Notes under the pieces: model-generated | What the model was told of the DNA's origin: nothing | Seen by the model: only the letters and a program-made list of their open reading frames with translations | Database searches by the model: none | Shown: positions 1-14,785 of the stretch, piece after piece | Layout of the letters: each line of letters begins with the position of its first letter | How positions within the stretch are numbered: the first letter of the stretch is position 1 | Made by a program: the position numbers and the translations under genes | Virus genome (UHGV): UHGV-1885740 | Reading direction: 5' to 3' (one strand) | Length of the DNA: 14,785 bases | From: a virus

Positions 1-216
1 AGTGCAGCAGGCCAGGCGCATGACCACAACAACGGGAGCACTAATATTGATCCATCTTACGTAATGAAACGGATCCGGACTTGCAAGAATAAAGAGCAGG
101 TGTATAACGTCATAGATTGGCTGGACTCCCTGGGTGATGTGGTTTACAATAGGTTTTCTGCAGCTATTGAAATTCAGTTAGACAGGTTGGACGGGAAAGT
201 ACTGAAAACTTACTGA
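1..216 (+). CDS. hypothetical protein, 3' end only (gene begins upstream of window)
   Basis: Frame 1 is open from position 1 to TGA at 214-216 (71 codons, no internal stop); the 45-bp repeat element starts 2 nt after the stop. Confidence 0.45.
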   Translation, partial: SAAGQAHDHNNGSTNIDPSYVMKRIRTCKNKEQVYNVIDWLDSLGDVVYNRFSAAIEIQLDRLDGKVLKTY

Positions 217-217
217 G

Positions 218-262
218 TTTATTTTTAGATGGCCTTGACTCCAGGGCCATCAATAAAGTAAA
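218..262 (+). repeat. 45-bp direct repeat, copy 1 (promoter-like; TTGACT 235-240, TAAACT 259-264; internal hairpin GATGGCC/GGCCATC 228-251)
   Basis: Identical 45-mer tttatttttagatggccttgactccagggccatcaataaagtaaa recurs at 3953-3997; both copies start 2-3 nt after a stop codon and lie about 45 nt upstream of the next ATG. Confidence 0.8.
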
Positions 263-305
263 CTTTATACTGTTAACACTGAACTAATGCATAGGAGTTA
301 AAACC

Positions 306-551
306 ATGGCAGCACTAATCACCAAATATTATGCCCCTACCAACACCAAAAGCGCCCGTATCATGGTAAAAGGCTTCGGACGTAAAAAGGTGTACACCTG
401 GGATTATTCCCTAGACATGGAAGACAACTACACCAACGCAATGACCGATTTTATTAATGAACTAAATAAGCAGATCTTGACAAATTATAAAATTACCGAT
501 ATTGCCTATATAGGGGAAGGCGGGATCTGTTTTGTCGGTATCGTCAAATAA
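306..551 (+). CDS. hypothetical protein (81 aa)
   Basis: ATG start with AGGAG (293-297) 8 nt upstream; ORF-track frame; downstream of repeat copy 1. Confidence 0.7.
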   Translation: MAALITKYYAPTNTKSARIMVKGFGRKKVYTWDYSLDMEDNYTNAMTDFINELNKQILTNYKITDIAYIGEGGICFVGIVK

Positions 552-626
552 GCTGTTTTTTCGGTGGTCCTGGTAGCAGGGCCATCTATAAAGATAGTTT
601 ATCAACACAATGAAAGGAGAAAGTAC

Positions 627-980
627 ATGATCAGCGGGGCAAGTTTTATTATTGGCGCTATTGCTACGGCTTTAATTGTAAACAAGATCCAATCTAAAAA
701 CGAAAAAGAGAGCAACGCGCTCACAGAATACCCATTTTGGGTATTCAACGACAAGGAAGACTACATTATCAAGTACAAGAATGAGAAGGGCGACCAGGTA
801 ACACCGCGACCGATCCCGGCTTACAAGATGCAAGAAACACTATACCGCCTAAAGGCTGGAGGCGCAAAAATCGTAGACTTTTGGGGATATGATTGCAAGG
901 ATCAGGAGGTTATAAAACGGCGTATCCGGGCGATTCAGACAAATATTGAGATCAGTAAGGGGGAAAGTTATGAAAATTAA
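627..980 (+). CDS. hypothetical membrane protein (117 aa, N-terminal hydrophobic helix ISGASFIIGAIATALIV)
   Basis: ORF-track frame 564-980 begins at GTG; the internal ATG at 627 has AGGAG (615-619) 7 nt upstream, so the start was moved there. Confidence 0.65.
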   Translation: MISGASFIIGAIATALIVNKIQSKNEKESNALTEYPFWVFNDKEDYIIKYKNEKGDQVTPRPIPAYKMQETLYRLKAGGAKIVDFWGYDCKDQEVIKRRIRAIQTNIEISKGESYEN

Positions 981-1167
981 TTTCGAAAAAATTGTAAAGC
1001 GATCTCATGATTCCGAAGAGTTGCCGGAACGCCGCCAGCGCAACAATAAACTGAATAAGCCAAAAAGATTTGGGAAGATCTGGCGGAATCATTATGATCG
1101 TAAATTACCTGGCCTGCTTTTGGAACGTGAACGACAGGCGGAACGGTACCGCCATAAAGACAAATAA
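970..1167 (+). CDS. hypothetical basic protein (65 aa)
   Basis: ORF-track frame 946-1167 begins at TTG; ATG at 970 follows AAGGGGGA (956-963); overlaps the stop of the upstream gene; followed by a terminator. Confidence 0.55.
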   Translation: MKINFEKIVKRSHDSEELPERRQRNNKLNKPKRFGKIWRNHYDRKLPGLLLERERQAERYRHKDK

Positions 1168-1175
1168 CAACCAAC

Positions 1176-1204
1176 GCCCCGCCATTGTGCGGGGCTTTTT
1201 ATTT
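1176..1204 (+). terminator. intrinsic terminator
   Basis: Stem GCCCCGC/GCGGGGC with loop CATTGT followed by TTTTTATTT, 9 nt after the stop at 1167. Confidence 0.8.
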
Positions 1205-1337
1205 CTATCCTACGAATAGCGCCCCTGGTTGGCCCCACAAACGCCACAAAAGCCCCTACCTATGCAATCCCCTTTATTGACCTGAAAACATCACCCAGGG
1301 CCGTTTTATGGTGTTAAAAATATCTTTTATTTAAAGC

Positions 1338-1366
1338 TTGACACCTTGGAATCGCCTGGATATACT
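1338..1366 (+). promoter_or_regulatory. sigma70-like promoter (TTGACA-17-TATACT)
   Basis: TTGACA 1338-1343, 17-nt spacer, TATACT 1361-1366, AT-rich upstream; precedes the Shine-Dalgarno site and ATG at 1402. Confidence 0.75.
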
Positions 1367-1401
1367 AACCACATCAAAGCAAGAAGGAAGGAGTAAACGC
1401 C

Positions 1402-1752
1402 ATGCGTAAATTAAAAAATTTTGATAAAGTCGATGTTGTCCTGAATAATTTTTACTACTGCAATAATAAGGCCGTTTGGTGGCGTGATAGTTCCACCGAT
1501 AAAGTTAAAGCTCGCTTTCTCCAAGGGCACTGGCAAGGCCGTCCAGTGATTAAAATCCTGGGGCAATTGGTAGCGTTTAAAAATTGCCGCCGTGTTGATG
1601 ACGTTGAAGAGATTCTAAACATTTTACGCCACAATAATTTAAAAAAAATAGTGTTGACAAGTAAGTCTCAACAAGTATACTTAAGCACACAGGCGGGAAA
1701 ACTTCCAGCCACTAACAAAGAAAATAGGAGAAAATATCATGACCACCGTTAA
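1402..1752 (+). CDS. hypothetical protein (116 aa)
   Basis: ATG with AAGGAAGGAG upstream; ORF track; 3' end overlaps the next gene start by 14 nt. Confidence 0.7.
   Translation: MRKLKNFDKVDVVLNNFYYCNNKAVWWRDSSTDKVKARFLQGHWQGRPVIKILGQLVAFKNCRRVDDVEEILNILRHNNLKKIVLTSKSQQVYLSTQAGKLPATNKENRRKYHDHR
1654..1681 (+). promoter_or_regulatory. sigma70-like promoter (TTGACA-16-TATACT) with A-tract upstream
   Basis: TTGACA 1654-1659 and TATACT 1676-1681, preceded by AATAATTTAAAAAAAATA; lies inside the 3' end of CDS 1402-1752. Confidence 0.7.
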
Positions 1753-2362
1753 CATTACTACAGGTTACAATTTATCTTTCGACGTGCTGACCGACGAACA
1801 AAAAGAAAAAGCTGTTGAAATGGTCCGCGAAAGAGAAGAACACAGCGGGGATAACTTTTTTGCAGAAAGTGTAATTGAATACTATAAAGAATATGTTTTT
1901 CCAGAGTACGGGCTTGAAGATACCAAGGTACAGTGGTCCGGCTTTTGGTGTCAAGGCGACGGCGCATCAATTAGCGCTGAAAATGTAAACTTAGAAAAAT
2001 TCTTGCGTAAGGTTAAAGCGCTTACAAAATTTCGCTCAATTAGACACTTGTTCGGCACAATGCACGATGGCGAACTATCAGCCAGCGTTGAACGTATCCC
2101 GTTTAGCCATTATCATCACGAAAACACAATAGGCGGGTGCATCGATACCAACTGGCTAGACCTGACCACCAAGCAAGAGGATAAAGTTGAAGAGCTGGAA
2201 GAGCTGATCACCGAGACGGTACGGGAGCTATCCCGCAAGGTTTACGTAGACCTGGAGCAGGCCTATCTTGAACAATTCACTACCGAAAACCTGATCGGCC
2301 TTATCGAGGCCAATGATTGGCGGTTTGATGTGGATGAGTATGGCGAGATGACTTTTTCATAA
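1739..2362 (+). CDS. hypothetical acidic protein (207 aa; largest gene in the window)
   Basis: ATG with TAGGAG (1725-1730) 8 nt upstream; ORF track; E/D-rich C-terminal half; no family recognised by eye. Confidence 0.8.
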   Translation: MTTVNITTGYNLSFDVLTDEQKEKAVEMVREREEHSGDNFFAESVIEYYKEYVFPEYGLEDTKVQWSGFWCQGDGASISAENVNLEKFLRKVKALTKFRSIRHLFGTMHDGELSASVERIPFSHYHHENTIGGCIDTNWLDLTTKQEDKVEELEELITETVRELSRKVYVDLEQAYLEQFTTENLIGLIEANDWRFDVDEYGEMTFS

Positions 2363-2370
2363 ATAAAGTG

Positions 2371-2398
2371 TTGCAATAACCTAAAAACCTGCTATATT
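2371..2398 (+). promoter_or_regulatory. sigma70-like promoter (TTGCAA-16-TATATT)
   Basis: TTGCAA 2371-2376, TATATT 2393-2398; followed by a GC hairpin at 2408-2426, then AAGAGG and ATG at 2452. Confidence 0.65.
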
Positions 2399-2451
2399 AA
2401 AACTCAAGGGGCAAGACGTTTGCCCCCACACAAAACAAAGAGGAAAACATC

Positions 2452-2832
2452 ATGAAAAACACTACTAAAGCTATTGACACCGTTATGTTTAACCTGGTTA
2501 CCTTTCGCGAGGATATGAAAGATCTTCCACGTGAAACAGTGTGCGATCACATTGAAAACTATCGCAAACTAATCAAAGAGTTGCCTTTAAAACGTGACCA
2601 GTATGCGGCTAACGCCATGCTTAATGCCATGATCAAAAAGATGATTCAGTGTGATTTAACTCTGGCCTATGACTATGCGGGTGGTCGTTTTGCAGTATAC
2701 AATCAGCCCGTGCCCGGTATGGGCACCACCGAAGAATTGCACGCGCTCAATCTAAAACAAGACGTATGGGATAACATGCCCCGCGTGGTGGTGTGGGCAG
2801 AAAGCGGAAAGATTTACGGCGATAATTTTTAA
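2452..2832 (+). CDS. hypothetical protein (126 aa)
   Basis: ATG with AAAGAGG 2437-2443; ORF track. Confidence 0.8.
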   Translation: MKNTTKAIDTVMFNLVTFREDMKDLPRETVCDHIENYRKLIKELPLKRDQYAANAMLNAMIKKMIQCDLTLAYDYAGGRFAVYNQPVPGMGTTEELHALNLKQDVWDNMPRVVVWAESGKIYGDNF

Positions 2833-2841
2833 TCAGGTAAC

Positions 2842-2867
2842 AGGCGGCATATTTGCCGCCTTATTGT
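2842..2867 (+). terminator. probable intrinsic terminator (weak U-tract)
   Basis: Stem AGGCGGC/GCCGCCT with loop ATATTT followed by TATTGTT; 10 nt after the stop at 2832. Confidence 0.5.
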
Positions 2868-2896
2868 TAAACAGAACTGCAAAAGAGGTACATAGA

Positions 2897-3268
2897 ATGG
2901 AATTTATTATTTTGGCTGTAGTAGTTGCCTTGTTCAACGCCTGGATCGCTGGCAAGATGGGTAGATCCGCCTTTTTATGGTTTATTATATCTATTTTCCT
3001 GGGGGTGGTTGCAACTATTGTACTTGTTATCCTTGCAATTGTTGACAAGGGGAATAATAGAAAGGGTAAAGTATTTTCAGACCTGTACGACGCTCAAACG
3101 TTTGTCAACGCCTATTATAGTGATCTTCCAGTCTCCCTACGCTGCAGCCTGGCACAACAAGTTTTCGATGAGGCTAAAACCAGAGATCAAGCCCATGAGA
3201 TATGTTTAACTGAGGCGGATCGCCTATTTGAGAGGAATAGAAAATATGTGGGCCAACCGTTTAAATAA
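2897..3268 (+). CDS. hypothetical membrane protein (123 aa, two N-terminal transmembrane helices)
   Basis: ORF-track frame 2864-3268 begins at TTG; ATG at 2897 has AAGAGG (2883-2888) 8 nt upstream; helices IILAVVVALFNAWIA and FLWFIISIFLGVVATIVLVILAIV. Confidence 0.7.
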   Translation: MEFIILAVVVALFNAWIAGKMGRSAFLWFIISIFLGVVATIVLVILAIVDKGNNRKGKVFSDLYDAQTFVNAYYSDLPVSLRCSLAQQVFDEAKTRDQAHEICLTEADRLFERNRKYVGQPFK

Positions 3269-3491
3269 TGCCACGTTAATTAATCCCTTTAGTGAAGATT
3301 TGAAGCCAGCCGCCTGGCGTGATGGATTCAATAACGAACGCTTTATTTTCAAGCCTGATCTTGAGGAATTTTATAACAATGGATCGAACAACAGCGGAGA
3401 TAATTTTTCTTGGGATGTGCGTGGTGATGGTACTCCTGGGGGCCATTGTAGATCGCGTCACTACTACCAGAAGGAAAGGGGGAGACGATGA
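3246..3491 (+). CDS. hypothetical protein (81 aa)
   Basis: ORF-track frame 3228-3491 begins at TTG; ATG at 3246 follows GAGAGGAA; its stop overlaps the next ATG as ATGA (3488-3491). Confidence 0.5.
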   Translation: MWANRLNNATLINPFSEDLKPAAWRDGFNNERFIFKPDLEEFYNNGSNNSGDNFSWDVRGDGTPGGHCRSRHYYQKERGRR

Positions 3492-3607
3492 CAACCAAGG
3501 ATAAGCCATGCACCGATAAGGTGCGCCGCGTTATGGTATGGCTTGAGATTATCGCCCTTGAAATATTGCTAGGCGTAGGGATGTACTTTATCGCTGTAAG
3601 TAACTAA
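3488..3607 (+). CDS. small membrane peptide (39 aa, MTTKDKPCTDKVRRVMVWLEIIALEILLGVGMYFIAVSN)
   Basis: Below the ORF-track size cutoff; ATG preceded by purine-rich AAGGAAAGGGGGAG; ATGA overlap with the upstream stop; terminator follows 5 nt after its stop. Confidence 0.45.
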   Translation: MTTKDKPCTDKVRRVMVWLEIIALEILLGVGMYFIAVSN

Positions 3608-3611
3608 GAAC

Positions 3612-3640
3612 GGCCCCCGATCATGGGGGCCTATCTTTTA
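3612..3640 (+). terminator. intrinsic terminator (A11 run follows, possibly bidirectional)
   Basis: Stem GGCCCCC/GGGGGCC with loop GATCAT, then TATCTTTT and AAAAAAAAAAA (3640-3651). Confidence 0.75.
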
Positions 3641-3665
3641 AAAAAAAAAAATTACTTCCGGGGTG

Positions 3666-3694
3666 TTGCAATCCGGTCCGGAATGTGGATAATA
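3666..3694 (+). promoter_or_regulatory. sigma70-like promoter (TTGCAA-17-ATAATA)
   Basis: TTGCAA 3666-3671, ATAATA 3689-3694; 5' hairpin GGGGA/TCCCC at 3704-3718; AAAGGAG before ATG at 3750. Confidence 0.7.
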
Positions 3695-3749
3695 ACAATC
3701 AACGGGGAGCTAATCCCCACCACCACAAAAACCAGAAAGGAGAAACAAA

Positions 3750-3950
3750 ATGAGCAACAATATCCGCGTTATTAACTTCAAAAAAGAAGAAAAAATTGCC
3801 GTGCTGATTGACGGTCAAGAAATCTTCAAGGGCGACTATGAAGATCATCAAACGGCGATTAGTATCACTCGCGTGATTGGTTACCATAATTTTTACCCTC
3901 AAGGCGCTGAGGCAGCAGTAAAACGAATTAAGGAGATTGTAGGCCTGTAA
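3750..3950 (+). CDS. hypothetical protein (66 aa)
   Basis: ATG with AAAGGAG 3736-3742; ORF track. Confidence 0.75.
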   Translation: MSNNIRVINFKKEEKIAVLIDGQEIFKGDYEDHQTAISITRVIGYHNFYPQGAEAAVKRIKEIVGL

Positions 3951-3952
3951 AA

Positions 3953-3997
3953 TTTATTTTTAGATGGCCTTGACTCCAGGGCCATCAATAAAGTAAA
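3953..3997 (+). repeat. 45-bp direct repeat, copy 2 (promoter-like; TTGACT 3970-3975)
   Basis: Identical to 218-262; starts 3 nt after the stop at 3950; upstream of CDS 4042-4341. Confidence 0.8.
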
Positions 3998-4041
3998 TTT
4001 AAACCCTGTTAAAATAATCAGTGCAAAAAGGAGTAATGATC

Positions 4042-4341
4042 ATGTTTATCCAGGCTAATAATCTTTATTTCTTTGATGGTCAGATCGTAGACGGCGTGGA
4101 GGTGGAAATCACCGGGTGCCCTGGCGGTCAGGTTATGACTTTTCGGAATAATGCCTTTGATGATTCTCATATCGTTATGAGAATGGAAGTTAGTAAGCTG
4201 GATGACAAGAAAACACTTATCGACTATTCCGTCAAAGATCATCCAGACTACCACATGATCTATGGTGATTTGTGCATTGTTGACCGTGACAAGGTGGGCG
4301 GCATTGTGATCGCTATTGTGAACGATGTTTTCTCAAACTAA
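4042..4341 (+). CDS. hypothetical protein (99 aa)
   Basis: ORF-track frame 4021-4341 begins at GTG; AGGAG 4029-4033 gives an 8-nt spacing to the ATG at 4042 (the ATG at 4036 is only 2 nt away). Confidence 0.7.
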   Translation: MFIQANNLYFFDGQIVDGVEVEITGCPGGQVMTFRNNAFDDSHIVMRMEVSKLDDKKTLIDYSVKDHPDYHMIYGDLCIVDRDKVGGIVIAIVNDVFSN

Positions 4342-4358
4342 TTTCAGCAGGTGATTTT

Positions 4359-4439
4359 ATGAAAGTAAAACTATATTACCTTAATGAGCTTAACCCCCTT
4401 GCCCAGGTCCGCGCCCTGGCAGGGCCTGCAGCGATATAA
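4359..4439 (+). CDS. possible short ORF (26 aa, MKVKLYYLNELNPLAQVRALAGPAAI)
   Basis: ATG 5 nt after AGGTGA; ends 6 nt before a strong terminator; contains a CAGGGCC palindrome; could be a leader peptide or non-coding. Confidence 0.25.
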   Translation: MKVKLYYLNELNPLAQVRALAGPAAI

Positions 4440-4445
4440 TCACAT

Positions 4446-4479
4446 AAAGGCTATGCGGTTGCATAGCCTTTATTATTTT
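4446..4479 (+). terminator. intrinsic terminator
   Basis: 11-bp stem AAAGGCTATGC/GCATAGCCTTT with loop GGTT, followed by ATTATTTT. Confidence 0.8.
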
Positions 4480-4526
4480 AGCGTTACAGCGGCCCCAAGG
4501 CGCTTAAAAAATTTTTAAAGAAGTAC

Positions 4527-4555
4527 TTGCATCAAGTCCTACAATATGGATAATA
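4527..4555 (+). promoter_or_regulatory. sigma70-like promoter (TTGCAT-17-ATAATA) with AT-rich upstream element
   Basis: TTGCAT 4527-4532, ATAATA 4550-4555, upstream AAAAAATTTTTAAAG; 5' GC hairpin at 4566-4579; TAGGAG before ATG at 4612. Confidence 0.7.
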
Positions 4556-4611
4556 GGACGTGTCAGGGGGGCGGCCCCCAATCATTAACCGGATAGATAG
4601 GAGTTAAAATC

Positions 4612-4896
4612 ATGGCTATTGTCACCGTTGGCGATGTAGTGGAAATGGAAGCAAAATACTTAAAAGCGGGTATGCATATCCTACGGAATGATCAAGAATT
4701 GTTATTAACGATGGTAGACTATAATCCCGGCCAGGATTATCCAAGCATCGACTACTTTTTTGAGTATGTTGATGAAGAATTGAAAGAGGATGAGGCTTAT
4801 CAGGGTGAATTCTGCAATTTCTTTTGCCCTGATGAGGTTGTAAAAGTTATCTATCAACCTGGCGTACCTTTCCCGCTGCACGCTATCAATAAATAA
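4612..4896 (+). CDS. hypothetical acidic protein (94 aa)
   Basis: ATG with TAGGAG 4598-4603; ORF track. Confidence 0.8.
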   Translation: MAIVTVGDVVEMEAKYLKAGMHILRNDQELLLTMVDYNPGQDYPSIDYFFEYVDEELKEDEAYQGEFCNFFCPDEVVKVIYQPGVPFPLHAINK

Positions 4897-4950
4897 ACCT
4901 GGCGGGGCCGAAAAGGCCCCAATTATGAAAATAAAGAGAGGTAAATCATC

Positions 4951-5184
4951 ATGATGGAACAAATTAAACGCGCTGAGGCTATTAATGGCAATGTGATCTA
5001 TTTTGTCAGCAAAAACGAAAAAGGCGTACCATATGCGGCGGTAATAGTACAACCTGACGGCGATTATTGGTTTACTGTATACGGATCTTATTCTTTTGGG
5101 CGTCCAGTGCATGATAAAATTTTGAAAGTAGCGAACCCTACCGGGAAAAATATCACAGCAGAAAAATTTTTTGAAAATAGTTGA
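4951..5184 (+). CDS. hypothetical protein (77 aa)
   Basis: ATG with AGAGAGG upstream; ORF track; its TGA stop (5182-5184) sits inside the -35 hexamer of the next promoter. Confidence 0.75.
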   Translation: MMEQIKRAEAINGNVIYFVSKNEKGVPYAAVIVQPDGDYWFTVYGSYSFGRPVHDKILKVANPTGKNITAEKFFENS

Positions 5185-5209
5185 CATGACCATATAAGAC
5201 TGTAGTATA
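5181..5209 (+). promoter_or_regulatory. sigma70-like promoter (TTGACA, -10 TAGTAT/AGTATA)
   Basis: TTGACA 5181-5186, -10 around 5203-5209; 5' hairpin GGGGC/GCCCC at 5220-5234; AAGAGG before ATG at 5261. Confidence 0.65.
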
Positions 5210-5260
5210 TAAATCAAAGGGGGCAACAAGCCCCACCAACCACAAAGAGGATAAAAAATC

Positions 5261-5440
5261 ATGGCTATTATTGCAAAGACTGAGATCGTAGGCTTAGATT
5301 CTATTCTTCTCGCATATGAGGAAGCTATAGAAATGTATGTGGTTTCCTATGGTGAATATATCCGTGAATATAAATCTATTGATCTAGCTTTTGAATGTTA
5401 TATTCGCCAGGTCAATAAAGCATATGATGATTATCGTTAA
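5261..5440 (+). CDS. hypothetical protein (59 aa)
   Basis: Below the ORF-track cutoff; ATG with AAAGAGG 8 nt upstream; own promoter and 5' hairpin; ordinary codon usage. Confidence 0.65.
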   Translation: MAIIAKTEIVGLDSILLAYEEAIEMYVVSYGEYIREYKSIDLAFECYIRQVNKAYDDYR

Positions 5441-5446
5441 AATAGT

Positions 5447-5474
5447 TTGACAACAGTCAACAATCTGGTAAAGT
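5447..5474 (+). promoter_or_regulatory. sigma70-like promoter (TTGACA-16-TAAAGT)
   Basis: TTGACA 5447-5452; -10 TAAAGT 5469-5474; 5' hairpin GCGGGAA/TTCCCGC at 5487-5503; GAGGG before ATG at 5523. Confidence 0.6.
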
Positions 5475-5522
5475 GTACTACATAGCGCGGGAATACTTCC
5501 CGCCATTAATGAGGGTAGAATC

Positions 5523-5627
5523 ATGTTAGATAAAATTTTCACGGTTGTAGTAGTTGGCCTGGCATTATCGGTTGGAGTGGTTGCAACTATGGCTAACATG
5601 ATCCTATCTTCCCATGGTATCGGTTAA
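5523..5627 (+). CDS. small hydrophobic peptide (34 aa, MLDKIFTVVVVGLALSVGVVATMANMILSSHGIG)
   Basis: Not in the ORF track (too short); has its own promoter, 5' hairpin and GAGGG 7 nt upstream; a single predicted transmembrane helix. Confidence 0.5.
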   Translation: MLDKIFTVVVVGLALSVGVVATMANMILSSHGIG

Positions 5628-5637
5628 GGTGAATCAA

Positions 5638-5853
5638 ATGATCACGAATAAGACAGGTAAAACGGAATTCTTGCGAGGCTTGCAGATCGGCAAGCCAGAG
5701 ATCTGGCATTGCACTAAAACACCACGTGACGAAATGAAAGACTTCACCGCCACGCTGCAACGGGTAAAGATATCCATCACGCAGAAAAAGGCCTTGATAG
5801 TGGTGGAAGGTGAGATCCCGCAAACCGTTGTTATAGTTGAGCGTACAGCATAG
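5638..5853 (+). CDS. hypothetical protein (71 aa)
   Basis: ORF-track frame 5614-5853; ATG at 5638 is 5 nt after AAGGTGA (5626-5632), whereas the ATG at 5614 has no Shine-Dalgarno site. Confidence 0.6.
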   Translation: MITNKTGKTEFLRGLQIGKPEIWHCTKTPRDEMKDFTATLQRVKISITQKKALIVVEGEIPQTVVIVERTA

Positions 5854-5944
5854 TTTAATTTATAGCGATACCTGAAAATTAACCAATAAATCATAAACAG
5901 GCGGTTACCGCCGCCTTAAACGTAGCAGAAAGAGGCTAGACACA

Positions 5945-6229
5945 ATGAAAAAGATGATCGCAGTAGTTGCCCTGGTTGTTGGACTTAATGCGCCTGTAAT
6001 GGCTAAAGAGCTGGCAAAAGAGGTTAATCTAACGGATATCCATGCCGTCAATCAAATCGGGGTTACTTATCGCTTATGCCTTGCCGCTAAAACTTTTAAT
6101 GACGGCACAACAGAGTACTACGGATTCGAGGGTATCCGGTGCGGTGAGCTTGCTCGCGACCTTAAGGAAGATCCAGACCTGGAAGATCTGCCCATCACCG
6201 TAAACGGTAAAGCTTACGTAAACCGTTAA
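5945..6229 (+). CDS. hypothetical secreted/periplasmic protein (94 aa, N-terminal signal peptide)
   Basis: MKKMIAVVALVVGLNAPVMA followed by KE looks like a Sec signal peptide with an AxA-type cleavage site; no lipobox cysteine; AAAGAGG upstream. Confidence 0.75.
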   Translation: MKKMIAVVALVVGLNAPVMAKELAKEVNLTDIHAVNQIGVTYRLCLAAKTFNDGTTEYYGFEGIRCGELARDLKEDPDLEDLPITVNGKAYVNR

Positions 6230-6231
6230 CC

Positions 6232-6366
6232 ATGAGAAAGATAATCATCACCTTGGGGATTGTGGCTGGATCGCTGGCGCTCTTTCCCCTTATGGTTAGG
6301 TATGTGCTAATCAGTATTGTCCTGGTAGTCAGTGATCTATTGGGAACGGTTGGCACCTTGTTTTAA
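6232..6366 (+). CDS. small membrane protein (44 aa, two hydrophobic segments)
   Basis: ATG 2 nt after the upstream stop, no obvious Shine-Dalgarno site (coupling assumed); MRKIIITLGIVAGSLALFPLMVRYVLISIVLVVSDLLGTVGTLF. Confidence 0.4.
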   Translation: MRKIIITLGIVAGSLALFPLMVRYVLISIVLVVSDLLGTVGTLF

Positions 6367-6377
6367 AGAGCGATAAA

Positions 6378-6569
6378 ATGAATATCGAACAAGTTAGAAA
6401 GGTATTGGCGGTACTGCGTTATCATAATCATAGAAAGGTTATAGACGATCCTGATTATGTTGATTCAAGTCTGGAAGGGGATACACTGCAAGCCATAAGC
6501 AACATGCAAGAATTGCTCAAGCGCATGACAGAGAAAAACCGACCGGACTACATAGGCGAAAAAATATAA
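6378..6569 (+). CDS. hypothetical protein (63 aa)
   Basis: ATG with AAAGAG upstream; ORF track; terminator 17 nt downstream. Confidence 0.65.
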   Translation: MNIEQVRKVLAVLRYHNHRKVIDDPDYVDSSLEGDTLQAISNMQELLKRMTEKNRPDYIGEKI

Positions 6570-6585
6570 TCCTTATAAACTACAA

Positions 6586-6614
6586 AACAGGGCTTGCAAT
6601 GGTCCTGTTTTTTG
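6586..6614 (+). terminator. intrinsic terminator
   Basis: Stem AACAGGG/TCCTGTT with loop CTTGCAATGG followed by a T6 run. Confidence 0.7.
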
Positions 6615-6697
6615 TTATACTTGTTTCACGGCAGGCACCTGGCGACGGGTGGAGACAATCACCGGGCCTGCCTGTCATATAAGAACTATAAAAACCG

Positions 6698-6726
6698 TTG
6701 ACATCTGCCATGGGGTGGGGTAACAT
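6698..6726 (+). promoter_or_regulatory. sigma70-like promoter (TTGACA-17-TAACAT)
   Basis: TTGACA 6698-6703, TAACAT 6721-6726; 5' hairpin GGGCA/TGCCC at 6738-6751; CAGGAGAGAGG before ATG at 6781. Confidence 0.7.
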
Positions 6727-6780
6727 TTATCTTGAAGGGGCAAAAGTGCCCACACAATAACCAGGAGAGAGGAAAACACT

Positions 6781-7053
6781 ATGTCAAGCTGGATTAATCA
6801 AGAAGTCGAATCACGTTTTAATGCTATTTGGGATCTCATCGAAAAAGAAGACGGCACATCAAGCCCCTACCTCAACAATTTGGAATTCCATTTTGTGGAA
6901 GCGATGAACGCAGAACATGATCACGAAGGTGGCGCGGATGAGTTCGCTAAAGGTTATGGCTTTAACAATGCCAACGAAATGATCGAGGCGGTCGTACTCC
7001 AGGCTGAGGAAGATTATCAATTAAAAACACTTGAATTCTGCCGCCATAAGTAA
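6781..7053 (+). CDS. hypothetical acidic protein (90 aa)
   Basis: ATG with a purine-rich Shine-Dalgarno site; ORF track. Confidence 0.8.
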   Translation: MSSWINQEVESRFNAIWDLIEKEDGTSSPYLNNLEFHFVEAMNAEHDHEGGADEFAKGYGFNNANEMIEAVVLQAEEDYQLKTLEFCRHK

Positions 7054-7059
7054 TAAGAT
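7031..7059 (+). promoter_or_regulatory. sigma70-like promoter (TTGAAT-17-TAAGAT), overlapping the 3' end of CDS 6781-7053
   Basis: TTGAAT 7031-7036, TAAGAT 7054-7059; 5' hairpin GGGCC/GGCCC at 7068-7081; AGAGAGAAAG before ATG at 7114. Confidence 0.55.
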
Positions 7060-7113
7060 AATGACACGGGCCAAAAGGCCCACTAATCAGAACCACACAA
7101 AGAGAGAAAGAAA

Positions 7114-7332
7114 ATGACAACCCGTAAAATTAAAGTTGTTTGCATTGAATCGACTGGGGGCGCTTTTGTAGTTGGTCAGGAATATAATGCGGTTTTAATG
7201 GGTACGGATTGGAAGGTTAAAGGCCTTAATGGTTACGAGTACGGCACTACTTGCGGCTTGCGTGGTCGAATCGGATACGTGAGTTTAGACAATAAAGAAA
7301 AATTTGTTTTCGACACCGTTGTGAGTAAATAG
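7114..7332 (+). CDS. hypothetical protein (72 aa)
   Basis: ATG with a purine-rich Shine-Dalgarno site; ORF track. Confidence 0.75.
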   Translation: MTTRKIKVVCIESTGGAFVVGQEYNAVLMGTDWKVKGLNGYEYGTTCGLRGRIGYVSLDNKEKFVFDTVVSK

Positions 7333-7409
7333 CATGAATTGCTAAAGACTGATCTGCGAACTGCTGTATTATCAACTAATCAAAACGAACCACATAAAGA
7401 GGAAACATC

Positions 7410-7672
7410 ATGAAACGTCTGGATCAGCTTAAATTAGTTCAGTACATGGCCTACAGAATTCTTGAAGTCCAGAAAGGTAGCAAAAAAGAGGTTTGCGAGA
7501 AAGCTTATAAGATCTTCACTCGTAAAAAGATGATTGGATGTTACGCCAGACCAAAAAGGCTGACATCTTGGGGTACCTGGAAGAAGAGATCCGCCTTGAA
7601 GAGCAAGAAGAGATCCGCCGTAGTGAGGCAGATTATCAGGCAGCTTGGGAAAACTGGATGAGCAACAAATAA
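7410..7672 (+). CDS. hypothetical protein with an apparent frame change (frame 0 from 7410; -1 frame from about 7526 to TAA 7670-7672)
   Basis: The ORF-track frame (7410-7661) turns K/R-rich with rare AGA/AGG codons after about 7530, while the -1 frame reads DILGYLEEEIRLEEQEEIRRSEADYQAAWENWMSNK with ordinary codons. A T-AAA-AAG motif sits at 7523-7529, and a 15-bp direct repeat lies at 7581-7595 and 7606-7620. Alternatively two genes, the second starting at ATG 7538. Confidence 0.5.
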
Positions 7673-7691
7673 TACAACAAGGTGCACGGTC

Positions 7692-7717
7692 AGGGGCTTA
7701 AAGCCCCTTTCTTTTTG
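7692..7717 (+). terminator. intrinsic terminator closing the rightward gene module
   Basis: Stem AGGGGC/GCCCCT with loop TTAA followed by TTCTTTTTG. Confidence 0.8.
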
Positions 7718-8322
7718 TCTCCTCTTTTCCTACCACAAATGGCCCCGCCTGGCAAATGGAATAATCAACAAGCCAGCAATTAACCCCACTGTACAAACAT
7801 ACATATAAAATAACTATTGCATAATTTTTCATTGTGTGGTAGCAGGGCCATTTTTACACGTTTTTCCTTCCAAAATTGCACGTAATGCAGCATTTGCACA
7901 AAATTTAACCTGATGCATATCTTCAATAGCTTGTCAACAACTAAAAATTCTTATAAGTCATACACTTACATAACTACAAAAGCGTTTTCTACGTGAAAAA
8001 TCGAGTATAACTATAGCCGCCAGATCTCAGAATTTACGTACGCTCGCCATTCTATAGCCTGCTAAGCATTTATTCCAACCATAGAATAACGGAATAGTCA
8101 ATACCTGCATAAAATAATTATTCGTGTAAACTGCATAACATAAATCGGCCCAAGTGTCAACATTTTTCGTAAACAGTCTGGAATTGTCACGTTAGGTTAC
8201 CATAAGCAGAGAAATCTTTAGTCGTCTAATGTTTACTGTACGTTACTATACTAACTGGAATCATTAGATGACTAATAGAAAGATAAGAAATAATTAACAA
8301 TACAATTATTCTATCTGTAACA

Positions 8323-8593
8323 ATAAGGCAACTATGCAAACGAATGGCATGGCGCGACGGAGTCGCGACATAATATAAAAGCAGTAACCATCACCCCCGT
8401 GATAGTTTGTCTGCAATCTATTAATCAGATCATAGTTGCCTTGTATTCAGTTAATCATGACATAACAAGCAAGGCAACTATAGATCTGCTAATAGTTGCC
8501 CTGCTTTTATATTATGTCATGCTAATTATAATCAGTGCGATTATTGTCATGTATAATTATTGTCATGCAAACGAATGGCATGGCTTATCATTT
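8323..8593. repeat. nested inverted/direct repeat element (about 270 bp)
   Basis: AAGGCAACTAT at 8325-8335 and 8471-8481, with inverted copies at 8432-8442 and 8492-8501; 18-bp direct repeat TGCAAACGAATGGCATGG at 8335-8352 and 8566-8583; 18-bp perfect inverted repeat 8367-8384 / 8501-8518; palindrome CGCGAC-GGA-GTCGCG around 8354-8368. Confidence 0.8.
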
Positions 8594-8610
8594 TTGAGTA
8601 AATAATCTAT

Positions 8611-8716
8611 ACGTTAACAGTAAGCTATGTAAACTATTGGGAATGTAAACAGTAAAGGTCATGAACAGTAAGCGAGCGAATAGTAATAGCGTGAATAGTG
8701 ACAGCGTAAACAGTCA
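8611..8716 (+). repeat. tandem iteron-like array (about 7 units, 15-16 bp period, core GTAAACAGT / GAAYAGT)
   Basis: Cores at 8614, 8629, 8645, 8661, 8677, 8692 and 8706; further isolated copies in both orientations at about 8169, 8843, 8989 and 9719. Confidence 0.75.
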
Positions 8717-9298
8717 TGCATGTCAATTATGTTCAGTGTGTTTAATGTGCTTAAAGTGTCATATTATGTCAGACAAGTTTTTCTCCTCTTTGTCAAGTGC
8801 TGCATGAAAAATTTACAAGCTTGTATGGTAGCATTTTTGCGGCCCTGTTTACATTCAGTGTTGTATGTATAATCCTTGTTGTGTGGGCGTTTAGACGTCT
8901 GGACGGTCAGAAGTCTGCAGGTCAATATCTAATCTATTGGCTGCTAACTATATCCCCCCACAAATAATAAGAAATATAATTGTTATGTGCGTAAACAGTA
9001 ACCTATGTTATCAATCCCTGTATGTATCGCCAGTGGTGCGCATAATGGGTATTATGTTAAATTGCCCGTAATGATAAAGATTCTCACAATGATAGGTATT
9101 CTCATTCACCCTCACAAAATAGATTGCAAATGTTGTGCCACTGTGTGAACGGCCTCACCTATTAATTTGCCTCACTGCCTCGATATTTGAGAATTATTAT
9201 AAGAATGAGAAGTATTCCCATTCCGTCCGCCTGGCAGCACTCCAGTCGCTACCGCTCATGACAGGGCAGAACTGGGCCCATTCAGATATTTCTGACTG

Positions 9299-9567
9299 AC
9301 TCTTCAGGTCTGTGTGGGAAAAGACAACCTCTCCGGCGGGACAGGGGGATATCTGAGGAGAAATTGCAGGTCAATTAAAAAATTTACGTGGTGTATGAAG
9401 CGATCTTCAGGCAAGGTATGTATTATGGGATGAAACCCTCTTCAGGCAATGATATTTGTGGGTGTGATATTTGCTGGAAAGCCAGATATGACGGGACTCC
9501 CGGCGGGGCAGGGGTAGTACAGACAGGGAAAATATGGGGATGTAGTTGGGTAAATTGATCAGGCAGG
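9299..9567 (+). repeat. cluster of CTCTTCAGG-family motifs plus a GC-rich direct repeat CCGGCGGG(R)CAGGGG
   Basis: CTCTTCAGG at 9300-9308 and 9438-9446 (also 9850-9858 and 10500-10508); GATCTTCAGG 9402-9411; GATCAGGCAGG 9557-9567; CTCCGGCGGGACAGGGGG 9331-9348 against CTCCCGGCGGGGCAGGGG 9497-9514. Confidence 0.7.
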
Positions 9568-10210
9568 TAGAGTATGGAATATGTTACAGGTATGTTAAAT
9601 AGGGAGGCTGAATATCTGTAGGATTTGTGTGTAAAATCAAAGACTTAAGTGGTGTTGCGGTATTTTCTATAAATAATTCAAGTTTAATAGGTAATATTTG
9701 TCTCTATTCGCTTTGTGTGGTAAACAGATTCAGATGAGATTGGTTTACAAGTGTATACATAATATACAAATTAAAGATACAAGAAACCCCCTCCCCCTTC
9801 GGCTACCATTCACCTTTTCCTCTGACTGGTACTTAAACACTTATTCAGACTCTTCAGGTTATCACCCATATATCATATGGCAGTGACTGGTGTCCTCCGG
9901 CCCCTCTTTCGTCACCCGTCCGCTTCGCCATGCTAATGCCATAGCCAATGGTTCGGTTGTTCACCCTGTTCACTCAGGTGTATCTCCATACCCCTTCAAA
10001 CCGAAGAGAACAGAAAACCCGAATTACTCGGTAAAAGAAAAGAGAAGAACTTAATTTTATCAGGATAGGCAAGAATGTCAAGGCATGACTGCTCACTAAA
10101 CAAGCAAACAGTCATGTGTGGAAGGTAAGTGATTGTGGTGGTGGGAAATTTAGTTGAAAGATGTGTTATAGGTGCGCTTCCAGCACTTTGGCCGGGCAGC
10201 TAATTGTGCG

Positions 10211-10426
10211 TCAGTCCAGCGGTTCATCCTCTACTTCACTGAAATCAATGTTCATGGTCTCTTCCCAACCATCGATCTCAGCACAAGAGTGGAGTTCTTT
10301 AGGGTTTACTCCCAAAGCCTCAGCAACAGAGTCTATATTTAACACCTCTGGCAGGTATGATTCATCGAATTCAAGGTAAATCAGGCCACGAGTGTTGTCA
10401 GCTCCACCAAATATTTCTATCTTCAT
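10211..10426 (-). CDS. hypothetical acidic protein (71 aa)
   Basis: ATG with GAGGAG 5 nt upstream; ORF track; the overlapping plus-strand ORF is S/T-rich antisense. Confidence 0.65.
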   Translation of the reverse strand: MKIEIFGGADNTRGLIYLEFDESYLPEVLNIDSVAEALGVNPKELHSCAEIDGWEETMNIDFSEVEDEPLD

Positions 10427-10547
10427 AAAATCTCCTCTGGAAATGAGAGTGTGAACAGGGTTTTATACGTCCCAATGCACAGGAATTATGCACGTTTGCC
10501 TCTTCAGGCCATGCTTTAGCATGAGGAACCTGTGTGGGCTCGGTGCT

Positions 10548-10787
10548 TCATAGTCTACCACCTCTGAACTCTTCGTGCTCAGGCATAATAGAGAACCAGA
10601 TATCTACGATGTCTTCCCACGTTAGGTCATCAGCCTCAGGATCTACCTGGAGCGAAGATGGAGAATCTTCAGAATCTAAGTTTTCCTCTTTCACTGGCTC
10701 AGCCAAGGGACATATAGTCACTCCTTTGGATGTCTCTTCAGATGCATGTGTGTGTTGATCATGTTCCACCCGTGAGTATTCCGGCAA
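10548..10787 (-). CDS. hypothetical acidic protein (79 aa as drawn; start uncertain)
   Basis: ORF-track frame begins at TTG with no Shine-Dalgarno site and overlaps the small ORF 10759-10860 by 29 nt in another frame; acidic C-terminal region resembles that of 10211-10426. Confidence 0.4.
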   Translation of the reverse strand: MPEYSRVEHDQHTHASEETSKGVTICPLAEPVKEENLDSEDSPSSLQVDPEADDLTWEDIVDIWFSIMPEHEEFRGGRL

Positions 10788-10860
10788 CAGCTGCTATGGA
10801 CGTAATGATCATCAGGATCACCACCAAAACCTCTGACAATGTTTTCATTGTGTATCCCAT
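10759..10860 (-). CDS. small hydrophobic peptide (33 aa, MGYTMKTLSEVLVVILMIITSIAAVAGILTGGT)
   Basis: ATG directly downstream of a strong minus-strand promoter (TTGACA-17-TAATAT); GGAG 3 nt upstream; below the ORF-track cutoff. Confidence 0.45.
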   Translation of the reverse strand: MGYTMKTLSEVLVVILMIITSIAAVAGILTGGT

Positions 10861-10880
10861 ATTCTCCAAATGATGTGTGG

Positions 10881-10909
10881 ATATTATCACTGGAGCGGTA
10901 ATGTGTCAA
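10881..10909 (-). promoter_or_regulatory. sigma70-like promoter on the minus strand (TTGACA-17-TAATAT)
   Basis: Reverse complement of 10904-10909 is TTGACA and of 10881-10886 is TAATAT, with a 17-nt spacer; it is the first promoter downstream of the minus-strand terminator at 11066-11097. Confidence 0.65.
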
Positions 10910-11065
10910 CAGAAACGCCGCGAGGGTTTGGTTAAAATCCGAGCGTATGGTGATTTGGGTCAAAACGGACGTGCGTTCTCGCTACGCTCGAAATATGGAG
11001 TTGTTTGTAGGGAGCTCTTAAACGCTCTGTAATGAGATTAACTGCCCAAGGTATGCAATCGTGCA

Positions 11066-11097
11066 CCAGATAAAGAAAAGGACGCCACAGAGCGTCC
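11066..11097 (-). terminator. intrinsic terminator (minus strand)
   Basis: Stem GGACGC/GCGTCC (11080-11085 / 11092-11097) followed on the minus strand by CTTTTCTTTATCT; 26 nt after the stop of CDS 11123-11422. Confidence 0.7.
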
Positions 11098-11122
11098 TAG
11101 GTGTCTTAAATTTGATATTTTG

Positions 11123-11422
11123 CTATACCCACGAGGGCTTATCAAGGTTGGAGTAGCTGAAAGGTGTCAAAAGGTGACTGTCAAAATCTCTCAAACTATC
11201 CAAATCTTTTTCCTCGTCCTGACACCATCTGTGCCTACATTTGTTGTTGTAGTGCATGGAATGCATAGCGTTCTGCAACTTAACAGGCACAAGTGATTCA
11301 GGAGTAGATAGTATTGTTGGGTATGCCAGAACCACCTCAAACAGTGGAAACACATCGAAACTAAAGTCTACCTCTGCAGAGGTTGATGGCATGTAGGAGT
11401 ATTTAGCCGCCTTTGTAGACAT
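11123..11422 (-). CDS. hypothetical protein (99 aa)
   Basis: ORF-track frame 11123-11434 begins at GTG; ATG at 11422 follows GAGGTGG; closely follows the upstream gene. Confidence 0.65.
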   Translation of the reverse strand: MSTKAAKYSYMPSTSAEVDFSFDVFPLFEVVLAYPTILSTPESLVPVKLQNAMHSMHYNNKCRHRWCQDEEKDLDSLRDFDSHLLTPFSYSNLDKPSWV

Positions 11423-11430
11423 AATCCACC

Positions 11431-11763
11431 TCACACAGGTTTGATAATACCTTCACCGAATAGCTCTTCGTATCTAATCTTGTCCGGATCCCACTCCTGG
11501 ATAATTTCGAAGACAATATCCAACCCAGGAACAATCACTTCTCCAGTGTCAAGCTTAGCAAGAACAAAACCGGAAGGTTGAATGGTTTCCCAGTTACGGC
11601 GATCAGAATAAAATACTTCGAAAATATCACCAACCTCAATCCGTTTCTGTTGCTCAAGATGCTCAAGGTTCTCTTTCATACGGATGCAGCGTATTTTTCG
11701 TGCAGGCCATAGACCACCTGCATCACGTTCATTCAATTCTTTTACAGTGATCGGTATACCCAT
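11431..11763 (-). CDS. hypothetical protein (110 aa)
   Basis: ATG with AAGGAG 7 nt upstream; ORF track. Confidence 0.75.
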   Translation of the reverse strand: MGIPITVKELNERDAGGLWPARKIRCIRMKENLEHLEQQKRIEVGDIFEVFYSDRRNWETIQPSGFVLAKLDTGEVIVPGLDIVFEIIQEWDPDKIRYEELFGEGIIKPV

Positions 11764-11790
11764 CTCAAATCTCCTTCATAGATAGTAAAA

Positions 11791-11810
11791 AGAGGGGCCC
11801 AAGCCCCTCT
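11791..11810 (-). terminator. GC hairpin, possible terminator or attenuator between leftward genes
   Basis: Palindrome AGAGGGGC-CCAA-GCCCCTCT; on the minus strand it is followed by TTTTAC, then the Shine-Dalgarno site of the next gene only about 15 nt away. Confidence 0.5.
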
Positions 11811-11818
11811 CTTTGTCA

Positions 11819-12124
11819 TTATTCTACAGAGCGTTTGAACAGAATGTCTGCCTCGGACATGTGCTCAACCTCTTCTTCGATTTTAGCTCGACGTTTTTCA
11901 GCCTCATAGCGAATATCGAACTCGGTAGCCACCAAAGATTTGATGAATTTAGGAGAATACAGGTGATCCTGCTTCTCAACGAGAATGATATCCTTAATGG
12001 CATCTTTCAGATCTTTAATCTGAAGTTGGAGTTCCACCAGTTCTTCGATTGTCTTGCGAAGGCGATCACGCTCTGCAGTGTCAGAAGGAAGAGAGGTGAA
12101 CAGTTCAACTTTAGATTTAGCCAT
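11819..12124 (-). CDS. hypothetical charged, probably helical protein (101 aa)
   Basis: ATG with AAGGAG 9 nt upstream; ORF track; heptad-like E/K/L-rich sequence. Confidence 0.75.
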   Translation of the reverse strand: MAKSKVELFTSLPSDTAERDRLRKTIEELVELQLQIKDLKDAIKDIILVEKQDHLYSPKFIKSLVATEFDIRYEAEKRRAKIEEEVEHMSEADILFKRSVE

Positions 12125-12152
12125 AGTAAGAGTCTCCTTATGTTGTTTTAAA

Positions 12153-12404
12153 TTAACGTTCTACAAAAATACCGTTCAGTTCAATAACCAGGAATTTCTG
12201 GTCTTCACTGTCGTCTCGTGCCAGCACCTCACAGACGTATCGGTCATCTCCATCATCATCGCAGTCAAATACAAGACTGAGGACTTTATCATGATAAACC
12301 TTCGCCACTACCGCCTCGTAAGTATTGCCGATTGTGAATCCAAGATAATCTCCGATGCATTTGACAACAACATGGTCTCCAGCATTCAAGTCAATCTTCG
12401 TCAT
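12153..12404 (-). CDS. hypothetical acidic protein (83 aa)
   Basis: ORF-track frame 12153-12470 begins at TTG; ATG at 12404 follows AAGGGG; contains a DCDDDGDD acidic patch. Confidence 0.7.
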   Translation of the reverse strand: MTKIDLNAGDHVVVKCIGDYLGFTIGNTYEAVVAKVYHDKVLSLVFDCDDDGDDRYVCEVLARDDSEDQKFLVIELNGIFVER

Positions 12405-12550
12405 TACTGCGCCCCTTGGGTAATAATACTGTATGTAAAACTTTAACCAGAGATGTGAATAACGCCCCAAAACACACCGATAGCGCTAAAACAGACAAGG
12501 CCATCATTAAAGCTTCAGTAAAATCAGTCACTCCTCACCTCTTGTTAGTC

Positions 12551-12579
12551 ACTATACTGTCATTTATCTTTGCCGTCAA
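12551..12579 (-). promoter_or_regulatory. sigma70-like promoter on the minus strand (TTGACG-17-TATAGT)
   Basis: Reverse complement of 12574-12579 is TTGACG and of 12551-12556 is TATAGT; overlaps the 3' end of CDS 12560-12823; about 140-nt leader before ATG at 12404. Confidence 0.6.
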
Positions 12580-12823
12580 GAACTTTTTTAAATCTTTCAG
12601 GGATATCGCCTGTTCTTAGATAGCTCATGACCTCACAAGGTTCCCACTTGAATTTCTTACAAAGCAGGGCGGCTGAGATTGTTTCATTGCGAAAAGAAAG
12701 GATATTAATATCCCATTCTGAGAACCCCAACTTCCGAAGGGTAGCTACAGAAATCCTCACCGCAACCCAGCAGCAAAAACATGCAACAAACGCCACTGCT
12801 ATAACCCACATCAGGATGTTCAT
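12560..12823 (-). CDS. hypothetical membrane-anchored protein (87 aa, N-terminal transmembrane helix)
   Basis: ATG with GAGGTG 5 nt upstream; N-terminal WVIAVAFVACFCCWVAV; ORF track. Confidence 0.65.
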   Translation of the reverse strand: MNILMWVIAVAFVACFCCWVAVRISVATLRKLGFSEWDINILSFRNETISAALLCKKFKWEPCEVMSYLRTGDIPERFKKVLDGKDK

Positions 12824-12832
12824 ACAAGCACC

Positions 12833-12916
12833 TCACTGAAATACAAGACACAGTGTTAAGGTTACAGACCAGCAAATAATTAACAGTGCCGTTGCAACCT
12901 TGGCAAGATTTATCAT
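12833..12916 (-). CDS. small hydrophobic peptide (27 aa, MINLAKVATALLIICWSVTLTLCLVFQ)
   Basis: ATGA overlap with the stop of CDS 12913-13200; AGAGG 4 nt upstream; its stop overlaps the Shine-Dalgarno site of the next gene. Confidence 0.4.
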   Translation of the reverse strand: MINLAKVATALLIICWSVTLTLCLVFQ

Positions 12917-13200
12917 AGTGCCTCTAAGATTTCATATCCTTCGGGTCGGAATACAAGCCACTCCGTGGCTCCGTTTGGTCGATACGCTTTATACAGAACA
13001 ACCTGATCTCGGCACATGCACATAGCTACATAGTTTTCATCCACGCCTGCAGCCTGCATTGCAGCTTCTTCTCCGGCAACTGCTTTGCTTACAACCTCCT
13101 TAGTAGGCAGGTGTGCGATCAGCTCGTCACCATCATTAATTCCAAAATGGCTGAGTTCTCCATTGGTATCTTTAATCTTAATCTTAACCAGATCTTTCAT
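12913..13200 (-). CDS. hypothetical acidic protein (95 aa), member of a paralogous family
   Basis: ATG with GGAGGAAGA upstream; TAATG overlap with the upstream gene; N-terminus KIKIKD...DGDELIAHLP resembles 13880-14137. Confidence 0.75.
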   Translation of the reverse strand: MKDLVKIKIKDTNGELSHFGINDGDELIAHLPTKEVVSKAVAGEEAAMQAAGVDENYVAMCMCRDQVVLYKAYRPNGATEWLVFRPEGYEILEAL

Positions 13201-13529
13201 TAGTCTTCCTCCAGGTTCAAAGGACCTAAGATTTCATATGCCAGATTAGAAGTTACCAGAGGGTCTTCTGCATCTTTAGTATTATACCACCCGTGAATAA
13301 CCAGAGTCCCACTCTGTTTCATATCTAACTGGAACTGTTCTGCAGTTTCCTCATCCATCTCTAAGATCTCCATAAGGTACTTGATGTCAGGAAGGTATGC
13401 AGCTGTTACAGTTCCCTCTACCAGACCTTCGGGCCAACCTACATCCGGATGACAAGTAGGAACCAGATTGGTCAGCTTAATGGTGTACGCTTTTTCTGCA
13501 CGAGCCTTCAGTAACTGGTCAATCTTCAT
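13200..13529 (-). CDS. hypothetical acidic protein (109 aa)
   Basis: ATG with AGGAGGA upstream; TAATG overlap with the upstream gene; ORF track. Confidence 0.75.
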   Translation of the reverse strand: MKIDQLLKARAEKAYTIKLTNLVPTCHPDVGWPEGLVEGTVTAAYLPDIKYLMEILEMDEETAEQFQLDMKQSGTLVIHGWYNTKDAEDPLVTSNLAYEILGPLNLEED

Positions 13530-13879
13530 TATTCGTCCTCCTCTTCGGTGCCTGCTTCCAGTAATAAGTTAAGAATATCTTCTGCACAAGGCTCATAGAA
13601 CTCTTGGCCTTCATTATCGATGATTTTGTAGTCATCTCCGCGAATAATCAGAGGATCACTCTCAAAATTATCGAGACCTTTAACAACGACAACACGATCG
13701 ATTGCCATCATTGTAAGAACTTTATCGACATCTTTCTCTGCTACACCATACTGCAGCAGAATGTCTTTGGTAGGAGGAACAGCATCCACCACAACACCGT
13801 TACCAAAACCTTCCGGTAAGTTAGCTAAAATATCTTCCGGAACCACACTAACATCAAAACCAGTAATTTCTACTTTCAT
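13529..13879 (-). CDS. hypothetical acidic protein (116 aa), paralogous family
   Basis: ATG with GAGGTG upstream, immediately after the upstream stop; shares DIL..NLP...GFGN with 13880-14137. Confidence 0.75.
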   Translation of the reverse strand: MKVEITGFDVSVVPEDILANLPEGFGNGVVVDAVPPTKDILLQYGVAEKDVDKVLTMMAIDRVVVVKGLDNFESDPLIIRGDDYKIIDNEGQEFYEPCAEDILNLLLEAGTEEEDE

Positions 13880-14137
13880 TTACAGCACCTCTTCGTCAGC
13901 TACTTCATAAAAATGGCCTGGGATTGCAATAGCGTTCTCACCTTCACCTACAAACACAGTTCCGTCAAGAATCAACATCATAAGAGCTTCTGGAATATCC
14001 TCTTCCTGAACGTTGCCAAAACCTTTAATCAGCTCGTAGGTTGGAAGATTTACCTCTAAGATGTCACCATCTTTAGAGCGGAAATCAACACCATCCTGAA
14101 TCTCTGCCATTTCAAGGTTTTTCAGTTTAATCTTCAT
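13880..14137 (-). CDS. hypothetical acidic protein (85 aa), paralogous family
   Basis: ORF-track frame 13880-14140 begins at TTG; ATG at 14137 is 7 nt after GGGAGA; first gene after the promoter/operator at 14169-14208. Confidence 0.7.
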   Translation of the reverse strand: MKIKLKNLEMAEIQDGVDFRSKDGDILEVNLPTYELIKGFGNVQEEDIPEALMMLILDGTVFVGEGENAIAIPGHFYEVADEEVL

Positions 14138-14168
14138 CAATCAGTCTCCCGTCTTGTTAAGATGAAGG

Positions 14169-14208
14169 TATTATTTCACACAGGGTTGGTGTTGTCAACA
14201 CCTGTGTG
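14169..14208 (-). promoter_or_regulatory. sigma70-like promoter (TTGACA-18-ATAATA) embedded in a palindrome (candidate operator)
   Basis: Reverse complement of 14193-14198 is TTGACA and of 14169-14174 is ATAATA; inverted repeat CACACAGG (14177-14184) / CCTGTGTG (14201-14208) with inner TGTTG-T-CAACA overlapping the -35. Confidence 0.6.
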
Positions 14209-14216
14209 CAAGAAAA

Positions 14217-14612
14217 TTACTGAAACAGTGCGGATAAATTACCTTCTGGTGGGAACTTATCTGCCAAAAACGGTGTTAGCACAGTAGCCTTCTGAAGATC
14301 TGGGGTCCACTCGTTGTTCAGAACATCCCAGTAGTACGCAATGTTGCTGTGTGGGTGCCGCATTACGAACTTTTTCCCTTCGTAGTCATCTGAAACCTCT
14401 ACAGAAGAAATAACAACAGAATCTTCAAGGGTTTCTTCATAGAAAGATCCGCCTTCAAATTTCCAACGAGATGCAAGAGCCCCTGCCTTGAACGCTGCAG
14501 ATAACGGACTGTCGGCAAGAACATACATTTCTTGCACTCTGTCGCTGCGATCTTTGCTTCTTACGTTGTATACAGTATCTGAGCTATACTCAACACGGTA
14601 TAGGCTTACCAT
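14217..14612 (-). CDS. hypothetical protein (131 aa)
   Basis: ATG with GAGGAGGTG 5 nt upstream; TAATG overlap with the upstream gene; ORF track. Confidence 0.75.
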   Translation of the reverse strand: MVSLYRVEYSSDTVYNVRSKDRSDRVQEMYVLADSPLSAAFKAGALASRWKFEGGSFYEETLEDSVVISSVEVSDDYEGKKFVMRHPHSNIAYYWDVLNNEWTPDLQKATVLTPFLADKFPPEGNLSALFQ

Positions 14613-14785
14613 TACCGCACCTCCTCAATAACTTCCACATCTGAACCCACCACAAATGCAAAAGGACAGGTTTCATGAAAGACATCCGGATCGCCGCCAA
14701 GCTTGCTAACAATTTCTCCACCACTAATAAACACAAGCTCACCGATATTCATCAGATTGCTGAAATAGTATCCATAATGATTAAA
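14612..14785 (-). CDS. hypothetical protein, C-terminal 57 aa only (gene starts beyond window end)
   Basis: Minus-strand frame is open from the window edge to TAA (14612-14614), which overlaps the next ATG; reads ...FNHYGYYFSNLMNIGELVFISGGEIVSKLGGDPDVFHETCPFAFVVGSDVEVIEEVR. Confidence 0.55.
   Translation of the reverse strand, partial: FNHYGYYFSNLMNIGELVFISGGEIVSKLGGDPDVFHETCPFAFVVGSDVEVIEEVR

Follow-up and report, generated by a model that had tools for sequence, protein, structure and literature searches.

Bacterial repeated intergenic hairpins of the REP/BIME kind, which are transcribed at the 3' ends of cistrons, can stabilise the upstream mRNA and act as substrates for recombination. 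A second group of hairpins is cut by RNase III. The substrates of the E. coli enzyme typically contain two helical turns, and internal loops restrict cleavage to one strand, leaving protective 3' hairpins (PMC1540722; PMC3867540). The shortest distance from cut to tetraloop that gave good reactivity in a minimal substrate was 11 bp. A G-C pair at the proximal-box position beside the cut can suppress cleavage (PMC1540722). The R1 sites of phages T7 and T3 fold into a lower stem and a 9-bp upper stem, which are separated by a 2x3 internal loop with the letters UA/AAU and capped by a tetraloop. In the PeSL elements of T4-like phages, an AT-rich tract with a stop codon is followed by a stem-loop, which has G-T pairs and may overlap the -35 position, and then by a promoter and the Shine-Dalgarno sequence and ATG of the next gene (PMC2839356).

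The element described here adds to kinds that are already known and does not establish a novel one; judged by its architecture, its nearest counterparts are the signals at which RNase III cuts in T7 and T3. It was found in a window of 14,785 nt (the whole stretch of DNA that was analysed) from an rV5-like coliphage (Vequintavirus), comprising the early region and the end of the genome. The plus strand carries all of the genes within positions 1-7700. The three copies of the element, hairpins A, C and B in order of position, are placed between open reading frames, in stretches flanked by promoter-like and terminator-like sites, and are presumably transcribed. The neighbouring features were as follows.

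1-216, plus strand: 3' end of the cistron located 5' of hairpin A, homologue of rV5 ORF194 and ime_114 (PHROG 13245)
306-551, plus strand: 81-aa cistron between hairpins A and C, rV5 ORF191 (PHROG 3199)
627-980, plus strand: 117-aa cistron 3' of hairpin C, rV5 ORF190
3666-3693: promoter-like site upstream of the rV5 ORF179 homologue
3750-3950, plus strand: 66-aa cistron 5' of hairpin B, rV5 ORF179
4042-4341, plus strand: 99-aa cistron 3' of hairpin B
4444-4473: terminator-like site, the next feature after the 99-aa cistron

The initial annotation had reported a perfectly duplicated 45-mer. This sequence, TTTATTTTTAGATGGCCTTGACTCCAGGGCCATCAATAAAGTAAA, occurred exactly twice, at 218-262 and 3953-3997, on the plus strand in both cases; any match was seen in 0/200 shuffled controls. 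Its position relative to the adjacent codons also was as reported. Copy A is preceded at a distance of 2 nt by the end of a TGA stop codon (214-216) and followed after 43 nt by the ATG at 306; for copy B the corresponding distances are 3 nt from a TAA stop codon (3948-3950) and 44 nt to the ATG at 4042. The inverted repeat GATGGCC/GGCCATC was present, but the extent of 7 bp assigned to it was too short, the real repeat being much longer. When folded as RNA it forms a 10-bp upper stem and an AU-rich second stem, which extends over the full length of the 45-mer and slightly into its flanks. A third, diverged copy, which had been overlooked, was located at 553-597; it includes the 577-585 motif site and matches the 45-mer at 34 of 45 positions. 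The 45-mer is the core of a predicted sense-strand RNA hairpin of 51-55 nt, which is present in three copies in the window, in early operons. The parts of these hairpins, as supported by the fold and the covariance model, are all on the plus strand.

215-265: hairpin A, core 45-mer 218-262
215-225/255-265: hairpin A, lower stem, which takes in the upstream stop TGA 214-216
226-227 (UA)/252-254 (AAU): hairpin A, internal loop
228-237/242-251: hairpin A, upper stem, with tetraloop ACUC at 238-241
548-602: hairpin C, the diverged copy, core 553-597
548-560/590-602: hairpin C, lower stem, which takes in the stop TAA 549-551
561-562 (UC)/587-589 (UAU): hairpin C, internal loop
563-572 (GGUGGUCCUG)/577-586 (CAGGGCCAUC): hairpin C, upper stem, with two G.U pairs
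573-576: hairpin C, tetraloop GUAG
3950-4000: hairpin B, core 45-mer 3953-3997, folded as hairpin A
3950-3960/3990-4000: hairpin B, lower stem, which takes in the last base of the stop TAA 3948-3950
3961-3962/3987-3989: hairpin B, internal loop
3963-3972/3977-3986: hairpin B, upper stem, with tetraloop at 3973-3976

Each hairpin begins at the stop codon of the preceding cistron, and 25-42 nt separate its end from the following start codon. The predicted duplex comprises about two helical turns with 21-23 pairs, 10 in the upper stem and 11-13 in the AU-rich lower stem, and is supported by covariation; an asymmetric 2x3 internal loop separates the two stems and a tetraloop closes the top. This internal loop was found in all intact copies except two, and in the 45-mer type its letters are UA/AAU with few exceptions. 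The common fold was obtained for all copies on the plus strand, with free energies of -19.8 to -28.2 kcal/mol (z -5.3 to -7.5), and the minus strand folded far more poorly (-8 to -18 kcal/mol). Hairpin A had a value of -25.8 kcal/mol (z -7.5) and a covariance-model score of 82.3 bits; hairpin C had a value of -28.2 kcal/mol (z -7.3; minus strand only -8.5 to -10) and a score of 73.5 bits; hairpin B scored 82.8 bits. The flanking bases of hairpin B are AAA/UUU in place of the GAG/CUU of hairpin A, with pairing retained, and the substitutions that distinguish hairpin C from A and B are wobble-compatible or compensatory.

Across 21 distinct copies, 96.6% of the cells in the alignment were paired, compared to 37-57% when the partners were slid. 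Two-sided changes were seen at four pairs; the upper stem was 100% paired, its three changes being wobble-only, and all of the non-Watson-Crick pairs were G.U on the plus strand. The restriction of mismatches to G.U, together with the compensatory changes, points to selection on RNA, and the strand asymmetry of the G.U pairs to selection on the transcript. Among the sampled relatives the stems of intact copies were invariant and variation was almost entirely confined to the tetraloop; 8 of 91 columns were variable in the elements and 101 of 455 (approximately 22%) in the flanks. The 3' arm with the bases that follow it, CAGGGCCAUC-W-AUAAAG (as DNA CAGGGCCATC-W-ATAAAG), was invariant in intact copies of both types with few exceptions, namely an A-to-G substitution shared by two copies and, in two further copies, insertions of a single base; the 5' arm differed between the 45-mer type and the C type. 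Conservation of the 3' arm and the bases after it exceeds what pairing by itself would require, a hint of a sequence-specific partner. No Rfam family matched at the hairpins at E values up to 1.

The element family was confined to rV5-like genomes, which usually have three copies of the 45-mer and a diverged one. In total, 350 copies were found in 121 phage records; each 137-kb genome contains 3-4 copies, all within one early region. A search of 185,579 bacterial and archaeal genomes revealed no copy of the element.

The initial annotation had offered three readings, namely that the element defines co-regulated promoters with an operator of their own, that it serves in recombination, or that it marks a processing site. 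Its observation was confirmed in part and its interpretation was partly supported, with processing faring best, recombination holding in a passive sense and the promoter faring poorly. The processing signal fitted best because the covariation-supported sense-strand hairpin has the architecture of the T7 and T3 RNase III sites. By analogy with these sites, the best explanation, to which we would give about an even chance, is that the hairpins are RNase III processing and mRNA-stability signals of the T7/T3 type that also serve as recombination repeats. Host RNase III would make a single cut, in the 3' half of the internal loop (near 252-254 in hairpin A, 587-589 in C and 3987-3989 in B). The cut would separate the cistrons, leaving the upstream message with a protective 3' hairpin and giving the downstream message a new 5' end.

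The likeness extends to both position and structure. Like the T7 and T3 sites, the hairpins are sense-strand structures between the cistrons of a coliphage early polycistronic region, beginning at or beside the upstream stop codon and ending 20-50 nt before the next start; the annotated T3 RNase III sites likewise begin at the stop codon of the preceding gene and in many cases overlap promoters. Both kinds have approximately two helical turns and an asymmetric internal loop beneath a 9-10-bp upper stem with a tetraloop, and the 2x3 loop letters UA/AAU are identical to those of R1. Several mutually similar copies, some of which overlap promoters, are found per genome in both cases (R0.3, R0.5, R1, R1.1, R1.3 and late sites in T7/T3). 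When both strands of the complete T3 genome were searched with filters off, a covariance model built only from rV5-type copies gave one match, at 2903-2962 with 20 bits and an E value of 0.067 from a roughly calibrated model; this match corresponds to the site annotated at 2908-2956 as 'RNase III recognition site R1'. In T7, four of the five matches fell on the intergenic hairpins of R0.3, R1, R1.1 and R18.5. The T7 matches scored 9.7-13.5 bits, and palindromes of no relation to the element in a control part of the window scored as high. Scores at control level indicate architectural likeness, not homology.

There also were differences from the T7 and T3 sites. No sequence homology was evident, and the letters of the upper stem are similar only when the arms are swapped. 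The rV5-type lower stem is longer and almost purely A-U, and the upper stem has 10 bp with a basal G-C pair. There are only 3-4 copies, in one region, and RNase III cleavage is predicted here. Unlike the T7 group, the rV5-like phage belongs to the large myoviruses and is not known to depend at any stage on an RNA polymerase other than that of the host. The upper stem of 10 bp plus loop nucleotides compares with the 11-bp minimum of the minimal substrate; the pairs just under the loop-closing one are U-A and U.G, as in T7 R1.1, and the G-C pair that adjoins the internal loop could damp cleavage. The literature searched contained no mapping of cleavage or of transcript ends for any rV5-like phage. 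The hairpins also share with REP/BIME elements their repeated, intergenic position at the 3' ends of cistrons; however, REP elements are host-chromosomal, have hundreds of copies and differ in sequence.

Intrinsic (Rho-independent) terminators were considered as another class. The bases after the upper stem are AAUAAAG, and those after the full hairpin are CUUUAUAC, UUUAAACC or CAACAC; since no U tract follows, the hairpins are unlikely to be intrinsic terminators, and a terminator scan of the window did not call them.

Among the alternatives to RNase III processing, an element that is primarily a sigma-70 early promoter, with the inverted repeat as an operator or simply tolerated, is unlikely, if still the least improbable. 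An UP-like T tract would assist it, and transcription from starts near 271 and 4006 would give each downstream gene its own start. The reported TTGACT hexamer, 18-nt spacer and TAAACT or TAAATT hexamer were present in both copies of the 45-mer, downstream of an AT-rich stretch, as two candidate weak promoters.

235-264, plus strand: candidate weak sigma-70 promoter in hairpin A, -35 TTGACT at 235-240, 18 nt, -10 TAAACT at 259-264
3970-3999, plus strand: candidate weak sigma-70 promoter in hairpin B, -35 TTGACT at 3970-3975, 18 nt, -10 TAAATT at 3994-3999

The corresponding stretch of phage Gotham carries a PhagePromoter annotation. In approximately 25 copies of the 45-mer type the -35 hexamer varied only as TTGACT/A/G or TTGATA, with the -10 TAAAYT kept; every copy has TTGA, all except the TTGATA copy have C as the fifth base, and changes occur at the sixth hexamer position and the next base. 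In hairpin A the -35 candidate spans the upper stem and the tetraloop, and the first two loop bases, AC, are constant in all but one of the 45-mer-type copies, as would fit a conserved -35 TTGAC; loop position 2 is variable in the C type, in contrast to the 45-mer type. However, the match is only 9/12 with a non-optimal 18-nt spacer, and such matches occur at chance level in this AT-rich window (25 found, 19 ± 5 expected). Copy C retains the whole hairpin yet reads CTGGTA where the -35 would be. The strong early promoters of the phage differ, having TTGACA, 16-17 nt and TATACT, usually followed by a GC-rich 5'-UTR hairpin, and the curated rV5 record has no promoter annotated at this point. Selection seems to act on an RNA that a promoter starting at 271 would not transcribe. 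With a chance-level match, no -35 in the third copy and only 3-4 copies per genome, the proposal of a co-regulated promoter class with an operator is weak, and the element does not represent promoters spread over the genome. Within the processing explanation, the 45-mer type may also, to judge from its sequence, contain a minor weak sigma-70 promoter with its -35 in the loop.

Recombination was upheld in a passive sense only: two copies mark the precise ends of a cassette, and variants of the loop are distributed differently among copies. In rV5, Gotham, AlexBoehm, JEP1 and metagenomic relatives, ORF193 and ORF192 form a cassette of approximately 630 bp between two copies. Most relatives have this cassette, as opposed to the window; it is missing from the window, ime and ECP32, which have one chimeric copy instead. 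Hairpin A is chimeric, its left flank being that of rV5 copy 1 and its right flank that of rV5 copy 2. A single exchange between two copies would have deleted the 630-bp two-gene cassette, or inserted it in other genomes, and loop variants have moved between copies. We propose that the phage's recombination system also uses these long, near-identical direct repeats. An integron attC site was rejected: no GTTRRRY was present in the element or its flanks, the nearest sequences, GTTAACA and GTTAAAA, being a misfit, and the ime annotation contains no integrase.

The cassette also bears on a strict PeSL reading, in which the stem-loop attenuates or terminates upstream transcription and the embedded promoter restarts it, so that each small gene is an insulated, portable module. 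This reading is quite unlikely, even though the layout agrees with the published description (PMC2839356). As in the PeSL of RB49/phi1, T4/PST and KVP40/nt-1, an intergenic repeat extends from an AT-rich stop codon to a Shine-Dalgarno sequence and ATG, with a G-T-paired stem-loop, permitted to lie over the -35 position, and a candidate sigma-70-like promoter. It lies in a plastic region rich in uncharacterised small genes, where relatives differ by a cassette exactly between copies, with a chimeric copy at the junction. Other indels of the region have repeated promoters, terminators or leaders at their boundaries. However, no U tract follows the GC-rich upper stem or the full hairpin, and the structure has no terminator tail. 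Where a PeSL has a strong promoter, the 45-mer type offers the 9/12 match with its 18-nt spacer and copy C offers no match; this half is weak or absent. The published stems are short G/C clamps (GGGG...CCCC), compared to the long bipartite helix of 21-23 bp found here, and there are 3-4 copies, not dozens, all in the plastic early region, where other promoter-plus-hairpin units also were found. The rV5-like phage belongs to another subfamily (Vequintavirinae).

Improbable, in our estimation, is a binding site for a phage-encoded, sequence-specific RNA- or DNA-binding protein, such as an early-gene post-transcriptional regulator, with RNase III uninvolved. The near-invariant 3' arm and following bases in both types, alongside a type-dependent 5' arm, are in its favour, as are the restriction of the family to one phage genus and an orphan 15-mer at 7837 that has the letters of hairpin C. 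However, no candidate protein was found, the neighbouring genes having no recognisable RNA-binding or nuclease domains, and the architecture already fits a host-enzyme substrate. A selfish or neutral repeated palindrome (REP-like, or a miniature mobile element), subject to gene conversion only and with no role in expression, is very improbable: loop variants are shuffled among copy positions across genomes, which shows conversion between copies, and a 5-nt deletion in the stem of one Gotham copy has had no evident effect, but the stems are invariant in the sampled genomes beside flanks with variable columns, the diverged C type preserves the fold by compensatory changes, placement relative to stop and start codons is fixed, and the G.U pairs are strand-asymmetric.

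The motif CAGGGCCRT had five plus-strand matches, where 0.22 were expected, and three of the five are the hairpins. Of the sites listed in the initial annotation, those at 577-585, 1296-1304 and 7843-7851 fitted the motif, but 4420-4428 reads CAGGGCCTG. The wider CAGGGCCAT family was unsupported; the covariance model matched only the three hairpins, both in the window and in the complete genome of a relative. From its sequence the 1296 site looks like chance; it is unconserved in a relative, where it reads CTAGGGCCGT. The 15-mer TGGTAGCAGGGCCAT was, as claimed, common to 571-585 and 7837-7851, and its second occurrence is listed below.

7837-7851, plus strand: orphan 15-mer TGGTAGCAGGGCCAT, identical to the loop and 3' arm of hairpin C

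The orphan had no match to the covariance model of the element and is neither a hairpin nor a family member. It is conserved in relatives, in unstructured non-coding DNA (z 0.26), and may be a relic of an old exchange.

The first 8 kb of the window matched 253 phage records, and the best matches were Vequintavirus (rV5-like) coliphages at 93-95% identity, such as phages ime, rV5 and Gotham. The rV5-like phages are widely used as typing and therapy phages for E. coli O157. The window was organized as follows.

1-7700, plus strand: small early genes in one block, with numerous sigma-70-like promoters and terminators
7700-10100: non-coding genome-end region
Beyond 10100, remainder of the window: leftward genes

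Two copies of a 45-mer in this DNA (218-262 and 3953-3997) were identical, as had been reported in the initial annotation, and zero matches were obtained in any shuffle. Its spacing from the flanking stop and start codons, its TTGACT-18-TAAAYT match and its GATGGCC/GGCCATC repeat were likewise borne out. The CAGGGCC(A/G)T motif that had been listed at 577-585 was present but was not a standalone site; it belonged to a full diverged third copy at 553-597 (34 of 45 positions matching). The three copies, designated hairpins A (215-265), B (3950-4000) and C (548-602), shared one bipartite fold on the plus strand. The lower stem was AU-rich, measured 11-13 bp when a few flanking bases were counted and included the stop codon of the gene upstream; an internal loop with 2 nt in its 5' strand and 3 nt in its 3' strand led to an upper stem of 10 bp, with G.U pairs among them, which was capped by a tetraloop. 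Folding energies of the plus-strand copies were -19.8 to -28.2 kcal/mol (z-scores of -5.3 to -7.5), and the complementary strand folded far more poorly (-8 to -18 kcal/mol).

Covariation was analysed in 21 distinct copies, collected from nine genomes and aligned. Under the imposed structure, 96.6% of cells were paired, compared to 37-57% when the 3' partners were slid by one to three columns. Double-sided changes were found in four lower-stem pairs (U-A to C-G, U-A to G.U, A-U to U-A and A-U to G-C); all three upper-stem differences between copies like A and B (45-mer type) and copies like hairpin C (C type) were wobble-compatible, and the helix was 100% paired. Since the imposed structure was originally derived from one of the 21 aligned sequences and independent events were few, this support is good, not overwhelming. 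The non-Watson-Crick pairs in the plus-strand hairpins were always G.U and never A.C, which points to selection on the sense transcript rather than on a DNA palindrome.

In orthologous intact copies the stems were invariant and nearly all changes fell at tetraloop positions 3 and 4, giving the variants ACUC, ACUU, ACAC, ACGC and ACAU in the 45-mer type and GUAG, GUAA, GUUG and GCUG in the C type. Variable columns numbered 8 of 91 within the elements, compared to 101 of 455 in the flanks. The perfect identity of A and B is thus attributed to constraint together with a shared common loop variant, and is no evidence for a recent duplication. In phage Gotham (L001) the first copy (384-425) lacked the upper stem's 3' arm (GGGCC), and in a metagenomic copy B (L088, 3758-3820) CAG had become CGGG, leaving a 9-bp stem with a 7-nt loop; single copies are thus dispensable or decaying.

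A co-regulated promoter class had also been proposed as one possible reading of the 45-mer. Phage ime, with a complete genome of 137 kb, contained the conserved 14-mer GGCCATCWATAAAG three times, always within this early region, and a covariance model built from the alignment detected only three copies in the window and likewise in ime, which ruled out a genome-wide promoter class. Among GenBank phages, 350 copies of the 45-mer were present in 121 records, mostly three per genome, and all of these phages were rV5-like. Wider scans covered IMG/VR, using a 17-mer, and JGI metagenomes together with 185,579 genomes of bacteria and archaea, using the upper-stem pattern. Many sequences matched the pattern; true members (at least 57 bits) were found only on contigs that looked rV5-like, several of them 137-138 kb in length, and all non-rV5-like matches in these collections scored at most 35 bits. 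Taken together, the covariance-model, GenBank and metagenome results identified a small family confined to one genus. No family in Rfam matched the hairpin. Carriers of the 45-mer included records named 'Campylobacter phage'; about 20 of these (MG0656xx) were 92-95% identical to the rV5-like E. coli phages here, with the hairpins present, and are probably mislabelled or contaminant genomes.

Site 1296 of the proposed motif was rejected as a family member, being invisible to the covariance model and not conserved. The listing of the motif at 4420-4428 was wrong, as the sequence there is CAGGGCCTG. This site was likewise rejected as a family member; it forms another small hairpin's 3' arm and coincides with a 293-bp deletion junction that shows CCCTGGC microhomology. 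The 15-mer at 7837-7851, which contains site 7843, was conserved in relatives, lay within unstructured non-coding DNA and gave no covariance-model match; this orphan may be a relic.

The hairpins lie within operons. Hairpin B was located between ORF179 and the next gene, with a promoter-like sequence upstream (3666-3693) and a terminator-like sequence downstream (4444-4473), and hairpins A and C were located on either side of ORF191, with a terminator-like site downstream (1176-1195). No Vequintavirus transcript maps were found in the searched literature. Two helical turns are typical of substrates for E. coli RNase III, and internal loops in these substrates result in one-strand cutting that leaves a protective 3' hairpin (PMC1540722; PMC3867540). 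The RNase III signals of the T7 group consist of about two turns with an asymmetric internal loop, a 9-10-bp stem and a tetraloop, as does the hairpin here, and T7 intergenic regions adopted the same bipartite form when folded. The 2x3 loop of R1 in T7 and T3 (UA/AAU) is identical in its letters to that of the 45-mer copies. In T3, the annotated RNase III sites also start at the stop codon upstream, and overlap with promoters is frequent among them.

A covariance model of rV5-type copies alone was run against the entire T3 genome with filters off. There was a single match (2903-2962, 20 bits, E 0.067), which corresponded to the 'RNase III recognition site R1' annotated in the record (2908-2956). 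The annotated T3 record was the source of reference coordinates; two T7 records list none. In T7, four of the five matches fell on the hairpins before genes 0.3, 1, 1.1 and 18.5, whose RNase III site names we take to be those of Dunn and Studier (1983); site R1.1 was confirmed by its GCAA tetraloop. The T7 scores did not exceed those that unrelated palindromes gave in a control stretch taken from the window, which argues for likeness of architecture and not for common descent, and the element shares no sequence with the T7-group signals. By this analogy, the chance is roughly even that the element acts as a processing and stability signal of the T7/T3 type and that the cut falls on the 3' side of its internal loop. 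Against this reading, the upper stem is 10 bp, compared to the 11-bp minimum for a minimal substrate, a G-C pair lies at its base, and CAGGGCCAUC-W-AUAAAG is strictly invariant, which may point to a sequence-specific partner. Should the hairpins prove to be RNase III sites, early polycistronic messages of rV5-like phages would be processed as in T7, and the sites would provide a concrete handle on the unequal expression of small, functionally uncharacterized early genes, of which there are dozens.

Every copy of the 45-mer type retained TTGA and TAAAYT, with C as the fifth -35 base in all but one, so that these copies possibly carry a minor promoter, which would be compatible with an RNA role. 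Loop position 2 was variable in the C type, unlike the conserved -35 letters of the 45-mer type, and copy C had no -35 box. PhagePromoter annotates a promoter at the element in Gotham, whereas the curated rV5 record has none there. The sigma-70 match (9 of 12, with an 18-nt spacer) was, however, at chance level for this DNA, and the strong early promoters of the phage are different, having TTGACA, a 16-17 nt spacer and TATACT; a GC-rich hairpin in the 5' UTR usually follows them.

Base 218 was the exact start of many megablast matches. In rV5, Gotham, AlexBoehm, JEP1 and metagenomic relatives, an extra upstream copy and a segment of about 630 bp (ORF193, a sigma-70 promoter, ORF192) were followed by the copy ahead of ORF191. 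A single copy occupied this place in the window, ime and ECP32; its left flank was that of the first rV5 copy and its right flank that of the second. Judging from these flanks, the ORF193-ORF192 difference is a deletion, or the reverse insertion, that arose through exchange within the repeat. Loop variants reappeared at different copy positions in different genomes (ACUU, for example, at copies 1, 2 or B), and rV5 and an IMG/VR relative each had one loop variant common to copies 2 and B; this recurrence indicates conversion between hairpin copies. No swap of the cassette between copies 1 and 2 was found in a metagenomic relative, in which it was 85% identical to that of rV5. The large deletion in rV5_ev146 was rejected as a hairpin-mediated event; its junction was intragenic, with an overlap of 15 bp. 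Short repeated regulatory sequences likewise bounded further differences in this region between the window and its relatives.

5503-5517: 207-bp cassette between two copies of CCATTAATGAGGGTA
7692-7709: 545-bp ORF164 cassette between two terminators
About 1325: 555-bp insertion at a -35 box (TTGACA) in a metagenomic relative
4414-4420: 293-bp deletion inside a 116-aa gene, at CCCTGGC

Repeat-bounded cassette differences are the pattern published for the PeSLs of T4-like phages (PMC2839356; PMC4122927). A PeSL is defined by a stop codon in an AT-rich tract, followed by a stem-loop, a sigma-70-like promoter and a Shine-Dalgarno sequence with ATG; G-T pairs are allowed in the stem-loop, which may overlap the -35 box (PMC2839356). 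The hairpin layout here agreed with this definition, but the promoter part was weak, the helix was longer than PeSL stems, the phage subfamily was different and no sequence was shared. The element would work like a T7-group RNase III signal, and its evolutionary behaviour is like that of a PeSL. No description of this element was found in the searched literature; the concepts involved are already known, and nothing is conceptually new. The cassette polymorphism carries the PeSL idea, that regulatory repeats are recombination linkers for small early genes, beyond the T4-like phages, and accounts for part of the gene-content differences among Vequintavirus genomes that are otherwise 93-95% identical. 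For genome engineering, the hairpin copies represent predictable deletion hot spots.

It is very improbable that the hairpins serve a cassette-shuffling system as dedicated sites of exchange, in a virulent phage outside the T4 group. In such a system, likened to an integron or to the proposed PeSL mini-circle pathway, a phage protein would recognize folded copies, and small early genes would leave as circles and re-insert at other copies. This would explain why letters of the 3' arm are invariant, why there is an orphan half-site (7837-7851) and why the gene between A and C has foreign relatives. Integron attC sites were rejected, as there were no core sites and no integrase. Intrinsic terminators were ruled out, since no U tract follows the hairpins.

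Most of the strong sigma-70-like early promoters on the plus strand had a GC-rich GGGG...CCCC hairpin within about 10 nt of the -10 box, followed by a CAC/ACAAA stretch and then a Shine-Dalgarno sequence. This repeated unit resembles RB49-type PeSLs.

2371-2427, plus strand: promoter and 5'-UTR hairpin
3666-3722, plus strand: promoter and 5'-UTR hairpin
4528-4582, plus strand: promoter and 5'-UTR hairpin
5181-5234, plus strand: promoter and 5'-UTR hairpin
5447-5503, plus strand: promoter and 5'-UTR hairpin
6698-6750, plus strand: promoter and 5'-UTR hairpin

The loop of a terminator hairpin at 6584-6611 (plus strand) contained the -35 box (TTGCAA) of a promoter at 6594-6621. Transcription from this promoter would yield a long GC-rich hairpin (about 6628-6676), with no ORF ahead of the next promoter at 6698, and the transcript (region 6584-6700, plus strand) could be a small RNA.

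The proteins encoded near the hairpins matched only families of unknown function in PHROGs, and their sole Pfam match was to the T7 gene 1.1 family, on an unrelated neighbour. This neighbour, the 65-aa product of 970-1167 (plus strand), matched PF08200 ('Bacteriophage 1.1 protein') with E 2e-11, above the curated cut-off, and its gene is by that match a predicted T7-type early gene inside the rV5-like early region. The 81-aa gene at 306-551 (plus strand), between hairpins A and C, had relatives with 35-46% identity in unrelated phages, among them CAjan-like siphophages, Pseudomonas KIL-like myophages and Klebsiella podophages. Relatives at 60%-90% identity were absent, which suggests that this small early gene spread horizontally.

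The non-coding genome-end region contained a perfect 20-nt direct repeat (8334-8353 and 8565-8584, within 8318-8585). Between its copies were an 18-nt inverted repeat, also perfect (8367-8384 and 8501-8518), and additional repeats that were imperfect. The repeats at 8318-8585 may be linked to packaging or replication.

Follow-up and report, generated by a model that had tools for sequence, protein, structure and literature searches.

What are the short GC-rich stem-loops that stand behind the promoters of small early genes in an rV5-like coliphage, and what would they do for the messages that begin there? The window, by which we mean the whole stretch of 14,785 nucleotides that was analysed, is the early ORFan region of this Vequintavirus, and most of its small early genes carry a unit of ~95 bases made of a host-type promoter, a GC hairpin, an A/C-rich spacer and a ribosome site. 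The unit is real and lies far beyond chance, and the best explanation of each site is a self-contained cassette for early-gene expression, ~95 bp long and repeated from gene to gene, with a role that is predicted. Our preferred reading of that role, held tentatively and at a little less than even confidence, is that early mRNAs are stabilised and insulated by an RNA stem-loop near their 5' end, and that this stem-loop is part of an expression cassette that is mobile.

Anatomy of the early-gene cassettes

Each copy, always on the plus strand, opens with an AT-rich upstream stretch and a host sigma70 promoter; a stem-loop of the form Gn-loop-Cn comes next, and an A/C-rich spacer and a strong Shine-Dalgarno (SD) sequence lead on to the ATG. 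The sequence-only reading had listed seven hairpins; all seven were found where it placed them, all fold, and each is preceded by a sigma70-like promoter. The PhagePromoter annotations in the record of phage Gotham provide independent promoter evidence, with features that coincide with five of the listed promoters and an extra one at 1654.

Cassette 1 has its promoter at 2371-2398 (TTGCAA-16-TATATT, TG before the -10; an exact match to a Gotham feature), a hairpin, GGGGCAAgacgtTTGCCCC, at 2408-2426 (7 bp, loop of 5, 9 nt past the -10), and, at 2427-2454, the spacer cacacaaaaca, SD AAGAGG (2438-2443) and an ATG at 2452. In cassette 2 the promoter (3666-3693, TTGCAA-16-GATAAT) comes after a terminator at 3612-3631, the 5-bp hairpin GGGGAgctaaTCCCC (3704-3718) begins 10 nt past the -10, and 3719-3752 holds the spacer accaccacaaaaaccagaa, SD AGGAG (3738-3742) and the ATG at 3750. 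The promoter of cassette 3 (4527-4554, TTGCAT-16-GATAAT), read from the sequence and overlapped by a Gotham promoter feature, has a weak -35 and follows a terminator at 4444-4473; its hairpin, GGGGGgcggCCCCC (4566-4579), is represented in relatives by GGAGG/CCTCC and G.U intermediates, and its spacer, SD AGGAG (4599-4603) and ATG at 4612 occupy 4580-4614. Cassette 4 combines a promoter that exactly matches a Gotham feature (5181-5208, TTGACA-16-TAGTAT) with the hairpin GGGGCaacaaGCCCC (5220-5234) and, at 5235-5263, the spacer accaaccaca, SD AAGAGG (5245-5250) and an ATG at 5261.

Cassette 5 pairs a promoter that is also a Gotham feature (5447-5474, TTGACA-16-TAAAGT, TG before the -10) with the hairpin GCGGGAAtacTTCCCGC (5487-5503), whose stem type is met again in phi92-like phages and 121Q, followed at 5504-5525 by the spacer cattaat, SD GAGG (5511-5514) and an ATG at 5523. 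The promoter of cassette 6 (6698-6726, TTGACA-17-TAACAT), another exact match to a Gotham feature, precedes the hairpin GGGCAaaagTGCCC (6738-6751), with the spacer acacaataacc, SD AGGAG (6763-6767) and ATG at 6781 in 6752-6783. Cassette 7 starts inside the end of gene 6781-7053 with a weak promoter (7031-7059, TTGAAT-17-TAAGAT), whose -35 box, like that at 4527, is weak; its hairpin is GGGCCaaaaGGCCC (7068-7081), and the spacer actaatcagaaccacacaa, SD AGAGAG (7101-7106) and ATG at 7114 fill 7082-7116. An eighth cassette, outside the original list, spans 1654-1741: its promoter (1654-1681, TTGACA-16-TATACT) has a Gotham promoter at the homologous place, its hairpin, GGCGGGAAaacTTCCaGCC (1692-1710), is interrupted by one G.A mismatch in the window, whereas in nine relatives its 8-bp stem pairs perfectly, and 1711-1741 contains its spacer, SD AGGAG (1726-1730) and ATG at 1739.

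The promoter-proximal placement that had been proposed for the hairpins stood, while its range of 5-10 nt after the -10 gave way to a measured gap of 8-12 nt in the seven cassettes. The spacer between hairpin and SD, described earlier as CA-rich, is indeed 83% A+C (A 52%, C 31%, G 5%, T 11%; n = 96) against an intergenic background of A 35, C 21, G 20 and T 23; it is 7-19 nt long and unable to pair. The expected SD motifs, AAGAGG or AGGAG, occur in five cassettes (AGGAG in three, AAGAGG in two), and the other two have GAGG and AGAGAG. As isolated RNAs the seven stem-loops have folding energies of -6.8 to -11.1 kcal/mol, and in the predicted full leaders the hairpin is the sole stable structure, with SD and AUG unpaired. 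Single-leader z-scores range from -0.2 to -4.3, the latter in cassette 7; any one hairpin alone is modest evidence, and the signal is positional.

Positional coupling and conservation

To count as a hairpin in the enrichment analysis, a stem-loop had to be perfect and to start 5-16 nt after the -10. On the plus strand of the window, five of nine gene-proximal promoter-like sites have one, against 0.10 on average, and no more than 2 in any one, of 200 shuffles. The same enrichment is seen in phi92 (10/20 sites, 0.34 in shuffles), L004 (7/15), L005 (9/18), L006 (5/14) and 121Q (6/14), six genomes with the window included. In the APECc02 genome (135 kb, 97% identical), 9 promoter-hairpin pairs fall at +8 to +14 after the -10, and other offsets hold about 0.15-0.2 pairs each. 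Across 59 non-redundant cassettes, the hairpin start varies relative to the -10 with a standard deviation of 1.63 nt (0.97 nt in Vequintavirus), whereas its distances to the SD and the ATG vary by 3.3 and 3.7 nt. The 5' edge of the hairpin is the cassette part most tightly positioned relative to the promoter, as a role linked to the 5' end predicts. A sigma70 start cannot fall downstream of a stem that begins 8-12 nt after the -10, so that the hairpin is transcribed from its own promoter; it lies downstream of the predicted start and so within the 5' UTR, as the sequence-only reading had it.

Conservation of the hairpins' position was among the points by which this reading could be judged, and orthologous hairpins are kept in nearly all nine close relatives with varying loops. 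Stem changes among relatives give G.U or paired positions (e.g. GGGGG/CCCCC to GGAGG/CCTCC), and ortholog covariation amounts to one double change, which is not significant (214 of 500 shuffles were equally good). Phi92-like phages and the jumbo phage 121Q have the same layout with different stems, which in phi92 and 121Q start 11-14 nt after the -10; at orthologous genes the stems cannot be aligned, yet they stand in the same place. No hairpin follows the strong promoter at 1338, the one at 1692 is weakened in the window, and Gotham has lost that at 5220 through a 4-nt deletion; single hairpins are therefore dispensable, which counts against the stabilising role. Three points go beyond the first reading, namely the match to a published concept discussed below, the sharing among three lineages, and the repeats at gene insertion and deletion junctions.

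A fixed position just past the start of many early units would also suit a site in the nascent RNA or the DNA that a factor of phage or host recognises. It could be a boxB/nut- or put-like element through which RNA polymerase is modified, the target of early shut-off or of translational repression, or a tag by which phage messages are told from those of the host. The stems are G-first in 48 of 53 cassettes, compared with 51:31 for T-tailed hairpins, and in phi92 and 121Q they keep to a set pattern, G(G)CGGGAA(A)-N3-5-(T)TTCCCG(C)C; a simple stability model leaves both the near-universal polarity and the recurrent G(G)CGGGAA stem unexplained. Like lambda nut boxB and HK022 put, the hairpins would be promoter-proximal RNA structures in phage early transcripts, and at 6738 and 7068 5-bp GC stems carry A-rich loops (aaaa, aaag) that are superficially like lambda boxB. 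However, loop sequence is not conserved and loop length varies from 3 to 9 nt, the stems in the source phage are diverse (GGGGCAA, GGGGA, GGGGG, GGGCA, GGGCC), no boxA-like sequence is adjacent (10 matches, 7.3 expected), Rfam has no match for the hairpin, and put, with two stems, is far larger. With a promoter of its own for each unit and, for many units, a terminator as well, antitermination would be unneeded, and we consider a recognition site improbable. A dimeric DNA-binding repressor is unlikely, given half-site spacings of 16 to 24 bp.

Stem-loops within their own transcripts

The closest known system is that of the promoter-early stem-loops (PeSLs) of the T4-like phages RB49/phi1, PST/T4 and nt-1/KVP40 (PMC2839356, PMC4122927). 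Either kind is a composite cassette between genes, in which a near-consensus sigma70 early promoter follows an AT-rich upstream stretch and is combined with a Gn-loop-Cn stem-loop and with a leader that is rich in A and C and carries an SD. Either kind occurs in many copies per genome, chiefly where small ORFans cluster, and lies at single-gene indel junctions between close relatives. The cassette phages belong to Vequintavirinae, Stephanstirmvirinae and Asteriusvirus and are not T4-like, and the searchable literature holds no report of PeSLs in these three groups. The geometry differs as well: the RB49 stem-loop lies inside the promoter, either between its two boxes or overlapping the -10 (offsets measured here, -24, -16 and -14), whereas those of the window, phi92 and 121Q lie 8-14 nt past the -10, in their own transcript. 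The classical PeSL geometry fits a second repeat in the window (218-265, 553-600 and 3953-4000), in which the -35 is inside a stem-loop.

The RB49 stem-loop has been read as a terminator of upstream transcription. PeSL stem-loops of RB49 and phi1 share the Gn-loop-Cn form of those in the window, and one of them cut lacZ expression as a strong terminator would (PMC2839356; PMC4122927). By analogy, the hairpins of the window could punctuate the early region, attenuating or terminating read-through from upstream or acting as a 3' exonuclease barrier for a processed upstream message, and so would not serve the transcript from their own promoter. The cassettes at 2371, 5181, 5447 and 7031 have no upstream terminator, leaving the hairpin as the only structure between genes, and HdK5 annotators named the homologue of 5220-5234 a 'putative terminator'. 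Two similar hairpins without a promoter lie just past stop codons: the 'half cassette' GGGGCCgaaaaGGCCCC (4904-4920, plus strand), 30 nt before gene 4951, whose phi92 homologue (92% aa identity) is equipped with a complete cassette, promoter and hairpin included, and AGGCGGTtaccGCCGCCT (5899-5916, plus strand), before gene 5945. Their lack of a promoter speaks against the stabiliser reading.

Against punctuation, the hairpin position is tied to the -10 and not to the upstream stop codon, and a terminator past its own promoter's start would kill its own transcript too. The genuine terminators of this region (1176, 2842, 3612, 4444, 6584 and 7692) do have T-runs, and three cassettes (3666, 4527 and 6698) directly follow one, which would make a terminating hairpin superfluous there. 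We therefore regard punctuation as unlikely. Intrinsic (Rho-independent) terminators, GC-rich hairpins of similar size, were rejected as an identity: as had been noted, no U-tract follows any of the seven stems, behind which the first 9 nt contain 0-3 T and the sequence is rich in A and C, and the hairpins come after a promoter and not at a gene end.

Gene mobility and the 5' ends of early messages

Comparison with six relatives shows four indels >200 bp, and the junctions of three of them fall in regulatory repeats: those of cassettes or leaders in two cases, and the second (class-2) promoter/stem-loop repeat in the third. At one of these indels the same gene was lost through two independent crossovers, the first in the window and the other in APECc02. 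Positions 5503-5517 are the junction of a one-gene indel relative to HdK5, MaxBurger and PMBT16, and the cassette 7 leader is duplicated at 7375-7409 with gene 7114-7332, absent from HdK5, L003, PMBT16 and L022, between the copies. ORFans shared with another subfamily (83-94% aa identity) each carry the cassette flavour of the recipient lineage. Being repeated, the cassettes also serve as recombination homology through which single genes are added or removed.

Such mobility, together with one phi92-like hairpin whose loop is reverse-complemented between two genomes and mismatches in cassette stems that show no excess of G.U over A.C (10 vs 7), would fit a role at the level of DNA only, with the cassettes as ORFan-shuffling recombination modules, or with a G-rich initially transcribed region aiding promoter escape, and an RNA hairpin that has no function of its own. 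But a palindrome fixed 8-14 nt from the -10 is more than homologous recombination requires, for which repeats suffice, and promoter escape does not need dyad symmetry. There are 59 unique cassette hairpins with perfect Watson-Crick stems vs about a dozen with one mismatch, and stems are kept while loops and spacers diverge, which argues for selection on pairing itself. A purely DNA-level role is in our view doubtful, and the likeliest role would lie at the level of RNA.

In the stabiliser reading, which the sequence-only reading had put forward and which the analysis supports in part, host RNA polymerase is predicted to start 2-5 nt before the stem, giving a 5' UTR of 41-50 nt, and the hairpin would be the first fold of the nascent transcript in vivo. 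A 5'-proximal stem-loop could restrict the access of RppH and of the RNase E 5'-end sensor, and its local folding would keep the ribosome site open, whatever the upstream sequence. The 5'-terminal stabilising stem-loops of E. coli ompA and papA (Emory 1992, Bouvet 1992, Arnold 1998; reviewed in PMC3997798) likewise place a short GC stem-loop of unconserved sequence at the start of the 5' UTR, with an open ribosome site after it; there, blocking of RppH and the RNase E 5' sensor, both of which require single-stranded 5' ends, is the established mechanism and explains the stabilising effect of 5' structures (PMC3997798). The elements of the window differ in being a stereotyped module on many genes, not a one-off, and in a predicted overhang that, at 2-5 nt, is marginal. 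A 5' stem-loop is also present in the T7 gene 10 leader. RppH accepts at least 2 unpaired 5' nucleotides, and protection of the ompA type needs about 4 or fewer. The predicted overhang of 2-5 nt, about 3-7 nt in phi92 and 121Q, is at or beyond the protective margin of 5' stem-loops, and protection may therefore be partial or absent; the literature searched held no mapped transcription start for any phage of these groups.

A need for mRNA protection is plausible, since the rV5 genome paper reported a probable homologue of T4 Srd (PMC3606486) and T4 Srd stimulates RNase E (PMC4980113). If the stem-loops do stabilise and insulate the messages that they begin, the cassettes would give these phages stable, context-independent expression of their small takeover genes.

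Promoter-hairpin cassettes in the rightward gene block

A 4.9-kb stretch of this DNA matched 250 phage records, 104 of these covering 80% or more of it, and because the closest match was Escherichia phage APECc02 (97%), with rV5 at 94%, the source phage is, by sequence similarity, a Vequintavirus. Some 23 small genes make up the rightward block (1-7700, + strand), which ends at a terminator at 7692-7708 and gives way to a non-coding region (7700-10100) between convergent blocks, with leftward genes beyond. This gene-poor region is equivalent to the 'non-coding' box of rV5 and lies at or near the terminal repeat of the relative Gotham; within it, the 20-nt sequence ATGCAAACGAATGGCATGGC occurs twice in direct orientation without change (at 8334 and again at 8565), and an 18-nt inverted repeat is likewise perfect (8367-8384 and 8501-8518). 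A Pfam search with ten window proteins returned no family above the cut-off, and a search for tRNAs found none. The rV5 genome paper tabulates 33 promoters and 20 terminators, with no mention of hairpins after promoters (PMC3606486).

The sequence-only reading had described leaders of at least six rightward genes, with seven hairpins listed, in which a promoter, a GC-rich hairpin, a CA-rich spacer and a Shine-Dalgarno (SD) site succeed one another. All seven hairpins (2408-2426, 3704-3718, 4566-4579, 5220-5234, 5487-5503, 6738-6751 and 7068-7081) are present, with fold energies of -6.8 to -11.1 kcal/mol and the loops gacgt, gctaa, gcgg, aacaa, tac, aaag and aaaa, and a sigma70-like match lies upstream of each. 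Independent promoter predictions by the annotators of Gotham coincide with five of the seven and with an eighth at 1654; this eighth cassette (1654-1741) also consists of promoter and hairpin, and its stem, perfect in nine of nine relatives, carries a G.A mismatch in the window. Between the end of the -10 and the first paired base the gap is short, as described, but measures 8-12 nt rather than the 5-10 nt originally given. The spacer that follows each hairpin is indeed CA-rich, being 7-19 nt long and 83% A+C (G 5%, T 11%), against a background of 56% A+C across all intergenic DNA of the region. The SD site, 7-13 nt from the ATG, takes the expected forms AAGAGG and AGGAG, and also occurs as GAGG and AGAGAG. 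The reported lack of a U-tract is likewise seen, with 0-3 T in the 9 nt 3' of each stem. Predicted 5' UTRs are 41-50 nt long, and the predicted leader folds show no stable element other than the hairpin and leave the ribosome site open. A strong promoter at 1338 is without a hairpin, and two hairpins of the cassette kind (4904-4920 and 5899-5916) are without a promoter.

Taken singly, the leaders have modest z-scores (-0.2 to -4.3); the hairpin signal is positional. On the + strand of the window, a perfect hairpin starts 5-16 nt past the -10 in five of nine gene-proximal promoter-like sites; 200 shuffles averaged 0.10 such sites and reached two at most. Throughout the APECc02 genome, hairpin starts cluster at +8 to +14 relative to promoter-like sites. 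On this clustering and the shuffle test we reject a chance origin of the pattern, which is real, non-random and conserved. Among 59 non-redundant cassettes, the 5' edge of the hairpin lies 11.5 +/- 1.6 nt from the -10, and its distances to the SD and to the ATG have standard deviations of 3.3 and 3.7 nt, respectively. Transcription from sigma70 promoters starts about 6-9 nt past the -10, so the stem is predicted to lie inside the transcript of its own promoter. Stems are G-first in 48 of 53 cassettes, the corresponding ratio among T-tailed hairpins being 51:31.

Variation among relatives and exchange of genes

Conservation of hairpin position in relatives, on which the earlier interpretation had been made to depend, is found almost everywhere among nine Vequintavirus sequences. 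The loops change (aac, gtt or caa at one site; gctaa or aca at another), stem changes are to G.U or to paired bases, as in GGGGG/CCCCC to GGAGG/CCTCC, and stems are nearly all perfect, though they differ between cassettes and lineages. Covariation, which had been suggested as a check, did not reach significance for the hairpin at 4566-4579, where nine sequences hold one double change and three G.U pairs and 214 of 500 shuffles equalled this result. A 4-nt deletion has removed one hairpin in one relative, and individual hairpins are dispensable. Single stem mismatches were G.T in seven cases and A.C in two in a first sample, and ten and seven with more genomes; sense and antisense folding energies showed no difference, in a comparison confounded by the A/C-rich flanks. 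We discarded both observations, in either direction, as evidence on RNA- versus DNA-level selection.

A second family of promoter and stem-loop repeats (class 2) occurs at 218-265, 553-600 and 3953-4000, with a partial copy at 7837-7856. It forms a long hairpin (tttatttttagaTGGCCTTGACTCCAGGGCCAtcaataaagtaaa, -24 to -25 kcal/mol) and contains a -35-like TTGACT with TAAACT or TAAATT 18 nt further, and each full copy directly follows a stop codon. Its stem-loop overlaps the -35, which fits the classical geometry of the promoter-early stem-loops (PeSLs) of T4-like phages. Elsewhere, a promoter-like TTGCAA-16-TATACT lies inside the terminator at 6584-6611, and 8 nt past it is a 47-nt G-first hairpin (6630-6676, -23.9 kcal/mol). 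This feature (6594-6690), just upstream of the promoter at 6698, is followed by no ORF, and eight relatives largely conserve it; a tandem promoter and a small RNA are both conceivable.

When the window was compared with six relatives, four indels longer than 200 bp were found, three of them with junctions in cassette, leader or class-2 repeats. The extra 138-nt gene of HdK5, MaxBurger and PMBT16 is flanked by two promoter-hairpin cassettes; the crossover in the window lies in the shared spacer just 3' of the hairpin at 5487-5503, and in APECc02 the same gene was lost by another crossover, located within the promoter spacer. Gene 7114-7332, missing from four relatives, is bracketed by a duplicated leader, and an extra gene that relatives carry at window position 216-264 lies between two class-2 copies. 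At 4414-4420, about 290 bp present in all six relatives are missing and a gene is truncated; no cassette is involved at this junction, where microhomology amounts to only 7 nt.

Five small ORFans (4951-5184, 5261-5440, 5523-5627, 5638-5853 and 7114-7332) are 83-94% identical in protein sequence to genes of phi92 or ECO340P1 (records L010 and L027; another subfamily, Stephanstirmvirinae), and the cassettes upstream of them are lineage-specific, having the recipient lineage's flavour each time. These comparisons suggest that single genes were exchanged recently.

Relation to PeSLs and to other phages

PeSLs have been described as intergenic cassettes in ORFan-rich regions of T4-like phages, composed of an AT-rich stretch, a strong sigma70 early promoter and a Gn-loop-Cn stem-loop (Arbiol et al. 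2010; Comeau et al. 2014), the stem-loop type of RB49 being given as 'GN-loop-CN' (PMC4122927). For these elements the authors suggested two roles, as terminators of transcription from upstream and as recombination sites by which single genes are shuffled. The cassettes resemble PeSLs in the strong promoter, the Gn-loop-Cn stem-loop, the hyperplastic regions of small ORFans and the flanking of indels with crossovers in the cassette, and the 30 nt upstream of their promoters, like the AT-rich stretch of PeSLs, are 63-77% A+T. The one clear difference is the position of the stem-loop: by the same script, the RB49 stem-loops begin at -24, -16 and -14 from the end of the -10, inside the promoter, whereas the hairpins here, in phi92 and in 121Q start +8 to +14 past it. 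A terminator or attenuator role and the formation of mini-circles also belong to the PeSL concept; the cassettes have no U-tract. In the searchable literature PeSLs are unreported outside T4-like phages, passing mentions aside, and we found no start-site maps or prior descriptions for rV5, phi92 or 121Q/RaK2-type phages. The cassettes are best filed as a differently positioned kind of PeSL, in phage lineages for which there was no earlier description. In the Phapecoctavirus ECO340P1, a stem-loop with a -10-like TACAAT in its loop (CTATAGCGCCttacaatGGGCGCTATAG, about 11290-11377) stands upstream of the homologue of gene 7114-7332; its geometry is that of an RB49-style PeSL, and the downstream hairpin type is present in the same lineage too.

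On the + strand of APECc02, nine of ten cassettes are found between 24.5 and 33 kb, surrounded by small hypothetical genes, and the tenth precedes a methyltransferase gene at 5.4 kb; this one and those at 24.5 and 27.1 kb are extra cassettes. The layout recurs, with different sequences, upstream of homologues of gene 2452-2832 (63-71% amino-acid identity) and their neighbours in phi92-like phages (Stephanstirmvirinae) and in the jumbo phage 121Q and its kin. There are 11-12 cassettes in 18 kb of phi92, at least nine in 12 kb of each of two phi92-like IMG/VR contigs, and six in 12 kb of 121Q, where TTGCAA-16-TATAAT is followed after 12-14 nt by a G-first hairpin such as GCGGGAAnnnTTCCCGC; the shuffle-tested enrichment holds in phi92, both contigs and 121Q alike. 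Scans for further relatives gave only four loci in metagenomes and four in IMG/VR proteins, and an IMG/VR scan with the pattern TTGACA..TAnnnT..GCGGGAAnnnTTCCCGC found only seven sites, on five contigs of 97-153 kb, three of which are rV5- or phi92-like. Two phi92-like genomes share a hairpin, AGGCGGTGG..CCACCGCCT (L004, 8912-8935; L005, 9179-9202), whose loop is aatagc in one and the reverse complement, gctatt, in the other, so that the palindrome appears to have been flipped.

Possible roles of the hairpin

The best-supported reading, whose chances we put at a little under even, makes the hairpin an RNA element located at the 5' end of the early messages; the remainder is divided among punctuation of read-through, recognition by a factor and a purely DNA-level role. 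Stem-loops close to a 5' end are known to slow 5'-end-dependent decay, since RppH and RNase E require single-stranded 5' ends (PMC3997798). A need for such protection is plausible, as a probable homologue of T4 Srd, a protein that in T4 stimulates RNase E to act on host mRNA (PMC4980113), is reported in the rV5 genome paper (PMC3606486). Together, the local hairpin and unpairable spacer would also leave the ribosome site accessible whatever the context, which would suit a module moving between genomes. Stabilisers of the ompA type place a stem within about 0-4 unpaired nt of the primary 5' end and lengthen mRNA half-life in an RppH- and RNase E-dependent manner, pairing being kept rather than sequence; the overhang predicted for the window, from promoter geometry alone, is 2-5 nt. 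This predicted overhang, which is longer in phi92 and 121Q, is a weak point of the 5'-end reading, as are the dispensability of individual hairpins and two features that it does not explain, the G-first polarity and the recurring GCGGGAA stem.

Termination, the role proposed for PeSLs, has also entered the annotation of a relative: the HdK5 homologue (6239-6253) of the hairpin at 5220-5234 is labelled a 'putative transcriptional terminator', despite its missing T-run and its position after a promoter. Without a U-tract a canonical terminator is impossible, and we rejected an intrinsic terminator on that ground and on a terminator scan that listed none of the seven hairpins on the + strand. A terminator located past the start site of its own promoter would defeat its purpose, and at three cassettes a true terminator stands immediately upstream. 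As for recognition by a factor, an operator or boxB-like site is unlikely, because the loops vary, as does the spacing of half-sites, and no boxA lies alongside: a lambda-type nut site was rejected on unconserved loops and the lack of a boxA-like match adjoining any hairpin, and a dimeric-repressor operator on half-sites that differ and are spaced 16-24 bp apart. Rfam 15 gave no match at the gathering score, and two sub-threshold matches (E-values 0.7 and 0.95) are of the kind expected by chance.

A broader proposal, which we consider improbable, is that the hairpin and C/A-rich tract form a cis-acting mark of early messages in at least three coliphage lineages, read by a phage or host factor and travelling with ORFans between unrelated phages as a plug-and-play expression module. 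Such a mark might, for example, exempt phage transcripts from an RNase E that a Srd-like protein directs against host mRNA.

If the stem-loops do sit at 5' ends, a promoter, a 5' hairpin, an unstructured A/C spacer and a strong ribosome site would make up a simple, reiterated natural design for stable, context-independent expression. The idea of mobile regulatory cassettes, formulated for PeSLs, would then be widened to Vequintavirinae, the phi92 group and a jumbo phage, and public annotation, in which at least one such hairpin is labelled a terminator, would be corrected. The finding offers a concrete and cheap experimental route to how phages may protect their own early mRNA.

Follow-up and report, generated by a model that had tools for sequence, protein, structure and literature searches.

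The 34-codon gene and its neighbourhood

The window (the whole stretch of DNA that was analysed, 14,785 nucleotides) comes from an rV5-like coliphage (Vequintavirus) and shows 99% identity to phage PMBT16. A gene of 34 codons on its plus strand (5523..5627) encodes MLDKIFTVVVVGLALSVGVVATMANMILSSHGIG and belongs to phrog_14631, an assignment supported by the open reading frame, conservation and a profile match that aligns residues 1-34 with positions 1-34 of 34 (E = 7.7e-22, 78 bits). The original prediction had described a TTGACA promoter, a 5' hairpin, a GAGGG Shine-Dalgarno site and an ATG, and all four are in place, with GAGGG at 5511-5515 located 7 nt upstream of the ATG at 5523. On the 5' side, the segment 5438..5446 of the same strand comprises the TAA stop of a 59-aa gene (5438-5440) and an A/T-rich junction that precedes the -35 element. 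A51.2 and Mangalyan possess another upstream gene, and their similarity to the window starts within this A/T-rich stretch. The neighbours over several kb are all small hypothetical genes, with no recognisable lysis gene nearby. The 34-codon gene corresponds to rV5 ORF173, which is located far from the rV5 lysin gene, gene 89 (PMC3606486).

The gene was predicted to be stand-alone, a description that does not fit its 3' end, where the TAA (5625-5627) lies inside the Shine-Dalgarno sequence of the next gene (AAGGTG, 5626..5631, plus strand) and is not followed by a terminator. This next gene (5638..5853, plus strand, ATG at 5638) encodes 71 aa and was identified from its ORF and a profile match to phrog_5988, which has no assigned function. 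The overlap between stop codon and Shine-Dalgarno site, involving either TAA or TGA, is kept in every aligned relative having the same 71-aa gene and suggests translational coupling of the two genes. Neither a promoter nor a hairpin separates them, and the 71-aa gene is very likely part of the same transcript. Directly after the 34-codon stop, other genes replace the 71-aa gene in phi92, arall and UPEC06. The 71-aa gene is in turn present without the 34-codon gene in Certrevirus and Seunavirus phages. In the distant relatives CR8, GAP31, a PVP-SE1-like Salmonella phage and TH18, only 42-76 nt without a 34-codon ORF precede the 71-aa gene, leaving no room for a positional homologue. Altogether, the changes between phages fall at the promoter-hairpin cassette and directly after the 34-codon stop. 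The ORF thus appears to be an independent module, in which the peptide is constant while the upstream gene, promoter, hairpin and downstream gene vary.

Two alleles of the gene were distinguished, the window-type in 157 phage records (73-100% amino-acid identity) and the rV5-type in 72 more. Across these 229 records the length of 34 codons, the start, the stop, the frame and the Shine-Dalgarno site are all fixed. The original prediction had made its case depend on the reading frame being kept in relatives; it is kept in all of these records, with dN/dS of 0.08-0.24 for divergent pairs. In codons 21-34 the pN is 0.06 and the pS 0.50-0.64 (pN/pS about 0.1), and in codons 2-20 pN/pS rises to 0.47-0.61; constraint on the protein sequence is strong over the last 14 codons. 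Judged from this conservation, the ORF is a real gene, far beyond chance, and is shared by two phage subfamilies. It occurs in almost all rV5-like and phi92-like coliphages and is missing from Cronobacter and Salmonella relatives. The core of the original prediction, a small translated gene for a membrane peptide, is in this way supported by conservation, and the gene lies in a block with sigma-70 (host-type) promoters.

The gene is already known, being listed as a hypothetical protein in many genomes, and the members of phrog_14631 have no assigned function. Identical or near-identical deposited members include FV3_00160, HdK5_00006, XCD29170.1 of PMBT16 and USL84978.1 of A51.2, the last named 'putative membrane protein'; the C-terminal 34 residues of rV5 ORF173 also represent a member. 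The rV5 record calls the gene too long (46 aa), and many other deposited genomes, including phi92 and phAPEC8, leave the ORF unannotated. Outside this family, homologues were not encountered. A phmmer search against 1.84 billion representative proteins gave two matches only, both members of this family. In IMG/VR, a degenerate motif scan returned three true matches and three chance ones, with none outside the phage group. A longer motif scan of metagenomes gave five matches, all of which represent one or other of the two alleles and lie on rV5-like or phi92-like contigs. Pfam, NCBIfam, PDB and Rfam provided nothing significant for the peptide or the locus. The sole Pfam hit, to the CydX family (YbgT_YccB, PF08173), was rejected at E = 0.47 and 11 bits versus a cut-off of 26.2, and covers residues 11-23 only. 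Our literature search found no transcriptome or ribosome-profiling paper for the rV5-like phage group.

Promoter, hairpin and the repeated cassette

The predicted sigma-70-type promoter (5447..5474, plus strand) consists of the -35 element TTGACA (5447-5452), a 16-nt spacer with TG at 5466-5467 and the -10 element TAAAGT (5469-5474), which gives 10/12 matches plus an extended -10. Transcription would start near 5480-5482. The window contains 11 promoter sites of equal quality, compared to 5.6 +/- 2.4 in Markov-1 simulations, 3% of which reach 11; the promoter match by itself is within chance expectation. All 11 sites share the direction of the local genes, and the one at 5447 is intergenic and kept in most relatives. 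Of 15 aligned relatives, 11 retain a -35 element, which occurs in at least three distinct cassette sequences. The promoter is degenerate in rV5, and no promoter is found directly upstream of the ORF in phi92, MiataMamis and FV3.

A perfect GC-rich 7-bp hairpin, GCGGGAA-TAC-TTCCCGC (5487..5503, plus strand; -10.9 kcal/mol, z = -2.0), begins 12-13 nt past the -10 element. At the same spot the relatives carry at least four different hairpin sequences (-10.9 to -14.9 kcal/mol), with a fifth in L028. Within the block of small genes, GC hairpins occur at 10/20 gene starts, compared to 15/216 coding control windows (p = 2.6e-6); they end 19-38 nt before the ATG, often after TTGACA-type promoters. The hairpin of the 34-codon gene is followed by a short repeat, CCATTAATGAGGG (5503..5515, plus strand), which contains the GAGGG site, is common to neighbouring cassettes and coincides with the crossover of a 221-bp indel that distinguishes the window from PMBT16. 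PMBT16 has the CCATTAATGAGG(G) repeat twice, 221 bp apart (L001 2105 and 2326), while the window has one copy. The two PMBT16 repeats flank a 45-aa ORF together with a second promoter and hairpin. In FV3, A51.2, phi92 and MiataMamis, the cassette junctions map to the hairpin, to the A/T-rich part or to the interior of the promoter.

These observations modify two further parts of the original prediction. The promoter had been considered dedicated to the 34-codon gene, but the same promoter-plus-hairpin unit precedes a different ORF in PMBT16, the layout recurs at half of the gene starts in the block, and some relatives have the gene without the promoter. The complete expression unit proposed for the gene is correct with regard to its elements, which are all present; as a unit, it represents one copy of a repeated, exchangeable cassette, and its gene is joined to the downstream gene.

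Two roles of the hairpin were rejected. It is not a standard intrinsic terminator, as it has no T-tract, unlike the T-tract terminators of the window at 1176-1195 and 6584-6611. A leader that sequesters the Shine-Dalgarno site was also dismissed, with an 80-nt fold no better than that of shuffled sequence (z = -0.68). Most likely, the hairpin serves the cassette rather than the 34-codon gene, and it could act by attenuating read-through from upstream or by stabilising the mRNA end. In the transcript, approximately 5-7 unpaired nucleotides would precede the stem, which may be too many for the protection conferred by 5' stem-loop stabilisers.

The layout resembles the PeSL (promoter-early stem-loop) cassettes of the T4-like phages RB49/phi1, T4/PST and KVP40/nt-1 (PMC2839356, PMC4122927). 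In the definition of Arbiol et al. 2010 (PMC2839356), a stem-loop downstream of the -10 element is one of five described classes. The order of elements is the same: an A/T-rich upstream stop, a strong sigma-70-type promoter, a GC-rich stem-loop of the GGGG...CCCC type, a Shine-Dalgarno site and an ATG. At our locus, the promoter part is represented by the TAA at 5438-5440, AATAG and TTGACA-16-TAAAGT with TG, and the stem-loop part by the hairpin at 5487-5503, GAGGG and the ATG at 5523. As with PeSLs, copies of the unit recur throughout a block of small genes without assigned function, insertions, deletions and replacements distinguish close relatives, and crossovers map either to the A/T-rich part or to the interval from the -10 element to the Shine-Dalgarno site. 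On the other hand, the genome belongs to a Vequintavirus rather than a T4-like phage, and the hairpin of the window is probably past the transcription start and so inside the transcript. Because of the Vequintavirus origin, we term the cassette PeSL-like and do not count it as a member of the described PeSL set. No report of PeSLs in rV5-like phages was found in the literature search. The early region of these phages appears to be built from PeSL-like cassettes; such a construction would explain its mosaic gene content and matters when the early regions of these phages are engineered.

Sequence and predicted topology of the peptide

The description of the peptide as essentially one transmembrane helix is supported. 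Residues 5-28 form an uninterrupted hydrophobic run of 24 residues. The peptide has a GRAVY value of 1.54, and the Hessa free energies of residues 5-23 add up to -0.7 kcal/mol. AlphaFold2 predicts one helix spanning residues 2-31 (pLDDT 92.6). The N-terminal 20 residues vary freely with hydrophobicity kept, and the last 14, A-T-M-(A/S)-N-M-I-L-S-S-(H/N)-G-I-G, are almost invariant at the protein level while 50-64% of their synonymous sites differ. The tail, SSHGIG or SSNGIG, is free of Lys, Arg, Asp and Glu. Cysteine, and hence a lipobox as in Llp-/Cor-type exclusion proteins and o-spanins, was found in 0/31 variants.

The conservation is block-wise rather than periodic across these 31 variants. 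A single conserved stripe of small and polar residues along the helix (A14, G18, T22, N25, S29, G32) was considered and rejected from the helical moment of variability (permutation p = 0.40); without helical periodicity, the variants give no support to a helix with one binding face. The predicted topology depends on one invariant lysine, Lys4, which is offset by Asp/Glu3 in the window-type allele. With Lys4 in the cytoplasm, the conserved C-terminal half would be placed in the outer leaflet and at the periplasmic face of the inner membrane.

Candidate functions and comparison with known systems

The original prediction listed a toxin, an inhibitor of a transporter or sensor, an exclusion factor and a holin-like modulator, which is a generic menu that sequence cannot resolve. 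With moderate confidence, we infer an early single-pass inner-membrane micro-protein whose conserved C-terminal end binds a partner in the membrane. Host RNA polymerase would transcribe the gene soon after infection from the sigma-70 promoter of the cassette, giving a transcript with the GC hairpin near its 5' end that continues into the 71-aa gene. The peptide would insert with Lys4 in the cytoplasm, and its C-terminal half would contact a membrane-embedded protein. One candidate partner is a protein of the host inner membrane, by analogy with MgrB or AcrZ and with the action assumed for T4 Ac; another, by analogy with T4 Imm, is the apparatus with which a second infecting phage penetrates the membrane. 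The peptide is probably not a pore former.

A narrower form of the same explanation, which we consider unlikely in its specific form, is that the peptide is a superinfection-exclusion factor that blocks genome entry of a second rV5-like or phi92-like phage. The early-type promoter and the predicted inner-membrane location would fit such a role, as would the distribution of the gene, near-universal in this contractile-tailed coliphage group and absent from the Cronobacter and Salmonella relatives. In sequence, however, the peptide resembles neither Imm nor any other known exclusion protein. Imm is also longer and has two helices. By analogy, one route to exclusion might be binding to the membrane channel of the tape measure protein, since T4 Imm has been reported to bind this protein (bioRxiv 10.64898/2026.03.06.709160).

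Distinctly unlikely is a membrane-damaging agent similar to type I toxins, viroporins or holins, which would oligomerise, depolarise or permeabilise the inner membrane and so shut down the host or time lysis. The size and hydrophobicity of the peptide resemble those of type I toxins (PMC2887945), and the conserved Asn25 along with small helix residues could drive self-association. However, promoter-like sites on the minus strand are absent within and downstream of 5523-5627, the nearest ones (5453 and 5395) pointing away from the ORF, and an Rfam scan gave no match. Furthermore, a phage whose replication programme is long would suffer from early depolarisation. The holin or antiholin option in particular is disfavoured by the uncharged C-terminal tail, by the early-type genes and missing lysis gene around the locus, and by its distance from rV5 gene 89.

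An improbable alternative treats the product as a pre-peptide, in which residues 1-24 form a Sec-type signal peptide and signal peptidase I releases the decapeptide NMILSS(H/N)GIG into the periplasm, to serve as a signal or as an effector with a periplasmic target. The parts would be an n-region with Lys, a hydrophobic core and the c-region A21-T22-M23-A/S24. The block of conservation has A21 as its first residue. Position 22 is invariably Thr and position 24 only Ala or Ser, both in agreement with the -3/-1 rule, and Gly18 is nearly invariant. As in signal peptides, the N-terminal part varies and stays hydrophobic; the rV5-type allele (MKQKLID, 13 hydrophobic residues and ATMS/A) resembles a standard 24-residue signal peptide, and the absent helical periodicity fits as well. 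On the other side, the mature part would open with the hydrophobic NMIL, the 24-residue run at 5-28 is what one expects of a membrane anchor rather than of a cleaved signal, the window-type allele has an n-region without net positive charge, and a mature product of ten residues would be unusually small. The start of the conserved block at a site compatible with the -3/-1 rule is the reason to retain this reading. If it is true, a virulent Gram-negative phage would encode a secreted product of very small size.

The remaining alternatives concern whether the peptide matters at all. The ORF could be a translated leader only, from which ribosomes reinitiate at the overlapping site of the 71-aa gene, the peptide itself being functionless. 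The stop codon does overlap the downstream Shine-Dalgarno site in most relatives, but this very improbable reading is largely refuted by the substitution pattern, with the last 14 residues conserved while synonymous sites change. Furthermore, the ORF is intact in phi92, arall and UPEC06 despite a different downstream gene, and the 71-aa gene of Certrevirus and Seunavirus phages exists without the ORF. We dismiss almost entirely a chance ORF, as well as the idea that the antisense ORF at 5384-5599 is the real gene. All relatives keep the antisense frame open, but rV5 and UPEC06 have lost its start codon, each cassette swap alters its downstream part, and the signals of the sense ORF are fixed in all 229 records.

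Returning to the preferred reading, a membrane micro-protein that binds a partner, the retention of the peptide while the surrounding genes shuffle freely argues for a role that these phages need in E. coli. With this pattern of retention, the peptide is a reasonable candidate for functional study. Early small membrane proteins of virulent phages are poorly charted, and the few solved ones, T4 Imm and PhiNM1 Gp11, have revealed precise host or phage targets. The rV5-like and phi92-like coliphages find wide use in cocktails for therapy and biocontrol. The result opens no long-standing question and would not surprise a specialist.

Among known systems, type I toxins such as Hok, TisB, Ldr, Ibs and ShoB share with the 34-codon gene a size of <60 aa, hydrophobicity, one predicted transmembrane helix and a structured 5' leader. 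In contrast to them, the gene belongs to a virulent phage genome, is predicted to be co-transcribed with its neighbours and has no antisense RNA promoter. The bacterial membrane peptides MgrB, AcrZ, MgtS, SgrT, KdpF and CydX have approximately 30-50 residues and one transmembrane helix, and bind a larger membrane protein. Our peptide is likewise a small one-helix membrane peptide; unlike regulators of the MgrB/AcrZ type, it is phage-encoded and unrelated to them in sequence. Among phage proteins, AcrAB-TolC is the assumed target of T4 Ac (PMC13250531), and MurG and DivIC are bound by PhiNM1 Gp11, a small membrane protein made early in infection (PMC11237401). Compared with T4 Imm, T4 Ac and PhiNM1 Gp11, the 34-mer is shorter, with one helix and no detectable homology; these three are small early membrane proteins that work by protein-protein contact in the membrane, the mode of action that we propose for the peptide.

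Coding status and family of the 34-codon gene

The 34-codon ORF on the plus strand (ATG 5523, TAA 5625-5627; MLDKIFTVVVVGLALSVGVVATMANMILSSHGIG) is preceded by a putative sigma-70-type promoter (TTGACA at 5447-5452, a 16-nt spacer, and TAAAGT at 5469-5474 with TG at 5466-5467), a perfect 7-bp hairpin (GCGGGAA-TAC-TTCCCGC, 5487-5503; -10.9 kcal/mol, z = -2.0) and the Shine-Dalgarno site GAGGG (5511-5515), after which the ATG begins 7 nt later. All sequence elements named in the original prediction, from the TTGACA promoter through the hairpin and GAGGG to the ATG, were therefore found at 5447-5523. Taken by itself, the promoter match at 5447 is unremarkable in strength; the window holds 11 equally strong matches, against 5.6 +/- 2.4 expected from Markov-1 simulations. 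However, all 11 are oriented with the local genes, the match at 5447 is intergenic, and a -35 element is present upstream of the ORF in 11 of 15 aligned relatives. Folding of the leader gave no significant sign that the ribosome-binding site is sequestered.

A nucleotide search with 1.4 kb around the gene matched 237 phage records. Escherichia phage PMBT16 is the closest (99.1%); numerous Vequintavirus (rV5-like) genomes come next, and Stephanstirmvirinae (phi92-like, phAPEC8-like) genomes match at 80-90%. GenBank MG0656xx records labelled as Campylobacter jejuni phages ('Campylobacter phage C12, C14, A150, ...') are 88-100% identical to the coliphage region and rV5-like or phi92-like in genome size; their host labels look doubtful.

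By tblastn, 157 phage records encode the whole peptide, with 73-100% identity. A second allele (MKQKLIDAVILVIALGIGLIATMSNMILSSNGIG; 53% identity to the window peptide), annotated in rV5 as the end of the 46-aa ORF173 and at 34 aa in many other genomes, occurs in 72 further records, which brings the two alleles to 229, near the total of 237 with the region at all. The positions of the ATG, Shine-Dalgarno site and stop are identical across the aligned relatives with the sole exception of Serratia phage KKP_3264 (L011 1087-1190), where one additional A in the A-run of codons 3-4 puts the gene out of frame, through a sequencing error in the homopolymer or because this copy is a pseudogene. Conservation of the frame in relatives, which the original prediction had proposed as its check, thus held, with fixed boundaries and a dN/dS of 0.08-0.24 between divergent pairs, and the inferred coding status was correct on the substitution pattern and the fixed start and stop. 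Codons 2-20 show a pN/pS of 0.47-0.61 with hydrophobic-only replacements, and codons 21-34 a pN of 0.06 and a pS of 0.50-0.64. Among 31 distinct variants M1, K4, A21, T22, I27, L28, G32, I33 and G34 never change, and V9, G18, M23, N25 and S29 are each altered in only one. This pattern indicates a real gene in which purifying selection maintains a hydrophobic helix, its final 14 residues almost fixed.

Over-long calls of 39-61 aa, deposited or predicted (rV5, L004 1096-1236; P0001, P0005, P0010, P0028), start at upstream in-frame codons, so that the hairpin and Shine-Dalgarno site fall inside the reading frame; the alignment places the conserved start at the ATG corresponding to window 5523. 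An antisense ORF (5384-5599) is open, yet it was rejected as a gene; its start is missing in rV5 and UPEC06, and its tail differs with every upstream cassette.

A GRAVY of 1.54, a hydrophobic run over residues 5-28 and an AlphaFold2 model with a single helix (residues 2-31, pLDDT 92.6) agree with the earlier reading of the product as essentially one predicted transmembrane helix. The family is already known to databases: the product matches phrog_14631 (34 positions, unknown function; E = 7.7e-22), and deposited records with the same or nearly the same sequence list it as a hypothetical or uncharacterised protein. The A51.2 copy is annotated 'putative membrane protein', and phi92, phAPEC8 and many other records leave the gene unannotated. 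Pfam, NCBIfam and PDB searches gave no significant match. Phmmer against 1.84 billion representative proteins returned two matches, both of the same family, and degenerate motif scans of IMG/VR and metagenome contigs recovered just the two known alleles, on 137-153 kb contigs or short fragments. The downstream 71-aa gene is found also in Certrevirus and Seunavirus phages of Cronobacter, Pantoea and Salmonella, where only 42-76 nt separate it from its preceding gene, so the 34-codon ORF is absent there. Taken together, these searches suggest that the peptide is confined to E. coli-infecting Vequintavirus and Stephanstirmvirinae lineages.

Genomic setting and exchange of flanking cassettes

The gene lies in a long series of small plus-strand genes of unknown function. 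The corresponding run in rV5 is part of the proposed transcription unit 'genes 10-1-238-164', and sigma-70-type promoters occur all along that genome (PMC3606486). Several further small membrane or secreted ORFs were noted in the same early block: a 39-aa ORF whose hydrophobic helix is C-terminal (3488-3607), a very hydrophobic 44-aa ORF (6232-6366) that, from its matching length (135 nt) and position, appears to be the counterpart of rV5 ORF170, a 94-aa product carrying a classical signal peptide (MKKMIAVVALVVGLNAPVMA; 5945-6229), and two larger proteins with N-terminal helices (2900-3268, 627-980). An A/T-rich, ORF-poor stretch at ~7700-10100 (GC 0.35 at 7800-9000) separates the convergent plus- and minus-strand gene blocks. 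Two exact repeats lie in it, one direct (20 nt; 8334-8353, 8565-8584) and one inverted (18 nt; 8367-8384, 8501-8518); Rfam and tRNA scans of the stretch gave no match. The rV5 paper draws a 'non-coding' box (PMC3606486), and the ~10 tiny CDS annotated here in PMBT16 are probably over-calls.

The gene had been described as stand-alone with a dedicated promoter, and neither term survives. Its TAA falls within AAGGTG (5626-5631), the Shine-Dalgarno site of the 71-aa gene (phrog_5988, plus strand, ATG 5638) that follows with nothing between, and the first plus-strand T-tract terminator lies at 6584-6611. This overlap is retained, with TAA or TGA, wherever the 71-aa gene follows. In PMBT16, a promoter and hairpin identical to those of the window precede another ORF of 45 aa (MKTFNATAS...), and the 34-codon gene comes after a second promoter, with another hairpin sequence. 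The two genomes (window 5503-5515, L001 2105-2338) differ here by exactly 221 bp, located between two copies of CCATTAATGAGG(G) and containing the 45-aa ORF together with the second promoter and a hairpin. In UPEC06 (L007 1319-1456) the 45-aa ORF is placed downstream of the peptide gene; the gene order has therefore been shuffled. A51.2 and Mangalyan carry the window's cassette after a different upstream gene, with the junction in an A/T-rich stretch before the -35, and in FV3 the junction falls within the promoter. No promoter was found upstream of the ORF in phi92 and MiataMamis, and in phi92, arall and UPEC06 different genes begin directly after its stop codon. The expression unit is thus a generic exchangeable cassette and no special feature. 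Because its flanks exchange and the next gene is joined to it, the peptide gene forms an evolutionary module of its own, not a private transcription unit.

Proposed action of the peptide

Retention in nearly all members of the group despite constantly shuffled neighbours argues that the 34-mer does something on which these phages depend in E. coli. We propose that the gene is transcribed early by host RNA polymerase and that the peptide inserts in the inner membrane with the invariant Lys4 inside. The conserved A-T-M-(A/S)-N-M-I-L-S-S-(H/N)-G-I-G block would thereby lie in the outer leaflet and at the periplasmic surface of the membrane, and the peptide would act by binding a membrane-embedded partner, as its analogues among bacterial small membrane regulators do. 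The conservation pattern of the 31 variants does not support one binding face on the helix. Analogues from phages are T4 Ac, with the assumed target AcrAB-TolC (PMC13250531), T4 Imm, for which binding to the tape measure protein has been reported (bioRxiv 10.64898/2026.03.06.709160), and PhiNM1 Gp11, which binds MurG and DivIC (PMC11237401). The peptide belongs among the small early phage membrane proteins, as an uncharacterised member.

That it acts specifically in superinfection exclusion is unlikely. Slightly less probable is a cleaved pre-peptide: the conserved block begins exactly at a signal peptidase-compatible site (T22 at -3, A/S24 at -1) and the rV5-type allele resembles a 24-residue signal peptide; against this, hydrophobic residues extend to L28 and the product would have just 10 residues. 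We give the same low credence to a membrane-damaging toxin or holin-like protein, given that there is no antisense promoter and no charged tail and that the gene is sited away from the lysis genes. That the ORF serves only as a translated leader of the following gene is highly improbable, being contradicted by both the substitution pattern and the varying downstream gene, and a chance ORF can practically be dismissed.

Hairpin cassettes across the early block

The hairpin that stands at this place before the 34-codon ORF differs between phages, with at least five unrelated sequences; the four that were folded range from -10.9 to -14.9 kcal/mol. Within the window, 10 of 20 plus-strand gene starts (2452, 2900, 3750, 4612, 4951, 5261, 5523, 5945, 6781 and 7114), half of the total and all within 2400-7115, are preceded by a GC-rich hairpin with perfect pairing that ends 19-38 nt short of the ATG and mostly has the form GGGGC...GCCCC. 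With a putative sigma-70 promoter, a Shine-Dalgarno site and the ATG, the hairpin makes up a repeated cassette. Such hairpins occur in 15 of 216 coding control windows (Fisher p = 2.6e-6). An eleventh, imperfect hairpin precedes the gene start at 1739. The hairpin starts 11-13 nt past the -10 at 5181, 5447 and 6698, and also at 1654 (imperfect). The hairpin of the 34-codon gene is hence a property of the region and not of the gene. It lacks a T-tract, which rules out a standard intrinsic terminator; stem-loops of this kind from RB49 lowered read-through in a reporter assay (PMC2839356). Lying ~5-7 nt from the predicted transcript 5' end, it could also protect the mRNA.

In T4-like phages, a promoter-early stem-loop (PeSL) cassette runs from an upstream stop codon, set in A/T-rich DNA, through a strong promoter of sigma-70-like type to a Shine-Dalgarno site and ATG, and includes a GGGG...CCCC stem-loop whose position varies among several. 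Such cassettes recur through variable regions, where recombination between them yields insertions, deletions and replacements (PMC2839356, PMC4122927). Since the searchable literature mentions PeSLs for T4-like phages only, their counterparts in Vequintavirinae and Stephanstirmvirinae may be unreported. The window phage is not T4-like and the likeness is one of layout, so we call its cassettes PeSL-like rather than PeSL. That layout is the same in both, and the 221-bp difference from PMBT16 is an event of the kind produced by PeSL-type recombination.

Follow-up and report, generated by a model that had tools for sequence, protein, structure and literature searches.

The apparent −1 frameshift gene at positions 7410-7672 of the window, that is, of the whole 14,785-nucleotide stretch of DNA analyzed here, is very probably an indel allele of a single gene, and not a case of programmed recoding or of two genes. 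In nucleotide alignments, the junction between the two frames reads CGT-AAA-AAG-AT (five A residues, A5) in the window and CGT-AAA-AAA-GAT (A6) in its relatives, and this is the sole difference from phage APECc02 in the gene. An earlier sequence-only reading had listed an indel in the A-run among its explanations and had named the alignment of orthologues both as a check and as a possible refutation. That alignment favors the indel: all intact orthologues carry an additional A at precisely this site, and it fuses the two frames into one continuous frame. The alignment of 13 intact orthologues is gap-free across ...FTRKKDDWMLRQ... (...TRKKDDWMLRQ...), and the most divergent orthologue, that of Septuagintavirus A54, reads HKADDW at the site and so lacks the A6 tract.

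With a 44-nt megablast probe, the A5 version matched 0 of 50,697 phage records and the A6 version 44. A pattern permitting 4-8 nt at the tract recovered A6 in three of three metagenome contigs; the A5 pattern had no match in the metagenome contig collection, from which the window's own contig is evidently absent. Neither pattern matched in the IMG/VR viral contigs, which hence do not discriminate between the two versions, and a pattern scan of GTDB genome contigs gave no match.

The features of the locus are as follows.

7410..7529, + strand: codons 1-40 of the gp160-family gene in frame 0, MKRLDQLKLVQYMAYRILEVQKGSKKEVCEKAYKIFTRKK; residues 1-40 align at 100% identity in tblastn with the ime and APECc02 proteins.
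7482..7487, + strand: first A6 tract, AGC-AAA-AAA-GAG, intact in the window; 1-nt deletions occur here in ERZ27237799, ERR7366388 and Alma.
7524..7528, + strand: second A tract, A5 in the window, A6 in all intact relatives and A7 in rV5_ev146 (from alignments and tract lengths).
7529..7672, + strand: codons 41-87 and stop of the gp160-family gene in the −1 frame, DDWMLRQTKK...WMSNK; tblastn aligns residues 40-87 with window 7526-7669 at 98-100% identity.
7530..7661, + strand: K/R/S-rich out-of-frame tail of the 83-aa ORF, 43 codons and TGA, with mostly non-synonymous variation in its own frame.
7538..7672, + strand: 44-aa ORF from ATG 7538, the internal Met44 of the 87-aa protein (from the ORF listing).
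7581-7604 and 7605-7628, + strand: 24-nt in-frame tandem duplication, EEEIRLEE / QEEIRRSE, with copies 79% identical.
7692..7718, + strand: intrinsic terminator-like hairpin AGGGGCTTAAAGCCCCT followed by TTCTTTTTGT (T-tract); the Gotham and Alma annotations have a terminator in the same position.

The two-frame layout described in the earlier reading can be followed directly in the sequence: the frame opened by ATG 7410 is sensible for 40 codons and then turns K/R/S-rich with AGA and AGG codons, the −1 frame ends at 7672, and AAA-AAG is present at 7524-7529. A GAGG Shine-Dalgarno core at 7399-7402 (+) lies 7 nt 5' of ATG 7410 and is kept in the aligned relatives. The resulting ORF of 83 codons extends from ATG 7410 to TGA 7659-7661; past codon 40 (AAG 7527-7529), it reads MIGCYARPKRLTSWGTWKKRSALKSKKRSAVVRQIIRQLGKTG, a K/R/S-rich string in which AGA or AGG makes up 6 of 43 codons. 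The −1 frame is open from 7526, after TAA 7523-7525, and reads DDWMLRQTKKADILGYLEEEIRLEEQEEIRRSEADYQAAWENWMSNK up to its stop, TAA 7670-7672. The frames meet at CGT-AAA-AAG (7521-7529), where AAA-AAG is preceded by T 7523.

The pattern of variation among relatives points to one protein. When 14 sequences were projected onto the intact frame, the fused frame held 40 synonymous and seven non-synonymous single-site variants. Codon position 3 accounts for 35 of the 45 variable sites, equally on both sides of the junction, and the pattern is reversed in the other two frames. These counts indicate that a single frame is under purifying selection across the junction, and the K/R/S-rich tail at 7530..7661 appears to be a by-product of the deletion that is not conserved as a protein.

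Gene family and genomic neighborhood

By sequence similarity, we assign the window to Vequintavirus (rV5-like coliphage) DNA. As a whole it is ~94-96% identical to many rV5-like genomes, and the 700 nt around 7410-7672 have matches in 185 phage records, among them APECc02 at 99.9%. Positions 7410-7672 represent, on the same kind of evidence, one gene, a homologue of rV5 ORF165/gp160 (ABI79230.1) that belongs to PHROG 11701. A single 264-nt coding sequence (87 aa) is annotated at the syntenic position in APECc02, rV5, Gotham, JeffSchatz and ime, and a continuous 264-nt ORF with CGT-AAA-AAA-GAT is present in these phages and in three metagenome contigs. After repair of the frame, the 87-aa translation aligns with phrog_11701 along its whole length (positions 1-87 of 87, E = 1e-54) and, at 90% identity, belongs to a cluster with 156 member sequences. 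Only rV5-like phages carry the family: among its 26 clusters, the named ones trace to Vequintavirus phages, Septuagintavirus phages or E. coli assemblies.

rV5 gp160 (ABI79230.1) and APECc02 APCEc02_064 (AKO61818.1) are the same gene at the same syntenic position as the window copy. The repaired window gene is 100% identical to that of APECc02 in nucleotides, and its protein is 100% identical to those of both APECc02 and rV5. Unlike these two, the window copy is without one A in the second A6 tract and is thereby split into two frames. The family is marked by a single ORF of ~87 codons, which the window copy does not have, owing to the 1-nt deletion at 7524-7528; it is best classed, from its sequence, as a frameshifted allele of the PHROG 11701 family rather than an intact member. 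The gene order is common to APECc02, rV5, Gotham, JeffSchatz and ime, in which the gene follows a 90-aa gene, precedes a terminator and is the last in a rightward block of small genes. A 72-aa gene sits between the 90-aa gene and the gp160 homologue in some relatives.

The gene encodes a protein with few distinguishing features. Its C-terminal half is acidic, and an AlphaFold model of the 87-aa protein is all-helical (helices 3-20, 25-38, 43-46 and 50-86) with low confidence (pLDDT 64.5, pTM 0.43). A Pfam search of the 87-aa protein returned nothing above threshold, its sub-threshold hits being unrelated (E ≥ 0.018); PADLOC gave no match for it, a PDB sequence profile search nothing significant, and a Foldseek search of the model against the PDB no match with E < 5. 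The gp160/PHROG 11701 protein is hypothetical, with no function assigned in these searches, and its gene was already known. The name 'DNA translocase FtsK' given to APCEc02_064 is unsupported: the protein has only 87 aa, and the FtsK_SpoIIIE P-loop ATPase domain is absent in the Pfam search. This name has spread by annotation transfer, from APCEc02_064 (L001 1811-2074) to copies in ime, nimi, naswa and others.

The 24-nt duplication contains the 15-bp direct repeat pointed out in the sequence-only reading. The repeat is real and its first copy does start at 7581, but the second copy occupies 7605-7619 and not 7606-7620. The exact 15-nt repeat, AAGAAGAGATCCGCC, is the identical first 15 nt of each 24-nt copy, so that the spacing is 24 nt and in frame. 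By our own rough estimate (~341^2/2 position pairs / 4^15), such an exact 15-mer pair in 341 nt would arise by chance with a probability of ~5e-5. We take the repeat as ordinary repetition within coding sequence rather than as a product of chance.

The rightward gene block ends at the terminator-like hairpin at 7692-7718. Beyond it, between the rightward block (1-7672) and the leftward block (10214-14785), lies a ~2.4-kb region with few genes (7720-10150). Two repeats lie within this region: a perfect inverted one of 18 nt (8367-8384 / 8501-8518) and an exact direct one of 20 nt (8334 and 8565). The cumulative GC skew peaks near 10.5 kb. The Gotham genome ends, with its terminal repeat, ~1 kb downstream of the gp160 homologue; in rV5 and ime, the region matching 7720-10150 has an extra 139-aa gene (ORF164) that is absent from the window. 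Possible roles for the region are those of genome terminus, replication origin or control region for divergent transcription.

Other small genes of the rightward block also differ among relatives. At 4359-4427, the window retains only the first 21-23 codons of a 116-aa gene (APCEc02_056; present in ime and APECc02), the remainder being missing or replaced, which is a difference in gene content between the window and its closest relatives. Some rV5-like genomes (P0064-P0066) encode an 88-aa chimera of the N-terminal 54 residues of the gp171 homologue and the C-terminal half of a 63-aa protein (window 6378-6569). The two parts are joined at a shared YVD motif, which suggests that the intervening genes were deleted by recombination at short homology. 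The 50-codon ORF at 3623-3775, a homologue of APCEc02_053, contains a run of 12 A residues (3640-3651) that encodes KKKK and differs in ime; runs of this length are liable to slip during transcription or replication.

Origin of the missing A

The A may be missing from the phage DNA or only from its assembled sequence. It could well have been lost from the second of the two A6 tracts by a genuine slipped-strand deletion in the phage DNA, to which we give an even chance. The A5 allele would then be null or strongly hypomorphic, and its main product would consist of 40 native residues followed by the 43-residue out-of-frame basic tail. A spontaneous −1 slip of tRNA-Lys on A_AAG would rebuild the wild-type protein (...TRKK-DDW...); without stimulators, such slippage would be expected at about background, a few tenths of a percent or less. 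We infer a deletion present in the phage DNA itself and not arising in the reads, an allele without function and a gene that the phage can do without.

The chief competing explanation is a base-calling or assembly error, in which the consensus dropped one A of the homopolymer while the phage DNA itself carries A6 and encodes the 87-aa protein intact. It is a serious candidate, with a probability somewhat short of even. The A5 version with these flanks occurs in no curated phage genome, compared with 44 for A6, and the gene is otherwise 100% identical to that of APECc02. Against an error, the 83-aa frameshift product has been recorded both in the JGI contig of the window itself and in a Logan assembly of run SRR053015. 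The SRR053015 Logan contig is 100% identical to window 4757-8597, A5 included; it probably derives from the same reads as the window and so is not an independent sample, although a second assembler arriving at A5 implies that A5 k-mers were seen repeatedly. Literature searches on this run and on the rV5_ev phages gave no result. Three further read sets, ERR4563966, ERR14116098 and ERR4562514, likewise show A5 at this tract, against different backgrounds and with neighboring genes of normal length.

The remainder of the contig bears on the question in both directions. Among ~36 conserved genes in the window, the gp160 homologue is the only one that is cleanly split between frames, and the in-gene homopolymer runs of at least 6 nt (n = 12) show only one other anomaly, at 1641. 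Every other conserved gene is in a single frame, including at 11 of the 12 runs, and the run at 1641 alters only the last residues of its gene, which argues against a base-calling error. At 1641-1648, within ORF 1402-1752, the window has A8, where APECc02 and ime have A6; with 2 nt more, the homologue of an 86-aa gene loses its stop and becomes a 116-aa ORF that runs into the following gene. No phage record was matched by an A8 probe, for which low-complexity masking is possible, and 106 were matched by an A6 probe; a look-up of the 116-aa ORF, intended to trace the A8 allele elsewhere, gave no record. Two private frame-altering A-run anomalies in one contig are a pattern given by homopolymer-prone sequencing chemistries, and the second of them speaks for a read error at the first. 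The A7 allele of rV5_ev146 on an identical background does so too, as a tract miscalled or mutated both ways. The identity of the repaired gene to that of APECc02 means that there has been no decay after the frameshift, which fits a very recent mutation or an artifact alike. Taken together, we lean slightly, and only roughly, toward a real deletion over an artifact.

Indel alleles in relatives and in a control gene

Disrupted or shortened alleles of this gene recur among rV5-like genomes and read sets, as follows.

Window contig/SRR053015, ERR4563966, ERR14116098 and ERR4562514: A5 in the second tract.
rV5_ev146: A7 in the second tract.
ERZ27237799, ERR7366388 and phage Alma: A5 in the first A6 tract.
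MG065646: +2 (GC) insertion.
P0035: in-frame deletion between short direct repeats, exactly one 24-nt EEIR unit missing.
P0040: in-frame deletion between short direct repeats, 42 nt between two A6G runs missing.

In Alma, a +1 insertion 29 codons after the first-tract deletion restores the frame, leaving ~30 internal residues out of frame. At the protein level, deletion and frameshift alleles of the gp160 gene among relatives are represented by P0035, P0040, P0042 and P0043. rV5_ev146 (LR699804; VVG93943/VVG93942) has the same gene on an identical background and is broken at the same A tract as the window; it differs in having A7 (+1) and not A5 (−1), and its 41-aa and 44-aa ORFs are annotated as two 'Phage proteins', the 44-aa one by an automatic pipeline.

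The disrupted alleles lie at varying distances from intact ones. The window, rV5_ev146 and MG065646 are each separated from the nearest intact sequence by 0 substitutions, ERR14116098 and ERZ27237799 by one, and ERR4563966 by four; in this small sample, the nearest intact sequence is 9-20 substitutions away for ERR4562514 (14), ERR7366388 and Alma. The A5 alleles differ from one another by at least five substitutions, and most of the indel events therefore look independent.

A control gene behaves in a similar manner. The rV5 gp171 homologue (window 4612-4896) has one mid-gene T6 tract, and among ~385 member sequences its truncated alleles are of T5 type (P0067, five members) and T7 type (P0068, three members). 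Alleles with one nucleotide more or fewer amount to roughly 2% of distinct sequences per tract, similarly for the gp160 gene and the control. This similarity of per-tract rates points to generic homopolymer instability, or error, in small accessory genes, and selection against the gp160 gene in particular is rejected as the default reason for the recurrent frameshifts, given that the control gene shows the same.

A more elaborate account would make the two A6 tracts a reversible, contingency-like on/off switch for a gene that is costly in some hosts. We consider this very unlikely. The existence of A5, A6 and A7 alleles on identical or near-identical backgrounds, the at least seven apparently independent indel events in a 264-nt gene and the repaired alleles without further decay are what a switch would produce, but the T5- and T7-type alleles of the control gene (4612-4896), at a similar per-tract frequency, leave no locus-specific excess. 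In addition, six A residues are short for a contingency tract. The broader form of the idea, in which the paired A6 tracts and similar tracts in neighboring accessory genes are reversible ON/OFF switches and the OFF A5 allele is slightly leaky through the A_AAG −1 slip, is likewise improbable in our estimation. If a switch did operate, phage populations would hold in reserve null or weakly expressed versions of a gene with harmful effects on certain hosts, for example by triggering a defense system. Whatever their origin, the one-nucleotide alleles at A6 and T6 tracts in small Vequintavirus accessory genes (~2% per tract) matter to curators and to comparative studies.

Recoding, overlapping genes and known systems

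The sequence-only reading had also offered programmed −1 frameshifting, in which slippage at U_AAA_AAG would serve to make the 87-aa protein in regulated amounts, as happens with dnaX and IS elements. This explanation falls away with the alignments, in which the orthologues are single-frame, the split layout is not conserved and A54 lacks the A-run, and we regard it as extremely improbable. A −1 slip on A_AAG would yield exactly the conserved protein, and no tetramer shifts more readily in E. coli than A_AAG (PMC4066793, Sharma et al. 2014). In the same study, however, Z_ZZN tetramers including A_AAG shifted at ~0.15% without a stimulator, compared with a background of 0.11%, and effective tetramers reached 0.26-5.6% only with a strong pseudoknot (PMC4066793). 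The heptamer itself conforms to X_XXY_YYZ at best in part: only the A_AAG tetramer can re-pair cognately, and U_AA cannot. Inspection of the 20 nt upstream of the slip site found no Shine-Dalgarno-like GGAG or AGGA. A hairpin is predicted to start 6 nt downstream, as a stimulator might, but its fold (−19.5 kcal/mol, z = −1.39) is no better than shuffled sequence, 20 of 200 shuffles being as good, and its arms differ in Gotham. No RNA genes came up in the window with Rfam or with a tRNA scan.

Two separate overlapping genes, an 83-aa one from ATG 7410 and a 44-aa one from ATG 7538, are scarcely credible: both ORFs exist and rV5_ev146 has a protein annotation for the 44-aa one, but that annotation stems from an A7 frameshift in this very gene, the 83-aa ORF varies mostly non-synonymously in its tail when read in its own frame, and ATG 7538, which has no recognizable Shine-Dalgarno sequence before it, is an internal Met of the conserved 87-aa protein. 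The earlier reading was thus right that the second start lacks a Shine-Dalgarno site, and its suggestion of overlapping genes is not borne out, as this ATG is Met44 of a protein whose single frame appears to be under purifying selection.

With an indel allele of one gene as the preferred reading, the locus is best annotated as a disrupted gene or a possible sequencing error, and not as a recoding site or two genes. AAA-AAG at a frame junction is no evidence of programmed frameshifting when the orthologues have one more A. The biological weight of the case is small, as it concerns a frameshifted copy of an already known hypothetical phage gene at a classical A6 hot spot.

Comparison with established recoding sites bears this out. 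The window site shares with those of dnaX and IS3-IS911 (A_AAA_AAG with Shine-Dalgarno and hairpin or pseudoknot stimulators) an AAA-AAG read by tRNA-Lys, at which a −1 slip would join the frames. It differs from them in that its first base is U and not A, stimulators are lacking and the two-frame layout is absent in orthologues; unlike at those sites, the −1 efficiency expected here is near background.

Another parallel is the rII region of phage T4, in which frameshift hot spots at A6 runs are accounted for by the slipped-strand model of Streisinger. The gp160 gene resembles it in its recurrent one-base gains and losses at runs of six A residues, and the T4 rII gene was dispensable under the conditions used. 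In contrast to the selected laboratory mutants of T4 rII, the gp160 indels are natural or assembly variants across genomes and are known as alleles rather than as rates.

What the first reader, a model, noticed from the sequence alone, without database searches (positions are those of the whole stretch)
7720..10160. 2.4-kb non-coding, repeat-dense zone where both gene modules converge
Every credible gene to the left is on the plus strand and every credible gene to the right is on the minus strand, so transcription from both sides runs into this region. It has no convincing ORF; the two ORF-track entries inside it start at GTG/TTG, lack a Shine-Dalgarno site and sit within repeats. It is packed with direct and inverted repeats. 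In a phage this pattern fits an origin of replication, a packaging or terminal-repeat boundary, a junction of artificially joined genome ends, or an injection-stop-like region as described for T5-like phages. The T5 comparison is recalled from the literature and was not verified.
Basis: partly seen in the sequence, partly recalled or inferred. Interest (0 to 1): 0.7.

Follow-up and report, generated by a model that had tools for sequence, protein, structure and literature searches.

The report
Phage genome ends with terminal repeat
This gene-free, repeat-rich stretch is where the two physical ends of an rV5-like E. coli phage genome were joined by assembly: it holds the phage's 460-bp direct terminal repeat, already reported for close relatives, plus conserved flanking DNA signals whose roles in packaging or replication are still untested.

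Summary
Window 7662-10210 carries no gene, lies between convergent modules, and has about 3 times more short repeats than shuffles.

The window is a Vequintavirus (rV5-like myovirus). Phage Gotham's annotated and published 459-bp terminal repeat maps exactly to window 8772-9231. At least eight GenBank records start or end at exactly these two nucleotides. Two papers report 458-459-bp terminal repeats in the genus, and a third reports 514 bp in a sister genus with the same gap layout.

The origin and T5 injection-stop guesses are not supported.

Anatomy around the repeat:
- Copy-number-variable tandem arrays abut the left boundary, and a 1-2-copy unit abuts the right. T7's own ends show the same kind of layout.
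- A ~270-bp quasi-palindrome (8318-8590) is kept in all relatives (DNA fold z = -9.25).
- A near-invariant 264-bp block (9799-10062) lies downstream of the window's best sigma-70 promoter, which fires toward the repeat and has no ORF behind it.

These are most likely cis signals for end cutting, repeat duplication or replication. That part is inferred.

The core finding is already known. The flanking elements are undescribed but modest in interest.

The parts
7662..10210 (.). Whole gene-free gap between the convergent plus-strand (left) and minus-strand (right) modules
   Evidence: ORF list and sequence. Relatives' annotation. No ORF in it passes the codon-position or intactness test.
7692..7708 (+). 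Intrinsic terminator closing the left module (AGGGGCTTAAAGCCCCT followed by a T-run)
   Evidence: Terminator scan. Annotated as a terminator at the equivalent place in Murica and Gotham.
7720..8317 (.). AT-rich (34-39% GC) conserved non-coding spacer, function unknown
   Evidence: Composition. 81-97% column identity across 18 genomes. ORFs here are broken in relatives or show no codon-position bias.
8318..8590 (.). Cruciform-capable quasi-palindrome cluster. It contains 4 copies of ATAGTTGCC as inverted pairs (8327, 8432, 8473, 8492), a perfect 18-nt inverted repeat (8367-8384 / 8501-8518), a perfect 20-nt direct repeat (8334-8353 / 8565-8584) and 2 copies of ATTATTGTCATG.
   Evidence: Repeat finder. 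All four window copies of ATAGTTGCC lie here, 0 of 200 shuffles reach 4. ssDNA fold -58.3 kcal/mol against -27.3 +/- 3.35, z = -9.25. Retained in 17/17 distinct relatives with z from -7.6 to -11.2, and the 33-nt insertion in rV5 and LL12 falls in the central loop. Positions 8350-8500 are 95-100% identical across genomes.
8600..8720 (+). Variable-number tandem array of GTAAACAGT-type units (period about 15-17 bp; copy number varies widely between relatives)
   Evidence: TRF hit at 8678-8707. Motif positions 8647/8663/8678/8693/8708. Length and copy-number variation across 18 genomes, with column identity of only 0.15-0.56.
8721..8771 (+). TGTCA-type short-repeat array (period about 10-12 bp; copy number varies between relatives). 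Its last unit, TGTCA|GACA, carries the left terminus.
   Evidence: Sequences between the conserved anchors in 18 genomes. TGTCA positions. The junction TGTCAGACA is invariant in 18/18.
8772..9231 (.). Direct terminal repeat (DTR), 460 bp, present once here because assembly collapsed the two ends. It contains the perfect 12-bp palindrome TACAAGCTTGTA at 8814-8825.
   Evidence: Base-exact alignment to both annotated 459-bp end repeats of Gotham. Records that start or end exactly at these boundaries. Published 459-bp and 458-bp repeats. 92-96% conserved.
9232..9400 (.). Variable right flank of the DTR: 1 or 2 copies of a 33-bp GGCAGCACTCCnGTnG unit, optional hairpin-bearing insertions, and G-rich CTCCGGCGGG motifs
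   Evidence: Indels after 9232, 9247 and 9347, and 0.67-0.84 column identity. Sequences in 18 genomes.
9298..9859 (+). Dispersed direct repeats CTTCAGG(C/T) (9302, 9405, 9440, 9852) and CCGGCGGG (9333, 9500) in a G-rich, strongly GC-skewed conserved segment
   Evidence: Repeat families D3 and D10. Motif census: 4 of 5 and 2 of 2 window copies lie in the gap. GC skew +0.26 to +0.33.
9799..10062 (.). Ultra-conserved non-coding block: 8 variable columns in 264 across 18 genomes, with three invariant runs of 71-75 nt
   Evidence: Variable-column list, against 43 of 216 in the adjacent gene. No Rfam match. RNA fold z = -1.41 and -0.41.
10054..10081 (-). Near-consensus extended -10 sigma-70 promoter (TTGACA-N13-TGaTAAAAT) firing toward the DTR, with predicted start near 10047 and no ORF downstream
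   Evidence: 11/12 match plus TG. It is the only match in the whole window, with 0.01 expected. The hexamers are invariant in 18 genomes.
10009..10031 (-). Small hairpin plus U-run (CCGAGTAATTCGG GTTTTCTGTT) about 16-38 nt after the predicted start; attenuator- or terminator-like
   Evidence: Terminator scan. It lies in an invariant stretch.

Best explanation
The zone is the concatemer-junction or genome-terminus region of a Vequintavirus (rV5-like myovirus) whose virion DNA is linear, with fixed ends and a short exact direct terminal repeat. The confidence given here applies to this core claim.

SHOWN BY HOMOLOGY. Window 8772-9231 is the 460-bp repeat. It is present once here because assembly fused the two ends. 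Virion DNA would start at 8772 (GACAAG...) and end at 9231 (...CCGTCCGCC) after one full genome length. Both end-proximal gene modules are then transcribed outward toward the ends, which looks like 'convergence' in the circularised assembly.

INFERRED, about 0.5. The copy-number-variable short-repeat arrays that abut the boundaries are recognition or positioning sites for the terminase. These are the GTAAACAGT and TGTCA arrays on the left and the GGCAGCACTCC units on the right. They resemble the 13-bp CCTAAAG arrays that flank T7's repeat. Cutting would occur at two small odd palindromes, TGTC-A|GACA and GCC|T-GGC.

SPECULATIVE, about 0.25 each. (a) The invariant ~270-bp quasi-palindrome about 250 bp outside the left boundary extrudes as a hairpin or cruciform that helps duplicate the repeat during concatemer processing (the T7 'hairpin end' idea), or else serves as an origin. 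(b) The strong outward promoter and the invariant block behind it supply transcription through the junction, or a cis site needed for packaging, analogous to T7 phiOR/pacB and the leftward A0 promoter.
For: Identity of the phage: 122 records, 86-97% identical, all Vequintavirus.

Gotham annotates a 459-bp repeat_region at both record ends. Both copies align base for base to window 8772-9231, and the unique flanks continue collinearly.

Dias et al. [quoted passage not shown] Korf et al. 2019 report 458-bp terminal redundancies in EdH4 and HdK5 (PMC6563267).

Records whose first or last base coincides with a boundary: Gotham, YN3 (both carry two copies), bov11CS3, bov25_3, EcoIv14a_Aya, ECP2303, ECP2309 and Pr121LW.

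A sister genus has the same architecture. KPP-1's 514-bp DTR, supported by 2x coverage and a PhageTerm T7-type call (PMC9862379), sits in a 1.8-kb repeat-rich gap between convergent modules.

The hypervariable, indel-rich arrays lie exactly outside both boundaries, while the repeat and the outer flanks are conserved.

T7's real ends show the same layout: a 160-bp repeat abutted by a 13-bp CCTAAAG array, with an outward host promoter A0.

Promoter uniqueness and invariance are.
Against: No reads from this isolate were available, so the termini are transferred from relatives that are 93-97% identical across the repeat.

Some literature disagrees. The rV5 paper calls the genome circularly permuted. 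A PhageTerm run on Nextera XT libraries called the bov vequintaviruses 'circular permutated'. BpE1AUH was inferred to package by headful.

Some depositors may have re-opened their records by homology to earlier ones, so the eight coincident records are not all independent. Pr121LW's accession series looks earlier than Gotham's (my reading of the accession, not a checked date), and Korf 2019 and Dias 2020 come from separate studies.

The roles of the arrays, the palindrome and the promoter are inferred from position, conservation and analogy only. The palindrome arms show no compensatory changes, so a hairpin cannot be told apart from dyad-symmetric protein sites. The boundary mini-palindromes are short (arms of 3-4 bp) and could be chance.
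Confidence: 0.87

Rival explanations
1. The genome is circularly permuted and packaged by headful. On this reading the zone is only a long intergenic region where two transcription units end, perhaps holding a pac site, and the '459-bp repeat' is an assembly or annotation artefact.
For: The rV5 paper states a circularly permuted genome. PhageTerm calls of 'circular permutated' for the bov phages and 'headful' for BpE1AUH. Most deposited records are opened at arbitrary positions.
Against: A headful pac site gives at most one preferred boundary. Here two fixed boundaries 460 bp apart recur to the base in at least eight records, always with the repeat as the terminal element.

Dias et al. report the same start sequence in all virions. 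KPP-1 shows 2x coverage over its repeat.

The bov analysis used tagmentation libraries and also called T4-likes 'fixed'. From my own knowledge, PhageTerm is unreliable on such libraries. The current versions of the bov records nevertheless start at the boundary.
Confidence: 0.07
2. The conserved AT-rich left part, with its four ATAGTTGCC sites in dyad arrangement, and/or the promoter with the downstream AT-rich stretch on the right, is the phage origin of replication. Its position next to the ends would be incidental. This can coexist with the terminal-repeat reading.
For: 34-39% GC. Four clustered iteron-like sites and a strongly foldable palindrome, near-invariant across the genus. A strong promoter followed by AT-rich DNA at 9620-9790 resembles transcription-primed origins of T7 and T4 (established knowledge, not tested here). 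The GC skew changes sign here (rV5 paper).
Against: The skew change coincides with the switch in gene orientation, as the rV5 authors noted. There are no DnaA boxes and no initiator gene adjacent to the gap. The sites are inverted pairs and not a direct iteron array. No replication data exist.
Confidence: 0.2
3. The strong promoter at 10081-10054 expresses a non-coding RNA (or a micro-peptide) from the ultra-conserved block, and that product is the reason for the block's conservation.
For: This is the best sigma-70 match in the window, with 0.01 expected, and it is invariant. The 264-nt downstream block varies about 7 times less than the neighbouring gene (3% against 20% of columns). A hairpin plus U-run lies about 16-38 nt downstream of the predicted start.
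Against: No Rfam family matches. The predicted fold is not better than shuffles, z = -1.41. There is too little variation to test covariation, and IMG/VR holds only one further copy. The small ORFs lack credible ribosome-binding sites and show no codon-position bias.
Confidence: 0.15
4. A T5-like injection-stop region: the untranslated repeats pause DNA entry until early proteins are made.
For: Like the T5 iss region, this is an untranslated, repeat- and palindrome-rich stretch next to a terminal repeat, and it is better conserved than nearby genes. Vequintavirinae share daunorubicin sensitivity with T5-like phages, whereas T7-likes are resistant (PMC13250531). That link is circumstantial only.
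Against: There are no DnaA boxes in the gap even with 1 mismatch allowed, whereas T5-like iss regions carry 8 paired boxes. The repeat is 460 bp and gene-free, not ~10 kb with pre-early genes. Genes near both ends point outward, so no promoter-first 'first-step' gene set lies at either end.
Confidence: 0.04

Closest known systems
Vequintavirus / Vequintavirinae short direct terminal repeats (Gotham 459 bp; EdH4 and HdK5 458 bp; Klebsiella phage KPP-1 514 bp)
   Same: The sequence is homologous: 93-97% identity over the whole repeat, with identical boundaries. The position is the same, in a gene-free gap between convergent modules.
   Different: Nothing differs for the repeat itself. The published notes give only its length. 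The flanking arrays, the palindrome and the invariant promoter block are not mentioned in the papers read here.
Bacteriophage T7/T3 concatemer junction (160-bp terminal repeat flanked by short-repeat arrays; phiOR, phiOL and A0 promoters; proposed hairpin intermediate)
   Same: An exact short terminal repeat with tandem short-repeat arrays directly abutting it. An outward-firing promoter lies near the repeat. An inverted repeat lies nearby that could form a hairpin. KPP-1 was classed as T7-type by PhageTerm.
   Different: There is no sequence similarity. The phage is a ~137-kb myovirus that uses host sigma-70 promoters, not a phage RNA polymerase. The genes on both sides point toward the junction, whereas T7's genes are all co-directional. 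The arrays have periods of about 11 and 15-17 bp, against 13 bp in T7. For the T7 hairpin work, only the title of the paper was seen.
Bacteriophage T5 injection-stop (iss) repeat regions
   Same: An untranslated, highly conserved nest of direct repeats, inverted repeats and palindromes at the edge of a terminal repeat.
   Different: No DnaA boxes. The repeat is 460 bp without genes, against ~10 kb with pre-early genes. There is no evidence of two-step injection.

Membership tests
Short exact direct-terminal-repeat genome ends (T7-type, as reported for Vequintavirinae) | The same sequence is present at both ends of the virion DNA | tested here: met
   Met in relatives. Gotham and YN3 carry the segment at both record ends, and both Gotham copies align base for base to window 8772-9231. 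For this isolate only the single collapsed copy can be seen.
Short exact direct-terminal-repeat genome ends (T7-type, as reported for Vequintavirinae) | Fixed, sequence-specific termini rather than permuted ends | tested here: met
   At least eight records begin or end at exactly 8772 or 9231. [quoted passage not shown] Caveat: there are conflicting PhageTerm calls, one of them from tagmentation libraries.
Short exact direct-terminal-repeat genome ends (T7-type, as reported for Vequintavirinae) | About twofold read coverage over the repeat, and read-start pile-ups at its boundaries | not testable with these tools
   No sequencing reads are available. This was reported for KPP-1 in the sister genus.
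T7-like concatemer-junction architecture | Tandem arrays of short repeats directly flanking the terminal repeat | tested here: met
   Window: GTAAACAGT and TGTCA arrays at 8600-8771 and GGCAGCACTCC units from 9232, all variable in copy number. T7: a 13-bp CCTAAAG array at nt 175-341, and looser repeats before the right-hand copy.
T7-like concatemer-junction architecture | Phage-RNA-polymerase promoter (phiOR) and pacB site required in cis for packaging | not testable with these tools
   Only a host-type sigma-70 promoter is present, and rV5-like phages use host-type promoters throughout. A cis requirement needs genetics.
T5 injection-stop signal | Set of about 8 paired DnaA boxes within the inverted repeats | tested here: not met
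   TTATCCACA with up to 1 mismatch gives 8 hits in the window and none between 7662 and 10210. The definition is from Davison 2020.
T5 injection-stop signal | Lies at the inner edge of a ~10-kb terminal repeat that carries pre-early genes (A1, A2, dmp) | tested here: not met
   The repeat is 460 bp with no credible ORF. Homologues of A1 and A2 were not searched for.
Headful pac site / circular permutation | At most one preferred cut site, with the other ends distributed | tested here: not met
   Two fixed boundaries 460 bp apart recur across records.
Iteron-type replication origin | Array of initiator-binding repeats beside an AT-rich unwinding element, usually next to the initiator gene | tested here: inconclusive
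   Four ATAGTTGCC sites lie in AT-rich DNA. However, they are arranged as inverted pairs, there is no adjacent initiator gene, and there are no DnaA boxes.
Known non-coding RNA families (Rfam 15) and tRNA/tmRNA | Covariance-model or ARAGORN match | tested here: not met
   No hit in the gap at E up to 1. No tRNA or tmRNA.

The most novel reading that the evidence does not exclude
The near-invariant quasi-palindrome (8318-8590) and the invariant promoter-driven block (9799-10081) bracket the terminal repeat. They may be the cis-acting machinery that lets a large myovirus duplicate and cut an exact short terminal repeat: a hairpin- or cruciform-primed copy of the repeat, plus host-RNA-polymerase transcription through the junction. 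If so, this would be a T7-like solution rebuilt with host sigma-70 transcription. It could be tested genetically in the BASEL vequintaviruses.
Probability: 0.25. Interest if true: 0.6.

Novelty: already known. Interest (0 to 1): 0.3.

Why it matters
In practical terms, this tells annotators that vequintavirus genomes have fixed ends with a ~460-bp repeat at window 8772-9231. Records could then be opened consistently, and the 'non-coding box' of the rV5 genome paper is explained. It also helps resolve conflicting 'circularly permuted' statements in the literature.

[quoted passage not shown] This family is abundant, grows on E. coli K-12 and is present in the BASEL collection. It offers sharply delimited, ultra-conserved candidate cis elements (arrays, palindrome, promoter block) that could be mutated to test models of repeat duplication and end recognition.

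Tried and rejected
- Rfam scan of the whole window at E up to 1: nothing in the gap.
- ARAGORN: no tRNA or tmRNA.
- RNA folding of the invariant block on both strands: z = -1.41 and -0.41, so no support for a structured RNA.
- Coding test of all 27 ORFs of at least 30 aa in the gap: none behaves like a gene. The mini-ORFs annotated in some relatives (Murica gp129, APCEc02_065/066, HMD-6, SophiaRose, Phage 203, Gotham F10B_0172) differ in position and frame between records, so I treat them as spurious.
- DnaA-box search: none in the gap.
- Search for more divergent copies of the invariant block, to allow a covariation test: blastn in distant mode finds only the 122 vequintavirus records, and IMG/VR holds one contig.
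- Compensatory-change test on the DNA palindrome: uninformative, because the arms hardly vary.
- Resemblance of 7714-7755 to both repeat boundaries (TTTGTCTCCTCTTT; CCGCCTGGCA): rejected as chance, since about 2.7 exact 10-mer pairs are expected in 2.4 kb.
- Pfam and PHROG scans of the flanking genes: only 'unknown function', plus one transcriptional-regulator family at 11819-12124.
- Literature search for papers on the other records that start at the boundaries: only the bov paper was found, and its PhageTerm result contradicts its own revised records.
Full report
WHAT THE WINDOW IS. The region and its flanks match 122 phage records at 86-97% identity. All are Vequintavirus (rV5-like, ~137-kb E. 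coli myoviruses), and the closest are APCEc02, JeffSchatz and nomo. In annotated relatives, small plus-strand genes of unknown function end on the left and small minus-strand genes of unknown function end on the right. About 2.5 kb between them is left empty or filled with inconsistent mini-ORFs. The original rV5 genome paper drew this stretch as an unexplained 'non-coding' box, noted a skew change there, and did not find the bidirectional terminator it expected.

CHECK OF THE OBSERVATION. The gap is 7662-10210. I aligned the window with 17 relatives and tested every ORF of at least 30 aa in the gap. None shows third-position bias, and most are interrupted in relatives. The neighbouring gene 10211-10426 gives 7/6/30 substitutions by codon position and is intact in 17/17. 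Repeat density is well above chance: 74 direct and 53 inverted 9-mer pairs, against about 20 +/- 6 and 22 +/- 6 in shuffles, with 0 of 200 shuffles reaching either. It also exceeds the equal-sized coding controls. The excess sits mostly in 7720-8771.

WHAT IT IS. Several records break inside the region at recurring positions. Phage Gotham annotates a 459-bp repeat_region at both ends of its record. Aligning both copies to the window places the repeat at 8772 (GACAAGTTTTT...) to 9231 (...CCGTCCGCC), which is 460 bp here, with the unique flanks continuing collinearly on each side. A search with just this segment shows records whose first or last base is exactly one of these two boundaries: Gotham and YN3 (two copies each), bov11CS3, bov25_3, EcoIv14a_Aya and ECP2303, plus ECP2309 and Pr121LW.

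The literature agrees. [quoted passage not shown] EdH4 and HdK5 have '458 bp' terminal redundancies (PMC6563267). In the sister genus Mydovirus, KPP-1 has a 514-bp repeat with doubled coverage and a T7-type PhageTerm call (PMC9862379). I fetched that KPP-1 region. The repeat again lies in a ~1.8-kb repeat-rich gap exactly where plus-strand and minus-strand modules converge. The architecture is therefore a subfamily trait.

The 'convergence' is a consequence of circularising a linear genome. In the virion, both end-proximal modules are transcribed outward toward the ends.

CONFLICTING EVIDENCE. The rV5 paper calls the genome circularly permuted. A PhageTerm run on Nextera XT libraries called the bov vequintaviruses 'circular permutated', while also calling T4-likes 'fixed'. 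BpE1AUH was inferred to be headful. I give these little weight for three reasons. First, a headful pac site cannot produce two fixed boundaries 460 bp apart. Second, from my own knowledge, tagmentation libraries hide end signals. Third, the current versions of the bov records start exactly at the boundary. Not all eight coincident records need be independent, because some depositors may have re-opened their records by homology. Korf 2019 and Dias 2020 are separate studies, and Pr121LW's accession series looks earlier than Gotham's, though I did not check its date.

ANATOMY AROUND THE REPEAT. The conservation profile is sharply structured.
- 7700-8600 is conserved, and 8350-8500 is almost invariant.
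- 8600-8771 is hypervariable, with 0.15-0.56 identity and many indels.
- The repeat is 92-96% conserved.
- 9232-9400 is variable again.
- 9400-10150 is conserved, and 9799-10062 has only 8 variable columns in 264. The adjacent gene has 43 in 216.

The hypervariable left flank consists of two nested copy-number-variable arrays. The outer array has GTAAACAGT-type units with a period of about 15-17 bp. The inner array has TGTCA-type units with a period of about 10-12 bp. The last inner unit, TGTCA|GACA, holds the terminus and is invariant in 18/18 genomes. The right flank starts with one or two copies of a 33-bp GGCAGCACTCCnGTnG unit. Both boundaries sit at the centre of small odd palindromes, TGTC-A|GACA and GCC|T-GGC. 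rV5 keeps the arms of the second with a changed centre. This comes from direct reading and is statistically weak.

THE T7 COMPARISON, TESTED ON T7 ITSELF. I fetched T7's ends. Its 160-bp repeat is directly abutted by a 13-bp-period CCTAAAG array at nt 175-341, and looser CCTAAGG/CCTAAAG repeats precede the right-hand copy. The record also annotates a leftward (outward) E. coli promoter, A0, at nt 224. The layout 'exact short repeat, flanking short-repeat arrays, outward promoter' is therefore shared. Sequence, array period, gene orientation and promoter type differ.

THE TWO ULTRA-CONSERVED BLOCKS.
(i) Block 8318-8590 contains all four window copies of ATAGTTGCC as inverted pairs (0 of 200 shuffles reach 4). 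It also holds a perfect 18-nt inverted repeat and a perfect 20-nt direct repeat. As single-stranded DNA it folds to -58.3 kcal/mol, against -27.3 +/- 3.35 for shuffles, z = -9.25. All 17 distinct relatives keep this fold, with z between -7.6 and -11.2. The 33-nt insertion in rV5 and LL12 falls in the central loop. There are no compensatory changes, so a hairpin or cruciform cannot be separated from dyad-symmetric protein sites.
(ii) On the right, the single best sigma-70 promoter of the whole window (TTGACA-N13-TGaTAAAAT, minus strand, 10081-10054) has 0.01 expected by chance. It fires toward the repeat into the invariant block, and no credible ORF follows it. The block has no Rfam match and no significant RNA fold.

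HOW IT MOST LIKELY WORKS.
- Shown by homology: the fixed ends and the 460-bp repeat.
- Inferred, about 0.5: terminase recognises the arrays and cuts at the two boundary palindromes in concatemers.
- Speculative, about 0.25 each: the palindrome acts as a hairpin or cruciform intermediate that allows the repeat to be copied so that each daughter genome gets two copies. This is the idea raised for T7 by Chung, Nardone and Hinkle 1990, of which I saw only the title. The alternative is that it acts as an origin. The promoter and invariant block may provide transcription through the junction or a pacB-like cis site.

RIVALS.
- Headful packaging with permutation (0.07) is contradicted by the two fixed boundaries.
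- An origin role for the palindrome cluster (0.2) is not excluded. It lacks DnaA boxes and an adjacent initiator gene.
- An ncRNA from the strong promoter (0.15) lacks any structural or family support.
- A T5-like injection stop (0.04) fails the DnaA-box and long gene-bearing-repeat criteria. The only link is the shared daunorubicin sensitivity of Vequintavirinae and T5-likes.

NOVELTY AND SCORE. The core identity, the short direct terminal repeat at the genome ends of a vequintavirus, is already published and annotated for close relatives, so the finding is 'already known'. What is not described in the papers I read is the fine structure: variable arrays abutting both boundaries, an invariant ~270-bp palindrome, and an invariant promoter-driven block. 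These are good, cheaply testable candidates for the poorly understood mechanism of exact terminal-repeat formation, but their roles remain inference. Interest is 0.3.

Noticed in passing
window 7600-10300 versus GenBank MG0656xx records: Eighteen to nineteen records named 'Campylobacter phage' (host C. jejuni) are 91-95% identical to this E. coli vequintavirus region. The host label looks doubtful, possibly through contamination or mislabelling.
   Followed up: no
window 7410-7661 (+): The last gene of the left module is labelled 'DNA translocase FtsK' in APCEc02, nomo and pangalan. It has no Pfam hit. Only residues 1-41 of the window protein match PHROG 11701 (positions 1-41 of an 87-position profile), so its C-terminal half differs from the family.
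   Followed up: partly
just left of window ~7700; L002 4220-4639, L008 52-471: Many relatives carry an extra 420-nt gene between the left module and the gap (rV5 ORF164; Murica gp128, noted there as 'contains Rel homology domain'). The window lacks it, so this is a presence/absence polymorphism at the edge of the terminal region.
   Followed up: no
insertions relative to window after 8526 and after ~9247 (L002, L008, L009, L010, L021 and others): Subsets of relatives carry small GC-rich hairpin-bearing insertions, for example ACCCGAAGGGGTGACCAAAGGTCACCTGG and ...CTAGCTGAAAGCTAG...CCCTTCGGG.... These may be miniature mobile palindromes or terminators.
   Followed up: no
window 10881-10909 (-) and 14170-14198 (-): Two further strong extended -10 sigma-70 promoters (TTGACA-N14-TGnTAWAAT with 1 mismatch) point the same way as the one at 10081. 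With it they form a series of leftward promoters through the right-hand module.
   Followed up: no
window 11819-12124 (-): This 101-aa protein matches PHROG 639 (transcriptional regulator). It is conserved at 42-58% identity in other Vequintavirinae genera infecting Klebsiella, Cronobacter, Salmonella, Erwinia and Serratia, which makes it a useful synteny marker near the genome end.
   Followed up: partly
window 10084-10091 / 10109-10116: An 8-bp inverted repeat (CATGACTG ... CAGTCATG, 17-nt spacer) lies directly upstream of the -35 hexamer of the strong promoter. It could be an operator, or a T-less terminator for the right-hand module (read).
   Followed up: no
window 7714-7755: TTTGTCTCCTCTTT resembles the start of the terminal repeat (8778-8791), and CCGCCTGGCA equals the right junction (9228-9237). 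I judged this chance-level, since about 2.7 exact 10-mer pairs are expected in 2.4 kb (and direct reading).
   Followed up: partly
literature on MT884009-MT884011 (bov phages): The published table gives 135,960-135,961 bp and 'circular permutated'. The current record versions (.2) are 135,883 bp and start exactly at the terminal-repeat boundary. The 77-bp difference may be a trimmed assembler overlap, which is my guess.
   Followed up: no

Follow-up and report, generated by a model that had tools for sequence, protein, structure and literature searches.

A Gene-Free Gap between Convergent Gene Blocks

The window analysed here is a stretch of 14,785 nt that belongs to a Vequintavirus (an rV5-like E. 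coli myovirus with a genome of ~137 kb), for which there are ~120 related records at 85–97% identity. Phages of the rV5 type are among the commonest isolated myoviruses of E. coli, Salmonella and Klebsiella, and they are components of therapy cocktails. In the window, two convergent gene blocks are separated by a gap of ~2.5 kb without credible genes (Table 1). The last plus-strand gene upstream of the gap ends at 7661, with a strong terminator at 7692–7708, and the first minus-strand gene beyond the gap occupies 10214–10426. Both flanking operons have strong terminators of their own, ~650 nt away from the element described below, and a strong, perfectly conserved sigma-70 promoter (10081–10054) reads into the gap from the right. 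No recognisable domains were found in the ORFs neighbouring the element.

Curated records (rV5, FV3, the O157 typing phages, the BASEL phages) leave the gap unannotated, and the tiny ORFs that are listed in it come from automated pipelines only. In the rV5 genome paper, the gap is drawn as a grey box with the label “non-coding”; its authors expected a bidirectional terminator there, which they did not find, and the GC-skew change at the gap coincides with the switch of gene orientation. Conservation of the gap as a whole is similar to that of the flanking genes (91–96% identity). The core of the element (8350–8500), one of the best conserved blocks, reaches 96.5–99.6% across relatives versus 91–96% elsewhere in the gap and in the genes on either side, and the sequence directly right of the element (8600–8750) shows the lowest conservation in the gap, 66–77%. 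The element lies inside the GC minimum of the window (0.34, at 8201–8800).

In a saturated transposon library of phage Bas54, the gap between bas54_0134 and bas54_0135 received 0 insertions (HIDEN-SEQ preprint, 2025; 10.1101/2025.11.20.689424). Bas54 is phage MaxBurger, and this gap matches the window at 96.4%. It holds the element intact, with an identical repeat spacing of 231 nt, and the element is therefore situated within an experimentally insertion-intolerant non-coding locus. We found no description of the module in the rV5 paper, the BASEL paper, the HIDEN-SEQ preprint or the open-access full-text literature.

Repeats and Parts of the Element

The initial annotation had described a compact element bounded by 18-bp direct repeats (8335–8352 and 8566–8583) and built of nested inverted repeats. 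The direct repeats are real and actually 20 nt long (ATGCAAACGAATGGCATGGC; 8334–8353 and 8565–8584), with the copies spaced 231 nt. Equally real is the inverted repeat inside (8367–8384 against 8501–8518), the arms of which (GACATAATATAAAAGCAG and CTGCTTTTATATTATGTC) are complementary at 18 of 18 positions and are separated by 116 nt, and so are the four sites of alternating orientation reported for the motif GGCAACTAT (8327+, 8432−, 8473+ and 8492−), a 9-mer without any further occurrence in the 14.8 kb window. The match extends to the 11-mer AAGGCAACTAT at three of these sites (8325+, 8432− and 8471+), while that at 8492− shares the 9-mer only. When 200 Markov-1 shuffles of the window were searched for exact repeats, direct or inverted, within 400 nt, the longest had a mean length of 11.3 nt and never exceeded 16 nt; the observed direct and inverted repeats measure 20 and 18 nt, and they are co-located.

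Table 1. Features of the gene-free gap and of the structured element within it (window coordinates).
Feature	Position	Strand	Remarks
Gene-free gap	7710–10210	.	Between convergent gene blocks; ~2.5 kb; without credible genes
Outlying GGCAACTAT half-site (AAGGCAACTAT)	8325–8335	+	Overlaps the start of direct-repeat copy 1; kept in FV3
Direct repeat, copy 1 (ATGCAAACGAATGGCATGGC)	8334–8353	+	Directly 5′ of the GC box; no variation among the relatives examined
GC box (GCGCGACGGAGTCGCGAC)	8352–8369	+	Also a 6-bp hairpin (8354–8368) in this genus
Outer stem, 5′ arm (GACATAATATAAAAGCAG)	8367–8384	+	Repeat finding, folding, cross-lineage covariation
Side hairpin (AACCATCAC-CCCC-GTGATAGTT)	8386–8407	+	Directly after the conserved TAAC
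68-aa ORF, GTG start	8399–8605	+	Drawn across the element; spurious
O1, imperfect 28-bp palindrome (GCAATCTAT-N10-ATAGTTGCC)	8413–8440	.	5′ strand of the inner stem (~8415–8443); genus-specific
Apical region of the long hairpin	8444–8469	.	33-nt insertion after 8462 in rV5 and C7
O2, perfect palindrome (GGCAACTAT-N10-ATAGTTGCC)	8473–8500	.	3′ strand of the inner stem (~8470–8499)
Outer stem, 3′ arm (CTGCTTTTATATTATGTC)	8501–8518	+	18/18 complementary to the 5′ arm; covariation
Variable cassette	8519–8564	+	Separates the conserved core from repeat copy 2; relatives show three or more alternative sequences
Direct repeat, copy 2	8565–8584	+	G-to-T in ECP2309
Iteron-like array	8598–8714	+	8 units related to GTAAACAGT, period 15–16 nt, all on the + strand; abuts the element

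The four GGCAACTAT sites resolve into two 28-bp palindromes, O1 and O2, located 60 bp apart, plus an outlying half-site (8327–8335). The palindromes might serve a dimeric protein as operators in addition to being the strands of an inner stem; the records of Murica and Alma label O2 a terminator. The GC box, of which the sequence GGCGCGA(C/G)-N-GCGAC is kept across the subfamily, joins the left direct repeat to the outer stem. In the window, the variable cassette carries ATTATTGTCATG twice (8540–8551 and 8556–8567), resembling the end of the 3′ arm. Exact copies of GTAAACAGT number four in the window, all of them within the gap, and the motif of the iteron-like array (GTGTAAACTGTCA) also occurs in FV3, ECP2309 and the Seunavirus EspYZU15.

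Within the genus, the left ~200 bp of the element, up to the 3′ arm, are nearly invariant, and both direct-repeat copies are kept at 20 of 20 positions in nearly all relatives. The spacing between the copies differs (198, 212, 227, 231, 259–262 and 294 nt) because the cassette at 8519–8564 is replaceable.

The initial annotation also took the ORF at 8399–8605 to be probably spurious, and so it is. Its GTG is not preceded by a Shine-Dalgarno sequence (the upstream sequence is ...CATCACCCCC), and its length in relatives is unstable: 20, 30, 43, 48, 53, 62, 64 or 68 aa. It is frameshifted in TP14 and in an IMG/VR contig, is missing altogether from FV3, and ends in one of three unrelated C-termini because the variable cassette differs. 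A comparison with Pfam gave no match, and one with PHROG gave only noise (E > 0.04). Varied length, frameshifts, the lack of a Shine-Dalgarno sequence and the lack of a Pfam match together rule out a protein-coding reading. Annotators should be warned that ORFs and “terminators” called across the gap region are probably artefacts.

The Same Module in Other Vequintavirinae

Synteny was followed by means of the flanking proteins. The small genes there are genus-restricted, and only one partial protein match, to the unclassified Vequintavirinae phage A7_1, opened the comparison across genera. In A7_1, a sparsely annotated gap of ~1.9 kb lies between convergent blocks. It contains a pair of 18-nt direct repeats, ATTGCCAGAGTATGG[A/C]GG, 430 nt apart, the first copy of which abuts GGCGCGAC...GCGAC, and an inverted repeat, GACACTATAAAACGAG and CTCGTTTTATAGTGTC, after the GC box. 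The A7_1 module, and then the PVP-SE1 version, served as queries for other genera. With these, the module was located at the same syntenic position in LTH01, Avunavirus (Av-05) and TH18; in Seunavirus (PVP-SE1, EspYZU15, 4MG, GAP31 and FENT2); in Mydovirus (KpS8, Mydo, Ro1 and AV124); and in Henunavirus (pEp_SNUABM_01).

In all, the same architecture, i.e., a repeat, the GC box, an outer stem of 16–21 nt and a branched interior, is found in at least seven Vequintavirinae lineages. The outer inverted repeat (16–21 nt) encloses 73–217 nt and is perfect in all but KpS8, which has one mismatch. Its arms are lineage-specific in sequence: AAAAGCAG/CTGCTTTT, AAAACGAG/CTCGTTTT, CACGAGAG/CTCTCGTG, CACGAGGG/CCCTCGTG, CACGGGAG/CTCCCGTG, CACTAGGG/CCCTAGTG and CGCAGTAG/CTACTGCG. 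In the Erwinia phage, even the base of the stem is changed (GCCACCTATAAAAGCAAGTAG and CTACTTGCTTTTATAGGTGGC). The 270-bp feature is best explained as the Vequintavirus version of a cis-acting structured element common to the subfamily Vequintavirinae, situated in the essential non-coding region of ~2–2.5 kb where the two gene blocks converge.

Copy 1 of the direct repeat lies directly 5′ of the GC box in each lineage, and the position of copy 2 varies. In Vequintavirus, it is found past the 3′ arm, at a distance of 231 nt from copy 1 in the window; in A7_1 and LTH01, it is also past the 3′ arm, 426–430 nt from copy 1 and followed by a second GC-box-like sequence; in Seuna-, Mydo- and Henunavirus, it lies within the loop, only 86 nt from copy 1, and constitutes the 5′ strand of the inner stem. 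The sequence of the repeat varies between lineages, yet the two copies stay alike within each, and the direct repeats thus behave as functional sites. They are conserved sites, either for protein binding or as alternative pairing partners, and not target-site duplications. Sites of the GGCAACTAT type are absent from the other genera.

Folding and Covariation

When both strands were folded computationally, as the initial annotation had proposed, each proved far more stable than its shuffles: z = −9.25 for the element as DNA, and −7.6 (plus strand) and −7.7 (minus strand) as RNA. For the core (8354–8522), z was −10.9, and none of 200 shuffles was as stable. The predicted fold consists of an 18-bp outer stem, the side hairpin at 8386–8407, a long imperfect inner stem (~8415–8443 with 8470–8499) and an apical region. 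In 15 of 15 phages, z ranged from −6 to −14 on both strands.

The two arms of the outer stem were aligned for 13 distinct lineages (18 pairs, 234 cells). In this alignment, which leans towards structure as the arms were extracted in mirrored register (each lineage's repeat having been found independently by a repeat finder), 98.7% of the 234 cells are standard pairs, and 11 of the 18 pairs (28 cells) are changed on both sides; there is not one G-U pair or one-sided (wobble) change. None of 500 shuffles reached the observed values. With the partner arm slid by 1–3 columns, pairing dropped to 28–53%, with at most three pairs changed on both sides. The sole mismatch within the stem, an A.C in KpS8, is intermediate between the states of Ro1 and Mydo. 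Perfect arms could alternatively be kept by template-switch homogenisation instead of selection for pairing.

The interior of the fold has been subject to the same kind of change. Using RNAalifold on Seuna- and Mydovirus sequences, we obtained a side hairpin that directly follows a conserved GTAAC and has three compensatory pairs; an inner stem of 11 invariant base pairs, GTTATCGTGGC/GCCACGATAAC (13 bp in the Erwinia phage); and one further hairpin with compensations. Equivalents of the window's side hairpin with compensatory changes are present in other genera. The architecture is kept by compensatory change in at least seven lineages, which supports the nested inverted repeats as a real, selected hairpin-type structure.

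Of the large cruciform or hairpin that had been suggested for the inverted repeat, the hairpin-type structure is supported, but a simple cruciform in duplex DNA cannot form. Since the outer stem closes a branched interior of 73–217 nt, it can form only in a single-stranded region, either RNA or unwound or displaced DNA.

A Probable Deletion between the Repeats in FV3

Perfect 20-bp direct repeats flanking a compact unit are what one would expect of a mobile or excisable cassette, either MITE-like with a 20-bp target duplication or removed by site-specific excision, and a small non-autonomous mobile element was among the initial suggestions. One record has the corresponding empty site: in FV3, a single repeat copy stands between normal left and right flanks, with the exact loss of the 231-bp unit. 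The size (~230–290 bp), the internal inverted repeats, the flanking direct repeats and this one precise empty site are features shared with MITEs.

The distribution of the element points the other way. It occurs at 121 places in 120 phage records, all of them the same locus. Searches for a matching site elsewhere returned nothing, leaving a single copy per genome: 5,426 complete E. coli genomes contain no match; the sole match among plasmids is a 137.5 kb circular Vequintavirus genome misfiled as a plasmid; and IMG/VR yielded one further Vequintavirus contig, with the element at the same locus. The arms of the inverted repeat are not terminal and do not adjoin the direct repeats, as they start 14 nt inside the left repeat and stop 46 nt before the right one, and the ends of the unit show no complementarity to each other. 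In contrast to MITEs, the module is a single copy at a syntenic locus across the subfamily, its 20-bp direct repeats are conserved, its inverted repeats are non-terminal, and its empty site is a secondary deletion. The characteristic traits of MITEs, terminal inverted repeats at a duplication, multiple loci and insertion polymorphism, are lacking. Homologous modules occupy the same site in other genera, where they are associated with different, co-evolving repeats.

The history of FV3 can be read from a single substitution. Its closest relatives by flanking sequence (ECP2309, ECP2303 and SYGMH1; 96.4%) carry the element. The right repeat copy of ECP2309 has a G-to-T change (ATGCAAACGAATGTCATGGC), and its left copy has G; the single copy in FV3 has the same T. 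Because this variant is shared with the right copy of ECP2309, FV3 is best read as a deletion between the repeats and not as an ancestral empty target. The simplest history consistent with these sequences would be that an ancestor of FV3 resembling ECP2309 lost the unit when its two repeats recombined or slipped. A search for presence or absence of the unit, which had been put forward as a test of mobility, thus did find one exact empty site, but as a deletion between repeats it does not indicate mobility. The FV3 record may also carry a cloning, PCR or sequencing artefact: a hairpin flanked by 20-bp repeats is prone to loss.

A recombination or resolution site, another of the initial suggestions, found no positive support either: no recombinase was found among the window's ORFs, and the excised state exists in only one of ~120 genomes. 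The direct repeat has only a 4-nt dyad (ATGC...GCAT), the 10 larger ORFs scanned in the window contain no recombinase or transposase domain, and the related phage phiTE has been reported without integrase remnants. The interior was never seen inverted: collinearity holds for those Vequintavirus relatives in which it is present and for nine Seuna- and Mydovirus relatives. The locus accordingly has the traits neither of an invertible switch (inverton) nor of a site-specific cassette (res-, dif- or lox-like). We regard the mobile-cassette reading, in any form, as largely refuted and its probability as very close to nil.

Structured RNA or DNA Element

A structure kept by compensatory change in an essential locus could also be the gene for a structured non-coding RNA, transcribed from one strand, which would act in trans or be a cofactor or regulator that the phage cannot do without. 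This is a serious rival, even if we consider it unlikely on the whole. Compensatory changes in several helices, conserved junction nucleotides (e.g., the GTAAC after the 5′ arm) and very negative z-scores are all shared with ncRNAs of the Rfam type; in addition, the locus is essential without containing ORFs, and the conserved sigma-70 promoter at 10081–10054 is directed into the gap. Covariation of this kind is, on the other hand, equally expected for a structured single-stranded DNA element.

The strand-specific signs of an RNA are wanting. A cmscan of positions 7400–10200 against Rfam, on both strands, gave 0 matches at E <= 1, and no promoter or terminator at a conserved position accompanies the module in the window, PVP-SE1 and Av-05; the window's hairpin-plus-T-run is not kept in the other genera. 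There are 0 G-U pairs and 0 one-sided changes in the 234 outer-stem cells, and foldability is the same on both strands. The module thereby differs from ncRNAs of the Rfam type in family match, conserved promoter or terminator, wobble pairs and strand asymmetry. Given the lack of wobble pairs, the equal foldability of the strands and the absence of a conserved promoter or terminator and of an Rfam match, our reading leans towards a role at the DNA level, or one needing both strands, which fits better than a one-strand RNA.

Two RNA-related leads were dropped. Folded as RNA, the minus strand had the lower MFE in all 15 phages, by 0.4–17 kcal/mol, which might have been taken for the signature of a minus-strand RNA; the advantage is compositional, since shuffles show an equal offset and the z-scores are alike on both strands. 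The other lead was a pseudo-ToxI in phage phiTE: the transcribed non-coding “escape locus” of phiTE is located outside the homologous gap, in a region that is co-directional and close to both tRNAs and the gene for the terminase.

Operators, Terminators and Packaging

The element could also be a site of protein binding combined with a transcription barrier where the convergent operons meet, the GGCAACTAT palindromes serving as dimer operators and the hairpins with T-runs as back-to-back terminators. O1 and O2, 60 bp apart, would yield the alternating orientation of the motif automatically, with the nested inverted repeat as a by-product. The hairpin of O2 is followed by CTGCTTTTAT, the terminator annotated in Murica and Alma, and on the minus strand, the side hairpin (8407–8386) is followed by ACTGCTTTTA, so that the window has hairpin-plus-T-run candidates on both strands, in the very place where the rV5 authors had expected (and not found) bidirectional terminators.

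These T-runs are, however, the arms of the outer stem, which are not T-rich in the other genera, and the GGCAACTAT sites are restricted to the genus, whereas the outer stem and the branched fold are subfamily-wide. Furthermore, arms of 18–21 nt covary base for base, far beyond a shared core motif; the flanking operons are already ended by strong terminators ~650 nt off; and a simple terminator would not explain insertion intolerance over 2 kb. We judge the barrier improbable as the function of the element. In an IMG/VR scan for GGCAACTAT-N10-ATAGTTGCC, three unrelated contigs were found, with the palindrome forming an ordinary hairpin between genes; the 20-mer and the GC-box pattern, used in the same way, returned one Vequintavirus contig only.

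Still more doubtful is a role as part of the packaging (pac) region recognised by the terminase of headful-packaging phages. Repeated short motifs with an iteron-like array in an essential locus would suit such a region, and at least 20 of the ~190 GenBank records for these phages start or end within ~2.5 kb of the module. The ends of these records are scattered over more than 1.5 kb, though, and assembly breaks at a hairpin- and repeat-rich region fit at least equally well. The gap is, moreover, far from the terminase operon on the map used in the HIDEN-SEQ paper (10.1101/2025.11.20.689424).

A Candidate Replication Origin or Control Region

Our best functional guess is the “replication hairpin” named in the initial annotation, which leads the functional readings of these sequences: the element may be part of the phage's DNA replication origin or of a replication control region. 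We hold this tentatively, at a probability of about 40%. In such a region, the AT-rich DNA would be unwound or displaced, upon which the element would fold as a single strand; the folded element might then act in loading or priming, and phage or host proteins might be bound at the iteron-like array and at the GGCAACTAT palindromes.

Several features of the locus are consistent with this: it is non-coding and free of insertions in Bas54, the element sits at the GC minimum of the window, the structure has no strand bias, and the flanking operons terminate well outside the element. Iteron origins have at least three direct repeats beside an AT-rich region; the array that abuts the element has eight units and lies within the stretch of lowest GC content (0.34 over 8201–8800). 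Other features argue against an origin. A domain scan of the window's ORFs revealed no initiator gene, and no other recognised origin signature was found; DnaA boxes are absent from the element and the sequence beside it, and their window-wide counts are at chance. Transcription converges at the gap, and the GC skew there is explained by gene orientation. The insertion-free zone of 2 kb exceeds a typical origin, and multi-helix covariation is equally expected of a structured RNA. In addition, the FV3 record is without the whole module and has no other copy of it, and the module may therefore be dispensable, unless the record has a cloning or sequencing deletion.

Hairpins that initiate replication on single strands include the primosome assembly sites (pas/ssi) of phiX174, ColE1 and F, the sso of rolling-circle plasmids and the mitochondrial OL. 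In its general properties, the module would resemble them: a stable, branched hairpin, restricted to single-stranded DNA and acting in cis, placed in an AT-rich non-coding control region with an adjacent GC-rich box, the pairing of which is kept while the sequence drifts. Unlike them, it occurs in a 137 kb lytic dsDNA phage, together with a lineage-specific direct repeat and an iteron-like array. Origins of the iteron or palindromic type are represented by the lambda ori, plasmid oriV and herpesvirus oriL/oriS, and iterons typically have a period of ~22 nt. With these, the locus has in common an array of short direct repeats at the GC minimum, symmetric palindromes and an essential non-coding position. 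It differs from them in having neither an adjacent initiator gene nor a DnaA box, in the period of its array (15–16 versus ~22 nt), in the conservation of its iterons, which is the lowest in the gap, and in that transcription is convergent and not divergent. By such a comparison of general properties, the module would be closest in its working to the single-strand initiation hairpins or to the iteron and palindromic origins; it is not assignable to either family.

A discrete module of 150–260 nt, present subfamily-wide, with pairing under clear selection and situated within an insertion-intolerant locus, makes specific tests possible. It is conceivable, if rather less than an even prospect, that Vequintavirinae possess an essential cis element that has escaped description, a branched hairpin confined to single-stranded nucleic acid beside a GC box and iterons. 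Such an element might define either a novel kind of initiation site for phage replication, with a hairpin used for strand displacement or priming by a large lytic myovirus, or a new essential structured RNA.

Two specific forms of priming were considered along with the putative origin. Priming from an R-loop, by way of the promoter at 10081–10054 and a minus-strand G-run (9787–9797), was set aside: in PVP-SE1, a G-run that may correspond to it is on the other strand, within a terminator-like hairpin. Primase sites of the T7 type have the sequence GTGTC, and one could be sought at the stem base GACA/TGTC, otherwise invariant. This candidate is weakened by the Erwinia phage, which has GCCACC/GGTGGC at the base of its stem, though a GTGTC follows the stem there.

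Variable Sequences around the Conserved Core

The repeat-bounded element lies in a gap of ~2.5 kb between convergent gene blocks, and the features that surround or subdivide it are listed in the table below. The cassette that precedes the right direct repeat (repeat copy 2) occurs in at least three unrelated alternatives among the relatives, one of which, present in rV5, Murica, nimi and I29, contains the GC-rich hairpins CACCCGAAGGGGTG and GGTGACCAAAGGTCACC. Within the gap, the iteron-like array beside the element evolves fastest, and its motif is found again in other genera (in the Seunavirus EspYZU15, as GTGTAAACTGTCA). The imperfect inverted repeat is separate from the element, ~50 nt upstream of it.

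Features in the gap around the element (window positions)
Feature	Position	Strand	Description
Conserved imperfect inverted repeat, TTAGTCGTCTAATGTTTACTGT / ACTGGAATCATTAGATGACTAA	8218-8275		22 nt, 82% complementary, 14-nt loop
Hypervariable cassette	8519-8564		Between conserved core and repeat copy 2
Eight GTAAACAGT-like units	8598-8714	+ (all)	Period 15-16 nt
G-run GGGGGAGGGGG	9797-9787	-	At the end of the ~270-nt conserved stretch 10045-9780
Near-consensus sigma-70 promoter	10081-10054	-	TTGACA-16-TAAAAT with upstream TG

To the left, only about one in four of the examined relatives has sequence that aligns with window 7100-7350 (ORF 7114-7332). Most relatives carry the 420-nt gene rv5_gp159 / bas54_0134 immediately before the gap; it is missing from both the window (region 7672-7900) and phage nomo. 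This patchy distribution makes the gap mosaic at its left border.

Conserved Sequences in the Right Part of the Gap

The right half of the gap (window 9200-9750; 7170-7960 in L016) contains the repeated words CTCTTCAGG, ATATTTGTGGG and GCCTGGCAGCA, which the window shares with A7_1, a distant relative. This sharing suggests additional conserved non-coding modules there. Further to the right, downstream of the last minus-strand gene, the candidate promoter is directed into the “non-coding” gap, and the ~270 nt predicted to be transcribed from it are 99-100% identical among relatives; this stretch could specify a non-coding RNA or a transcript that forms an R-loop.

Database Records

At least 20 of the ~190 Vequintavirinae GenBank records start or end no more than ~2.5 kb from the element (e.g., magaca, Gotham, YN3, ECP2303, ECP2309, four bov phages, isim, Pr121LW, UPEC06, SalP219, KP12 and Hena1), several times the frequency expected of random break points. 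These ends could be assembly breaks in a hairpin-rich region or a true packaging start.

One complete, circular Vequintavirus genome of 137,565 bp, from an E. coli isolate of cattle faeces, is filed as an E. coli plasmid (pRHB39-C03_2; CP057073.1). Its identity with the element is 99.3%, and the record suggests either a carrier state or pseudolysogeny, or that the culture contained phage DNA. Eighteen “Campylobacter phage” records (GenBank MG0656xx), some of them UNVERIFIED, are ordinary Vequintavirus genomes with ~90% identity to E. coli phages; their host label is probably wrong.

In an unrelated viral contig (IMGVR_UViG_3300037721_000035), GGCAACTAT occurs three times within 70 nt (~4780-4850 of L013), and one pair of copies forms a palindrome with a 10-nt spacer; the cluster may be the operator of a related DNA-binding protein, or a coincidence.

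What the first reader, a model, noticed from the sequence alone, without database searches (positions are those of the whole stretch)
8611..8716. Iteron-like tandem array with dispersed copies of the same core
About seven consecutive units with a 15-16 bp period share the core GTAAACAGT (variants GAACAGT, GAATAGT). The same core occurs singly, in both orientations, at about 8169, 8843, 8989 and 9719. Regularly phased short repeats in a non-coding region are typical binding arrays for an initiator, partition protein, repressor or terminase small subunit.
Basis: seen in the sequence. Interest (0 to 1): 0.7.

Follow-up and report, generated by a model that had tools for sequence, protein, structure and literature searches.

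The report
Repeat array beside phage genome end
The regularly spaced short repeats are real, and they lie about 50 bases from the physical end of an rV5-like coliphage chromosome, so they are more likely part of the DNA-end cutting and packaging signal than a replication origin.

Summary
Eight same-strand units (core G-T-R-A-A-Y-W-R-T) lie at 8598-8714, spaced 15 or 16 bp. Simulated sequence never gave more than 3 clustered hits.

The window comes from an rV5-like coliphage (Vequintavirus). It covers the roughly 2.5-kb 'non-coding' box reported for rV5.

Among 18 relatives the array is the most variable part of an otherwise 91-100% conserved region. Unit number ranges from 3 to 9. Core and phase are kept and the spacers are free, which points to sequence-specific recognition.

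The region holds the physical genome ends. A 459-460-bp direct terminal repeat (DTR) maps to window 8772-9231. This rests on the phage EdH4, Gotham and YN3 records and on Korf 2019. The array, plus a second TGTCA repeat with a 10-11 bp period that ends exactly at the cut, abuts the DTR on its unique side. T7 has the same layout, read here directly: a 160-bp terminal repeat followed by twelve CCTAAAG units at 12-13 bp.

A textbook origin candidate lies elsewhere in rV5, at about 65.1 kb, next to a gene that PHROGs and RefSeq label a replication initiation protein.

Best reading: a cis-acting element for concatemer maturation or packaging (confidence 0.45). Function is untested. It is a new member of a known kind and of moderate interest.

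The parts
8598..8714 (+). Type-A array: eight 9-nt cores (consensus G-T-R-A-A-Y-W-R-T, extended to R-Y-G-T-R-A-A-Y-W-R-T) starting at 8598, 8613, 8629, 8645, 8661, 8676, 8691 and 8706, spaced 15 or 16 bp
   Evidence: Across 15 distinct array variants from 18 phages the spacing is 15 (43 times), 16 (23 times) or 30-32 (8 times). Core positions 4 and 5 are 100% A, position 1 is 98% G and position 9 is 99% T. Spacer positions carry 0.06-0.1 bit of information.
8716..8771 (+). Type-B repeats: (R)TGTCA units with a period of about 10-11 bp (TGTCA at 8721, 8757 and 8767, with decayed units between). The last unit ends exactly at the genome-end cut.
   Evidence: Relatives carry 1-7 TGTCA units, spaced mostly 9-11 bp. 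The window has 6 TGTCA on the + strand in 8500-8775 against 0.54 expected. The context TGTCA|GACAAGTTTT is invariant in 18 of 18 phages.
8772..9231 (.). Direct terminal repeat (DTR), held as a single collapsed copy in this assembly. The physical genome ends map to 8771|8772 and 9231|9232.
   Evidence: The EdH4 record carries an exact 459-bp repeat at both ends, equal to window 8772-9231. Korf 2019 reports 'short terminal redundancies of 458 bp' (PMC6563267). Gotham annotates repeat_region 1-459 and holds two copies; YN3 holds two copies. The Aya, ECP2303, bov11CS3 and bov25_3 records open exactly at these positions. The segment is 91-96% conserved.
8844..8852 (-). Single inverted copy of the core (CCTGTTTAC) inside the DTR
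   Evidence: TGTTTACAT is kept in 18 of 18 relatives.
8991..8999 (+). Single direct copy of the core (GTAAACAGT) inside the DTR
   Evidence: The form GTAAAC[A/T/G]GT is kept in 18 of 18 relatives. It varies only at the position that is also degenerate in the array.
8169..8177 (+). Single direct copy of the core, 430 bp to the left of the array
9720..9728 (+). Single near-copy (GTAAACAGA), 490 bp beyond the other DTR boundary
   Evidence: kept in 15 of 18 relatives.
8565..8584 (+). Invariant anchor ATGCAAACGAATGGCATGGC (a second copy lies at 8334). The first array unit always starts 13 nt after it.
8318..8524 (.). Conserved region rich in inverted repeats, able to form a long branched hairpin or cruciform, about 75 bp to the left of the array
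   Evidence: folding energy -51.1 kcal/mol, z-score -10.3. Inverted repeats are listed.
9244..9400 (.). Second variable zone, just outside the other DTR boundary (GGCAGCACTCC present once or twice, hairpin-like insertions)

Best explanation
The array is part of the cis-acting concatemer-junction element of an rV5-like phage whose chromosome has short direct terminal repeats (DTR).

Shown:
- The chromosome ends lie at window 8771|8772 and 9231|9232.
- In the replicating concatemer, each DTR copy is preceded by the 9-mer array (15-16 bp period) and then by TGTCA repeats (10-11 bp period). The last TGTCA unit ends at the cut.

Inferred mechanism:
- A sequence-specific phage protein coats the phased repeats. 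The most likely candidate is the terminase small subunit, which has not been identified in these phages, or a partner of it.
- This marks the junction and positions the terminase large subunit.
- The large subunit then makes the two cuts, 460 bp apart, that T7-type packaging needs to give every chromosome a full repeat at both ends.

The 15.5-bp period equals 1.5 helical turns, so successive sites lie on alternating faces of the DNA. That suggests a filament or a wrapped oligomer rather than a flat one-sided array. Unit number is not critical (3-9 in relatives). The core and the phase are.
For: Position:
- The DTR boundaries are mapped by EdH4 (exact 459-bp repeat at both record ends) and by Korf 2019 (458 bp).
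- Gotham annotates repeat_region 1-459, and YN3 also carries two copies.
- Four further records open exactly at 8772 or 9231.
- The array starts 52 bp from the boundary, and TGTCA units fill the gap up to the cut.

Selection:
- 15 array variants keep the core and the 15/16 phase, while spacers and copy number vary.
- The flanks and the DTR are 91-100% conserved. The only two variable zones lie just outside the two DTR boundaries.

Analogy tested on sequence:
- T7 has a 160-bp terminal repeat. Twelve CCTAAAG-like units at 12-13 bp start 15 bp inside it, and further copies lie inside the repeat and before the right repeat.
- Justusliebigvirus BME3 and phi92 have a conserved DTR of 342-353 bp. 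CAACAAATAG repeats start at nt 343, and similarity between relatives ends there.
- PhageTerm calls the related Klebsiella phage KPP-1 'T7 type', with a 514-bp DTR (PMC9862379).

The array strand is less foldable than shuffled sequence (z +1.7), which fits a double-stranded protein-binding site.

The origin reading is weakened.
Against: - No protein has been shown to bind the array, and no terminase small subunit is recognisable in rV5.
- The terminase large subunit gene is about 46 kb away, whereas many pac sites lie in or near the small-subunit gene.
- As far as I recall, the function of the analogous T7 arrays has never been established, so the analogy is one of layout, not of proven mechanism.
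- Klebsiella phage KPP-1 (Mydovirus) has a homologous DTR end but no such array, so the array is not universally needed for this packaging mode.
- Several papers call Vequintavirus genomes circularly permuted or headful-packaged (PMC3606486, PMC8407724, PMC13211470).
- The termini are inferred from relatives, not from reads of this phage.
Confidence: 0.45

Rival explanations
1. The array is a binding site for another sequence-specific DNA-binding protein, of phage or host, that acts at the chromosome end but not in packaging. Possible roles are control of DNA ejection or entry, protection of the end, or regulation of transcription running across the junction.
For: Core and phase are conserved. 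The array lies within about 700 bp of one chromosome end. A strong sigma-70-like promoter on the - strand at 10081..10054 reads towards the junction. A 101-aa protein, labelled 'transcriptional regulator' by PHROGs and by several records, is encoded 3 kb away and is 100% identical across the genus. From memory only: TGTCA at an 11-bp period resembles PhoB boxes, and TGTTTAC resembles an OmpR half-site.
Against: No promoter-like site of any strength lies next to the array. The whole region has 15 promoter-like sites against 10.6 +/- 3.1 in shuffles. Both flanking gene blocks point towards the region, so there is nothing downstream to regulate. The 101-aa protein also occurs in genera that lack the array, and there it sits in a different gene context.
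Confidence: 0.2
2. The array is a by-product with no function of its own: a minisatellite produced by slippage and recombination next to recombinogenic chromosome ends.
For: Copy number is hypervariable (3-9 units; 127-215 bp between invariant anchors). A second variable zone lies at the other DTR boundary. KPP-1 does without the array.
Against: Slippage copies whole units. Here the spacers are nearly random (0.06-0.1 bit over 67 distinct 17-mers), while four core positions are 98-100% fixed and the phase never departs from 15/16. The same core recurs as conserved single copies outside the array.
Confidence: 0.13
3. The array is a set of replication-origin iterons bound by a phage initiator, as the label 'iteron-like' suggests.
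For: Its form is right: tandem direct repeats in non-coding DNA, with extra single copies nearby. The GC/AT skew changes sign here (rV5 paper). In T7, secondary origins lie beside the terminal arrays (from memory).
Against: - The non-coding region has no TTATCCACA-type DnaA box within one mismatch and a single exact match to the degenerate consensus at 9628. GATC is depleted, with 5 sites against about 13.6 expected.
- No initiator-like gene lies among the neighbours.
- The 15-16 bp period is unlike the usual 19-22 bp iterons.
- The skew switch is explained by the convergent gene blocks.
- rV5 has a far better candidate at 65,100-65,236: an AT-rich run followed by four palindromic 21-22-bp repeats, 72 bp from the gene of an HTH_36 'replication initiation protein'.
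Confidence: 0.08
4. The array acts as RNA. Transcribed across the junction, the unstructured repeats would work as a sponge for an RNA-binding protein.
For: A promoter-like site at 10081..10054 (-) points through the region. The array is unusually unstructured.
Against: No Rfam match was found. There is no evidence of a transcript. The mixed 15/16 period and the location at the DNA cut site fit a DNA element better.
Confidence: 0.04

Closest known systems
Phage T7 short-repeat arrays flanking the terminal repeat (recalled as SRL and SRR in Dunn & Studier 1983; the sequence was read here)
   Same: Both have a short exact terminal repeat: 160 bp in T7, 459-460 bp here. On the unique side it is followed within tens of bp by about 8-12 same-orientation units with a conserved core and free spacers. 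Extra copies lie inside the repeat and near the other boundary (compared).
   Different: The core differs (CCTAAAG against GTRAAYWRT) and so does the period (12-13 bp against 15-16 bp). Here a second repeat (TGTCA at 10-11 bp) runs up to the cut. T7 is a podovirus with its own RNA polymerase, whereas this is a 137-kb myovirus. The function of the T7 arrays is, to my knowledge, unproven.
Terminase small-subunit recognition sites next to the cut (lambda cosB R sites, SPP1 pacL/pacR, P1 pac hexamers); from general knowledge
   Same: These are repeated short recognition elements placed beside the terminase cleavage site, sometimes phased with the DNA helix.
   Different: Those sites lie in or beside the terminase genes and have proven binders. 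Here the terminase large subunit gene is about 46 kb away, no small subunit is identifiable, and binding is untested.
Replication-origin iterons (lambda ori, P1 oriR, plasmid Rep iterons)
   Same: These too are tandem direct repeats in non-coding DNA whose copy number varies between relatives.
   Different: The period is 15-16 bp rather than about 19-22 bp. There is no adjacent AT-rich unwinding element, DnaA-box cluster or initiator gene. A separate lambda-like candidate exists at about 65.1 kb in rV5.
Justusliebigvirus (phi92, BME3) terminal-repeat junction
   Same: The DTR is conserved (342-353 bp; annotated left and right repeats in phi92). It is followed immediately by short direct repeats (CAACAAATAG at 343, 365, 388 and 398 in BME3), and similarity between relatives breaks there (PMC12210895).
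   Different: The repeat core and spacing differ (22-23 bp). No DNA similarity to the window's non-coding region was detected.

Membership tests
Short-repeat arrays flanking direct terminal repeats (T7 type) | The genome has short, exact direct terminal repeats with fixed ends | tested here: met
   The EdH4 record has an exact 459-bp repeat at both ends, equal to window 8772-9231. Gotham annotates repeat_region 1-459, and YN3 carries two copies. Korf 2019 reports 458 bp. This is inferred from relatives that are 93-97% identical over the repeat; the cut contexts are identical in the window.
Short-repeat arrays flanking direct terminal repeats (T7 type) | The array lies on the unique side, within tens of bp of the repeat boundary | tested here: met
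   The last type-A unit ends at 8714. TGTCA units fill 8716-8771. The boundary is at 8771|8772. In T7 the array starts 15 bp after the repeat.
Short-repeat arrays flanking direct terminal repeats (T7 type) | Same-orientation phased units with a conserved core and variable spacers, plus copies inside the repeat | tested here: met
   (units). Copies at 8844-8852 (-) and 8991-8999 (+) lie inside the DTR.
Terminase recognition site (pac / cosB type) | Repeated elements adjacent to the terminase cleavage site | tested here: met
   The cleavage site is inferred from the mapped ends.
Terminase recognition site (pac / cosB type) | The site lies within or next to the terminase small-subunit gene | tested here: not met
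   All neighbouring ORFs belong to PHROG families of unknown function, except one labelled regulator. The rV5 terminase large subunit gene is at 58.0-60.9 kb, against the non-coding region at 104-106.6 kb. No small subunit is recognisable upstream of it.
Terminase recognition site (pac / cosB type) | Specific binding by the small subunit and a requirement for packaging | not testable with these tools
   This needs gel-shift or footprinting and a packaging assay.
Replication-origin iterons | Adjacent AT-rich unwinding element and/or DnaA boxes | tested here: not met
   No TTATCCACA match within one mismatch in 7700-10150, and one degenerate match at 9628. GC content of 8400-9000 is 0.34-0.37, with no discrete AT-rich block beside the array.
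Replication-origin iterons | Initiator gene adjacent to, or containing, the iterons | tested here: not met
   No Rep-like domain was found in the 9 neighbouring ORFs tested. The only gene labelled as an initiator in rV5 (gp075) is about 40 kb away and has its own four 21-bp palindromic repeats.
Replication-origin iterons | Unit length or period near two helical turns (about 19-22 bp) | tested here: not met
   The period is 15 or 16 bp in 66 of 74 spacings.
Partition centromere (parS / parC) | Adjacent parA/parB-type genes and a plasmid or prophage lifestyle | tested here: not met
   No such families appear among the neighbours. I know of no lysogenic or plasmid state in this group (my knowledge); a relative is described as lytic.

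The most novel reading that the evidence does not exclude
The 9-mer array and the TGTCA repeats are the recognition module of a so far undescribed terminus-generating system in rV5-like and phi92-like myoviruses. An unidentified, non-canonical small terminase or junction-marking protein polymerises along repeats with 1.5-turn phasing and sets the two cuts 460 bp apart. The copy-number variation between strains tunes or diversifies this step, for example by affecting packaging competition between co-infecting relatives.
Probability: 0.3. Interest if true: 0.6.

Novelty: new member of a known kind. Interest (0 to 1): 0.45.

Why it matters
rV5-like phages are widely used as therapy and biocontrol candidates. 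Even so, their large 'non-coding' box has had no assigned function, and their genomes are often described as circularly permuted.

Placing the chromosome ends, the 460-bp terminal repeat and two flanking repeat arrays inside that box has three practical consequences:
- It gives a concrete, testable packaging signal.
- It shows where genome records should start.
- It gives a short DNA probe (8590-8775) with which to look for the missing small terminase or junction-binding protein.

It also moves the likely replication origin to a different locus, about 65.1 kb in rV5.

Tried and rejected
- Rfam scan of the whole window at E <= 1: only two chance-level hits, neither in the region.
- Distant blastn of the non-coding region: matches only within the genus Vequintavirus, so no cross-genus DNA alignment was possible.
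- IMG/VR pattern and protein scans: only one full relative was found.
- Using the conserved 101-aa neighbour to find the equivalent region in Mydovirus and Seunavirus: the gene sits in a different context there, so the attempt failed.
- Generic autocorrelation for phased repeats: not sensitive enough to mixed 15/16 periods. The window's value of 0.46 is about the maximum seen in shuffles, so I relied on the weight matrix and the spacing instead.
- Search for a small terminase upstream of the rV5 large subunit gene: the hits are families labelled spanins, or of unknown function.
- Literature searches for descriptions of the array or of the T7 arrays returned nothing usable. The statements about T7 array names and function therefore rest on my memory, although the T7 sequence itself was read.
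- Promoter-cluster reading (TTTACA as a -35 element): only one weak site lies in the array.
- Coding reading: rejected because the length variation comes in 15/16-nt steps.
- Structured RNA or single-stranded DNA reading: rejected for the array itself (z +1.7).

Full report
**1. What the window is**

The 2.3 kb around the finding matches 122 GenBank phage records at 91-96% identity. All are rV5-like coliphages of the genus Vequintavirus, including some records mislabelled as 'Campylobacter phage'.

In rV5 this stretch is the 2.6-kb box drawn as 'non-coding' between ORF163 and ORF164. It lies between two gene blocks that converge on it. The rV5 authors found a skew switch there but could not define an origin (PMC3606486).

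The neighbouring ORFs in the window belong to PHROG families of unknown function. The one exception is a 101-aa protein labelled 'transcriptional regulator' at 11819-12124 on the - strand.

**2.

The array has eight units, not seven. The 9-mers start at 8598, 8613, 8629, 8645, 8661, 8676, 8691 and 8706, with spacings of 15, 16, 16, 16, 15, 15, 15.
- In 300 Markov simulations of a 14.8-kb sequence, the largest same-strand cluster within 130 bp was 3. The window has 8.
- The exact 9-mer GTAAACAGT occurs four times in the window, all between 8169 and 8999.
- In the whole rV5 genome it occurs four times in 138 kb, three of them in the array.

**3. Comparative anatomy**

I extracted the segment between two invariant anchors (CAAACGAATGGCATGGCT and GTCAGACAAGTTTTTCTCC) from 18 phages. 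They gave 15 distinct versions, 127-215 bp long, with 3-9 units.
- Every spacing is 15 (43 times), 16 (23 times) or 30-32 with a decayed unit in between (8 times).
- The first unit always begins 13 nt after the left anchor.
- Over 67 distinct 17-mers the core reads R-Y-G-T-R-A-A-Y-W-R-T. Positions A4 and A5 are invariant, and G1 and T9 are 98-99% fixed. Spacer positions carry 0.06-0.1 bit. The core information values are inflated, because the units were picked with the matrix. The spacing regularity and the two informative positions outside the matrix are not affected by this.
- Slippage alone would copy the spacers as faithfully as the cores. The pattern therefore indicates selection for a recognised sequence at a fixed phase.
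- The array strand folds less well than shuffled sequence (z +1.7), and the 15/16-nt steps destroy any reading frame. It is a double-stranded DNA element.

**4. The decisive context: the chromosome ends**

A conservation profile over the whole non-coding region shows 91-100% identity everywhere except in two zones. These are 8500-8770 (the arrays) and 9244-9400.

Four independent records open at exactly two nucleotides. Aya and ECP2303 open at window 8772, and EdH4 and bov11CS3 open at window 9231.
- The EdH4 record carries an exact 459-bp repeat at both ends. That repeat is window 8772-9231.
- Gotham annotates repeat_region 1-459 and YN3 has 1-458. Both hold two copies, and bov25_3 also opens there.

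The region is therefore the concatemer junction. A conserved direct terminal repeat (DTR) is flanked on both outer sides by variable repeat zones.

Between the type-A array and the cut lies a second repeat, (R)TGTCA every 9-11 bp, with 1-7 copies in relatives. Its last copy ends at the cut, and the context TGTCA|GACAAG is invariant.

On the bottom strand the other cut reads TGCCA|GGC in 16 of 18 phages. This may be an inverted copy of the same cut motif. I noticed it after the fact, so it is only a lead.

**5. Comparison with known systems, tested on sequence**

T7, read from NC_001604:
- Its terminal repeat is 160 bp.
- Twelve CCTAAAG-like units at 12-13 bp run from nt 175 to 332.
- More copies lie inside the repeat (nt 17, 41, 60, 94) and before the right repeat.

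In the EdH4/rV5 orientation the present locus has the same order: end, DTR, then array.

The distantly related Justusliebigvirus group shows the same design with a different core:
- BME3 has a DTR of 342 bp (PMC12210895), and phi92 has annotated terminal repeats.
- CAACAAATAG repeats start at nt 343 in BME3.
- Alignments between relatives stop at about nt 353.

Klebsiella phage KPP-1 (Mydovirus) has a 514-bp DTR that PhageTerm calls 'T7 type' (PMC9862379). Its DTR also lies between convergent gene blocks, and its DTR end is homologous to this one. It has no GTAAACAGT array.

**6. Why not an origin**

The non-coding region has no DnaA-box cluster and is depleted in GATC. No initiator-like gene is nearby.

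In rV5, 72 bp from the gene of gp075, there is an AT-rich run (65,100-65,148). It is followed by four tandem 21-22-bp repeats, each a palindrome TGTCCGTATCACGGACA. gp075 is a 116-aa protein whose HTH_36 match falls just below Pfam's threshold, and PHROGs and RefSeq label it 'replication initiation protein'. This is the classic lambda-like origin layout. It lies next to the divergent promoter region at 66.7 kb.

It is a candidate, not a proven origin. Even so, it removes the main reason to read the terminal array as origin iterons.

**7. Best explanation and its limits**

I take the array, together with the TGTCA repeats, to be part of the cis-acting signal for concatemer maturation or packaging. 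A sequence-specific protein would bind it and mark the junction for the terminase. I give this a confidence of 0.45.

Shown:
- the position at the mapped ends;
- conservation of core and phase;
- a layout shared with other phages that have terminal repeats.

Inferred:
- that a protein binds;
- that the protein is a terminase component;
- that the array is needed.

Against this reading:
- no small terminase is identifiable;
- KPP-1 lacks the array;
- the T7 arrays themselves have no proven role, as far as I recall;
- several papers call these genomes circularly permuted, which I think reflects library methods that hide fixed ends.

Rivals and their confidences: another end-associated DNA-binding function (0.2), a non-functional minisatellite (0.13), origin iterons (0.08) and an RNA sponge (0.04).

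**8. Novelty and verdict**

The DTR of Vequintavirus is published. I found no description of the arrays in the papers I searched and read.

This is a new member of a known kind: short-repeat arrays flanking terminal repeats. Its own features are the 15-16 bp period, the marked copy-number variation, and a second, helically phased repeat that ends at the cut.

Interest is moderate (0.45). The finding gives a previously unexplained 2.5-kb region a role and makes the packaging signal of a much-used phage group directly testable. It is not a surprise in principle.

Noticed in passing
window 8772-9231: This stretch is the direct terminal repeat of the phage, held as one collapsed copy. The physical chromosome ends map to 8771|8772 and 9231|9232. 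Several papers describe these genomes as circularly permuted.
   Followed up: yes
window 8716-8771: There is a second repeat type, (R)TGTCA every 9-11 bp, with 1-7 copies in relatives. The last copy ends exactly at the cut. On the bottom strand the other cut reads TGCCA|GGC, which may be an inverted copy of TGTCA|GAC (noticed after the fact). From memory, TGTCA at an 11-bp period also resembles PhoB boxes.
   Followed up: partly
L006 17100-17236 (rV5 65,100-65,236): An AT-rich run is followed by four tandem 21-22-bp repeats, each a palindrome TGTCCGTATCACGGACA. They lie 72 bp from the gene of gp075 (HTH_36, labelled 'replication initiation protein'). This is a lambda-like origin candidate that the rV5 paper did not find.
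   Followed up: partly
window 8318-8524: This conserved block of inverted repeats (CAAGGCAACTAT five times; an 18-nt perfect inverted repeat at 8367/8501) folds as a single strand at -51 kcal/mol, z -10.3. It is bracketed by two copies of ATGCAAACGAATGGCATGGC (8334, 8565). It may be a cruciform or hairpin involved in end processing, or an inserted element.
   Followed up: partly
window 8893-8916: Inside the terminal repeat, AGACGTCT GGACGGTC AGAAGTCT looks like tandem MetJ met-boxes (in rV5: AGACGTCTAGACGGTT). This is a resemblance from memory only.
   Followed up: no
window 9244-9400: A variable zone lies just outside the other repeat boundary. GGCAGCACTCC is present once or twice, with hairpin-like insertions of 40-70 bp in some phages. 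Further right are CTCTTCAGG (4 times) and CCGGCGGGRCAGGGG (twice).
   Followed up: partly
window 10054-10081 (- strand): A strong sigma-70-like promoter (TTGACA, 16-nt spacer, TAAAAT with an upstream TG; 11 of 12 matches) reads towards the terminal repeat, with no ORF downstream. From memory, T7 has a promoter (phiOR) placed similarly before its right end.
   Followed up: no
L014 (phage I29, ON286975.1), aligned at window ~9354: This record has a roughly 560-bp insertion containing a perfect palindrome and a second copy of the right end of the terminal repeat. It may be an assembly artefact caused by the chromosome ends, or a real duplication.
   Followed up: no
L032 343-475 (phage BME3): In Justusliebigvirus the conserved 342-353-bp terminal repeat is followed at once by CAACAAATAG repeats (343, 365, 388, 398), and similarity between relatives breaks there. 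This is the same design as in the window, with a different core.
   Followed up: partly
window 11819-12124 (- strand): This 101-aa protein (PHROG 639; labelled 'transcriptional regulator' or 'double-stranded DNA-binding protein' in some records) is at least 99% identical in 115 of the 225 matching records, essentially all the Vequintavirus ones, and 42-58% identical in other Vequintavirinae genera, where it sits in a different gene context.
   Followed up: partly
About 19 GenBank records named 'Campylobacter phage' (MG0656xx) are Vequintavirus coliphage sequences.
   Followed up: no
window 7700-10150: GATC is depleted in the non-coding region, with 5 sites against about 13.6 expected from the window average.
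   Followed up: no

Follow-up and report, generated by a model that had tools for sequence, protein, structure and literature searches.

A short word recurs on a single strand in a largely non-coding segment of a phage genome, and the question is what it does there: whether it marks a site on DNA, acts in transcription or replication, or has no function. The segment lies in a stretch of 14,785 nucleotides (UHGV virus genome UHGV-1885740; hereafter the window) that belongs to an rV5-like coliphage (genus Vequintavirus). Few coliphages are isolated as often, or used as much in therapy, as those of the rV5 type (Vequintavirinae). Since 2013 no function has been assigned to the 2.4-kb “non-coding box” of rV5.

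The physical ends of the genome fall within the window, at a position inferred from ~96% identity to the annotated 459-bp terminal repeat of phage Gotham:

8772–9231, no strand assigned: direct terminal repeat (DTR), the physical genome ends; 460 bp, mapped by homology

The first 459 nt of the Gotham genome are identical to its last 459 nt, the record of phage Aya begins at the same base as the outer start of the DTR, and the published DTR lengths are 459 bp (Gotham) and 458 bp (EdH4 and HdK5). The repeat opens at its outer boundary with GACAAGTTTTTCTCC and closes at its inner boundary with CCGTCCGCC, beyond which the DNA continues as TGGCAGC. Boundary sequences are kept in KPP-1, Hena1, PVP-SE1 and Av-05. 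The DTR carries no genes and is flanked by gene-free DNA, where words of the GTAAACAG type are found toward the right arm and CTCTTCAGG toward the left arm. An earlier sequence-only reading had placed this word in an AT-rich region. That description holds for 7800–9000 (34–38% GC) but not for 9201–9600, which has a GC content of 47% and a strong excess of G over C. All flanking ORFs are of unknown function; the label “DNA translocase FtsK” found on a homolog of ORF 7410–7661 was set aside, as it has no Pfam support and the PHROG is of unknown function.

The four perfect 9-mer copies reported on one strand were recovered at positions 9300, 9438, 9850 and 10500, all on the plus strand of the window and none on its minus strand. 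The near copies given with them fared unequally: that at 9402 starts at 9403 (plus strand, one mismatch) and that at 10733 starts at 10734, within an ORF, while the one at 9557 (TTGATCAGG) is a poor match with three mismatches, although a degenerate tandem duplication aligns it with the copy at 9403. The sites are named c1 to c5 below.

9300–9308, plus strand: c1, exact CTCTTCAGG, 69 bp inward of the inner boundary of the DTR; present in 16/16 panel genomes, in one of them with one mismatch
9403–9411, plus strand: c2, ATCTTCAGG, one mismatch
9438–9446, plus strand: c3, exact copy, 35 nt after c2
9850–9858, plus strand: c4, exact copy within an ultraconserved block
10500–10508, plus strand: c5, exact copy in a 121-bp gap between two leftward ORFs
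10734–10742, plus strand: near copy CTCTTCAGA inside ORF 10548–10787, different among relatives

The c2 word is a derived variant, since exact CTCTTCAGG is found at this site in 14 of the 16 relatives; together with c3 it forms a 35-nt repeat of about 1.9 copies. The ORFs bordering c5 are 10548–10787 and 10211–10426, and its flanks yield GCCT-CTTC-AGGC. The near copy at 10734 probably lies outside the array. Spacing from c1 to c5 is irregular (103, 35, 412 and 650 bp) and the sites are spread over 1.2 kb. With one mismatch allowed, the motif occurs eight times against 2.66 expected. A cluster of any 9-mer with at least four same-strand copies within 1.3 kb, taken as a family-wise null, appeared in 3 of 1000 dinucleotide shuffles, and the 9-mer is enriched in the junction relative to the rest of a related genome (P ~8e-9). 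Several chance copies had been judged very unlikely, and these figures agree. Several further 9-mers do reach four copies in the window, as a chance or compositional artefact would have it, but the rarity of such clusters in shuffles, the conserved positions in relatives and the replication of the array in other genera leave that explanation practically no probability. Three extra copies seen in I29 were discarded because the 546-bp duplication that holds them is 100% identical and its junction is inverted, an assembly artefact.

The array keeps its location, strand and local confinement both within the genus and across genera. All five sites are found in 16 Vequintavirus genomes, where 43 of the 45 motif columns are invariant against a background of 72%. 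In Mydovirus, Seunavirus and Certrevirus CR8 the motif family is present with its strand and its side relative to the DTR unchanged; the same word is shared by genera whose flanking DNA and genes cannot be aligned. The first copy is found at +101 from the inner boundary in Gotham, +165 in PVP-SE1, +276 in CR8 and +309 in KPP-1, compared to +69 in the window, and in Avunavirus Av-05 a variant, CCTTCAGAGAT, occurs three times (+6, +21 and +49), abutting the boundary and cut site. Over the first 1.6 kb beyond the boundary in nine genomes, CTTCAG[GA] cores number 33 on the plus strand versus 2 on the minus strand. Position 2 of the motif is variable (T, A, C or G). Within 1.6 kb of the terminus no motif was found in Hena1 and phiTE, and W70 has one core only; in KPP-1, L255 and CR8 some copies lie 1.3–4.5 kb inside, between or within genes.

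Copies were counted in two whole genomes from different genera. Gotham (137 kb) has nine copies, five in the 1.2 kb beside its terminal repeat and four inside large genes; PVP-SE1 (146 kb) has eight, of which four are packed into 380 bp of the terminal gap, the others lying in genes or a tRNA. All non-coding copies of the two genomes are in the terminal gap, their other intergenic regions being devoid of the motif, and coding-region counts agree with the Markov expectation. Composition explains the copies elsewhere; a genome-scale polar skew of the core beyond composition was not detected in the same two genomes (Markov model). A role as a genome-wide promoter or as a Chi/KOPS-like signal is ruled out on these grounds, and the earlier proposal of a phage-specific promoter is refuted by the genome-wide count suggested along with it, as neither genome has a single copy upstream of genes outside the terminal gap. 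A scan of IMG/VR for two 9-mers spaced by 15–45 nt gave ~120 matches, about the number expected by chance, from which BLAST filtering kept one true relative, L255.

The array is accompanied by other sequence elements:

9182–9188, plus strand: GATATTT, pan-family element, 49 nt ahead of the inner boundary of the DTR
9285–9291, plus strand: GATATTT copy, 54 nt beyond the boundary and 8 nt upstream of c1
9333–9347, plus strand: GC-rich repeat, copy 1 (CCGGCGGGACAGGGG)
9500–9514, plus strand: GC-rich repeat, copy 2 (CCGGCGGGGCAGGGG)
9786–10120, no strand assigned: ultraconserved non-coding block holding c4
10019–10081, minus strand: strong sigma-70-like promoter (TTGACA-16-TG-TAAAAT, 10081 to 10054) followed by a terminator-like hairpin (10031 to 10019)
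10510–10523, no strand assigned: palindrome CATGC-TTTA-GCATG adjoining c5

GATATTT is found at −49 or −50 in 9/9 genomes (at least seven genera), never on the minus strand, and recurs on the same strand at +24 to +120 in this nine-genome comparison; the window has further copies at 9451 and 9466, right after c3. GATATTTG is enriched in the junction (P ~9e-8). Both the GC-rich direct repeat and the small palindrome noticed in the first inspection are real. The repeat copies are identical at 14 of 15 positions, lie 167 bp apart and are part of a diverged tandem duplication of ~150 bp (9285–9428 versus 9451–9584; alignment score of 50, the null being 26 ± 5). Repeat and duplication are only loosely conserved among relatives, and an IMG/VR scan with the GC-rich 15-mer returned unrelated GC-rich contigs only. 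The palindrome, between the two leftward ORFs, is mostly invariant in the panel. Almost all columns of the ultraconserved block are invariant (n = 16 genomes) and no homolog was found outside the genus. A structured RNA was considered for this block and rejected: Rfam covariance models gave no match at E ≤ 1 over 7500–11200, and folding of either strand was not significant (z-scores −1.4 and −0.4). The sequence TGTG(T/G)G lies downstream of 9 of 23 motif copies (~1 expected from the whole-locus density) and upstream of one, a significant association partly confounded by local G+T richness and by GATATTTGTGGG.

Sequence comparison leads us to favour, tentatively and at somewhat less than even chances, a reading of the 9-mers as oriented sites that a protein recognizes in the region of end processing or packaging. 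A docking signal for genome-end processing or packaging, rather than a promoter, is the most likely role because the array lies beside the DTR and occupies the same place in related genera. The CTCTTCAGG copies would be oriented and cis-acting, placed in non-coding DNA on the “left-arm” flank of the DTR. Around the inner cut site at the concatemer junction there would be a conserved repeat system confined to one strand, made up of the DTR boundary sequences, GATATTT at −49, which recurs past the boundary, and, as an outer tier that varies between lineages, the CNCTTCAGG-type repeats. A sequence-specific phage protein, small-terminase-like or another end-processing factor, may bind the direct repeats on double-stranded DNA. 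The bound repeats would then mark the “genome interior” side of the junction and help a complex to form or to take the right orientation for cutting and packaging (or handling in another way) the end of the chromosome. The initial idea of a recognition site for a nicking or packaging enzyme is right in kind, the signal being directional, non-random and beside a genome end of which the earlier reading was unaware; its binding by a protein, the nature of that protein or enzyme and its part in packaging or end processing are what we infer.

Two convergent gene blocks stop on either side of the zone from c1 to c4, each at a terminator-like site (7692–7708, plus strand; 10031–10019, minus strand), and no small ORF with a credible start plus ribosome-binding site was found between the 9-mer copies. 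A DNA-level role is more natural than an mRNA role because this zone lies between terminator-like sites and has no plausible ORFs. An RNA processing site, also suggested in the earlier reading, is an alternative that the present results neither favour nor dismiss. As in pac/cos accessory arrays, the repeats adjoin an end-generating cut, at the distances given above for the window and Av-05. Occurrence in all relatives that share terminase and cut sites is found for GATATTT at −49 but not for the 9-mer. Hena1, phiTE and W70 lack the motif near the terminus, and the packaging chemistry of the family therefore does not depend on it; the conserved boundary sequences and GATATTT would suffice to define the cut.

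Arrays of terminase accessory sites are known from lambda (the cosB R sites), SPP1 (the pacL/pacR boxes) and P1 (the pac hexamer repeats). They span ~100–300 bp, and binding by the small terminase subunit (or IHF) was demonstrated. The locus described here resembles them in having several short repeats on a defined side of an end-generating cut, conserved among relatives with common packaging machinery. It differs in its 1.2-kb extent and irregular spacing, wider than in the classical arrays, in having a merely putative binder, and in the absence of the motif from some sister genera; furthermore, rV5-like phages make exact short terminal repeats, unlike phages with cos or headful ends. The terminal repetition of T7 is flanked by the SRL/SRR arrays of dense, near-tandem 7-mers, and processing of the concatemer requires a short signal of fixed orientation next to the repeat. 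T7 and the rV5-like phages share a short exact DTR with arrays of short words on both sides in gene-free DNA. The arrays are nevertheless unrelated in sequence and denser in T7, whose pause signal acts on the T7 RNA polymerase that rV5-like phages lack.

In phage T5 the injection-stop region of first-step transfer, rich in repeats, is found at the inner end of the terminal repeat (Heusterspreute et al. 1987, cited in PMC13250531). Short-repeat-rich, gene-free DNA at the inner edge of a terminal repeat is common to both phages. The T5 repeat is ~10 kb long with pre-early genes whose expression the stop allows, whereas the repeat of 460 bp studied here is geneless, so that a two-step transfer of the T5 kind has no obvious basis. 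Polar words of chromosomes are a further comparison: the FtsK signal KOPS (GGGNAGGG) and the RecBCD signal Chi (GCTGGTGG) are skewed genome-wide. Like them, the 9-mer is a short strand-specific word with a fixed orientation relative to a dif-type site or DNA end, but its genome-wide skew does not exceed what codon-driven composition gives; the window has no Chi site and its KOPS-like octamers are at chance level.

Roles linked to transcription are possible. The form that we considered, unlikely in our estimate, makes the 9-mer an element of the leftward (outward-pointing) early region: CCTGAAGAG on the minus strand would be an operator or activator box over the −35/spacer of a subset of promoters and in the loop of terminators, and a regulator or roadblock would control or stop transcription heading to the terminal repeat. 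Its logic resembles that of the T7 RNA-polymerase pause site, which lies at the concatemer junction. In KPP-1 and L255 the motif does sit in the −35/spacer of promoters (TTGACC-TGAAGAG...-17-TATACT/TATATT), and GGAGCC-TGAAGA-GGCTCC-TTTTCTTTT directly follows the stop codon of a gene; strong hairpins surround the motif in PVP-SE1 and CR8. Such overlaps with leftward-strand signals, where copies occupy the loop of terminator-like hairpins or the −35/spacer, speak against the packaging reading. The KPP-1 pair of terminator and promoter recalls the PeSL (promoter-early stem-loop) cassettes of T4-type phages, intergenic terminator and promoter modules among small early genes, from which the present case differs by a conserved unit of 9 nt, by the lack of a stem or −10 in most copies and by its restriction to one genome end. 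Promoter and terminator calls in the window come from a consensus scan only. With −35 and −10 boxes at 16–18 bp spacing, c3 alone passes (TTGCCT-16-CATAAT on the minus strand, 9/12 positions) and c5, between two leftward genes, is marginal, CATAAT being placed at a promoter-like distance after both (9 nt downstream of c5, as read from the sequence). The rV5 paper had expected terminators here and found none. Against such a role, c1, c2 and c4 as well as all four PVP-SE1 gap copies have no −10 and mostly no usable stem, and c1–c4 lie beyond the terminator-like site at 10031–10019 that ends the leftward operon. No window copy has an intrinsic terminator (stem of at least 5 bp plus a T run), the stems being of 2–4 bp, and this feature is seen in some copies of KPP-1, L255, PVP-SE1 and CR8 only. 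The motif is missing from all of the many further intergenic regions of the two whole genomes, and the Av-05 copies adjoin the DNA cut site. A hairpin with a conserved loop was rejected as the general form, real stems being present in only ~6 of 24 copies; the variable position 2 would break the closing pair. The likeness of GCCUGAAGAGGC to lambda nutL boxB is taken as a coincidence: the loop is one base short and most copies are stemless.

We also regard as improbable that the 9-mers are replication-origin iterons, bound by an initiator beside an AT-rich unwinding region at ~9640–9780, with the leftward promoter at 10081 and a G5AG5 run (9796–9806, minus strand) providing transcriptional activation or an R-loop primer. 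Direct repeats on a single strand, the adjacent AT-rich stretch, a GC-skew maximum at ~9800, a strong promoter that no gene follows and the ultraconserved block would suit an origin. The spacing, however, is unlike that of iterons, there is no adjacent initiator gene among the flanking ORFs, and the ultraconserved block has no counterpart in the other motif-bearing genera; the change in gene orientation accounts for the skew switch, a conclusion already reached by the rV5 authors. Little probability is likewise given to the 9-mers being functionless relics of regulatory cassettes, comparable to PeSL modules, multiplied by local duplication and recombination. The degenerate tandem duplication, the c2/c3 repeat, the indel hot-spots between short repeats (9243–9254 and 9349–9369) and the paired terminator and promoter of KPP-1 fit this history, but the duplication alignment leaves c1 and c3 unexplained and the 9-mer stays exact while its flanks are randomised, in unalignable DNA of 16 genomes and four genera, which argues for purifying selection on the word itself. 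An analogy to the pseudo-ToxI of phiTE (a type III antitoxin mimic) was discarded: that locus is at 106.7 kb whereas the dif/terminal region of phiTE is at 50.0 kb, and the ~36-nt tandem repeats of pseudo-ToxI compare here to only 1.9 copies of a 35-nt unit.

The last element of the locus lies inside the DTR:

9036–9063, plus strand: dif-like XerC/XerD site, GGTGCGCATAA-TGGGTA-TTATGTTAAAT

It has the architecture of dif (11-bp XerC arm, 6-bp spacer, 11-bp XerD arm), with both arms identical to those of E. coli dif and two changes in the central hexamer, and is kept in 16/16 Vequintavirus genomes and in eight other lineages. This putative near-copy of the host dif in the DTR, found across the subfamily, is apparently unreported; our literature search found no paper linking rV5-like phages with Xer/dif or giving this region a function. 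FtsK reportedly activates Xer from the XerD side, and the array always lies on the XerD-arm side in a single orientation. It could thus assist or guide recombination at the dif-like site, the words loading or orienting a translocase or Xer-activating factor. This is very improbable: the word does not resemble the FtsK signal of E. coli, neither KOPS-like octamers nor a polar skew stand out, and Hena1, phiTE and W70 carry the dif-like site without the motif. In a broader and speculative proposal, to which we give a low probability, GATATTT, the CNCTTCAGG repeats, the boundaries and the dif mimic would work together as one module for handling the ends: with the dif copies of both terminal repeats as substrates, host XerC/XerD would circularize the genome after injection or resolve the products of replication, and the array on the XerD side would load or orient an activating or packaging-coupling factor. 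A strictly lytic myovirus family would then exploit the chromosome-dimer-resolution system of its host. The genome-end module is now mapped to base resolution (boundaries, fixed-distance GATATTT, oriented 9-mer arrays and the dif mimic in the DTR) and offers mutable targets for packaging specificity, with relevance for the engineering of rV5-like phages, transduction risk and correct genome start coordinates. If the dif-like site is functional, the exploitation of Xer would extend from integrative filamentous phages to large lytic phages.

The 9-mer CTCTTCAGG is found exactly at positions 9300, 9438, 9850 and 10500, each time on the + strand, as the sequence-only reading had listed, and with one mismatch at 9403 (ATCTTCAGG) and 10734 (CTCTTCAGA); a scan of the - strand of the window gave zero copies. 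The latter two sites had been listed as near copies (at 9402 and 10733) together with one at 9557, which is poor and is paired with the 9403 copy by a degenerate tandem duplication of ~150 bp (9285-9428 versus 9451-9584; score 50 versus a null of 26 +/- 5). The GC-rich direct repeat reported earlier is part of this duplication, its units (9333-9347 and 9500-9514) being identical at 14 of 15 positions, and the small palindrome was found again at 10510-10523. The region is not uniformly AT-rich as had been described: segment 9201-9600 has 47% GC and a G>C skew of +0.26 to +0.33. The family-wise null was built from 1000 dinucleotide-preserving shuffles of the window. At least four same-strand copies of any 9-mer within 1.3 kb occurred in only three of them, showing that the cluster is not due to chance. 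In the actual sequence of the window there are two, the CTCTTCAGG array and GTAAACAGT at 8169-8991.

The window originates from an rV5-like coliphage (genus Vequintavirus, genome of ~137 kb) and its segment 8800-10600 is matched by 122 phage records at 90-97% identity. Rightward genes stop near 7661 and the convergent leftward genes at 10211, leaving an ORF-poor gap (7700-10200) that the rV5 genome paper draws as a "non-coding" box without assigning it a function. Neither credible small ORFs nor matches to Rfam families were found in the gap. The annotated 459-bp terminal repeat of phage Gotham, whose first 459 nt are also the last 459 nt of the record, maps by homology to 8772-9231, and the Aya record starts at the same base as the Gotham repeat. 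Published terminal repeat lengths are 459 bp (Gotham) and 458 bp (EdH4/HdK5). This position of the direct terminal repeat (DTR) puts the array inside one genome end, within 1.3 kb of where unique DNA begins, with the 9300 copy 69 bp from the DTR inner boundary (...CCGTCCGCC|TGGCAGC).

Features of the gap and of the terminal repeat
7692-7708, + strand: terminator-like site, left bracket of the zone with the 9300-9850 copies
9036-9063, inside the terminal repeat: dif-like site, GGTGCGCATAA-TGGGTA-TTATGTTAAAT
9182-9188, 9285-9291, 9451-9457 and 9466-9472, + strand: GATATTT
10081 to 10054, - strand: strong promoter-like site TTGACA-16-TG-TAAAAT, in the 9786-10120 block
10031 to 10019, - strand: hairpin plus T-run after the promoter-like site, in the same block; terminator-like, right bracket of the zone
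9806 to 9796, - strand: G5AG5 run, beyond the hairpin

The complete Gotham genome has nine copies of the 9-mer, five forming the cluster (the equivalent of the 9403 copy is exact there) and four inside large annotated genes. C[AT]CTTCAGG occurs eight times in the 146-kb genome of PVP-SE1 (Seunavirus): four copies share one orientation and fall within 380 bp of the gap without genes that separates the terminal region from the last left-arm gene, and the other four are in genes or a tRNA. In coding regions, the 6-7-nt cores are as frequent as the maximal-order Markov expectation on both strands; CTG-AAG/GAA codons are simply abundant on the sense strand. Hence the element is strictly local, its non-coding copies being confined to the terminal gap in Gotham and PVP-SE1. 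This rules out a genome-wide promoter and a polar word of the Chi/KOPS type. The earlier observation is thereby confirmed and its reading as a directional signal supported in part: the element is directional and associated with a genome end, and the promoter option is abandoned.

The five sites from 9300 to 10500 are kept at the same positions throughout a panel of 16 Vequintavirus genomes, where 43 of 45 motif columns are invariant versus 72% for the surrounding non-coding DNA. The 9403 variant is derived and common to the window and PMBT16. Length varies among relatives at two indel hot-spots (9243-9254 and 9349-9369): just inside the boundary, some relatives have and others lack 32 bp flanked by direct repeats of GGCAGCACTCC(A/T)GT, and a 21-bp indel is the second variation. 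Nucleotide similarity of the array region and of the adjacent gene ends at the genus boundary; despite this, other genera share the 9-mer. Klebsiella phage KPP-1 (Mydovirus), whose DTR was mapped to 116,316-116,829, has three exact copies in 7.6 kb versus 0.06 expected, and CACTTCAGG in its gap; its relative L255 carries seven copies of the motif family. Further genera were oriented by the conserved dif-like landmark in the terminal repeat. The motif family is on the same strand and side in PVP-SE1 (four gap copies) and CR8, and was absent near the terminus of Hena1, phiTE and W70. Within the motif, CTTCAGG is constant and position 2 can be any base (T/A/C/G), so the conserved unit is the word and not a fold. 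On these comparisons, the word itself is under purifying selection. Three extra copies in phage I29 (L132, Escherichia phage, ON286975.1) were dismissed as an assembly artefact. In that record, 546 bp from just inside the terminal repeat are duplicated with 100% identity and joined via a 60-nt inverted segment, which looks like mis-assembly at the genome end.

Nine genomes were aligned at the DTR inner boundary, which is experimental or annotation-based in Vequintavirus, KPP-1 and Hena1 and homology-inferred in the others. Boundary sequences are conserved (inner ...GTCCGTC|TA... or ...GCC|TGGCAGC...; outer |AACAC...TGTCAAG). GATATTT lies at exactly -49/-50 in all nine genomes, from at least seven genera, and again at +24 to +120, without exception on the + strand; it is a strong candidate for the element positioning the terminal cut. 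CTTCAG[GA] cores in the 1.6 kb past the boundary number 33 on the + strand versus two on the - strand, and in Av-05 the variant CCTTCAGAGAT abuts the boundary, with three copies at +6, +21 and +49. As read from this alignment, GATATTT and the 9-mers belong to a system of repeats on one strand that surrounds the inner cut site throughout the family; the 9-mer array is its lineage-variable tier. In the literature, PVP-SE1 (L262) and phiTE (L264) are described as circularly permuted with terminal redundancy. In conserved boundary, GATATTT and dif architecture, however, both match relatives whose exact terminal repeats have been mapped, and their termini may warrant re-examination.

A 50-nt probe of the dif-like region gave a single match in 5403 of 5426 complete E. 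coli genomes. The matched locus is dif, the chromosome dimer-resolution site (GGTGCGCATAA-TGTATA-TTATGTTAAAT); thus both 11-bp XerC/XerD arms are identical to those of the host and only two spacer positions differ. The site is kept in 16 of 16 panel genomes; nhmmer recovered it, and nothing else from the interior of the repeat, in another genus. The corresponding position carries dif-like sites in KPP-1, L255, Hena1 (there within the annotated terminal repeat), PVP-SE1, Av-05, phiTE, CR8 and W70, which represent Mydovirus, Seunavirus, Avunavirus, Certrevirus, Henunavirus and W70-like phages. All eight have a perfect XerD arm, and the spacers (mostly NGTGTA) are never the host's. Because it is located in the DTR, the site of the window is present in direct orientation at each genome end. 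It might act in Xer-mediated cyclisation or resolution, or in sequestering XerCD; none of the papers in the library searched links these phages to Xer or dif. An imperfect 18-bp repeat of ~1.9 copies at 9068-9103 (AATGATAAAGATTCTCAC / AATGATAGGTATTCTCAT), which begins 5-7 nt past the XerD arm, is the "repeat_region" annotated in phages nomo and Alma; in the window it is below the TRF threshold.

We tentatively favour a DNA-level role of the 9-mers at the genome end. In this reading, a phage factor would recognise the oriented copies and, on the side of the junction that faces the genome interior, assemble or orient the processing of ends or packaging; binding and function are inferred from anatomy and comparison. 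This role is suggested by copies near or abutting the cut site, their strictly local occurrence, an orientation relative to the boundary that is constant across genera, the selection on the word, and the position of the 9300-9850 copies between terminator-like sites of both operon ends. Against it stand certain sister genera without the motif, the wide and irregular spacing, and certain copies between genes further inside. The overlap of certain copies with promoters or terminators also speaks against it, and a transcription-linked role, although unlikely, is the next most probable reading. The majority of copies are "naked". In other genera a subset lies in strong inverted repeats (e.g., GGAGCCT-CTTC-AGGCTCC and GGGCCT-CTTC-AGGCCC) that are terminator-like on the leftward strand just after a gene, and other copies overlap the -35/spacer of leftward TTGACC-17-TATACT promoter-like sites. 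In the window, TTGCCT-16-CATAAT is found on the - strand at the 9438 copy and CATAAT follows the 10500 copy, while inspection of the 9300, 9403 and 9850 copies revealed neither a -10 element nor a stem.

There is little to recommend reading the 9-mers as origin iterons, and the chance that they are functionless relics is similarly slight; a role accessory to Xer is the least probable reading. The element as such is best classed with the known short oriented repeats beside packaging or terminal-repeat junctions of phages. At most 30 nt downstream of nine of 23 copies there is a GT-rich TGTG(T/G)G, versus one of 23 upstream; the association is real and partly confounded with local composition.

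The ~330-bp non-coding block 9786-10120 is almost invariant in the 16 genomes, which otherwise differ by 3-10%, and is more conserved than the neighbouring genes. It gave no Rfam match and no significant folding, and no homolog was found outside the genus. The "DNA translocase FtsK" label on the phage nomo homolog of 7410-7661 (+ strand) was rejected: the 83-aa product lacks Pfam support, its sole match is a PHROG of unknown function over the first 41 residues, and the label was probably propagated in error. The MG0656xx series comprises 18-19 "Campylobacter phage" records (host Campylobacter jejuni, classified Vequintavirus, several flagged UNVERIFIED) that are 90-100% identical to the Vequintavirus region of the window and are probably coliphage contaminants or mislabelled. 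Further repeated words occupy 8100-9000, the right-arm side of the gap and the outer part of the terminal repeat: GTAAACAGT four times on the + strand (8169, 8645, 8706, 8991) with one inverted copy (8845-8852), AAGGCAACTAT/ATAGTTGCC in both orientations (8325-8505), the exact 20-mer ATGCAAACGAATGGCATGGC at 8334 and 8565, and a perfect 18-bp inverted repeat (8367-8384 with 8501-8518). The right-arm side of KPP-1 has a different word, CAAATGATAA, in three copies.

Follow-up and report, generated by a model that had tools for sequence, protein, structure and literature searches.

The window, that is, the whole stretch of 14,785 nucleotides of the virus genome UHGV-1885740 that was analysed, is assigned by sequence comparison to Vequintavirus, the rV5-like myoviruses of E. 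coli. The 900 bases around the locus described here matched 118 phage records at 80–98% identity, all of which belong to this genus; the 'Campylobacter phage' records among these matches carry the UNVERIFIED flag. Over the whole 14.8 kb the best match was phage ime, at 95.8%, so the window represents a distinct mosaic member of Vequintavirus. In phage rV5 the equivalent of the locus is ORF160–163, located at the end of transcription unit '82-163', and the region directly after it was termed non-coding by the rV5 authors (PMC3606486). The locus is the final promoter-driven unit in the Vequintavirus block of small genes. No tRNA genes were found in the window, and no Rfam matches were obtained for window positions 8500–11500. 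The features of the locus are as follows:

11079..11098, minus strand: intrinsic terminator AGGACGC-TCTGT-GCGTCCT with a T-tract, ending the upstream gene 11434–11123
10881..10909, minus strand: predicted sigma-70 promoter of the extended -10 class, orthologue of rV5 P162
10759..10860, minus strand: gene of a single-pass transmembrane micro-peptide, phrog_34195 (tblastn, alignment, hydropathy)
10718..10762, minus strand: orphaned start of the acidic gene, from ATG 10762–10760, reading MINTHMHLKRHPKE and stopping at TGA 10720–10718
10748..10755, minus strand: (AC)4 dinucleotide run, (AC)3 in relatives; a 2-bp gain that causes a frameshift
10548..10721, minus strand: acidic gene body, shifted out of the frame of its ATG, phrog_16356
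10548..10643, minus strand: near-invariant conserved C-terminal module DPEADDLTWEDIVDIWFSIMPEHEEFRGGRL with the predicted amphipathic helix WEDIVDIWFSI
10211..10426, minus strand: gene downstream of the acidic gene, 71 aa, phrog_12108, equivalent of rV5 ORF163, with its own GGAG

The gene at 10211..10426 belongs to the same transcription unit as the peptide and acidic genes and is the last one before a long ORF-free region. Window positions ~7700–10200 correspond to rV5 104013–106618, where two gene blocks converge, a 2.6-kb region called 'non-coding' by the rV5 authors (PMC3606486). The best promoter-like site of the window is found there (TTGACA-16-TAAAAT with TG, 10081–10054, minus strand, 11/12). 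A repeat cluster near 8318–8584 looks origin-like or iteron-like; ATAGTTGCC motifs recur in it, together with a perfect 18-nt inverted repeat and a perfect 20-nt direct repeat whose copies are separated by 231 nt.

The terminator at 11079..11098 is nearly invariant across 17 relatives, is annotated as a terminator in phage Gotham and marks the beginning of a new transcription unit. The near-consensus promoter TTGACA-17-TAATAT proposed by the first-pass annotation was confirmed at 10909–10881 on the minus strand. It consists of a -35 element TTGACA (10909–10904), a 17-nt spacer ending in TG-A and a -10 element TAATAT (10886–10881); the TG at 10889–10888 makes it an extended -10 promoter, and the promoter scan scored it 10/12 with TG. 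The whole window contained 11 promoter-like sites scoring at least 10/12, compared with 3.7 ± 1.9 expected in random sequence, and four of these bore the TG, compared with 0.24 ± 0.47; all sites reaching this score were oriented as the local genes. The -35, TG and -10 were kept in 15 of the 17 aligned sequences, the spacer being free to drift (12/17 spacer-region columns variable), and in B9-1 and NHEP1 the -10 was replaced by TATGCT with the spacing unchanged. The orthologous rV5 promoter, P162, was predicted in 2013 at 103296..103341 (Table S4 in Kropinski et al. 2013, PMC3606486), and the same promoter is a PhagePromoter feature, also a prediction, in the record of phage Gotham. The enrichment over random sequence, the orientation, the conservation of the elements and the prior listing together argue against a chance match. 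Judged by its sequence, it is an ordinary early-type promoter, so far predicted only and previously annotated as rV5 P162. The concentration of sigma-70-like promoters among short hypothetical ORFs is a trait of the subfamily (PMC7344957). The gap of 20 nt between the -10 and ATG 10860 implies a leader of ~14 nt, with a predicted transcription start near 10874, and agrees with the earlier placement of the promoter about 15 nt upstream of the small ORF. A GGAG is present upstream of this ATG at 10867–10864 (minus strand).

Directly upstream of the -35 lies a non-coding block of ~85 nt (10910–10993, minus strand) that is almost invariant in 17 Vequintavirus genomes, with 5/89 variable columns as against 28/80 in the preceding stretch. 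The block holds an 8-bp inverted repeat, CGAGCGTA...TACGCTCG. The ORF called over it (rV5 ORF161, bas58_0138, FV3_00152) showed 5 synonymous versus 31 non-synonymous alleles and is broken by stops in three relatives, and it is not coding. The block gave no Rfam match, and its RNA stability was ordinary (z of -1.2 and +0.3). It may act on P162 at the level of DNA, for instance as a binding site for a regulator. Three genes upstream, a 101-aa protein (11819–12124, minus strand) matched phrog_639, 'transcriptional regulator' (E = 1e-21), and in Pfam gave only a weak, sub-threshold match to a GapR-like DNA-binding domain; it is a candidate for a regulator that acts on the conserved block.

The 33-aa transmembrane peptide ORF reported earlier at 10759–10860 was borne out by hydropathy, tblastn and the codon-position pattern. 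The ORF can be read from ATG 10860 (33 aa) or ATG 10848 (29 aa) and stops at TGA 10761–10759; the peptide sequence is MGYTMKTLSEVLVVILMIITSIAAVAGILTGGT, which reads MGYT-MKTLSEVLVVILMIITSIAAVAGILTGGT from the first ATG. The Kyte-Doolittle profile with a 19-residue window peaks at 2.95 and the GRAVY value is 1.5, which indicates one transmembrane helix, and the sequence contains neither Cys nor a lipobox. Among 14 intact relatives, the peptide frame showed 13 synonymous versus 7 non-synonymous alleles, while the other two frames over the same region contain stops; after the second ATG, 9 of the 12 variable sites of the peptide frame fall in codon position 3. Such a pattern indicates a real gene under purifying selection. 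The full-length peptide was detected by tblastn in 114/118 records at identities of at least 84%, and no tblastn match was found in phage records outside Vequintavirus. It matched the phrog_34195 profile with E = 4.6e-21 over positions 1–29 of 29, and the profile begins at the second ATG.

The peptide is annotated in HeinrichReichert, MaxBurger, Murica and ECP2303, and the start calls differ: the 33-aa reading from the first ATG is given in the BASEL records and ECP2303, the 29-aa reading from the second, with an RBS feature, in Murica. Both candidate starts have weak or poorly conserved Shine-Dalgarno sequences. Because residues 2–4 vary among the relatives (G/E/K, Y/C, T/A) and some of them (rV5, ECP26 and FV3) no longer have the GGAG that precedes the first start, ATG 10848 appears at least as likely a start as ATG 10860.

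B9-1 and NHEP1 have lost the peptide gene, and in ECP26 an insertion interrupts it and truncates the peptide. A foreign insertion of ~60 bp, AATATGCTTATAGCATCGACACGTTCCAGCCATATGTCGATAAAGTCTTATTTTTTAAACA, occurs in these three phages at a point corresponding to window ~10790 (~701–770 in L010, ECP26; ~830–900 in L014, B9-1, and L015, NHEP1). In ECP26 it lies inside the peptide gene, between copies of a 13-bp direct repeat (TGTTGCCGGAATA), and alters the peptide C-terminus. In B9-1 and NHEP1, where the -10 and most of the peptide gene are deleted, the insertion provides the new -10 (TATGCT) at the 17-nt spacing. It was also matched in ECP32 and S127 BCL3, as a match to the insertion sequence itself. 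Each genome holds one copy, and an 82% match was found in an intergenic region of Salmonella houtenae. The insertion belongs to no Rfam family, the scan giving only chance microRNA-type matches elsewhere.

The start codon of the acidic gene in ~98/118 records is an ATG that shares bases with the peptide stop as ATGA (window 10762–10760). The overlap and the peptide stop are present in 13/16 aligned relatives, which are all those with an intact peptide gene. The acidic CDS is annotated from this ATG in HeinrichReichert, Murica, ECP2303, phita32 and 241Ecol014PP, and the records of HeinrichReichert, Murica (with RBS features) and ECP2303 show the two overlapping CDS as a pair. Read from the same ATG, all 15 other aligned relatives carry an intact ORF of 51–71 aa, and the differences in length between them are all multiples of 3 (+3, -9, -12, -24, -27 and -57 nt). 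Stop/start overlaps of the ATGA type are common in phage and bacterial operons. Since the acidic ATG overlaps the peptide stop, translation of the two genes is probably coupled. The pair has the properties looked for in coupled genes: a conserved ATGA, indels in gene 2 that are in-frame only and a third-position excess in gene 1.

The acidic protein is built of a start M-x-N-T-H..., a variable linker rich in Ser, Asp and Glu, and 31 C-terminal residues that are invariant or nearly so. In 19 cluster representatives, M1, N3, T4 and the C-terminal block DPEADDLTWEDIVDIWFSIMPEHEEFRGGRL are invariant or almost invariant. The linker showed 5 synonymous versus 12 non-synonymous alleles and zero stops, a pattern consistent with relaxed yet ORF-preserving evolution. 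The intact 70-aa version (HeinrichReichert/APECc02) matched phrog_16356 with E = 3.4e-49 over positions 1–70 of 70; the query was this sequence of intact relatives, not the frameshifted reading of the window. An exhaustive profile search against 1.84 billion representatives recovered only two clusters at 50% identity and no distant relatives, and Pfam gave no match for either protein. Both PHROG families are of unknown function and confined to Vequintavirus. An AlphaFold2 model based on 19 homologues is disordered except for the helix WEDIVDIWFSI at residues 48–58 (mean pLDDT 63, ~79 across the 11-residue helix), which is hydrophobic and amphipathic. An acidic DNA-mimic anti-restriction protein of the Ocr or ArdA type was considered and rejected, as there was no Pfam match and the model is disordered but for the one 11-residue helix.

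A further ATG overlaps the acidic stop codon (CTATGA) and opens just MKHRAHTGSSC* (10552–10517, minus strand). This ATG is ATA in NHEP1, and the BASEL annotation calls a 32-aa ORF with a GTG start at the same place (bas58_0135; 10463–10561, minus strand). Neither ORF looks convincing as a gene.

The window keeps the ATGA overlap with the peptide stop and differs from the relatives by an extra AC five codons into the acidic gene: the junction reads ATGATCAACACACACATG instead of ATGATCAACACACATG or ATGATAAACACACATG. The change to (AC)4 shifts the frame: reading from ATG 10762 yields no more than a 14-codon remnant, and the acidic body no longer has a proper start. The open acidic frame of the window extends from TTG 10787 to 10548 (79 aa, pI 4.2), and, as described in the first-pass annotation, the ORF at 10548–10787 has only a TTG start and no Shine-Dalgarno site, and begins, in the +1 frame, within the peptide ORF. 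What looked like an ORF with no start codon is an acidic gene separated from its own ATG, and not a domain separated from the transmembrane peptide. The ORF at 10718–10963, which crosses the promoter and had been suspected to be spurious, is so in its upstream part: over the peptide region its frame showed 5 synonymous versus 15 non-synonymous alleles, and one relative has a stop in it. The final 14 codons of this ORF belong to the acidic gene, as its orphaned start.

Allele-specific searches of the 118 records found (AC)4 in one record only, that of MaxBurger (BASEL Bas54, MZ501093), while the (AC)3 alleles ATGATAAACACACATG, ATGATCAACACACATG and ATGACCAACACACATG were found in 42, 40 and 16 records, respectively. 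At the junction, about 19/118 records have further SNP variants, of which those in the alignment were read individually. Among the 60 records listed, the +2 length was seen only in MaxBurger. In IMG/VR, a degenerate pattern of the junction was found in one contig only, with an intact (AC)3. Clusters of 52-aa proteins, such as P0022, were considered as further frameshift alleles and rejected: their contigs carry an intact (AC)3, so the 52-aa forms are start choices of the gene callers.

The window and MaxBurger are identical over 10993–10717 (277 nt) and diverge on both sides, and overall they are not mutual closest relatives. By this comparison, the shared (AC)4 is one inherited haplotype moved by recombination. 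Two papers, PMC13250531 on daunorubicin and the Aionostat preprint on Bas54, contain nothing on the peptide/acidic locus; what they show is the viability of Bas54 and the ready recombination of these phages. The frameshift is regarded as a genuine allele that circulates in nature.

MaxBurger differs from the window within the acidic frame by an ATA->ATG change (GGAGTGACCATGTGT), 5 nt after an AAGGAG, where the window keeps ATA, and its annotators start a 55-aa acidic CDS at the new ATG. This in-frame ATG is unique to MaxBurger: the ten next-best records are one base different, and the six of them that were read all have ATA or ATC at that codon, together with (AC)3. The new ATG, a single substitution in a single genome, is taken as a compensatory start, and as such it is an indirect pointer that the C-terminal module is worth expressing. 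In the window, the AAGGAG lies at 10726–10721, and the in-frame candidates for a restart are GTG 10721–10719 and TTG 10706–10704, the latter 14 nt after the AAGGAG. The GTG overlaps the TGA of the remnant as GTGA, and termination-reinitiation is therefore permitted at this position. The arrangement AAAGGAG-N7-ATG at 10713–10711 was rejected as a start of the acidic gene; this ATG, although well placed behind the AAAGGAG, opens only MSLG*, is out of frame here and in all relatives and is a coincidence of the coding sequence. The odds between low-level expression of the acidic module and a dead gene in the window are put at roughly even.

The locus is orthologous to rV5 P162/ORF162, HeinrichReichert bas58_0137/0136 and Murica CPT_Murica147/148, with 94–98% DNA identity, and shares with them the promoter, the peptide ORF, the acidic ORF and the ATGA overlap. 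The window differs from them in the -10 (TAATAT instead of TAGTAT) and in the (AC)4 in place of (AC)3. In the rV5 annotation the peptide gene is absent, and ORF162, at 101 aa, reaches too far upstream. MaxBurger bas54_0138/0137 carries the same (AC)4 and the identical stretch 10993–10717 and is distinguished by the ATA->ATG in-frame start. As in coupled overlapping gene pairs, the peptide stop and the acidic start share bases, and this is conserved across the genus, the coupling itself being predicted. Unlike in standard coupled pairs, the coupled start of the window opens a 14-codon ORF whose stop forms a second overlap (GTGA).

Taken as a whole, the locus is very probably a promoter-driven unit of two genes, both accessory, the second of which is frameshifted in the window by the (AC)4. 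The first-pass annotation had allowed for a single protein split by a +1 change, through sequencing error or in a programmed manner. The frame change in this proposal stands, although it is located inside the acidic gene, after codon 5; the fusion of peptide and acidic domain does not, and a single membrane-anchored acidic protein split by mutation or by programmed +1 frameshifting is barely credible. The acidic frame of the window is indeed open back into the peptide ORF in +1, and rV5 ORF162 (101 aa) and its phiWec191 counterpart (119 aa) are annotated with long N-terminal extensions, but these extensions lie in a frame other than that of the peptide, lack a transmembrane segment, and show 5 synonymous versus 15 non-synonymous alleles and a stop. 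The conserved peptide stop and ATGA overlap are what defeats the fusion: the stop is kept in every intact relative, and the acidic frame of the relatives is -1 relative to the peptide, not +1. A slippery motif is absent, and no fused homologue was found in 43 protein clusters or in the exhaustive profile search of 1.84 billion representatives. The homologues of the acidic protein have an ordinary ATG, and B9-1 and NHEP1 retain the acidic gene without the peptide, which for the fusion is in essence what the first-pass annotation had named as refuting evidence. Programmed ribosomal frameshifting was rejected on the grounds that the relatives read one uninterrupted frame from the ATG and that the two-frame state occurs in 2 genomes only. 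An error of sequencing or assembly, with the acidic gene in fact intact from ATG 10762, would agree with the presence of (AC)4 in 1/118 records against at least 98 with (AC)3; it is distinctly unlikely, since MaxBurger, isolated and sequenced independently, has the same (AC)4 on the identical 277-nt stretch and a matching new start codon that is absent from any in-frame genome. Four-unit dinucleotide runs are, moreover, not typical sites of sequencing error, which also counts against this explanation. Nor does the (AC)n run behave as a contingency switch for phase variation of the acidic gene, an extremely improbable role. A frameshift in a dinucleotide repeat right after a start codon would suit such a switch, but the repeat has only 3–4 units, one off-allele was found in ~119 genomes, and no other repeat lengths were seen in the allele searches, the listed records or the alignment. 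The occurrence of both (AC)4 carriers on one haplotype points to a single event.

The other proposal of the first-pass annotation, a toxin-like peptide followed by a separately initiated acidic partner, is upheld as regards the two genes, which in the relatives have a conventional ATG and the ATGA overlap, while the label 'toxin-like' lacks support. A membrane peptide with a co-translated acidic neutraliser or partner, in the manner of a toxin and its antidote, is unlikely. The peptide is short, very hydrophobic (GRAVY 1.5), placed behind a strong promoter and probably coupled through the ATGA to a conserved partner. Like the type I toxins Hok, TisB, Ibs and Ldr or the modulators AcrZ and MgrB, it consists of ~30 aa with one hydrophobic helix and lacks further domains; unlike them, it shows no sequence relationship and no conserved antisense promoter, and the resemblance is in form only. 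Neither protein resembles any Pfam family, type I toxin families included, and the sole antisense promoter-like site (10690–10718, plus strand, 9/12) is mutated or deleted in relatives. The two genes have also been lost independently, the peptide being absent from B9-1 and NHEP1, and the acidic gene being frameshifted in the window and MaxBurger with the peptide intact. A type I toxin-antitoxin system in the strict sense was rejected, as there was no conserved antisense promoter and no Rfam match. That the peptide and the acidic protein form an undescribed host-interaction module of Vequintavirus, composed of a membrane peptide and an acidic binder acting through its helix, is likewise unlikely. 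In such a reading the peptide could be a membrane-active effector, toxic or regulatory, with an identifiable partner.

In the preferred reading of two accessory genes, host sigma-70 RNA polymerase would start transcription at the extended -10 promoter P162, and the transcript would carry two separate small genes, the peptide followed by the acidic protein. The ribosome that finishes the peptide would restart on the acidic gene via the ATGA. The best guess places the peptide in the inner membrane, while the amphipathic helix of the acidic protein probably serves to bind a partner, be it the peptide or a protein of the host. In the window, the acidic C-terminal module would be made at a low level or not at all, low-level synthesis being conceivable by termination-reinitiation at the GTGA (GTG 10721) or from TTG 10706. 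The deletion of the peptide in B9-1 and NHEP1, its interruption in ECP26 and the frameshift of gene 2 in the viable MaxBurger suggest that both genes are dispensable, lineage-specific accessory genes of Vequintavirus.

The locus is already known from the P162 prediction, the PHROG families and the CDS pairs in GenBank, and the sole new element is a strain-level frameshift allele without the repair present in MaxBurger. Many GenBank records of rV5-like phages mishandle the locus: the peptide is missed, the acidic gene is given as 101–119 aa or shortened to 52 aa, and the spurious ORF161 is also called. Beyond such annotation hygiene the significance is small, as the apparent start-less ORF comes down to the gain of a 2-bp repeat unit in a dispensable accessory gene. 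If the two proteins did form a host-interaction module, comparing the window with MaxBurger would give a natural before and after, in which a coupled start was lost and then a new start was invented. For the biology of Vequintavirus, the unrepaired window and MaxBurger with its new ATG together offer a clean natural case of the replacement of a start codon after the loss of a coupled start.
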